A DNA stretch of 63,649 nt, filler included, from Collodictyon triciliatum (taxonomy: Eukaryota): the NCBI GenBank assembly GCA_043381765.1. It is 5 parts of 5 records of this genome, joined end to end, with 100 filler letters (N's around TTAATTAATTAA, not from the genome) between each part and the next. Parts side by side here need not be neighbours in the genome. Positions count along the whole stretch, not along the records: positions 44,804 to 59,639 come from JBHJMP010000927.1; 4 more parts are not named here. The stretch is one strand, 5' to 3'. Positions 1 to 63,649 of the stretch are shown here, one piece after another. Position 1 is the stretch's first letter. Every line of letters begins with the position of its first letter. Position numbers and translations under genes: made by a program. Below the pieces are notes generated by a model. The model made no database searches. It saw only the letters and a program-made list of their open reading frames with translations, and was not told the DNA's origin.

Positions 1-103
1 GGGGTTGGGTGGGGGTGGGGGTGGGTGGTTGTGTGGGGGGGGGGGGGGGGGGGAGGGATTTGGTTTGTATTTTTATTATATATTTTATTAAATATGTGCG
101 CAC

Positions 104-1733
104 CCAAATCCAATATCCATATTTCGTTTGAAACCATGACCGTGTTTCTGCCTCCACTAATCACGAGTTTCATATCGCTGAAACCATAACCACATCCAAC
201 ATAAGAAGGGAAGGTTTTGCTTTGATACTGAAGCTTTTTCCAATGAGATGTTCCTTATATGCTTAATTATTAGCAGTCAAACATGAAGAAAAAAATTATA
301 TAATATATAATTCGGTGCGTGAAATTTACTTGGATTGTATGCCCAAAGATCACCCACGGTAGCAAAGTCGATGTTATCATTTATAATACCGCCATACAAG
401 TATATCACAGAACGGCGAACGAAGGTAAAATGTTTTGCTCTTGTACCTGGTGTGATTTGATTTAATCTTTTCTGCACAGACCATTCGAACGTCGTCATAT
501 CCAGTGATAAAAACTGGTCATAAATCTCTGAATGCTTGCCTCCATACAGATAAATCTGATATATGAATGAAAAATTAGAACGGGTGGGGGGTCATGTCTT
601 TTTTTTTTCTCCTTTAATCGATTCGAAGACATGTGAGTTTTCGCATCTTTAAATGGCTTGCATTCATTTCCGTCCAGAATTCATGTTTTAGAAAAATTCA
701 CCTTGTTCTCGTAAAATAAGATTGAGTAATGAGATACGCGAGCAGGATTATTGCCCCATGTTTTTATTTTTCTCCACTCCAAGATACCTAAGTAATTTGT
801 AAAATTTAACTCATAGAATGTGTTTTTTTAAGAATATATACATCCCCTAATATAGCACGAATATTTTTTTTATGATTTCTTTTTTTTTTCATCGTTTTTT
901 TTTTTGATTCTAGAAAAATTTGTAAAATTATAGAAAATTCCTAACGTGTGTCAAATGCATATAACCATATGAACGAGTTTTCGCTCTCCATCGTCTCTGC
1001 ATGAACTCTACGTTGTGCGGTGTATACACCATCATTTAATGGTATAAAGGTATGATAATGCAAATGGGTTTCTATTTTGTAAATGAACCATCAAAGCCAA
1101 CGCGCATCTCAACTTTTACAAGGGAAAACAGTTGAAATATACGTGTCACCAAAAAAGAACACAGAGTCATCCGACTGCGCTATTGTAGTGGCAGTGCTTC
1201 CACTTGGGTAGCTCGTCACCATCTCCCATTGGGCATCACCTTCGTTGGCGAGGTGAATGAGGAACCATTAGTCTTTATCAATTGTTCTTAGCACTACGGG
1301 TAAGAAGATTTGCTGGGATGAATCATCTGCATGAATATTCTGATTTATCACCTGTGCCCGAGTGTAATTCATTCTGTGCCATGACACTCGGAGTCGCCAA
1401 TAATATGGGGAGGATGAGCAGAAGCAACATCTAAAACTAGCTTGACATGAGTGCATTAACAAGGAAATAATTTGATATCTTATTTTTCATTCCTTTGTGT
1501 AAAGTTGATTATTACTACTATTTCTCTGAAAAGCAGAAAAGTGAGAAAGTGGGAAAGCAGAAAAGCAGAAAAGCAGAAAAGCAGAAAAGCAGAAAAGCAG
1601 AAAAGCAGAAAAGCAGAAAAGCAGAAAAGCAGGAAAGCGTGAAAGCGTGAAAGCGTGAAAGTGGAAAAGCAGAAAAGCAGAAAAGTAGAGAAACAGAAAA
1701 AACATGGTAGAGAGAATTGCTTACCAGGGCCAT
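104..1733 (-). CDS. Kelch-repeat beta-propeller protein with predicted signal peptide (multi-exon; 3' end runs off the window start)
   Basis: Spliced reading MAL|MLLLLILPILLATPSVMAQNE... followed by kelch blades: WLYAFDTRILEWRKIKTWGNNP..SHYSILFYENK|IYLYGG, RAKHFTFVRRSVIYLYGG..DLWAYNP|RTSHWKKL, KLVISGGRN..NEIWILDL|. GT-AG introns are in consistent phase. Confidence 0.75.
1527..1684. repeat. (GCAGAAAA)n / (GCGTGAAA)n 8-mer tandem repeat in first intron of the kelch gene
   Basis: Directly visible tandem array. Confidence 0.9.
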
Positions 1734-2684
1734 CCTTCCTGAAAAAGGTGGATAAGGCAAGGCCACAGCAGTTCCCTCATACTCCTTCGTAAATATCCAG
1801 AAGCAATATTATGTTCGTGTATTCAGGCAAGCAGAAAAACGGAGAAATAAGATGCAAGGGCAGAAAGTCCAAAAAGATTTGGCGAACGCTGTTTGACTTT
1901 ACAGGACTTAAGTTTAACCAGATACAAATGTCTGTTCTCTATTATTTCCTTTATCAAGGATTATATTCATTTAAAAAATTAACGATAAGCAAGCCTTAAA
2001 AAAGCAATTGAGTGCAAGCAAGGTGCAGGGCGGTCTGTTACCGTTGTTTTCTGTTTCATGCGGCCTTTTTGGGTGCTGTGGGTTTGATATTCCATCTGTA
2101 ACCAAGGGTTCTATGCATATGTTTTGGTTTTTTGCTTTATAAATCATGGCGTCTTACTCGTCCGGTGTTGTTGTTGCGATGAAAACTTTGTTATCCCACT
2201 CAAGGCCTTATGTGGATACAATAATTGTCATTCGCTGGGTTTTTATATCATAGGCACGTATTGTTCAATATGCGGAGTTAAGGAGCCAAAGATCTATCAT
2301 TATACCGTATACTAATGGAGTAGCATAGAAAATGTTATATTTATGCCATAGTGCTGGTATTGCCACCCAAAATGTGTATATATATTTAATTTTATGAAAT
2401 TTCCAGTTTAGTGTCAAAATCGATCATTCGATTGTCTCATGATGCTTTTCTTTTTTGCGCTTAACTAATCAGCATCATAGCGCACTGCGACACAACATAC
2501 AAGAAACACACACGAGGCACGAGACCTGTGAAAGTAACAACGAGAGGCAAAGCAGCAAAGCAGTCGAGGCGCGAAAGAACGAAATAGTCGCAACGCTTTT
2601 TCAACTCGAGATCGAACACCATTAAAACAACGCACTATTTTTCTTTCTATTCAGGCTCATCACACTTCGCCCAACGCAGCAAGC

Positions 2685-4557
2685 ATGTTTCTGACCAGGT
2701 TTGTGGGGTTCTCGGTCTTCACAACCTTCTCTGTAACATGCAAAAGATCAACTTTGAAAGCACATGAAAGCAAAGAACAACAAAATAAGAAATGAAACCT
2801 TCCATCGTGGTATATAACCCGCCCCTCGCTTTGTTCATGGCGCAGAAATGAGTACGATCGCGGTGTAAATACATTTTCCCCGGAAGGTCGCCTTTTCCAA
2901 GTCGAGTACGCCATCGAGGCGATCAAGGTTACCTATACCGACCGATAGTTCTTTTCCTTTATTTCCCCCATACTCGTTCCGTGCCTGTAGATCTTTAGTT
3001 TTTTTTTCCCGAAAGGTTGCTCCACCCGTTTCGCATTAACTTTAGCTGATTTTGCCTTCAAAGAACTTGTGGAAAAAACATGATAATCTTAAACCTCTAT
3101 TTCTCTAATTGTTAATATGGCCATTTCTTTGCCTGATGTCGCCTTGAATTCAGTTAGGATCAACAGCCATCGGTATCCAAACTGCCGAAGGGGTTGTCCT
3201 TGCCGTGGAAAAGCGCATCACGTCGACTCTCTTGGAACCAAGCTCGGTTGAGAAGCTGGCTGAGATAGACTCACACATCGGCTGCGCCATGGTTCGTTGC
3301 TGATATTTGATCTTTTCAAAAGTCAAGCACTCTCTTGGAATCGATCCATGAGAAAACATGTCCATGAAAGAAAAAAGAAATGAAAATGAAAGAAAATGAA
3401 AGAAAATGAAAGAAAATGAAAGAAAATGAAATGAAAAAGAAATGAAAAAAGAAATGAAAAAGAAACGAAAAAGAAATGAAAATGAAATGAAAAAGAAACG
3501 AAAAAGAAACGAAAAAGAAACGAAAAAGAAATGAAAAAGAAAGAGAAGAAAGAACATATGAGAAAACTGGAAAACACTGAATGTAAACTTTCGCGAGAAT
3601 AACCTTGTTGCGGTTTTAAATTCACAGAGCGGCTTGACTGGTGATGCCCGTACCATCGTGGAGCATGCACGTGTTGAAACACAGGTTGACATAGATGTTC
3701 ATCACAATCTTTCAGTACCTGGACACGTCAAAAATATGCCACACAAGCGATTCTCATTCCACCATCTCCCCCTCTCCTCTCCATTGCCACCATTTCAGAA
3801 TCACCACTTTAACTTTGACGAGCCGATGCCAATTGAAAGCTGCACCCAATCCATCTGCGATCTGGCGCTCGGATTCGGCGAAAATCGAGAAAACACCATG
3901 GTTTGAACCCTTCCTCACTCTCCCATCCGCAGCATCTCCCCAACCCGCGCTGCATTACAGAATAATCACCGCTCTGCTTAAAACCTTGTATCTAACGCTA
4001 CATAGAGCCGTCCGTTCGGTGTGGCACTTCTGCTTGCTGGCCTGGACGAGAACGGACCCGCACTGTATGTAAATCTATTCACACCCGCGACTTCTGCCAT
4101 TCTTTCATAACTCTTCTTTTTTTCTGTTATTCTTTCTCATCTCTCTATACGGCCTTGATGCCCCGAGCAGTGGCGCCGACTAACCCGCGTGACTCTGCAT
4201 CCATAGCTACCACACAGACCCGTCCGGAACATACGTGCGCTACGAAGCCAAAGCCATCGGGGCTGCGTCTGAGGGAGCCCAGTCAGCGCTGCAAGAGCAA
4301 TACACAAAGGCACAGACATCTCGATCCAATGCCATGTTGCCTTCGCCCAAAGACAGATATTGACCCACTCCCTATCACCCGCACAACAGACCCTGACTCT
4401 CCAGGAGGCCGAGAAGATTGCCCTGACCGTGCTGAAGCAGGTGATGGAGGAGAAGCTCAACGCAACAAACGTCGACATCGGATCCATCTCGGTCCGCACC
4501 GGCAAGTTCCACGTCTACACAAAGGAGGAGCTGGAGGAAGTCATCTCGCGCCTCTAA
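2685..4557 (+). CDS. PSMA5: 20S proteasome subunit alpha type-5 (8 exons)
   Basis: Exons 2685-2698, 2846-2927, 3154-3291, 3628-3684, 3799-3900, 4006-4064, 4207-4309, 4390-4557 give [42 protein letters not shown]...[10 protein letters not shown]...[15 protein letters not shown]...[12 protein letters not shown], which is diagnostic of alpha5. Confidence 0.97.
3366..3552. repeat. A/G-rich degenerate 10-11-mer tandem repeat (GAAAATGAAA / GAAAAAGAAAC) in PSMA5 intron 3
   Basis: Directly visible. Confidence 0.85.
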
Positions 4558-4724
4558 GCCACGCACGCCAAAGCCGCCGCCTTTCTGTCCATCCCTCTCG
4601 CCCTCCTCTCACCTTTCTGACTCTCGTTTTGTGACTCGGGAGACAAACCCCCATCAAACAAGGAAACAAAGAAGCAAACAGATGGATGGATGGACTCGCA
4701 CTGCCCAACTACTCGGCTGCTTCA

Positions 4725-7700
4725 TCACGTCCCGGTCATCGCCCCGGCCATTGCCGACTCGGCAGCAGGGCACATGAGCTGCAACTGCGCGAGCCATGAG
4801 TCTCTGTCCGACTCGGAGTCAAAGGCCAGGTGGTAGCCCGTGCCCGCACCCGCGCCGAAGCGGAGGATGAGGTCGAACCGATCGGCCTGCGGCTGTGGCG
4901 GCCTTTCGAAGCTCTGCAGTCGGGCGATCTCGTAGGCGGAGCGCAGCGTGAGGAGGCGCTGCGGCGGATCCGTGAACGGGGCGCGCAGGCGATCGGTGTG
5001 CTCGAGCAGGTTGTAGACCCGCGTGCTGCTGAGGATCAGGATGCGGCGCTGGTGCCGGCCCCGGTTGTTGATCTGGCGGAGAAGGAAGGAAGGAAGGAAG
5101 GAAGGCAGATCCGTGGTAAGAGAAAAAGGGAAAAGAAAAGAAAAGAAAAAGAGAAAAAAGTTGAAAGAAAGAGGCAAGCCTTGACGACGGCAGAGCACAG
5201 CAGCATCTTTTCCGCCTGGGGGTCGTGGAAGAAGGCGGAGATGATCTGGGGAGGGAGGCCCTCGTCGCGCGTGACTTGTAACTCGATGCCGCGCATCTCC
5301 AGCACGGCGTGGCGAATCTGCTCCAGTATCGCCTGGGATGCCTCCTTTGTCGGGCAGGCAAAGGCGATGGTCGTCGAGCCGCCTCTGATCATCACGCGCC
5401 GCGCATCATAGCACACGCCCAAGGAATGCACGCTGATGTGCGCCACTTTGAGCTCGAGGCTTGGCCCCGTCGGGCAGAACTCGTCAGGCGGGCACCTTTC
5501 GCAGGGCGGCTCGGTCGGCTTGGAGAGGAAGTAGATCTTGTTTTTTCCCACGACAACCGTGAACTCCTGGTGATGATATTGCGGGCAGTTATAAAGATGC
5601 TGGTCGGTGGTGGCTGCTGTAATCATCGGAGTCGGGAATTCCTACCCGTTCGTTTGGGAGGTACATGGTCGCCTGGGATTGCATCAGAACTTTTTCGAGG
5701 GAGTTGAAGTCTGATGCGTATTCGAGACACAGATAACGCGAAAGTGCGTAGTTGCGCTGCAGGGACTGCTGTGTGGCCACGATGTGATTGCCGGTGGAAG
5801 AGCGGAGAGGCATCCCATACACAGACTACGAATGATTGAATGGTTGAATGATTGAATGATTGAATGGTTGAATGGTTGAATGATTGAATGATTGAATGAT
5901 TGAATGATTGAATGGTTGAATGGTTGAATGATTGAATGATTGAATGGTTGAATGGTTGAATGGTTAAATGGTTAAATGATTGAATGATTGAATGATTGAA
6001 TGGTTAAATGGTTGAATGATTGAATAGTTGAATGGTTAAATGATTGAATGATTGAATAGTTGAATGATTGAATGGTTGAATGATTAAATGGAGACGCACA
6101 CTTAACCCATTGATGAACTGCATGATATCCATCTGAATCGCCTCGTGGGAAAGAATATAGTGGCCCAGAACCTGGGCGAGATGAAAGTGGATTTGATGGC
6201 TGCGAGTCCGCACGAAGCGATGCTGGTCCTCAAAGCGCTGGTCCAGGTAGAGCAAGTGAATCAGGGACTTTGTGGTCTCGTATGGAAATAACTGGTCGAT
6301 GAAGCCGGAGCGCAGATATGCGTTGAGGGCGGGACTGGTATTGTGGTAGGACAGGTGGCTCAGCTGGGCACAGAGGGCCTGCGAGAGTGACGAGATGTGG
6401 ACGAGAAGGACGTGTTGGTCGTTTGTGATCTGTTTGGACTCCTGGAGGCGAGAGTGGAGACGCCTGGTGATAATCTACAGATGGAATTGGTTAAGTTTGC
6501 AAAGCGCTGCAGCTTACAGAGGGGAAACATAATGACATAGACAAAAAAAGACAAAAAAAAGTACCGCCAATATATAAGGATATCTTGCTTTGATACATAT
6601 AGCCCCATACCTGTATTGCTTGTGCGCCGTAATCGAGAATTTGTGTTATAGCCTCTGTCTTCATCACTTCATACTCGTAATGTAGGATTTCCTCTATTTT
6701 GGAGCGATGGTGAAGTAAAAATGTGAAAATTACATTCCTTTTTATCATCAGTTTATGCAGAAGTACACATATTCAGCAAATAATATGCACCATATCAAAA
6801 ATATCAAACAGGCCTGAAATAAGCCAAAGGATGAACGTACCTAAGAAAGCACAAAGCATAGCACCGATGTTGTTTACAAAAATATTGCTATTTATTGCTA
6901 TCGATATGACTTTCCTTAAAAACTCTGCATCAGAGCGAATTTTGAATCGAATCTCTCTCTAAATAAAATAAGGAAAGGAAGTTAGGTGTACGGCTATTTG
7001 AAGAATAGTGAGTTTTCAATGAATTATTTTCTTACGAAAAAACAAAAAACAAAAAACAAAAAAAAACAAAAAACAAAAAACAAAAAACAAAAAACAAAAA
7101 ACAAAAAAAACAACAAACAACAAACAACAAACAACAAACATACAAATATACAAACATACAAACATACAAACATACATACATACATACATACATACATACA
7201 TACATACATACATACATACATACATACATACATACATACATACATACATACATACATACATACATACAAACAAACAAACAAACAAACAAACAAACAAACA
7301 AACAAACAAACAAACAAGTAATATAAAGGAAGATAGTAGGAGATTGTGGAAAATTTAGAGTTATACGATGGATTTCTTTTCGGCGAACCACACAAAGCGG
7401 AGCAGAAAGGAAAGCACTTCGGCTACGAGATATTCTTTGTAAACTAGTTTGTTGTCCTGAATCAGTCCACTCTCTAGATATGCAGGATAGGCAAAGTAAT
7501 GCTCTGGTTCGTCGCTGGTAATCCTCTTTTCCTCCTGCATTTACATGAATGGTTTATTTGGATCCTTTAACTCCATTAAAAAAAAAGTGCACATTTATTG
7601 GAAGTCATGGCCGAATCAGCATTTTTTGATAGAAAAAAAAACTAAAGGACATATTTGTTACAATTTCATTTGCTCCTTTGCTGGCGGGTGCAGCGAAGCG

Positions 7701-10700
7701 AACAGACTTCCTTGAGGTGGACGACTCTGTGCGGATAAATCGATTGATTGCGCGAGAGAACTGACAGATGTTTGATTTTTTCTTTCTTGCTTGTTCCGCC
7801 TCCTTTTCATCATCGCGGATTTGACGGATGGTTTGCTCATCCTTGCGGAGAATAGCAAAAATGTCACGGTCCTTCAGAGTCAATACCTGACCCTCGGTCG
7901 CCGTTGAGCTGACCAGCCAATCATGCACATCAAGCTCACACATTTTGTCCTTCCGGGTGCATCGCTTTTGTTCGTCAGAGTCTTGGATAAGGAAGGATCG
8001 AATTTTATACGATAGATTGATACTATTATTGAATTTTAGAATACACATATCGCCCTTCATTTCAAAAAATCACTATTTCAACAGATGTCATGAAGCTTCA
8101 AATTAATTAATCATCACTGACCAACACTGACAGTAAATAGGGACTGCGAAAGATAATCACAATCACGGAAAAAGGCCTCTGGATCTTAAAACGCCATAAA
8201 GAATAAGTTTATCAGACATAAATTTTGTAATTTCGATTATAATGTCATTCTTATTTTTTTTTTAAAAAAAATGATGGAAGCGAACAAAAGATAAGCAATT
8301 AAAAAAGCGAAATAGTTACGAATTCGGTCTTCGTAGCCTCGAGTAATTTGCCTTACAAGCCTCCAGCCAACACGACCGTACAGCTTAACTTTCTGAAAAA
8401 TATCCGCGATGAACTTTTGGGTGAATGGAAGAAAAATAAATATTTGATTGAACCCATCATTTCTGATAGATAAGGTGTGCTAACTAAGTAAAACATATAT
8501 AGGTTTTGCGAAGTTCAAATGCTTTTAGATAGACAATAACACGACAATAAAACCATGTGTTATGTAAATAAGAGGTGGGCGTAGTGGAGCTGCGATGTTT
8601 GCTTGTTTTTAAAAAAATTATAGAATAATATCAAACGTCTGTGTTTAATCCGATTGGTGTTGCTTCGATAAAGGAAGGAGCCGATGGGATTTCATCGCTC
8701 TCCTCATTCATCAAAATATTTTCGCATATGCTTTCGATGTCAGAGGTCGAAAATGCATCTTGGAAAGCAGGGGAGACTTTATATAAGTCATTTAATAGGG
8801 AAATGCACGCGCCCCTGAATGTTGATGAATTAAATACACATTTTGACAGAAAAAATATTATTATGACGGCCGTGGAGAAAAGCCATCATCATGATGCAGG
8901 TATATAAAGAGCTATACCCTAGCAGCGGGACATTTCTGAGGTAGCGTCTACTTTTCCAAGACCAATCAAAAATAGTGTACACTATTTTAACCAAGTCAGG
9001 ACGGTGCTCGACGGATTCTTTGGCTGCGAGATTAAAACAGGCATAAATTTATTCTAAAAAAAAAACCACACTCATGTGTCTTTGGCGTAAGGGGGTATCA
9101 TTCAGTTTTCTAGAGATTCTATGTCAAAGGAGAAACGAAGAGGATTCGATAAATGAATAAATAATGATGAAAGAGGTTACCATTCACGGCTGCAAAAGAT
9201 ACCAATCTGGCGGTCAGCATTAAAATTGTTGTGGACAATGCATATGATTCGTACCTTGAGAGAACACTTATCAGTGTATCTATCACAGCTTTATTTAGCA
9301 TTCTTGATGGTTGCGGAATCCTGGAAAAAAAACAAATAGAATATGTTTAGCTCTGATACACCAGCAAGATAACAAATGGAAGAGAGAAACCCCTCCACCA
9401 AAATAAATAACACGGATAATCTAAATGTGATATAAAATATAAAGAAAAAACTAACGAGTTGTCTTCGTGTGTTATTTGCTGCATATGACGAAGCACTCTA
9501 GCTTGCACGTAAAAGTCAGGCACCGCCAAGAATTTAGAAAGGACCTCTAATACGTTTGTAGAGAGTTTCTCCAAGACAGCTGATTGTGGAAGCACCTTTT
9601 CAATTAAGGTCTTATTTTCGTGAGCCCAAACCTACAGTCGACGATATGGAATCAGCGTGTGTGCTTTGTTCGTCAACTATTAAACTGAAATATTAAGTCT
9701 ATCCCGCACAAATATCAAGAGCTACCAAAATGCTGAGAAGACCACTGAAAAATAGAGAGCTTGGTTGATCGCATATCTTGATGGGAGTTTGGTCAGCAAC
9801 AGTGGTGATTGCAATTGTCAAGGCCTCGTCAAACTCTTTTAATTCCACTTGCCGCAGAGCGTGGACAGCCAAACACCTCAATAGTCTTGCAAAACGCACA
9901 GAAATTATGCCAGAAGGTGGGGAGCGAATGCCCTGTTTCCAGAGAAAAAAAATCGTTTATAGATGGCGAATAAAAAAAAGCATGATTATCGGAAAAGGAT
10001 TACATAAATAAAATAAAATATAAAAACAGGTAGCTGCTATAATTATGTCCATTCATGAATGATATATGCCCACCAGTATAACAAGTTTACTCAATCCTCT
10101 GAACTCCTCTGATGATAAAGTCACTCCATCCCGTAAAGTAAACTCCCCTTCCGGGTGACGGACTCCACCCAACAAACCAATGCACATTTCCAATAGAGCC
10201 ACAAGTTTAATTTCACGGTCGTCTCGAATCTCGACCAGAGGGCTGCTTCCTATCAGTTGCTGACACTGCGAAATGACGCTCTGAAGGGGCATCTCTTGGC
10301 GACACTTGAGAAAGAATTGGACATAATGCTGGCTGCCATGAGCTAGCGCGAGAATGATGTAGGGATGGTACGAATCGGAGGGTAATCTTGATTGAATAAA
10401 AAAAAAAAAACGGAGAAAAGTGAATGGTTACTTAACCGATAAGCTTAAATATCTGACAAAGCGGATTAGATGGTGATTATTTGGAAATTGAAATTGATGG
10501 ACAGTTGTTTTACATATCGGTCTTGTATAGAGTCAGCAGTCTTTCCAACAGGACTTCAAATCCTATGTGACTCATCGCCTCTTCGTCGCAGATGACCATG
10601 CTGAAGAAGGCACATGAAAAGAGAGGTGCTTCTGTAGACAGGTCTGACCAAACTCTCACTGCAATAGGCTTCATGCTTGGAACGATGTTGTCATCCCACA

Positions 10701-13700
10701 TGCAGTCAAACAGGAAGGCCAGTAAGCGGTCTTTGGAGCCCGTTGGAATCTCAAAGTTCTGGAATTGGATAGTTCCAAGATTAAGATATGAGCATACGTG
10801 CGCAAGGACTTACATAAATTAATGAGGTTCGATGTTTATTTTCTATTACTTCTCTACTCTATTATGTACTATATAGATTTATACGAATCATCGAAAAATG
10901 AACCAGTAGGGAGTGTGTCACAATCTCTTCAATTCCAAGATTGAAAGATGGGTCGTAAAGGATTCCTTGGGTGTGAAGCAAATCGATGATGCCTTTGGGG
11001 ACCATGTTGTTGCAATAGACCAAACAACAAAAACGAATAATGCAACGCAATGACAAAATATCTTGGTGTCGAGCATAGGCTGTGTGAAGACACTGAAATA
11101 CATCCTGCAACTGACTTTGAGAGAAGCCTCCCGATACCTGAAGGCTGACATCTATGGGAAGCTGCACTAAGGCACCCTGATTTTGAAGCATTTTTAAGTA
11201 AAATCCATCCATTAATACGAAAGAGTAACTTTAGAATATTGCCCAATTATTTTCGTATAATGTGAGCTGGGTATTTGTTTTCTCTTCTTTCGAGTCTTTC
11301 ACATGTATAATAATTTATTATATAGATTGCAAATTGGTAAATTTTTACAAAAAGAAAAGAATATGCAACCTCGAATTCATACAGAGTGACAACAAGCTCT
11401 TCGGTTGAAGACGATTTCTTCATGTTTTTAATAATAAAGTAGAGAGTTTGGAAATCCAAGACCTGAACCTCTTCTTCCTGGGCCAATTCACTTGTCATGC
11501 TAGCGTGTGAAGGTAAAGGTTTTTCCGCAATTTTATCGATTTTATCAATTTTTCTGGATCTTGCAAATGAAAATCCTGTTCTAGCTGATTCTGTGACTGA
11601 CGCACTGGTTGTATAATAACTATTTATTAGGCTCTTGATTCCAGACTTTTCATTTTTGAAAATATTATTATTCTTATTAATGTTAATCCTTTAAATAAAG
11701 TATAAGGGGTTTATTTTATGGACTGATTTAATCATATAGAAACAGAGCGTGTGAGTCAGCTCAGGTATTAGACCATCAACTGGATTACTTTGAAATGAAT
11801 CAGTAAACATGACATGGTGAATAATGTATATATCTAATGAATCACCTTCGAGACGTCACTGAGCCCTCTTGACCAAGCAACCTCTGCAGCTGCTGCCAAG
11901 ATGTGGCCTCGGAGCGACCTAAGCTTTCTTTGGCAGTTCGAACTTCTTGTGCTGAAACTGGAGTTCCGTCAATAGCCTACACACGGCAAGCATGATGAAA
12001 ATTTTGTAATTGCTAGTAACTCTTTACGTGTTTATGGCTTTTGCTCATTTTGAATTCATACTAAATACCTTGACTTTTGGGCAGAAGCGAGCAAAGATTA
12101 AGCGATAGTCGAATTCGAGTCCGTAGAAGGTATTTCCACGTACTGATATTTCGGTGAGGTCTTTCATTCCCGAGATAATTTGAAGAAACTGGAAAGAGAA
12201 GAGAATAGAAGGAATAAAATAGATAAATGATAAATGATGAACGAATTCATGCAGTAAAAATATATTTAAGAAAAAACTCATATAGTCGAGCTAATTATTA
12301 TTGGTATTTAAATATTATTATCATTATCATCATTATTTTTAATTAAAAATGAGGGAATGGATTATATGCCGGCAGCCCGCAGTTTACATATAAATAATTT
12401 ATGAGTTTGTCTCAAAGGGTCTTGATTATGTTCTCGAGAAATCGATGGGCTTACGTTGGCGAACTCTGTAACTGACCAAGTAAACTTGTTTTCTGACATG
12501 TCCAATCTTTTTAATTTACGAAGGCTGATTAGGCCGAAACACATTCCAGACATTTGATTTTTGCTCAAGTTTAAAGACGTAAGCTCTGGAAGATTTAAAT
12601 CTGGGAACTCTTTTAACTATTTATTTCCAACAAATGTAAATAAAAAATATCAGTTCTTTTCATGATTAATTCCAAAGCAATTAGCTTTGCCTTTAATGTT
12701 GGCTTAAGGTATTGATATTAAATTATTAGTGGCTACATCAAATATAGAGTATACAGAAGAATTGGCATGTACCTGGTTCTGACTCATGTTGAGCTCTTTA
12801 AGGTTTGGCAGAGAGAGAACCAGTTTGCTAATTTTGTTATTTGTACCGATGAGACTTTTCAGCATATTTTCTTTGTCATCAAGGATGAGTTTTTCCACGA
12901 TGTTATTCCTAATAGAAATAACAAAGAGGTATATCTATCAAAATTTGAAAGAATGCAATATGCATCGCTGTAAAAAGAAGAGACTCATTGTATTTAAGAT
13001 ACCGGTAGTCTAACAAACAGTTTTCGCAAAAATAGTTAAAACTTAACATGCAGGGAGAAGAAGAGAAAAAAAAGAAAAAAGGAGAAAGGGTACATGAGTC
13101 AATTATTTGAAAGGAGTTAAAAATAAATAAATAAAAAAATGGAATGATTGATGTAAGTCATCGCAACGTACGAAAAGTCGATTGAATTGAGCGACTTTGG
13201 TGGGATTATATCAAAAACCGAGTCGATATCGTCCAGAGAGCATCGGGGTCCGGCTATGACCAGGTTGACTGGATTTCGGGCTGTTTTTGGATCTTTGCCT
13301 CCGAGCAGTTTCCATAGGGTATCTTCGCTGATATACATAATGGTCTGGTTTCGATAGTAATATCTATCAATACCACTGGTGTGCATCAAAAGGAATACAT
13401 ATATAAATATACGAATATAAGAAAATGAGTCATGTTATTAAAGCATTGATCTCAAGTTTCTTGCTGTTTCGTTTCGAATGAAATAAACATTTACGGAAGG
13501 CACAATCGCTGCTTTGGAAGTCCCTGATCCCGAAAACAAGCCGCCAAAGAGCGCCCCGCTTTGATCATCGGCCTTTTGGGCAGCGTCTTTTCCATCACGG
13601 CCTTCTTTGCCGTCGTTTTTTGGATCAGACTCGTGGCCATGAACATCCTCCTTCTCATGACTGTCCTGTTGCTCGACGTTCTCTGCGTGCTCATGGCTTT

Positions 13701-13797
13701 GATCAGGCTGCTCTTTCGGCTCATAAAAAGCCGGCTGTGCAGACTCATTGTGTGCATCGGAGGCTTTGCTGCTCTTGTGTTTCCACCGCGTAAACAT
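4725..13797 (-). CDS. Large multi-exon protein: N-terminal SDS22-like LRRs with LRRcap, long helical (ARM/HEAT-like) middle, C-terminal PH/myosin-TH1-like domains
   Basis: LRRs LSLPNLKELNMSQNQ and LISLRKLKRLDMSENKF; LRRcap YRLIFARFCPKVK|AIDGTPVSAQE; Leu-rich helical exons ~6.1-11.5 kb; C-terminal SAVVK|INNRGRHQRRILILSSTRVY...YHLAFDSESDRDSWLAQL. The start is uncertain (ATG 13797, or an upstream exon from 14441), and a single gene is inferred rather than proven. Confidence 0.6.
5831..6089. repeat. (TTGAATGA/TTGAATGG)n 8-mer tandem repeat, intronic
   Basis: Directly visible. Confidence 0.9.
7037..7317. repeat. Compound microsatellite (AAAAAAC)-(AAAC)-(ATAC)n-(AAAC)n, intronic
   Basis: Directly visible. 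Confidence 0.9.
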
Positions 13798-14100
13798 AGG
13801 GACTCTGCCAAAGTAAACCAATGAATCTATGAGCGAGTATTGCTTGCACCTTTGCGCAGTGTTTTTTTCGCACAAAGCAGTTGTCAGTTTTCCCGAGTGG
13901 CTTGTTGATCTCCAAAGCCTCTGTTTTGTCGTGCGCTCGTCTGCGTCGTGCTGGGCGGCCGATGGATCTTTCGTTTGGATTCGGGGCGTATATTTTCCAC
14001 ATCTGTAAGAAATATCCTTTTTCGCGTGTTTGAAGGGTTCGGCGAGTGGAATAAAGCGGATTATTTGTAAAATGCGGTTTGTGGAGTCTTTTTTTTTTAA

Positions 14101-14149
14101 AATTATGATTATCATTATTATTATTATGATTATTGTTATTATTATTACT

Positions 14150-14224
<75 letters not shown>

Positions 14225-14250
14225 ATTGTTATGTTGTTGTTATTATTGTA
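14101..14250. repeat. (ATT)n-(GTT)n trinucleotide microsatellite
   Basis: Directly visible. Confidence 0.9.
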
Positions 14251-15259
14251 ATCTGCGTCTTTCTAGCATACCAGAACGGCTGAAGATATAGATAAAGAAA
14301 ATAAAAGGCTTGCTCGAGGAAAAAGAGTGCCAAATCCTTCCTGTTGCTGGTCTCGCGTGAATCAGTCGTCTGCCTCTTCAAAGAGATAATGTGCTCCAAA
14401 GAGCCTACGAAAGGGCTGGTTGCTTGCTTGTCATCACCCATCGAGTATATGAAGGATGAAAGTATAGCAAGACATGCGATAGTTTGGATATGAAATAGCC
14501 AGGGCATTAATGCAGAAAATCGACTGGTCTTTTTGTTGCGAGCTTCTATTTCATGCTATTGTCATCCACAGAAGCGATATAACCACTTGATAGAATTCAA
14601 CCATGGGTTTCAAGGTCTCTCGAGGCAGCAGCGGACTACCTATGGGAATCATACCACTAACTGGTCAGTTTTTGATTTTTTTAATCTTGTTTTATCTTAA
14701 GAAAAAAGCTCCACATGGCCATCGTCATAGGCGAGTGGATTTTGATCAGATATCACGGCAACGATAATACGCCTCATGACAAGGGCATCGATTAAAAAAA
14801 AAAAACAGAAATTAGGTTATTCAAGGACTCAATATCCGAAAAGGCAGTGTGTAAAAGAAGGAAAGAAAAAAAACGTGTTTGTGTCTTGGAAACTCGACAA
14901 CCTTACAGCTGTTTGTTTTTTTTTTTCAGCCAACATAGAGCAGTTCAGAGCTTTTTGGGATACTGAAAGCAATCAAAGAATATGACGGCATGATTGCCCG
15001 TGATTTTTGAAGAAAAAAACAACTGCATTACAAACTTATTGTTGGAAATATTTGAGAGGGAAGGCAGATGACGGAAATAGGTAAACTTCCAGATAGATAA
15101 GAGATAAAGGGAATTGAGCGATTGTACACATAACCATCTACAAAAAAATATTATAGAAGAGTCTAATACATAAAATACTGGGCGAGAATGCCGACCACCC
15201 TGATTTTTTCCTGAGGTGATTGCCTTTATTGTGGGTGACCTGGTAGGAAAAGCCGATTA

Positions 15260-15791
15260 TTATGCTGATTTATCCGGCTCAGAACCATGTTTGTCGTGTG
15301 CAGAGCCACGGCGCTGTGGGTCCATTGAAGGGTAGTAAATGCGGCTCGGTACCTATGACGTTAACATTACAACGGGAAATAGAGGAAATAGAGAGTCAAT
15401 GTAGACAAGAAAATAAATCGGACCTCTAGACGGGTGAATTATAGAAACACTCACACTCGAGGGGTCCATCACCGGAACTGGGAGATAAGCCGAAGCCATT
15501 CCCCTATGATATGGTCATATCGTTCGTGTGTTAGGATTATCGTGTGTGTTCAAGAGAAGATCAGGAAGTCAGGAGCGCAGATGAATGAGTTTATAACGGA
15601 CATCTGTTGTAAAAGGTAATCATAGGCGAGGATGAAGGACACGCACGAGTAGGCTGGGGATTGTGCAAAGGCTCCAGTCGGCATGGCAAAAAAGTTTGGC
15701 GGTGCTGTGGCATAAACTGGAGCGGAGAACTGGACAGGGTAAGGAAAACGATTCATAACATAACAAAAAAAAAAAAAAAAAAAAAAAAAAA

Positions 15792-15869
<78 letters not shown>

Positions 15870-18719
15870 CCCATGACTAGAATATATGTGATGTAGAATA
15901 TAAACACCAAAATTATATGTCAACATAAGATTTTTCCTTTCGTCTCAGCCGTGCTAAAAAAGAAAAGAAAAAAAAAGAAAATAGGGAGAAAACAAGGATG
16001 CTCTACTGGATATTGCTCAAGGCCCTCCTTTCCATGAATACCAGCAAGCGGTTTGCCCCACTGCAAATTGAGGCGGGTATCCTTTCATTTTGAAGGGACA
16101 GATGTAAGAAAAGAGTATATTCAAGTACACCACAGAGAAGTGGTAGCATGATAATCTGAGTAAGAGGCGGTCTTTTTCATGAACATAACACTCACGCGGA
16201 TGACTAGCTTCCCGGAAAGATTCTCAGCAGCCTTCTCTGCCTGAACACATTACTTTTTTTAGAATAAGAAAAGAAAAAAAGATGACACATGAACCCTGTG
16301 AGTGATAATTCATCTAAATGCATTTAATTGCAAAACAGAACATTAACCTGCGAGCGAGCGACGTAGGTGACAAACGCGCATGTGGCCCGCGGGACCATAC
16401 GGACATTTTGAAGCTCACCAAAAGCAGCAAAGACATCACTATTTCAAAAATCGCATGAGTGTCTCTGTGCGTGCGAAATGCAAGCAAATATCTGAATATT
16501 CCTTCGGAAGTAGCATGAAACTTGTGATGAAGTTACCGTAAGTCACTCTCGGTAATGTGCTCCTTGACACCACCAACATAAAGGGTTGTGACAGTTTTGT
16601 CTTCTGGGGGTTTGAGAGTAGCTGAAGTTCCGACCTACAACCAACAAGTGGTTTTAAAATAGTTTTTGTTACTAAATTATTTGTAAAATAAAATGCATGA
16701 TATATTTTCTACGAAACCAAAGTAAGGATAAAAGAGAACTAATATATACTCTGTTTAGCATCTTCTTTGCCACAGGGTCGTTCACACCAAAGAAACGGTC
16801 TTTCAGGTTCTGGTCAGCAAGTTCTCCAGTTTCTGGCATTTCATGTCTTTGGTATCCATCCAGGTGGTAGAAAAAATTGGACAATAATAAACAAAAAAAA
16901 AAAAAAAAAAAAGGAAAAGAGATAGCGAATGAAAATAATAGATGAAGAAGAGAATTGGCGGGGAGAGTAAAAATGGGCTAATTAGTAAGACATGCCGACG
17001 CATAATAATGACCAAGTGAGAAGGAAGAAGTATTACCGATATGGACATTCAGAACCACGGGTACAAGTACCTTTAACAAAGAACGAACAAATATGGGCCC
17101 TATAGACAAAGTTTAATACAGCCGGGTTGGAATTAAATTGTCATATTTTAAAATTAATGTGAAGGCTCCCATAATCGCAACTCCATCTTTCAAAGAATGC
17201 TGAGCATGAGGATATAGCTGAGAAAGAAAAGAAATATAGATGAGAGCCACGACTTTTCATGCAAACCTGTTTCTCTTGTAATATGGCTCACTACGTTGAA
17301 GACGCAAGAGAGTCTCGGAATGCTGTGTAGTCATTTTCCCACCAGTCAGCAAACCGACAGAAGAGTTGGTCCCATTTTGAAGAAGCTAGGAATGAAGAGA
17401 ATTAACAAAGCAATTCAATCATCAAATATTATCATCACAGCGACTAAAACTTTGGGATGAAAGTTTAAAAGGGTAAATAGAAGGTATAATTGTTAAAAAA
17501 AAATAAATTGGAAGGAATAAAAAAAACGAGTCCGGGTAGGCTATTTTCAAGTGAAAAAAAAAAAACAAACGGAAAAGTAACTTGCAGTTTGTTTGATACA
17601 CATAGAAAATTATGGGGCGATGGTAGAAAACGAAATTATGATGATACCTTTTGCTCATTGATTTGCGCATAGTATTCCCTGTTAACATCAGAAATGGGAA
17701 TGTCCAAATGATGAGGCTCAGCAGTATCGCGAACTTGAACGGGAAGCCCTGGCGAAAAGATTAAAAATGTCAAATCATATTCAAACACGAACGACGCGAA
17801 CAACACCCGCAGTATTGCAATCGGGAGTCTATAAAGATGGAAAAAGAATCCCTATTTTGATGTTTCGAAGAATTGTCTTTCTTGTGTTGGTGGCGAATCA
17901 ACAGCACGATAACAGCTTCATACCATATTTCAGATCCAAGATGCATGTTTGGCATACATTCTTGAGCTTGGCACATGTTTGGCAGATTTCGGTTTTTTTG
18001 TAGCGTGCTTGAGTTCCTGGCTTCCAGCGAAAGACCGTGAAGGGACGAGCACAAACCTTGGATCGAAAATTCCCATGTTTATATGTTATACAAAAAAAAA
18101 TAAAAAAATAATGGGCCCTTGAATATCATGAATAACGAAAAGGCTAATTGCACAGCAGACAAACACCACAGCAATATGGATGGAGAAAAAAAGCTGATGT
18201 TGGGATATGAAGACATGCTTACTCCCATTTTCATTTTTACTTTGTTATGGTTATAATGAGAGTTTGAGTTTATATGGCAAATATTTATATTAGTCAATCA
18301 TTTGTTGTTGCACAATCACAAATTACCTTGCATTCGCTTCCAAACTCGTTCTTTGTCTAGGGGTGGTTATCAAGGAGATAGGTAAGAACCATGACAAAAA
18401 TATTAGCAAAGGAAAGATTGAAACAACTCAAATTGTAGGGACAGATCGTTCTGTAGAGCGAAAAGGTGTTGTTGTTTTTTTTTAAGGGAAGGAAGCAAGA
18501 GACGTGATCGTGAACGAGTAAGATTACTCATGGATAACATATGGTTTCAAACTGAGAAAGCAACAGAGGGTGGATGTGACGAGCTGAGAAAGAAAAACCG
18601 ATGGTTACCATGCGAAGATACGGATTGTCTCCCAAACAGGTTTCGCACAGGATCGGAAACTCCGACTGCTCCCAACTTTGACGGTTATTGCTGTTTGCTC
18701 CGCGGCGTGCTCCGTGCAT
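15260..18719 (-). CDS. RBM22: Pre-mRNA-splicing factor RBM22/Slt11/Ecm2 (zinc finger + CCCH + RRM; about 14 exons)
   Basis: [133 protein letters not shown]-terminal YYPSMDPQR. Confidence 0.96.
15765..15868. repeat. ~100-nt poly(A) tract (poly-U in the RBM22 intron)
   Basis: Directly visible. Confidence 0.9.
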
Positions 18720-19189
18720 GGTCTCTGCGGGTCCGGGTCGGAATTGCTGTGCGGCGTGAAGCTGGATCTTATGTTTGGCTTAGGTCAGCTGCTTGTTTTT
18801 TCTTTTTTTCTTTTCCTTTTTTTTTCTTTTTTTCTCTTTTTCTTTTATGTTTTATATGCTTTTTATGTTTTCAGTTTTTTCGTTGTTTGATCCTATTGTT
18901 CGGTTGAGATCGATGTGGTTTAAACTATTCAATGAATTTTAGATGTTGCTATTATGCAAATATAATTATTTGCACGTAATTTGTATATATTTTTCACATA
19001 TAATAATATAATTATGGTACTTATAAGTATAAGTTTATAAATTCCATATTTGATATATCTATATGGTATGAGTTCAAAGAAATTTTTCTATTTTTCCTAT
19101 TTTTTTGTTTTTATTACTTTTATGGTTTTTTGTCATCGGGCAAAAAGCAAAGTGCAGTTATTGAAGCATTCTTCCCATCATTCACCGTT

Positions 19190-21845
19190 CTACATCCTTG
19201 CAATATTTTCAAGTGGGCGGCCTTTTCCTTTCATTTTTTTATAACCTCTGAGAGTTCCATGGCAAAAGCATCATTATTTTTTGAGCATGATAGAAAGTAT
19301 TTCAGTTTGAATAAATCCGTCTTATTTTTCTTTCTCATCAGCATTATTTTTCTCTCTTACTGGCGGAAACTTTCCTCGAACAGCATCTGCAATTCCTCTC
19401 TTCTACTGTAAAATTTTCCGACATCAGGAATAACACAAGCTTCCATCAGGTCAGACACGCATCCTGCTTTGGTGGAAATCGAGAGCACGCCATGCGAAAC
19501 ATTCTTGATTTGGTAGTAAACAAGGTCCTGCATGTTGAAAAACTTGTACACGAGATATGGAACTCCAATCTTGCCCTCCAGGTTACCTTTGATAGGTTCA
19601 TTTGAGTGAGAGGGTAGAAAATAATTAGTCCTTTTGATCATCGTGTCTCTAGGTACGACAAGCACGGGATTTTCGGCAGAGGGGGACTGGGATTTTGATG
19701 GGCTGCTTTCACCGGGATTGAAAGCATCCAACCCAAAGTTTTCTGATTCACGAGAAGCATCAGAATGCAAGCAGCTTTCGTCTGTAGATGCTTGCGCAGC
19801 TTTTAGAAATCTAGGGCTCAACCATAAACAACCAACCCCATTTTGCTTTTGCGCTTGTGACAAGAAGGCCACATCTTTGATATCGCTGTGTTCATGCCCA
19901 CCGATGCAAATCCGAAAATCGATGATGTGGGAAGACTCGGGTACTTTTTCAGGCTTCGGACTTTGGGAGACTACGAAGTAGCCCCAAACTCTTGACAAGT
20001 AACCAGACGCGTACCGGTTTTCGTACTCCACCTGGTTCCAAAAGTCGAAGAGACAACACAAGGCCTGCCGATTAATAAACAAGCCGTTCCCGATTGGACC
20101 GAGTTGAATACCGAATCCGTTGTAATGGTAGTTCCAGATCGGCCCGCACGGTGGATTATCTCGATCTGGTAGAGAGCGCTCCACCATCAGAACTTCCTTG
20201 AATTGGTCAGTCTCGTTTATAGTCTGAAAAAAATCAGGGAAGTATTTGGAAAGGTGACCAATATAGCCTCTGCGGTTGAACTCTGGTATAAAATGAAACC
20301 TTGATTCGGGATGGAGGAGAAATCCTTGTGGGTTATACCTAAATATCGATTTCATCTGTCAGTTTGTATTGATTACAATCGTTCATAGTGTTTCAATTTG
20401 AAAGTATGTCAAGCAATGCTCCGTGTGGTATATATGCACCCTATCTCCAATGCTCCGTGCGAATAAACCCAACATTTAAACTTGTCTTCTTCTGGGTATA
20501 ATACGAAGAGGATGTCAGGAAATGATTCAGCCACTCTTTGGAATATATGTGGGTAAATGTCATTCGGCACGTGTAGCTTTTCCAGTACCTGCACATGGTG
20601 ACACAGCATTTGTTAATTTTTCTTTCGGGTAATTCGGTGGAATTATTTACAAATTCATGTCATATTTAATGTTTCGGTTGATCGACTGATTAGCAGACTT
20701 CTAGGCGGCGAAAGTCAGATTCTGCTCCATACTCATGATTTGCCTTTAGTATGAAGATTTGTTGGGGATTTCTTATGAATAGGTACAAGACAATTAACCA
20801 GATTTCCACACCAAAATACCCTAATCATAGAAAGATGAGAGAAGAAATAAAAAGTTACGCTAAAACTAAAGCATGTTTCAGGGAATACACCATCAATTTT
20901 AAAGAAATATTAAGCATTTTATTGCCATAGATATATGGATACTGGTGTCTACCTCTGTCTGCAAAATCTCCCGTAAATACGATGTACAAGTCTGGATCTA
21001 AGAGAGTCCATTGGTCATCCACTAGCAAGTCGTTTGCCAATGAAAGTAAAAAGTTTACAACCACCCCAGCCGACCCGTGCAAGTCTCCAATGTTCATGAT
21101 GCGGATTTTGTCAGACTTTGGTTTCCGCAAAATTACCTAAAGATGGCAACCATAATTTGAGAAGAAAAGAAGAGAGAAGAAAAAAAAACCAAGAGCTTAG
21201 AGAACAAGTCGGATGAGTATAGAGTTATGGCTCTAGGAAAAGACATGCAGGCAGGTTTTGGATTAGAACAAGAAAAAGTCTGGATCACACAAGGGGCAGA
21301 AAGCGAAAAGAATGAAGCACCTTTTCGGCTTGGCATTCTGGAAAAAATCTGGGTCTGCTCCGATTAAACCATAGATGCTTTGCCCCCGCCTGATCCGTTC
21401 TGATTCGCAAGTAATACATTATTACTCGGGCGATCTCTAGAGGCTCCACGGTCCATTCTTTGTCCTTTTCCTGGAGCGGTTGGGCCCAGCCTCTGGATGC
21501 CCCGAAAGTTCCTCTCATATGCTCGTAGAACTGAGTATGCTTCCCCATAAAGATTCGCGCAGAAGCAAAAAAATCCCAGTATTCACGATAAGTTCGATGC
21601 AGAAACCGCGTAAAGTTTGGTAGTGAATAGCGTGGAACAAACTCGTGAAGAGGCCCGTTGTTTAGAGGCGAGACGCTCTGCGGATGGAGTGTCTGGATGT
21701 ATGTTTGATCGCGCTGATGGCGTGTTGCAAGGGACACTCTGCGCGAGTGAAGCTCGCAGCTGTCGTGCAGGTACACAGCAAAAGCACTCCAGTAACTCTT
21801 CCATTCCGTTTCGTGCGCATCAGTTTCTTTGTCTTTTGGGTTCAT
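19190..21845 (-). CDS. Calcineurin-like / PPP-family metallophosphoesterase, divergent (5-6 exons)
   Basis: Spliced motifs IGDLHG, FTGDFADRG|YFGVEIW, NPQQIFILKANHE, SHGALEIG|YNPQGFLL, IGGHEH. It ends at 19357 or, via one more GT-AG intron, at 19190. The start may lie further upstream. Confidence 0.8.
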
Positions 21846-21949
21846 CTTTCTCCCAGTTATTGTTGCTCAGAAGCCCCTTTTTTTTTCCTTTTTCCTTTTT
21901 TTTTTTTTTTTTTTTTTTTTTTTCTCTTTTTTTTTTTCCCTCTCCTTTT

Positions 21950-22049
21950 NNNNNNNNNNNNNNNNNNNNNNNNNNNNNNNNNNNNNNNNNNNNTTAATTA
22001 ATTAANNNNNNNNNNNNNNNNNNNNNNNNNNNNNNNNNNNNNNNNNNNN
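21950..22049. other. Artificial contig linker N44-TTAATTAATTAA-N44
   Basis: Exactly 100 nt with a six-frame stop palindrome; identical at four sites. Confidence 0.97.
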
Positions 22050-22225
22050 ACCAATAATAACAATAATAACAATAATAACAATAATAACAATAATAACAAT
22101 AATAACAATAATAACAATAATAACAATAATAACAATAATAACAATAATAACAATAATAACAGCAATAGTAATCATAAATAACAATAATAATAACAACAAC
22201 AATAATAATAACAATAGCAATCATA
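22050..22225. repeat. (AATAATAAC)n tandem repeat at contig edge
   Basis: Directly visible. Confidence 0.9.
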
Positions 22226-22813
22226 AATATATAAATGAATAACTAAATAAATAAAGAGTAGCATCCTGACTTACTTGCTGCTGGTCTGCTTTCCTTTGTC
22301 GACGGCTTCATCGGGCTGCGTCTGTGATGCTCAATAAAATCAGCTTACCTGATCTTGATCTGTTTGTGATGAAAAGTTAATTGCACACTTCTAAAAATGT
22401 ACCGTATATATTATGCGGTGAGGTATCCGCCGCTTTGAGATGCCTTGTCTGGAAAGCCGTCGAGGCTCGAGAAACCCGGGCACAAACGAGGCAAAGGCGT
22501 TTATTTCTTGGGCTGCAAACCCCGACCAATAACAGCAGACCCCAAGCCAAGCGGACCAAGGCTCAGAGCTGGATTTTCTTTGTTCATCGGCTCGTTATGT
22601 TTCGTGCTTTTCTGTCCAGCAACCTTCAGGTCCTTTGGCGGGCGTGGTTGTTCGTGCTTCGGTTGCGCCTGCGACTCTAATGCGACCGTTCGATTCCCAC
22701 CAGGCGCGTGATTAAGGGCGTTTGCGTCGTCTTCAGAGAGTAGCGCTGATGGCAGTGCAAGAATGGATTCGATTCCCAATAGATCACAAACGGGCTTTCG
22801 AACAAATAAAGCA

Positions 22814-44665
<21,852 letters not shown>

Positions 44666-44703
44666 CTGCGGAAAAAAAAAAAAAAAAGGGGGGGACACTG
44701 TTT

Positions 44704-44803
44704 NNNNNNNNNNNNNNNNNNNNNNNNNNNNNNNNNNNNNNNNNNNNTTAATTAATTAANNNNNNNNNNNNNNNNNNNNNNNNNNNNNNNNNNNNNNNNN
44801 NNN
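44704..44803. other. Artificial contig linker N44-TTAATTAATTAA-N44
   Basis: Same 100-nt linker. Confidence 0.97.

Positions 44804-44897
<94 letters not shown>
44804..44897. repeat. (AAT)n microsatellite at contig edge (intron of the NACHT gene)
   Basis: Directly visible. Confidence 0.9.
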
Positions 44898-44899
<2 letters not shown>

Positions 44900-44902
44900 T
44901 AC

Positions 44903-47900
44903 CTTCCATTCCTTACAAATAGTGAATCCAACAAGCAAAAAAGAAATGACTTCCTAAAAAATTAAACCTCTTCAACAGACATCAGTCGAAAATGATTTAA
45001 TCATTCACTCATATAAATGAATACCAGGTTGAATGAGTCATTTGCATATTAATTTGGTCAAGTCTATGTCTCATGTATTCATCCAATTCATTTTCATCTA
45101 GGCCAATACGCGACACATGAAGAGCACAGATGGATAAGCGAACGATATCCTTTCCTACATCGAACTCATGGTAAATAATTGTATCAAAAATGAATTGACA
45201 CAAGTTTAACTACCATATTTTTCTTCCCATCGATTCATAACAAGACTGAATAAGTCGATGACACCGTTCGCATCTAACATTTCGTGAAGTTCTACATCAA
45301 CCCTTTCATATACTCCAAATACACGAAGCTCGTCCAGTACAATACGCAAGTAAAGGGGATGGCCTGATTGAGCAAGTCAGAATTTAAAGTTGAAAAAAAG
45401 AAGAAGAAAATTCATAAGCTAACCAGTATTTTCTTGTTCACTCAGAATCATTTCCATTTGGTTTTCAGTCAAAGTTTTGTTGAAGCGTTTGAAAAAGGAT
45501 GTGACTGCCTGTCTGATTCCAACACCGTCGAGTTTAGACACTGGAACAACATTCAGTCCTGACGATTTGGCGACCTATTCAAATGTGGTTGTGTTCATAC
45601 AAGCATGTGCCTTCATCAAAGTCATATAAAACAAACATGGCATGATTCGTGGGTATCGATGGTCGAAGCGACAATCGATATATTTTTTGGTGTTTTCTTG
45701 GGAAGCCATCCGAGGAGGTGCACGTGCTTGTATTGTTGGGAATCAACTAACTGATTGAATGCGTCTATAATAAAGACGACTTGCCTTTTCCTATTTAGAG
45801 GTTTTTATGATAAATATGATTTTATACTCTTATTGGTATTGAAAAATTACTCATTTCTTGACGCAAGGTTTAAGATATAATCAAGTCCTTTGCCTAGAAC
45901 AGCCTTTCCTGCGTGAACAAAGTACACAAAAATAGAATTAAGAGTATGAAAACATGGTTTGATTGGGTACTTTAAAAATGGACAATTTATTGGGTAGGTC
46001 ATTATGTCGGCGAATACCTTCTTCAGAATCAATATTTAGGTCAATAACCGCATTTTCGATCAAAATTCGAGCAGCGCGTTCCACCAAACTACTCAAAAAT
46101 GTATCAAAAGGCAATCAACTGATACGTATCATGGGGTTTTTTATTTTTATTTTTATTATTATATTTTCATCGACTATAAGAATCTTACTTTTCCACGTAA
46201 TTACTTAAGTTTGAACATCCGACGAAGTGATATATAACAACCAAATTTATATCCTGGTCAGCATCCAAGTTATGAACGAGTCCGCTCATAATAGCTGATT
46301 TTCCGATGCCAGACTCCGCACCAACAACGGTAATCTCAGAATCATTAATTCCAAGCTGCAATACTGCCTTTTCTTTTAAGGTTGCAATAATACCATCCCT
46401 TCCTTCTAATCCGATTAACCGATGGTGCATAAACTGCTCATGTGCAGCATCTTCGGAGTTTTTGAGCTGTATATTATTACTTACATTTTAAAGAATAGAA
46501 ACAATTTTCCGAAACAAAACTAAATAAAGATTCATCTAAAAGCAGGCAGACAAGTTCAGTTATAGAAAAACTCGTATGCTCACCACTTGATCTGGAAAGT
46601 CCTTGTTTATAGCTTCCATAAGGTCGTCTATCATCATAGCAATAAGTTCATCGGGTGTCTTGTACGACTTGATGTTGAATACATTTCCGATTTTCATTTT
46701 TAAACGGTCCTGATATTCTTTCTAGATTTACGGAACGTACCATATATATATTTAGAAAATATCGTATCTTTATTATATAATTACTATCGCTTTGCACATT
46801 CAAACGCTCAACTTACGTCTATTTTGTTAACTGAGCGGTATAATTCTCGCTCAGAATCAGTCTCAGCAACATAATTGACAGCATGGTCTTCGTCACGAGA
46901 GTAAAAAAATGCACGCCGGGCAATTGCATTTTCCTTTATGGCACCATGCATGATCTAAAGCAAAAAAGTAAAGGAAAATCCAAAGTCCAAAATCCAAAGT
47001 CCAAAATCCAAAATCCAAAATCCAAAATCCAAAAATAAAAAAGAAAAGAAAAAGAAAAGAAAAAAGAAAAGAAAAAAGAAAAGAAAAAAGAAAAAGAAAA
47101 AAGAAAAAAGAAAATGAAAAAAGAAAAAGAAAAAAGAAAAAGAAAAAAGAAAAAGAAAAAAGAAAAAGAAAAAAGAAGATAAAATATGCCCAGTCATGCA
47201 CTAATCGCGTAAAAAAAATCGATTGGTGGAAATATGTGAACCTCGTAATCAGTAACACTGAGGCCTCTAATTTCTTTGAGATATGGAAACTTCAAATCAG
47301 TGTCTGGGTGCCATTGAGATGGATTTTCGTGGTTGGGCGACCAGCCGTAGCGCGAACCAAGTGTACACAGAAAGTAAGGACATTCTTCGATGGCCTCGAG
47401 GCAGCTGGTAACGACCTGTTATATTGAAATAGTTGTTTCTAAACGAGACACATATTATTACTATTATTATTATTATTATTAATATTATTAAGGGGACACC
47501 GTAAAGTAAGAAATCATCCACTATAATTCACACCAGCCCGTTTTCAGATATTTCACTGGTAAGCCCCCAGCGCAGGTCGATGAAAACAAGGATAAGCCTT
47601 TTTTTCTTTGCAAAATCTTTAAGTCTATGGTGTTTTAAGATAGTTATGCAAACGCATAATTGAGGCCAATATATTATATAATGAGGAATATCACATCACT
47701 TGCTCACTTTTTCTCGGCGTTTATGAAGAATTCATCTCTTTCTCTCTGCATGTCCCGGAAAGTGGATGACATGAAGATTCTCAAGACTCTTGTGTCATAA
47801 GCAATATTCCACCTGGTCTTGCCGTCGGAGTAAGCTGAGCCTGGAATTAGGACTCCATGTATCTTCTTTGAGGAGGAAAACTCTTCAACGAGCTCGGCAG

Positions 47901-47949
47901 TGGCATATTTTTCATCTCTCTCTTGATTAGGATGACTGCCACAATCCAT
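44903..47949 (-). CDS. DUF4062 + NACHT/STAND NTPase protein (TEP1/NPHP3/NWD-like); 3'-truncated at linker
   Basis: LRIFMSSTFRDMQRERD..FIDLRWG..CLEAIEECPYFLCTLGSRYGW..LSVTDYEI..AFFYSRD (DUF4062); Walker A GAESGIGKS; YHFVG; Walker B VVFIIDAFNQL; LGWLP; GHPLYLRIVLDELRVFG; VSRIGLDENEL. The last visible exon ends ..LFVRNGR| at a GT donor. Confidence 0.9.
46975..47180. repeat. (TCCAAAA)n + (AAAAG)-rich low-complexity intronic repeat
   Basis: Directly visible. Confidence 0.85.
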
Positions 47950-48496
47950 GTTTTTTTTTCCACCACTGAACCTATTATTGTGAACAAGTCATGTTAGGAG
48001 ATTATTGTACCATGCTAATAAAGAATGTTACGTCCAATTACAGCGAGTTTGCTTAATAATCGAATATTCAGAACGTTTTGAAGGATTTTCGCGTCGTTAG
48101 ACTCTCATTATCAATAATCCTCGTAAAAAAAAATCTTAAGATAAAAGATGTGGTATTATTACCAATATATTATAGAGGTAATAATACCACAAAANNNNNN
48201 NNNNNNNNNNNNNNNNNNNNNNNNNNNNNNNNNNNNNNNNNNNNNNNNNNNNNNNNNNNNNNNNNNNNNNNNNNNNNNNNNNNNNNNNNNNNNNNNNNNN
48301 NNNNNNNNNNNNATAGACTATAAAAGGACAAACACGCACCAATATCATTTACATGATTAAGTAATCATTTAGCAACCAATTATGAGAATAACAAAACTCT
48401 CACTGAATTTTATTAACCGATATCTCATTTCTCCATGTTCTCTCCCTGTATTTCTTTGTCTTATAATCGAATGTGTGCTACTTTCTAATCTTCCAG

Positions 48497-51458
48497 CAAC
48501 GTATTGGCCTTGAAGTTACTTGAACTTAAAGCCCAGCAGACGATCACGCATTTGAAGGAATGTCAACAGAAAATAAAAACGATTCAGTCCTTCCGTTCCC
48601 GAGCCATCCAAATAGCGCAGAAAACAATAGATTCATCAGAAGATCAGGAGATTTTTGGATCCACACGTGAAATTCCATGGGGAGTATACTATAACTCCAG
48701 CACTAACCCAACCCGCATGATGCACCTTCTGGAATGCAAAGTGCAACTCAGTAAAAAAGATTCACTTGATGCTACTCGGCGTCCATTTTCCCACACAAAA
48801 GGTTTATCTTTGATCTGTGCTCAATTTATTTCTTCGAAACTTGCTCACAACACAGCCACTTATTCATTCTCTTATCAAAACATGAATGAAAGCAGGGAGG
48901 GTATGGTTCCACTGCCGAAGGCAAAAAAATCAAGGAGGAAAAAAGCCTAAAGTGTCCCCTCTATCCCTTCATTATGAACCTGGAGCTAGATTGAATCTAT
49001 CATCGCTACTATCTTCTCAGGATATGACCGAGGTAGTAGACAGCCAATTTGCTGGGGACATTCTTCATGCAACACCCGGTCTGCTATCTCATACAAAATC
49101 AGAAAAAAAGAAATCAAAAGGACACAGTGACACCCACCAAGACAGAGATGGTAACATCACACCCCACAGCTCAATCAATCTTCATATTTTAAACTCAAGT
49201 ATGCATGAACAAATTCAAAATCAAATAAAAATAATAACCAAATAGTAACAAAATAATTGAATATGCACCAACATGAGATTAGATGAAGATGTGTCATCAG
49301 ACTCCGACTCACTTGGACGAGAGAGACCACCACGAGGCGATGGCAACGGGACACAGCCGACACGACGAGCGATTGCAAGACTGGTACTAAGGCAGCCACA
49401 GAGAGAATCTAAATCAGAACCAACTCCGATTCATCAAAAAGAGGCATACTTAGATGGACCAAATCCCAAGGAAGAATCAATTCACCACCCTCCCACCCAA
49501 GCTTATCCACTCATATTTTCACCCACAAACCAAGCCTCCATGATATCGCCTTTTCAATCGCCTTTGGGACCAAAGTCGTTGAGAATTCCTTCGTTATCAC
49601 AAGATACTTTGAAGTACATAGAAAACGCCATACAAAGCAGAATGTCTAGTTCAAACTTCAAAGACTTGTCTGAACTGTACATGGACTTGGTTAAGTCACC
49701 CATAAGCCTTCCTGGTACTGGTAATTGGTTTATTCATTTATTTTTAATTCAAATCACAAAATTCAGCAAAGTAATATGGAATGTTCAAGGGATTGTGCTT
49801 ACCTATTATTCCCTCTATCAAACTCTTGTAAAGACCTTGGACATCCGCCAACCAGCAGCACGAAAGAATCGCCACGAGCTAGGTCGACTTCGGGTTCCCA
49901 CATTCAAGCAAACACCTCCTCTGAGGAAGCATCTTTGAGGTTGAATGGCTCAAGCATGCGGTCCTCTGAGCTGTCATCTCCGATATCATCATTTGTGGCT
50001 CTTTCATCACCAGCGACAACCCCCAAGGCCCCGTCAAAGACACTGCCAAACATCGATCTAGTCTCCTCCCCAAGACTCAATCCGTCCAATGTAGGCAGCA
50101 GTAAATCCGCGAACTTATATCGACGCCGGTACCGAAAGGACGATTTCGATGTGGATAATATTGTAATGACCCCCGCGACCATTTCAAATAGCCACATTAA
50201 GTTGCTGGAATACAAGGAAATCCATGTGCCCAACTGGAAGGAGTTGAAAGATGAGGGCAAGGCGGAGAGGGAGGCGGAAGATATCAATCCTGATGTATAG
50301 TACTTTCTTTGCATACAAACTCACCGCGCAGCAATATATACACTAGTTTTGCATCATTAGTGTAGCATTATATCTCTTTTTCATGTATTGTGCTGTTCTT
50401 TCGAATAGGAAATCGAGGATATTTCTGATGTCGCATACATGAACCGGCATGTAAAGTATGAGGCTGACGAAATTAAGCGCAATGAACCCTACTTCGAAAG
50501 CAGAAAGAAAGCTGCAGATGCACAGCGGCAAAAAGAAGACATCCTGGAGACTTTGATTCAAAGCTACTGGGTGACCTCAGCGCAGACAGAAGAGACATTC
50601 GAAACATCGCCCAACCATACAGAATCCTCTTTGACAGGAGACCCATCAAAATCCAAGCACCGAAATGAGCCCGCCTGCGAAGACAAAGACTGTAACTGGC
50701 GGGAAATTGTGTCTATTGCAAGCCACTCGGGCAAGAAACGGGGGCGAGCAATCGACGACCGAGGGAATTACAAGGTTATCAAGAAAGTAATCTCGCTCGT
50801 CATGCGGAACCAATTAATAGACCCCGAGTCGGTAGACCTTCAGAGCGATGGAGATGAGCGGCCTCAGTCGCCGTCTGGAGCAAACACAGATGCGACTGGC
50901 ACGTCTTCTGGCTCTGATTCAGAGACTGACACAAGCAGATCCGAACGGGGGCAACAAGTGACGGACGAGAAGATGGCAGCCGGCCCGGCCCACGAGCCCC
51001 ACCCTCCGCTCATATTCCCCTTCTCTTTCTCGCCCACCAACGAAGCGTCCTTCACATTACCGCCATCTCTTAAGATATCCCCGGGACATTTGGCCCCCTT
51101 CTCCCTGGCGCCCACTGCCGTGCACGGCTCGAAAAGCTCCCCAACCGCAGGATTCGCTTCGCTCGCTCTCCACGCACAGCCGGCCGCACAACCAAACACT
51201 CTGCAAATAACCAACGGGAGCCAGCCGGGTGGCGGTCCCCGTGTTGTTTTGAAGACCCCGCTCCGCATCAAAACCTCAGCTGCGGCTCAGCAATCGGCAC
51301 ACACACATGCAAGTTTGTCGCCGGGCGCGGCCTTACAAAACGCGCCCCAGGCAGAACAACCGCCCTCAAACACACCGACCAAGACACAGCCTGCAGAGTC
51401 ACCCGGCCCAAGCAAGCCACGCAACATCATTGTACTTTCTCGCTCCCAAAAATCTTAG
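48497..51458 (+). CDS. KANSL1/MSL1-like PEHE-domain protein (NSL/MOF complex subunit); first exon probably in the N gap
   Basis: RRRYRKDDFDVDNIVMTPATISNSHIKLLEYKEIHVPNWKEL...|EIEDISDVAYMNRHVKYEADE matches the KANSL1 pattern FDINNIVIP..VEKLQYKEILTPSW..EDLSDAAF..H.K.E as I recall it. N-terminal coiled coil; S/P-rich disordered linkers. Confidence 0.8.
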
Positions 51459-51573
51459 AATCCCCATACAAACACCCAGAAATGCACCTGCTAAGCATGG
51501 TTTGGAATGTGGTTTTGGCTTTATTTGCTGTGTGGGCATGTTTCATTCATGGGTCGATATAGAGGATATATAT

Positions 51574-51762
51574 AAAAGAAAAAGAAAAAGAAAAAGAAAA
51601 AGAAAAAGAAAAAGAAAAAGAAAAAGAAAAAGAAAAAGAAAAAGAAAAAGAAAAAGAAAAAGAAAAAGAAAAAGAAAAAGAAAAAGAAAAAGAAAAAGAA
51701 AAAGAAAAAGAAAAAGAAAAAGAAAAAGAAAAAGAAAAAGATAGAGAAAGAAAAAGAAAAAG
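51574..51762. repeat. (AAAAAG)n hexamer repeat between convergent KANSL1-like and Roco 3' ends
   Basis: Directly visible. Confidence 0.92.
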
Positions 51763-51937
51763 AAAGCAAGAGAAAAACTGGGCGTGAGAACTCTTCCTTG
51801 AGGCAGACAGGCTCGACATTTGTGGCCTCGTTCTTAGAGTATGCAACTATCTCAAAGGGATTCGGGCGGCATTCACTGATTACAATATAGGCAAACCCAC
51901 CAACCAAATCGCGTTAGAGTTGACGTGGGCTTCGAAA

Positions 51938-54900
51938 TCATTTCCTCTCGTGGGCCACAAACTTTGTGAATACACGAGCGGCAGTCACGATCTCTTGAGC
52001 TGGAACGTTGTACCTTGACCTCACATCGGGCTGGTCGAGCTTTGATATAATATCTCCGGTCAGTTTCAGGGACTTGACCTTTGGAATATATCCCGCACAA
52101 TTGAGCACATCTTTTTTCTTGCCCATGTAATCAACCAACTCGTTATGTGACAGGTCCTTAATATTTTCTTTCTCTTTTGCGAACGACCCGGAGTCTAGCT
52201 TCTGAGAAGACAGAGTAACAAGGAAAGCGGCCTCGTTGCCTCCTACATAATAATGCTCAAACAAGCGTTGCTCCGTTAATCTGTCAAGGATGCTATCCAC
52301 TGTAGTCCAATACTCGGAGCGAAACTTCTCACCCAGGGACACACATCCATGCTCACGAATCAGCTCGACTAGCTCCCCTTTGTACATTTGGCTCAAGGGA
52401 GAGTATTTTATAGGTAGAAACTCATCAAGTTTCTCATCGCTTGAAAGCACTTTACTGCCAATAATCTCGTCGATGTAGGCCGTCACTAGCTGCAAACCAG
52501 GGCGAAATTTGTAGTTTTGCTTCCAGCAGGCTTTAATTAACCTTACGAATTCCCTTGGGGTTTGAGATGGAACATCAGGTCTTATTCCTGTGATAGTAAA
52601 GCTTTGTGGTTGAGCTTCATGTAAAAATGGTTCAATTCCAGAAAACATAAACCACACAAGCAAACCGAGGGCATAAACACTACTGACTTCCCCTCTGTGT
52701 CCGACGTTTACCGGATCATCTCCATATAAACTAATATCGTCAAGACCCGGCATACATACCACATCGTGTATTTCGGGGGCTTGCCAATTAGCTGTGCCCC
52801 CTTGTTTCCAATCTCCAAATCTTGTGGGTAAATTAGAGCCCACTCTATTTGCACTTCTTCTACTAACTATCCCAAAGTCAGCAATTTTAACAACTTCATC
52901 GACAATCATTATATTGTCTGCTTTCAAATCCTCATGATATAAATCCCGTTCTTGCAGAAACCAAAGACCTTGGCATATTTGTTTGGTATACTGGATAACT
53001 TTAAGAGGCTTCAGGCTGTACTTTTGCTTATCCATCATACGCTTGAGAGAGATTCCAGCATATTCCATAACCATAAAGAAGTCGAGGTCTTTACGATAGA
53101 CATTGAATATTCTTACAACATTTTCACAGATTGAGCATTCGGCCTGGAACTTTGTTTCCAAAATGAGCGACTCAATTACTTCACTGGTAGATAGGTCATT
53201 TGTTTTTTGTATAGTTTGTATCTTAACAACAGATTCAGTCTCATAAGTCTTTTTTGTTCGATAAACTCTTCCATACGCCCCTTTCCCAAGGTATTCGACA
53301 AGTTCGGCTTGTTCGGAGACATACAAATGAGCCAGCTGAGTATCCATGTATGAAAGTGCAGACATACCGTCACTACTTTCAAACTCTGGTTTCCGATGTT
53401 TTTTAGCACGTGATTGAAATCTATTTGATAAGCCTAATAGAAGATATCATCGAATTAATTGTTTCCCCAACAAACAACAATAGCCATGGGTATAGTTTAT
53501 ACATTTTTATATATACCATACCTTCTTCGAGAAAAACATGCCCTCTCCTCACATTTTTGATATCTAATTCGTGGCCCACAGAACACTTTGTGATTTCTGC
53601 ATTTTCATAAAGAACGGGTAGCTGAAGGAAACCCTTTGTATCTTTTGCGCGGCATTCATAGCAATCCATCCTGCAAAACTTTATAAAATTTGGTCTAATA
53701 GATGCTATTTGTTGTTTCAAAAATGTGGTGGCTCTAAAAATGTCTATGAAATGGACGTTTTCTCTCATCTGATACTTGCGTGTTGTAATAATAATTCTGT
53801 TTTCATTAATCTGGATCAAAACTCGAAGGCCGTCTCCAGCGACAAGTTTAAATCCTAAATCATCTGTATTATCTGATGTATTACCATCATCAAAGGGCAA
53901 CTGTGTGGTTAAGTGGACTAATGAAGCATTCTTGTAAAAATGGTTTTCGTATTGCACTCCAGGTTTGACATTTTTAGCCAGACGGAGCATCTGGATGATA
54001 ATATTGCTTTGATCCGAAGCCTGTATTGAATACTTTAAGAAAAGTTCCATGGATATTTCAGAAACACAATTGGATTCTACATCCTTGTTCCATATGGCCC
54101 TAATATTTTCGGTTTCTTCCATCAAAGATGGAAAAGCAACACACTCGGGGTTGAATTTGATGCCGAGGCCGAAGTGGTCAAAAATATCCAGAATGATAGA
54201 AAACACACGGTCATCGATTTCGATGCTCAATTCCTCGTTGATTTTTTGGTTCAGTTGCGAAATCAGTATGATGCCATTTGAATTCTTTCCTAATCCCTTA
54301 AAGCTAAATACACACCGAAACACATTAATCAGAAACAGGGGGTCAATAAAAACAATTCCTTTCAGTTTCTCAAAATTAGAATACCATATTATCGAGCCTA
54401 AATCATGGAGGAATTTAAGAGCTGATACAGACTTTCTTTCGTTTAATTTCAGCGATTTACTTGTATAGCCATACACCTCCTCGATGTTAATGTATTTCAT
54501 AGACAAACTGAGTTGTTCAAAATACTCTTTCAATTGAACATATGATTTAGGGATTTCTTTGTTCATGTTATCCAATTGTAGCATTCCTTGATATATTGCT
54601 TGCTTTAGTTCGGGAATGCCATCGCCCCTTTTATTACTAACTTGCAACTTGGTATTCAGGAACGTGTGCCTCTTATTTTCTGATTTTATTAATTCAATTT
54701 CCTTCTTCATCTCATCCGCGCGCTGCATAGTGATCTTATCCTTATGAGTCCCAACAATAATTATCTTGGACCCTGGTGCGAAATCATTAAGCATCCTTAC
54801 CCAGCGATCGATATTGTTTTTTCTTTTTCCCGAATCAAGTCGATACAATATCAACACAAGGGCACCTGAGGACAAGAAGAATGGATGCGTTACTTGAAAA

Positions 54901-56641
54901 TCGTCCTGTCCTCCAAAATCCCATATTTTGATGGATATCTTTGCTTGATGGGCACCTCCAAATATGGTTTCATCGACATCTACATGAGCTATTCCATCTG
55001 TTCTATCGATGTGTTCTTCCACAGTGCTTTTAAAGAAAAGGGATTTTTGGGATATTGACTTTGTGAGAGATGTTTTTCCAGCTTCTCCCTCTCCAAGCAA
55101 GAGAAGCCTTCCTTGCGTCCATCTCATAGTACCAGACGAGAGGCCAAAAAGAAAGTCAATTATTGCTTCTGATCCGTGCTTGATTACATTTTCGGGGACA
55201 TTGGTGATAGGATTTCCTTCGATGACAAGACCTCTCTTTAGGAGCTCTAAGTTGCCCATTATAGTCGGAAGTCTCTCGATCTGAGCATGGATAGAACACT
55301 CTGATTAGCCATAACGCTTCTTTTTCATGAGATTATCCATATGACACAAAATTATAGTAATGTGAAACAATAATAAAAATTGTTTTTTATTATTAAAATA
55401 AAGAAAAGAAAACTTGATTCCAACTAATATCCAGATAATGTAGATCTTCCAAGTCTGCAATATCTTGCGGTAATTGAGTTATCTAAGTGTATACAATTTA
55501 GGACTGCATTTAGTTTATAAATTGAACCATGGATTTAAAATTAACCCTATTATGTGATATATCCAGGCTCTCCATCCATTTAAACTTGAGAAGGCATGCA
55601 GGAAAATCAGAGAACTAAGTGGTTTATGAATACTATTAGGAAAAAGAGAAAGGTTATTAAACTTTACTATATGATAAAAATGTGAATACAACAACATTAT
55701 AAATTATGTTTCACTTTATTTCTGCTAAGATTGATTTTCTTTAGATTAGTCAATTGGGAGACAGAACCCTGGAGGGACGTAAGCTAAAAATAAAAAATAA
55801 ATGTGAAAAAGGGTAAAATATTTGAGATATTTATGAATTAAGAGATACTAATACCATAAAACTAATACATACGATATTCTTTTTCTATCGAAGGGGAAAA
55901 ATAGCGTAAATTTTGCAATATAGACCTTATTTAATGACATATCAATAGAGGTGAAGTAATTCCAAGTCTTTATTAAATGAGAAACTGTCACTAATTGTTC
56001 GGCACTATGGACTCTATCATACAAATCCAAAGTCCTCAATGCGTCTGATATTGTCATCTTCATTCTATTCCATTTTATTGCATTAGTCCAGCAAGGTAGA
56101 CAAGAGATACCTCGTGGACCTCGCTTAACGTGAATAACACCATCACGTTCTATGTAAAGGTATTTGAGACCGACGAGACGGGTTATACCTTCAGGGAGTA
56201 CTTCGATCTATTAAAAAAAATTCTATGAGGAAGACATGACGACAAAAAGGAATGTAAGATATAAATAAATGAAAGAGAAGAGAAAAAAAGGGAGAGAAAA
56301 ATGAAAACAAAATGAAAAAGAGTACAATTCTCTTTAAATTACTCTGCATTTTTCTTGAGACAAAAAACAAAACAAAACAAACAAACAAAACCTACCGGGT
56401 TATCTCTTATCTCCAACCCAGTAATCCTTGTCAGTAAGGAGATGGAGTTTGGCAGGGATGTTAGGTTATTCTGATTCAGGTATAGGTCGCTGAGATTAGT
56501 GAGCATTGAAAATCCAAGCGGAACTGCCGTCAGCTTCTTGCAAGAAAGACCGATCCATGTGCATTTAGCAAGACTGCCATCTCCTCCTTTCCTACGTGGG
56601 TTGAGATCTTCCAGCTCCCTCAGCTGATGCATAGCAAGCAT
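51938..56641 (-). CDS. Roco protein: LRR-ROC GTPase-COR-protein kinase (TKL-like, non-RD) with C-terminal SAM-like repeats
   Basis: LRR exons at 55.4-56.6 kb; ROC GEGEAGKTS, TDGI, WDFGGQ, VGTHKD; COR LKFLHDLGSIIW..VFIDPLFL. Intron 53434-53521 joins the two ORF-track ORFs in frame (EEG|LSNRFQ..GMSAL). Kinase LGKGAYG, HEDLKADN, DFG, APE. The true start may lie in gap 56699-57205. Confidence 0.92.
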
Positions 56642-57211
56642 TTGTACCAGCCTCCAGAAAATCGATAAGCAAACTTTCCCTTCGCCTACCGTGTAAAANN
56701 NNNNNNNNNNNNNNNNNNNNNNNNNNNNNNNNNNNNNNNNNNNNNNNNNNNNNNNNNNNNNNNNNNNNNNNNNNNNNNNNNNNNNNNNNNNNNNNNNNNN
56801 NNNNNNNNNNNNNNNNNNNNNNNNNNNNNNNNNNNNNNNNNNNNNNNNNNNNNNNNNNNNNNNNNNNNNNNNNNNNNNNNNNNNNNNNNNNNNNNNNNNN
56901 NNNNNNNNNNNNNNNNNNNNNNNNNNNNNNNNNNNNNNNNNNNNNNNNNNNNNNNNNNNNNNNNNNNNNNNNNNNNNNNNNNNNNNNNNNNNNNNNNNNN
57001 NNNNNNNNNNNNNNNNNNNNNNNNNNNNNNNNNNNNNNNNNNNNNNNNNNNNNNNNNNNNNNNNNNNNNNNNNNNNNNNNNNNNNNNNNNNNNNNNNNNN
57101 NNNNNNNNNNNNNNNNNNNNNNNNNNNNNNNNNNNNNNNNNNNNNNNNNNNNNNNNNNNNNNNNNNNNNNNNNNNNNNNNNNNNNNNNNNNNNNNNNNNN
57201 NNNNNTCCGTC

Positions 57212-59525
57212 TTAAATGGAGACAAATATATTGGCCACCGCCATGGAAAAAGCCACGAAAGGAGACAGCGGTTCTCGAAAGCCCAGGGTGAAGGTATAAG
57301 CGCCTTTCTGTCCGCACTGGAAAATAACACCTAGACAGTGGAGTTTTGTATTTTGAGCCAATGTGTATCAAATGCCATGATGCAGAATTGGTGATATAAG
57401 AAATGATTCCGTAAATAATCTGCCAATAGAAAAAAATAAAGAAAAAGAAAACAAAGACGGACAGAGAGCCTAAATTGCGAATCAGATAAGTAGATGTAAT
57501 GAACTCGTAGTATTTGAAGGCGACGACCTTTCTGTCCTTCTTCCGCTTCATTCCTCAATTGAGCATTTTTAGGAGATGGGATGACGGCCCGGCCATGAAA
57601 ATCTGGGATTGGAGACTCGCCTCCTACAGGATGGACAGGTTTGTTCACAACAATAAAATATGTTTCTCTGGTGACTGAAAATGTAACTATTAGGATAAAA
57701 AAATGATAAAAAAAAATAGCAATTACGTGAGAAACGAGGTGGAAGCGGATTTTCCAGGACTTGAGTTTTGGGTGCCGATGATGAGCGCTTTAGAAAGCGA
57801 GTGAGATTTAAGGAGCTTTCGCTCATATGGATGGGGGCTTCATTTGGGACATTGTCATTGTATAGGGCTAATTTCAGACACCTGGGAACTTTCTTCAACT
57901 AAAGATACACAAACCAGGATAGAAAAGGCAACAACACAAACGTTCAGAAATGAGCATCTACCGAAATAAAGTCGGGTTCCTACGGGAAATGATTGCTATG
58001 TAGTTTTGTGACTCACAATATACAGCGCTGCCACCTCTGATTTTGTGTATCGGCTTATTTTTTTGGATTTAGTCCCCACTTTCTTGGTGTACAAGTAGAT
58101 TTTGAATTTTGTGGCATTCATGTTTGCCCTGGTGAATCAGAAAACAATGCCCAAAAGACACACAGGTATGAAAAAGGTTTGTAATTTGATCTCAATTTGA
58201 GGGTACATTGAATAAAAGAATAAAAGAATAAAAGAATAAAAGAATAAAAGAATAAAAGAATAAAAGAATAAAAGAATAAAAGAATAAAAGAATAAAAGAA
58301 TAAAAGANNNNNNNNNNNNNNNNNNNNNNNNNNNNNNNNNNNNNNNNNNNNNNNNNNNNNNNNNNNNNNNNNNNNNNNNNNNNNNNNNNNNNNNNNNNNN
58401 NNNNNNNNNNNNNNNNNNNNNNNNNNNNNNNNNNNNNNNNNNNNNNNNNNNNNNNNNNNNNNNNNNNNNNNNNNNNNNNNNNNNNNNNNNNNNNNNNNNN
58501 NNNNNNNNNNNNNNNNNNNNNNNNNNNNNNNNNNNNNNNNNNNNNNNNNNNNNNNNNNNNNNNNNNNNNNNNNNNNNNNNNNNNNNNNNNNNNNNNNNNN
58601 NNNNNNNNNNNNNNNNNNNNNNNNNNNNNNNNNNNNNNNNNNNNNNNNNNNNNNNNNNNNNNNNNNNNNNNNNNNNNNNNNNNNNNNNNNNNNNNNNNNN
58701 NNNNNNNNNNNNNNNNNNNNNNNNNNNNNNNNNNNNNNNNNNNNNNNNNNNNNNNNNNNNNNNNNNNNNNNNNNNNNNNNNNNNNNNNNNNNNNNNNNNN
58801 NNNNNNNNNNNNNNNNNNNNNNNNNNNNNNNNNNNNNNNNNNNNNNNNNNNNNNNNNNNNNNNNNNNNNNNNNNNNNNNNNNNNNNNNNNNNNNNNNNNN
58901 NNNNNNNNNNNNNNNNNNNNNNNNNNNNNNNNNNNNNNNNNNNNNNNNNNNNNNNNNNNNNNNNNNNNNNNNNNNNNNAAAAAAAAAAAAAAAAAAAAAA
59001 AAAAACAAAAAAATAAAACAAAAAATAAAACAAAAAAATAAAACAAAAAAATAAAACAAAAAAATAAAACAAAAAAATAAAACAAAAAAATAAAACAAAA
59101 AAATAAAACAAAAAATAAAACAAAAAAATAAAACAAAAAAATAAAACAAAAAAAAATAAAACAAAAAAATAAAACAAAAAAATAAAACAAAAAATAAACA
59201 ACAAAAAACCAGAAACAAAACATACCTGGTTGAAAAGTCACCACGTTTCATTTGTGAGTAAGGAGACGAGGGTGGCGTTAGAGATGCTGTTGAAGAATAG
59301 ATGGATGAAGTTTCATTGAGTCTCGGGGTGGCCACATTGGACGCAGGGCTTGAATTTGAATATTTGGCATCATTCAAAGGATTTTCCGATGCTGCATTTT
59401 CGACTTCAGACTCTGCACCAGAATCAGATAAACTTGACTGCCTGTCTGCGAAAGATTCGTAAACTATTTGGGAATTTCCCTGCTTCCCATCGTTTTCAAT
59501 CTCAACAATAGTGCTAGCTGCGGTC
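57212..59525 (-). CDS. Divergent Tubby-like protein (TULP); 5'-truncated, part of the domain in N gap
   Basis: Spliced: ANMNATKFKIY..SEVAALYI|..VPRCLKLAL..NKPVHP..PDFHGRAVIPSPKNAQL..|VIFQCGQKGAYTFTLGFREPLSPFVAFSMAVANIF*. This follows the Tubby C-terminal consensus SN..GTKF.IY, ELAA, GPR, NF.GR....S.KNFQL, QFG....F.MD.RYPLS..QAF. S-rich N-terminal exon at 59.2-59.5 kb. Confidence 0.8.
58210..59200. repeat. (AATAAAAG)n and (AAAAAATAAAAC)n intronic repeats flanking N gap 58308-58978
   Basis: Directly visible. Confidence 0.85.
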
Positions 59526-59639
59526 CTACAAACCGAAACGAGAAACAAAAAAAAAAAACAAAAAAAAAAAAAATACCTAAAAAAAAAAAAAAAGAATTTT
59601 TTTTAATTTTTTTTAAGGTACAAAAAAAATGATTTTTTG

Positions 59640-59739
59640 NNNNNNNNNNNNNNNNNNNNNNNNNNNNNNNNNNNNNNNNNNNNTTAATTAATTAANNNNN
59701 NNNNNNNNNNNNNNNNNNNNNNNNNNNNNNNNNNNNNNN
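59640..59739. other. Artificial contig linker N44-TTAATTAATTAA-N44
   Basis: Same 100-nt linker. Confidence 0.97.
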
Positions 59740-59796
59740 AAGAGTGTGGGGGGAATCTCATTTGGTTTTATTCGATTGCATTTATTTTATTCAATA

Positions 59797-59901
59797 ACAA
59801 AACAAACAAACAAACAAACAAACAAACAAACAAACAAACAAACAAACAAACAAACAAACAAACAAACAAACAAACAAACAAACAAACAAACAAACAAACA
59901 A
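59797..59901. repeat. (CAAA)n microsatellite in acylphosphatase intron
   Basis: Directly visible. Confidence 0.92.
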
Positions 59902-59962
59902 AAAAGGCTCAAAAAAAAACAAGATAGGGGAAATGTTTGATATATATATGTAGATAGCTCAC

Positions 59963-60395
59963 ATCTTAAGCAGTTGTTCGTGCATGCCTTGAGCTGTGCC
60001 GATGACAGTTCCTCGAGCTGTGTTTTCCACAAAGCCGACCAAGTGCAGTTCAACAGCCTTCATATGGGTATATTTTCGGAAGAAGACGCCTAAGGCACAA
60101 TTCAGGGTCAGCCACGGTGCGATCTTTTCTGAGGAGTGTTTCGTTTGTTATGCACAGGAAGGAGGTGCGTGAGCGGAGACCAGTCGGAGGCAACCGGGTG
60201 CAGATCCAGATGGACAGCCACGCGGCACAGACGAGAAGCAGCAGGCGGGGCAGACAGGCATCCCAGGAGGAAAGGAGAGAGCGGAACGAGGGAACCCGAC
60301 TGACCTTGAACTTTGCCAAAGACCTCAAAGTCGAAAGACCCGAGCGAGCCGGAGGGAGGGAGGGACGAGGCGGGCGGGGATGCGCTTGATGCCAT
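59963..60395 (-). CDS. ACYP: Acylphosphatase (exons 60305-60395 and 59963-60089; last exon lost at linker)
   Basis: SFDFEVFGKVQG|VFFRKYTHMKAVELHLVGFVENTARGTVIG carries the acylphosphatase signatures GxVQGVxFR and GxVxN. Confidence 0.92.
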
Positions 60396-60515
60396 GGGCC
60401 GTGCGGGGAAGCGGGAGGGAGTGTTCCGCGTCTGGCCGGGTGTCGGGGATGTGCTTCGGGAGGGTTTATGGACACGGGTGTGCTGCTTGGACCGGGATTT
60501 GTGTTGAAGGCGTTG

Positions 60516-62167
60516 CTAGGGGCGGAGGGGCAGGGGCAGGGGCAGGGGCAGGGGGGTGGGGTGGGTGTCTGAGAGGAGGAAGGCGTGGAGGGAGCAGGCG
60601 GGGATGCGGGCGAGGAAGTGGCGGGCGATGGCGGCGAGGGTGTCTGCGTCGGAGGGCGCGCAGAGGGTGATTGCGAGGGCGTCGGGGCGGGGGATGCGGG
60701 CGACGCGGTGGAGGTAGATGACGGGGCCCTTGGGCATGTCGAAGTTGACGAGGCGGGTCAGGCGGGGGAAGCGCAGGCCGCGGGCGACCGCCTCTGTGGC
60801 GACGAGGACGGGGCGGTCGCCGCGCTGGAAGGCGGCCAGCAGCGCGTGGCGGGCGGCGGGGGGGAGGGCGCCGCAGAGGGCGTCGGCGGGGAGGGGGAGG
60901 GCTGCGCGGATGTGCGCGGCGACGGTGCGGACGGCGTGCGCGGTGCTGCAGAAGACGAGGGTGCGGGCGTGGCGGTGGCGGCGGTGGTGGGTGCGCAGGG
61001 CGTGCAGCAGGGCGGGCAGGCGGTGCGATGCGTCGGGCAGGTGCACGGCCAGCTGCGGCAGGGGCGGCAGCGTCTCTCCGCGGGGCAGCAGCCGCACGGC
61101 ACACCCGCCGGCGCGCCCGTCCAGCGCCTGCAGCAGCGGGCCCGCCGCGTCCAGCGTCCGCGTGGGCAGCGTCGCAGACACCAGCACCGCCTGCACGCCC
61201 TGCGCACCCACGGCGCTGCACAGCCGGCCGACCTGCCCCGCAAACGTCTGCATCAGCAGCTGGTCCGCCTCGTCCAGCACCACCAGCCGCACGCGCCCCG
61301 CGTCCAGCGCCCCGCGCGCAAGCAGGTCCAGCAGCCGCCCCGCCGTCCCCACCGCCACCGCCACCGCCGCACACGCGCCCCCGTCTGCGTCTCCATCTGC
61401 ATCTCCATCTGCGTCTCCGTCCGCCCCGCCCACGCACAGCCGCACAGCCCCATCCCCGGCGATGCCCGCGCACACCCGGTGCGTCTGCTCCGCCAGCTCC
61501 CGCGTCGGCGACACGAGGATGGCCTGCGGCTGCAGCGGCCCCGCGCGTGGCGCAGACGGTCCCGGCGTCCAGTCCACCCGCCCCAGCGCCCCCAGCACAA
61601 ACCCCAGCGTCTTGCCCGTCCCGCTGTGGCCCTGCGCGATGCAGCTCTCCCCCGCAATCATCCGCGGAATCAGCCACCGCTGGAACGCACTCGGCTCCCT
61701 GCCCCCCGCCGCCATCCGCCCCTGCTCTGCAAGCCACCCGTCGAGCCCCAGGCCCTCGAAGCCTCGCCCCTCCCACGCTTCTGCCTCTCCTCCAAAATCG
61801 GCGTCCGCAACTCGGTCCGTCTCCTCTCTCTCCTCGCCATGCGTTGCCTGTTCTGTCTTGTCTGCCTCGTCGCCTGAACTCTTGTGCCACAACGCCTCGT
61901 CTTGGTCGGTCCATGTGAACGGGCTGCCGTTGCTGAACAAGCTGAACTGGAGAGCTCTCATGGTCTTTGCTTCCGGTGCAAATCCTGCTGCTTCTACCTG
62001 GCTTCTGAGCTCCATGGTTTTGGCCTTGTTATATCTCGATCGCTTTGTTAGGGAGGAGGGGTTGTCCGTGGATGGATTCGCGCCTCTTGTGCCTAGGAAG
62101 CGTTCAGGGTGAGAATTCAGAATGGTTTGTACCCACCAGGAAACCTTGCTCGTCTGCAATTTATCCA

Positions 62168-62168
<1 letters not shown>
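60516..62168 (-). CDS. Divergent DEAD-box RNA helicase, intronless and very GC-rich
   Basis: Q motif PSAFQ, I GHSGTGKT, Ia SPTRELA, Ib GTAGRL, II DEAD, III SAT, IV LVFC, V ARGLRF, VI HRVARIPR. Start could be 62168 or the downstream Met (MELRSQ). Confidence 0.9.
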
Positions 62169-62244
<76 letters not shown>

Positions 62245-62344
62245 NNNNNNNNNNNNNNNNNNNNNNNNNNNNNNNNNNNNNNNNNNNNTTAATTAATTAA
62301 NNNNNNNNNNNNNNNNNNNNNNNNNNNNNNNNNNNNNNNNNNNN
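62245..62344. other. Artificial contig linker N44-TTAATTAATTAA-N44
   Basis: Same 100-nt linker. Confidence 0.97.
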
Positions 62345-62472
62345 TACCTTAGTAATAAGTATTACAGTATCAAGAATGGTTCAAATCCAAAAAAAGAAGT
62401 AATTATAAACAAAATATTGTTTAATGTATTTTAGTAACCACCAGAGTTTCATATCACAATATCACCATAATA

Positions 62473-63168
62473 GTTCGTTCTACGCTCGAAAGAAGCTAAA
62501 GCGCATCCAAGGGAGAGTATATGAAATGAGAAACAGAACAAAATATTTACTTTCAAATTTATATCCTATGTGATTTTGATGGTTCACATAAAGTAGGGGT
62601 TTACCTTCCCATCCAATATAAGGGGGTTTCCCAAAAAAATAACAAAAATTTTACAACAATATATGGGATATACCCATGGCCAATGCGTTAGCCGAAAAAC
62701 CCCATCCCGTTTTTTTTTTTTTTTTTTTTTTGGATGGCCAGCATGTATTCATAGAGCCCGAGAATGGAAGACACGCTGAAGCCCACCGCCGGATTGAAAT
62801 ACCAAAGCTTTTAATGAGTAGACATATTTTATGTAAAAAATGACAGGATTCAAAAAAGGAGCATATATTAAGCAATAAAGTAATAAAAGATAACTGCTTG
62901 TATTAAAGCCCATTATTTAATAGGTGCATAATCCATGTTTCAAGAAGGTTGGATGCATTCGATTCAGTTTATTCTATTTATGGGCATATCATTACGAGTA
63001 CCCATGGAGCCTCTTCAAATATCACTCATACAAGAGACAACGCCTTCCACAAGTAAAATCCTGTTTGTTCTTGCAATATTATCGGTGAAACGATACAATA
63101 AATTCTAAAATATTTTTCAAATGACGGGATTGCTCGAGAGCTTGTTTCTGGGACATTAGTCTAATGCT

Positions 63169-63206
<38 letters not shown>

Positions 63207-63575
63207 TGAATTGTTAAATTTACTTTTCTAATTAAAGAAATTTTATGAATGATATAACAAATCCAAGAAAGAGAAGAACCTTTTGATGCTAATAGAAATC
63301 ATACGAAACCCATTATCAAGTTTATCAGCGGGCTTTTTGAAAAAGATATCTGCAACTTTCCTGTTGTAATAGACGAAATGATAGAATCGTGTAGACACGA
63401 GAAAACGGCGGCGTTTGACGTATTGTTATTATGTATAATTGGAACTAGTTTAGTTATTTTTCCATGTCTAAATTTCAATTAAGATATTTCTTGATCGGGC
63501 TTACATCGATGGAGGAGTGCTTCAGTTCTCAAAATCAGCCATTGATATTCTCGATCGGCGTGACATTTTCAATCA
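62473..63575 (+). CDS. Fragment of an unidentified multi-exon gene
   Basis: AG/GT-bounded open segments such as REEPFDANRNHTKPIIKFISGLFEKDICNFPVVIDEMIESCRHEKTAAFD|IFLDRAYIDGGVLQFSKSAIDILDRRDIFN; no recognisable motif. Confidence 0.4.
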
Positions 63576-63649
63576 GTTTTTTGTTCTGTTCGAACAACAA
63601 CAAAAACAACAAAAACAACAAAAACAACAACAACAACAAAAATATAAAT

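What the first reader, a model, noticed from the sequence alone, without database searches (positions are those of the whole stretch)
55414..55783. Roco LRRs encoded as one-repeat-per-exon 69-nt phase-0 cassettes (possible diversifiable receptor)
Seen: three consecutive exons (55715-55783 LTSLQGSVSQLTNLKKINLSRNK; 55546-55614 FSDFPACLLKFKWMESLDISHNR; 55414-55482 ITQLPQDIADLEDLHYLDISWNQ) are each exactly 69 nt, one 23-aa LRR, phase 0. Every intron falls at the same register (after LxxN-x). The upstream junctions ..IRDNP|IEVLP and ..MSLNK| use the same register. Known: LRR exon shuffling in ROCO genes has been described in the brown alga Ectocarpus as a candidate immune-receptor mechanism. Inference: any cassette can be skipped, duplicated or swapped without a frameshift, which could diversify ligand binding in this lineage.
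Basis: partly seen in the sequence, partly recalled or inferred. Interest (0 to 1): 0.75.

Follow-up and report, generated by a model that had tools for sequence, protein, structure and literature searches.

The report
One-repeat exons in ROCO kinase gene
Three tiny exons that each encode one leucine-rich repeat of a ROCO GTPase-kinase gene are real and spliced as predicted, but this layout is a known way of building repeat domains and nothing found here shows it is used to diversify a receptor.

Summary
On the minus strand, 55783-55715, 55614-55546 and 55482-55414 are each 69 nt, flanked by AG/GT, in phase 0, and each encodes one 23-residue LRR. One 982-nt contig of public run X1 joins exactly at these borders and carries all three exons. 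Five introns share one LRR register.

The gene model is LRR-Roc-COR-kinase. Its nearest database relatives, 33-34% identical, are two ROCO proteins of the flagellate Diphylleia rotans.

The diversifying-receptor reading found no support:
- The cassettes are old and diverged: 9-26% amino-acid and 35-48% nucleotide identity.
- No relic or reversed LRR exon lies in the introns.
- The repeat order is collinear with the Diphylleia proteins.
- The only transcript contig seen keeps all three cassettes.

Paralogs, minor isoforms and selection could not be tested: no genome is held.

One-LRR-per-exon arrays are already described in brown-algal ROCOs (72 nt), Tetrahymena (90 bp) and vertebrate hormone receptors (69-81 bp). 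The 69-nt, phase-0 register differs from these, so I file it as a new member of a known kind, of low to moderate interest. A frame-breaking 124-nt internal intron, inferred from the same contig, is the oddest by-product.

The parts
56396..56698 (-). First visible coding exon (5' limit unknown: N gap 56699-57205). Holds at least two 23-residue LRRs with no intron between them and ends ..IRDNP in phase 0.
   Evidence: LRR_8 PF13855 E 2.6e-06, 27.5 bits against a cut-off of 27. X1 record 3 covers 56397-56637. tblastn to P0001/P0002, E 4e-05 and 2.5e-05.
56208..56395 (-). Intron, 188 nt, GT..AG, phase 0, GC 0.26.
   Evidence: The acceptor is inferred from sequence and from the arithmetic of X1 record 3.
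55926..56207 (-). Symmetric 282-nt exon (phase 0-0). It starts as an LRR (IEVLPEG..), carries a non-LRR island with the motif LPCW, and ends ..SIDMSLNK.
   Evidence: tblastn over 55923-56207 to P0001 residues 376-463 (E 1.1e-06) and P0002 residues 101-187 (E 4.8e-07). Alignment.
56065..56188 (-). Inferred alternative internal intron of 124 nt (GTATAA..AATAG) inside the 282-nt exon. Its removal breaks the frame and gives a stop two codons later.
   Evidence: X1 record 3 places its letters 1-241 on 56637-56397 and 260-400 on 56066-55926, leaving 18 letters unplaced. These fit base 56396 (masked as a repeat) plus a 19-nt micro-exon 56207-56189, whose last AG was laid on 56066-56065. The translated path stops after IEVLPEE. 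This is an inference: the unplaced letters were not shown.
55784..55925 (-). Intron, 142 nt, phase 0, GC 0.23.
   Evidence: joint 55783>55926 in X1.
55715..55783 (-). Cassette 1: 69-nt exon, one 23-residue LRR (LTSLQGS..SRNK).
   Evidence: X1 record 3 piece with 0 other letters.
55615..55714 (-). Intron, 100 nt, phase 0, GC 0.23.
   Evidence: joint 55614>55715.
55546..55614 (-). Cassette 2: 69-nt exon, one 23-residue LRR (FSDFPAC..SHNR).
   Evidence: X1 record 3 piece with 0 other letters.
55483..55545 (-). Intron, 63 nt, phase 0, GC 0.25. It holds an in-frame stop, so retention would truncate the protein.
   Evidence: joint 55482>55546.
55414..55482 (-). Cassette 3: 69-nt exon, one 23-residue LRR (ITQLPQD..SWNQ).
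   Evidence: X1 record 3 piece with 0 other letters.
55281..55413 (-). Intron, 133 nt, phase 0, GC 0.26.
   Evidence: joint 55280>55414.
53522..55280 (-). 1759-nt exon: last LRR (IERLP..), Roc GTPase and COR.
   Evidence: Pfam Roc E 6.3e-20 and COR-A E 2.8e-13. 33-34% identity to P0001/P0002 over 55289-53565. X1 records cover 54906-55280 and 53799-53975.
53434..53521 (-). Inferred intron, 88 nt, GT..AG, phase 1, GC 0.28, joining COR to the kinase exon.
   Evidence: Frames and splice signals only. No contig bridges it.
51938..53433 (-). Last exon: protein kinase domain plus a tail of about 170 residues with no Pfam match; stop codon at 51938-51940.
   Evidence: Pkinase PF00069 E 2e-33; model translation.

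Best explanation
The three 69-nt exons are ordinary constitutive coding exons in the N-terminal LRR solenoid of a multidomain ROCO signalling protein. The model is LRR array with an 'LPCW' island, Roc GTPase, COR, protein kinase and a short tail, at least 1348 codons.

The strict periodicity (one 23-residue repeat per exon, intron after the 'N-x' of LxxLxLxxN-x, phase 0) is a historical footprint. The array most likely grew by tandem duplication of an exon-plus-intron unit, and the introns have stayed in place since. The duplications are ancient and the units now differ strongly.

The layout makes in-frame loss or gain of a unit possible over evolutionary time, but there is no sign that the cell or the lineage uses it to generate diversity.

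Shown: the exons, their splicing, the domain content, the divergence of the units, the absence of relic exons, and collinearity with the Diphylleia proteins. Inferred: origin by unit duplication, constitutive use, the COR-to-kinase junction, and the role of the LRRs as the partner-binding or autoregulatory part (by analogy with other ROCO proteins, from general knowledge).
For: (1) The exon borders and inclusion of all three cassettes appear in one spliced contig (record 3 of X1).

(2) The cassettes are 9%, 26% and 26% identical in amino acids and 35%, 48% and 42% in nucleotides.

(3) The repeat finder on 55200-56500 gave 7 direct-repeat families. All have two copies, are 16-32 nt long and 71-82% alike. 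None covers a cassette or an intron.

(4) A profile of the 7 LRR units was searched against all six-frame pieces of the window. It recovered the known exons (i-E 6.7e-11 to 4.7e-05). Nothing else within 55281-56395, on either strand, scored better than i-E 23. So there are no relic or inverted LRR exons of the kind reported in Ectocarpus introns.

(5) MAFFT aligns the whole LRR region collinearly with the last LRR module of the Diphylleia rotans proteins P0152 and P0002: two LRRs, the island with G-P-x-G-(I/L)-x-x-(L/I)-PCW, then 3 or 4 LRRs, the last LRR and the P-loop. In the unit-by-unit BLOSUM matrix against P0002, 4 of 6 of our units score highest with the unit at the same position, one of them tied.

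(6) Both differences that one search lists between X1 record 3 and the window (56010, 56492) are synonymous third-position changes in the LRR frame.

(7) Literature shows that such layouts occur in conserved, non-diversifying genes. In eel fshr, 'a succession of 7 small exons (69-81bp)' encodes most LRRs (PMC4536197, passage).
Against: Only one contig of one run covers the cassettes. Contigs drop rare variants, so minor skipped isoforms cannot be excluded.

The run's RNA label is a guess.

The number of units between the island and the last LRR is 3 here and in P0002 but 4 in P0152/P0001. Whole-unit gain or loss therefore does happen in this family.

The same contig appears to use a frame-breaking internal intron in the LRR region, so splicing there is not entirely simple.

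The positional matches of units are modest: 2 of 6 rows are not highest on the diagonal. No significance test was completed.

No paralogs, population data or orthologous intron maps were available.
Confidence: 0.66

Rival explanations
1. The cassettes are a diversification device: exon skipping, duplication or swapping among 69-nt phase-0 LRR exons generates variant ligand-binding surfaces, as proposed for brown-algal ROCO candidate immune receptors.
For: Each exon is symmetric (phase 0-0, 69 nt), so any combination stays in frame. The gene is a ROCO, the family in which this was proposed for brown algae (PMC3341825 section 15; PMC11378527 abstract and passages). Unit number differs by exactly one 23-residue unit between homologs. 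Some alternative splicing seems to occur in the LRR region.
Against: No relic or reverse-strand LRR exons lie in the introns. Four of the five LRR-region introns (63, 100, 133 and 142 nt) leave little or no room for a 69-nt exon with its splice sites.

The cassettes are only 9-26% identical and share no repeat DNA.

The one contig keeps all three.

The order is collinear with distant homologs.

Only three single-repeat exons exist, against 13-17 in the Ectocarpus examples.

The five Trinity isoforms of the closest Diphylleia gene differ only in their N-terminal start, not by internal units.

The alternative event inferred here breaks the frame rather than swapping a cassette.
Confidence: 0.12
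2. The shared register comes from independent intron gains at equivalent sites of pre-existing repeats (parallel insertion at similar sequence), not from duplication of an exon-intron unit.
For: The units and introns share no detectable DNA similarity, so common descent of the introns is not directly visible. All repeats end in a similar codon context, AAT/AAC plus one codon, before the intron. Exon A holds two LRRs with no intron at the same boundary.
Against: Five gains at exactly the same base of the repeat and in the same phase are improbable without a strong target site. The exon ends (AAA, AGG, CAA, AAG, CCG) and the next exon starts (CTT, TTC, ATA, ATC) do not share a clear proto-splice motif. 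A second LRR gene in the window (12048-12934, minus strand) has only 1 of 3 visible introns at this register, so the site is not a general intron magnet.
Confidence: 0.1
3. The main product is not the full LRR protein. The transcript with the 124-nt internal intron removed is the major form. It makes either a short N-terminal LRR peptide or, from the ATG at 56063, an N-terminally shortened ROCO kinase that starts just before the three cassettes.
For: The only contig across this region fits that splice. It then has a stop after IEVLPEE, and an in-frame ATG lies at 56063-56061 in the main frame.
Against: The removed segment encodes the G-P-x-G-I-x-x-LPCW motif conserved in the Diphylleia proteins, so the unspliced form must be translated at least sometimes. 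The splice is inferred from 18 unplaced letters that I could not read. Mean word depth is only 5.58.
Confidence: 0.1

Closest known systems
Brown-algal (Ectocarpus, Saccharina) LRR-ROCO genes with 'type I LRR exons'
   Same: It is a ROCO gene with an N-terminal LRR array in which single LRRs sit on single short exons of constant length divisible by three, all introns in one register. In-frame unit gain or loss is therefore possible (PMC3341825 section 15; PMC11378527 passages).
   Different: Exon length is 72 nt there (24 residues, GxxPxxLxxxxxLxxLxLxxNxLx) and 69 nt here (23 residues, ending N-x). The intron register lies about two residues away. The phase is 2 according to PMC11378527 and 0 here. 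Those genes have 13-17 such exons, relic and reverse-strand LRR exons in introns, scrambled recent paralogs and several splice variants. Here there are 3 such exons, no relics, and one contig with all three. Brown-algal proteins are LRR-Roc-COR only; this model adds a kinase. Shared descent of the exon layout is unlikely.
Vertebrate glycoprotein-hormone receptor genes (FSHR, LHCGR)
   Same: A run of small exons each carrying about one LRR. Eel fshr has 7 exons of 69-81 bp (PMC4536197 passage). The layout is interpreted as growth from a prototypic one-LRR exon (Koo 1991; Kobe and Deisenhofer 1994, as cited in PMC11378527). These genes are conserved and not diversifying, which is the reading I favour here.
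   Different: Those are extracellular LRRs of a GPCR, with phase-2 introns (PMC11378527 passage) and variable exon length. There is no Roc-COR.
[quoted passage not shown]
   Same: Arrays of LRR exons of exactly equal length with an extreme intron-phase bias, explained by clonal expansion of an exon unit (PMC6564038 passages).
   Different: Those exons are 90 bp with phase-2 introns, number in the tens of thousands and lie in fast-evolving gene families. Here there are three 69-nt phase-0 exons in one gene.
Diphylleia rotans ROCO proteins (EukProt EP00002; P0152/P0001 and P0002)
   Same: They are the nearest relatives found: 34% and 33% identity over Roc-COR (names). They show the same LRR module with the LPCW island, the same number (P0002) or one more (P0152) 23-residue units before the last LRR, and the same Cys-rich end of COR.
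   Different: After COR they carry DUF4062 and NACHT/AAA-type domains (precomputed Pfam) instead of a kinase. They have far longer LRR arrays, with the P-loop at residue 926 in P0152 and 595 in P0002 against 326 here. Only transcript-derived proteins are known to me, so their intron positions are unknown.
Animal LRRK1/LRRK2
   Same: The order LRR, Roc, COR, kinase is shared. G1, G3 and G4-like GTPase motifs and kinase Lys, HxD and DFG motifs can be read in the model (motif names recalled from general knowledge).
   Different: No ankyrin or armadillo repeats and no WD40 domain were found. Named LRRK proteins are only 20-25% identical over Roc-COR (rows P0017, P0020-P0025). The kinase has no close ROCO relative: the best long hit is 25% identical. 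It works like an LRRK-type protein but is not an LRRK1/2 ortholog.

Membership tests
ROCO proteins | Roc GTPase domain immediately followed by a COR domain | tested here: met
   PF08477 Roc E 6.3e-20 (72 bits, cut-off 27) at residues 66-189 and PF16095 COR-A E 2.8e-13 (50.4 bits, cut-off 35.3) at residues 252-362 of the same 627-residue ORF. COR-B was not reported by Pfam for this ORF.
ROCO proteins | Intact GTP-binding motifs (P-loop GxxxxGKT, DxxG, N/TKxD) | tested here: met
   GEGEAGKT, DFGGQ and THKD can be read in the model translation. Motif definitions are recalled from general knowledge.
LRRK-type ROCO (LRR-Roc-COR-kinase) | Protein kinase domain C-terminal to COR in the same polypeptide | tested here: inconclusive
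   Pkinase E 2e-33 lies in the next ORF downstream. It is joined by an inferred 88-nt GT-AG phase-1 intron of intron-like GC 0.28. No transcript contig bridges the junction.
LRRK1/LRRK2 orthologs | N-terminal ankyrin/armadillo repeats and a C-terminal WD40 domain; close kinase and Roc-COR similarity | tested here: not met
   No ANK, ARM or WD40 hit at E up to 0.01 in the four pieces scanned. Named LRRK proteins are 20-25% identical. The kinase's best long relative is 25% identical. The N-terminus may be incomplete because of the N gap at 56699-57205.
Ectocarpus-type shuffling LRR-ROCO (Zambounis 2012) | Each LRR on its own exon of constant length, all introns in register | tested here: met
   Met only in part and with other parameters. 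Three of about 7 visible units are single 69-nt exons and 5 introns are in one register. The published type is 72 nt with a different boundary.
Ectocarpus-type shuffling LRR-ROCO (Zambounis 2012) | Relic or intact non-coding LRR exons in the introns, also on the opposite strand | tested here: not met
   In the profile search of all six-frame pieces of 15 residues or more, nothing in 55281-56395 apart from the known exons scored better than i-E 23. A motif scan gave no extra hit there except one inside an AT-rich intron frame at 55370 that lacks the rest of the repeat.
Ectocarpus-type shuffling LRR-ROCO (Zambounis 2012) | Recent paralogs whose LRR domains are rearranged; intergenic recombination with other LRR loci | not testable with these tools
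   No whole genome is held. The window has no second ROCO (tblastn of P0001/P0002). No database protein is closer than 34%.
Ectocarpus-type shuffling LRR-ROCO (Teng 2024) | Several splice variants with different LRR-exon combinations | tested here: inconclusive
   One contig, with all three cassettes present. Contigs cannot show absence of rare forms. No listed run is on record as RNA.
Ectocarpus-type shuffling LRR-ROCO | Diversifying selection on LRR residues | not testable with these tools
   No paralogs or orthologs close enough for dN/dS were found. The only polymorphism data are the 2 differences that one search lists between the X1 contig and the window, both synonymous and outside the cassettes.

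The most novel reading that the evidence does not exclude
In this poorly sampled eukaryotic lineage a ROCO kinase has independently arrived at a modular LRR gene layout (69 nt, phase 0, a register not reported for brown algae, Tetrahymena or vertebrate receptors). It uses splicing within the LRR region to set how much of the LRR solenoid the protein carries. That could work by in-frame use of the three cassettes, by the frame-breaking 124-nt internal intron that switches between a full-length and an N-terminally shortened or silenced product, or by both.
Probability: 0.12. Interest if true: 0.6.

Novelty: new member of a known kind. Interest (0 to 1): 0.25.

Why it matters
If the cassettes were used combinatorially, this would be a second, independent case of a ROCO-based variable receptor outside brown algae. 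That would bear on how often eukaryotes invent diversified intracellular LRR sensors.

As it stands, the locus is a clean, transcript-supported example of an LRR array that keeps the intron pattern of its growth by unit duplication. It sits in a ROCO family (LRR with LPCW island, Roc, COR) so far seen only in Diphylleia transcriptomes, here combined with a kinase. Its practical value is as an annotation anchor, since exact 69-nt micro-exons are easily missed by gene finders, and as a search key for a genome-wide survey.

Tried and rejected
- **Whole genome and earlier notes.** Paralogs and neighbouring reports were therefore not seen.

- **RNA runs.** No RNA holder is listed. 12 runs are listed, none on record as RNA. 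10 hold a small share of the words (0.05-0.16). X1 is 'RNA? (a guess)'. Laying X1, X11, X12 and X2 at 85% likeness gave 8, 0, 6 and 5 laid records. Only 2 X1 records are 99% alike or more. The X12 and X2 pieces are short (21-151 nt). All but one (X2 record 10, 151 nt at 52446-52596, no other letters) are partial matches with other letters, over the conserved Roc and kinase parts or AT-rich introns. I draw nothing from them. Parts of the gene without cover carry no meaning.

- **Genomic relatives, to compare intron positions.** One metagenome scan returned 75 loci, all 20-33% identical. In the 14 best by tblastn, the match runs from the LRRs into Roc-COR in one or two long blocks of 88-711 aligned residues, with no short-exon pattern. 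They are no help for exon structure.

- **Lineage.** The 70%-GC DEAD-box ORF has no relative above 37% identity. The kinase exon has none above 29%. The Atlas gave only generic ROCO clusters, and Rfam gave 0 matches. The nearest proteins are from Diphylleia rotans.

- **Diphylleia Trinity isoforms as a proxy for cassette splicing.** The 5 members of the P0001 cluster differ only by where they start or end, with no internal 23-residue indel.

- **Second LRR gene of the window (12048-12934, minus strand).** Only 1 of 3 visible introns is at the N-x register, so the pattern is not a general habit of this genome's LRR genes.

- **Permutation test of unit collinearity.** I stopped that step, so one search's matrix stands without a significance value.

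- **Scan coverage.** Exon A's six-frame piece was left out of the relic scan, because its stop-to-stop piece is more than 30% X from the N gap.

- **Papers.** Supplements were not opened. Supplementary tables of PMC3341825 and PMC11378527 may list exon phases and further taxa that bear on the comparison. A search for '69 bp', 'leucine-rich repeat', 'exons' and 'phase 0' (38 papers hold 3 of the 4 terms, 12 listed) showed no title or abstract describing 69-nt phase-0 LRR exon arrays. That one search is the only basis for calling this register unreported.
Full report
**What is there.** The window is eukaryotic DNA of about 35% GC with short AT-rich introns and several N gaps. No whole genome is held for it. 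On the minus strand between 56698 and 51938 lies one gene.

They are 55783-55715, 55614-55546 and 55482-55414. Each is preceded by AG and followed by GT, begins and ends on a codon boundary, and translates to the three 23-residue peptides quoted.

The exon before them (56207-55926, 282 nt) and the end of the exon before that (..56396) are also bounded in phase 0 at the same point of the repeat. So is the junction after cassette 3 (55414|55280). Five introns of 188, 142, 100, 63 and 133 nt, GC 0.23-0.26 against 0.33-0.47 in exons, therefore sit directly after the 'N-x' that closes an LxxLxLxxN-x unit. The next exon opens with (L/I/F)-x-x-(L/F)-P.

**Transcript evidence.** The look-up of sequencing runs listed 12 runs, none on record as RNA. 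Run X1 ('RNA?', a guess) held 0.16 of the words. Laid on 51900-56698, its record 3 is 982 nt with 4 other letters in all. It falls into six pieces:
- 56397-56637
- 55926-56066
- 55715-55783
- 55546-55614
- 55414-55482
- 54906-55280

The joints are 55783>55926, 55614>55715, 55482>55546 and 55280>55414, and the skipped parts end CT..AC on the + strand, i.e. GT..AG on the gene's strand. The three 69-nt exons are thus real, exactly as delimited, and all three are present in this product.

The two differences that one search lists between this contig and the window (56010, 56492) are both synonymous third-position changes in the LRR frame.

**Chance.** Given a 69-nt repeat, five introns at one and the same base of the repeat have a chance probability of about (1/69)^4 = 4e-8 (my arithmetic). 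The equal exon length follows automatically from the shared register and 23-residue units. The regularity is real, but partial. Exon A carries at least two LRRs with no intron between them, and the last LRR is fused to the Roc exon.

**What the gene is.**
- Pfam finds LRR_8 in exon A (E 2.6e-06, just at the cut-off).
- It finds Roc (E 6.3e-20) and COR-A (E 2.8e-13) in the 1759-nt exon 55280-53522.
- It finds Pkinase (E 2e-33) in the last exon, 53433-51938.
- The last two exons are joined in my model by an 88-nt GT-AG phase-1 intron of intron-like composition. No contig bridges it, so this junction is inferred.
- The model has 1348 codons and starts at the N gap.
- GTPase motifs (GEGEAGKT, DFGGQ, THKD) and kinase motifs (a Lys in VVKIQ, HEDLKADN, DFG, APE) can be read in it (motif names from general knowledge).

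It is therefore an LRRK-like ROCO by architecture, but not an LRRK1/2 ortholog. There are no ANK, ARM or WD40 hits. Named LRRK proteins are only 20-25% identical over Roc-COR, and the kinase has no close relative among long proteins (best 25%).

**Relatives.** Among 28 proteins with E up to 1e-3, the two best are P0001 (34% identity, 69% of the query) and P0002 (33%, 92%). By their EukProt accessions both are transcript-derived proteins of Diphylleia rotans.

They share more than Roc-COR. tblastn places P0001 residues 376-463 and P0002 residues 101-187 on the whole 282-nt exon (E 1.1e-06 and 4.8e-07). A MAFFT alignment of the region up to the P-loop is collinear: two LRRs, an LRR head followed by an island with G-P-x-G-(I/L)-x-x-(L/I)-PCW, a unit ending ..D-x-S-x-N-K, then 23-residue LRRs, the last LRR, and the P-loop.

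Between the island and the last LRR there are 3 units here and in P0002 (one of them 27 residues long) and 4 in P0152/P0001. In a unit-by-unit BLOSUM62 table, 4 of our 6 units score best (one tie) with the P0002 unit at the same position.

After COR the Diphylleia proteins carry DUF4062 and NACHT/AAA-type domains (precomputed Pfam) instead of a kinase.

**Tests of the 'diversifiable receptor' idea.** The Ectocarpus papers rest the shuffling claim on several points (PMC3341825 section 15 and passages; PMC11378527 abstract and passages):
- one 72-nt exon per LRR in nearly all ROCOs;
- relic and reverse-strand LRR exons inside the introns;
- recently duplicated genes identical except for a scrambled LRR domain (13 against 17 exons);
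- positive selection;
- multiple splice variants.

Here is what I could check.
1. The cassettes are 9-26% identical in protein and 35-48% in DNA. The repeat finder found only 7 short two-copy families (16-32 nt, 71-82% alike) in 55200-56500. Nothing indicates recent duplication or conversion.
2. A profile built from the 7 units recovered the known exons and nothing else in or around the introns on either strand (best other i-E 23). Exon A's piece was not in the searched set because of the N gap. Four of the five introns are too short to hide a 69-nt exon with its signals.
3. The only contig has all three cassettes.
4. The five Trinity isoforms of the nearest Diphylleia gene differ only by N-terminal start or C-terminal end, not by internal units.
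5. The order of units is collinear with homologs only 33-34% identical. This points to long-term stability rather than reshuffling.

Paralogs, selection and rare isoforms could not be tested.

**Comparison with what is known.** One-LRR-per-exon arrays with a fixed phase are an established pattern:
- Brown-algal ROCOs: 72 nt, exon GxxPxxLxxxxxLxxLxLxxNxLx, phase 2 according to PMC11378527.
- Tetrahymena LRR genes: exactly 90 bp, more than 98% phase-2 introns, explained by clonal expansion of an exon (PMC6564038 passages).
- Gonadotropin receptors: eel fshr has 7 small exons of 69-81 bp (PMC4536197 passage), with phase 2 and a one-LRR prototypic exon according to PMC11378527.

The last case shows that this layout is compatible with a conserved, single-function receptor.

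The present case differs in unit length (69 nt), phase (0) and boundary (after N-x rather than after N-x-L-x). It is therefore not the same intron position as in brown algae and most likely arose independently. I found no paper describing this particular register. That rests on one search (38 papers hold 3 of the 4 terms, 12 listed) and on no supplements.

**How it most likely works.** The LRR units form a solenoid at the N-terminus of a GTPase-kinase signalling protein. By analogy with other ROCO proteins (general knowledge, not tested here), this part binds partners or folds back on the catalytic core. The exon periodicity records how the solenoid was built: tandem duplication of an exon with its intron, followed by long divergence. 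It leaves the gene free to gain or lose whole units in evolution, as the 3-against-4 difference among homologs illustrates. I put this at about 0.66, the diversification reading at about 0.12, and parallel intron gain at about 0.10.

**An unexpected detail.** Record 3 of X1 leaves 18 of its letters unplaced between 56397 and 56066. The numbers fit exactly if three things hold. Base 56396 was masked as a repeat. The transcript then uses the normal acceptor at 56207 but a donor after only 19 nt (56189|GTATAA). It resumes after the AG at 56066-56065.

That removes 124 nt, including the conserved LPCW segment, shifts the frame, and gives a stop after IEVLPEE. The next in-frame ATG of the main frame is at 56063. 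I could not read the unplaced letters, so this is an inference. If right, the one contig seen is an unproductive or N-terminally shortening isoform.

**Verdict.** It is a new member of a known kind, of low to moderate interest.

Noticed in passing
window 56065-56188 (minus strand): The only contig across the LRR region (X1 record 3) fits removal of a 124-nt internal intron from the 282-nt exon, leaving a 19-nt micro-exon (56207-56189). This deletes the conserved LPCW segment and gives a stop two codons later. An in-frame ATG follows at 56063. Inferred from 18 unplaced letters.
   Followed up: partly
window 47236-47787 (minus strand): Three short exon-like pieces match the DUF4062 part of the Diphylleia ROCO P0001 (residues 1176-1292, up to 41% identity). 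Pfam DUF4062 gives E 1.7e-06 and 0.0046. They lie about 4 kb downstream of the ROCO stop on the same strand, beyond a + strand ORF region. The domain that follows COR in Diphylleia is thus a neighbour here, which hints at a fused or split gene history.
   Followed up: partly
window 60516-62243 (minus strand): An uninterrupted 575-residue DEAD-box helicase ORF (DEAD E 1.2e-26, Helicase_C E 7.2e-17) has about 70% GC in a window of about 35% GC and lies between N gaps. Its best relatives are only 35-37% identical and are a mix of eIF4A-like and bacterial DeaD-like proteins. It could be a retrogene, a transfer, or a scaffolding or contamination artefact.
   Followed up: partly
window 12048-12934 (minus strand): A second, unrelated LRR gene with two repeats per exon. 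Only 1 of 3 visible introns falls after N-x in phase 0, so the ROCO gene's regular register is gene-specific.
   Followed up: partly
window 48489-51458 (+ strand): Long GC-richer ORFs lie on the opposite strand between the ROCO gene and the DUF4062 pieces. One (50409-51458) has a weak PEHE-domain match, E 2.2e-04, 22.2 bits, below the cut-off of 34.
   Followed up: no
window 37174-37578 (minus strand): An ORF with a weak HYDIN/CFA65-like Ig domain match, E 8.9e-04, below cut-off. If real, it points to a flagellated or ciliated organism.
   Followed up: no
window 21950-22049, 44704-44803, 59640-59739, 62245-62344: Four places each hold two 44-N runs separated by exactly 12 bases. This is an assembly or masking pattern, not biology.
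   Followed up: no
window 51563-51750, 14100-14260, 15650-15880, 58980-59240: Long simple repeats sit next to or inside ORFs: (GA)n/(A)n just downstream of the ROCO stop, CAA/ACA-type runs giving poly-Q/N/T frames, and long T runs.
   Followed up: no
P0152, P0001, P0149 (Diphylleia rotans): Trinity isoforms of one gene give ORFs starting at different internal Met residues within the LRR array (2409, 2099 and 1814 residues). They are otherwise identical. P0001's source name reads 'ORF type:complet' (cut in the listing). This may reflect frame-breaking 5' variants in the LRR region, like the one inferred here.
   Followed up: no
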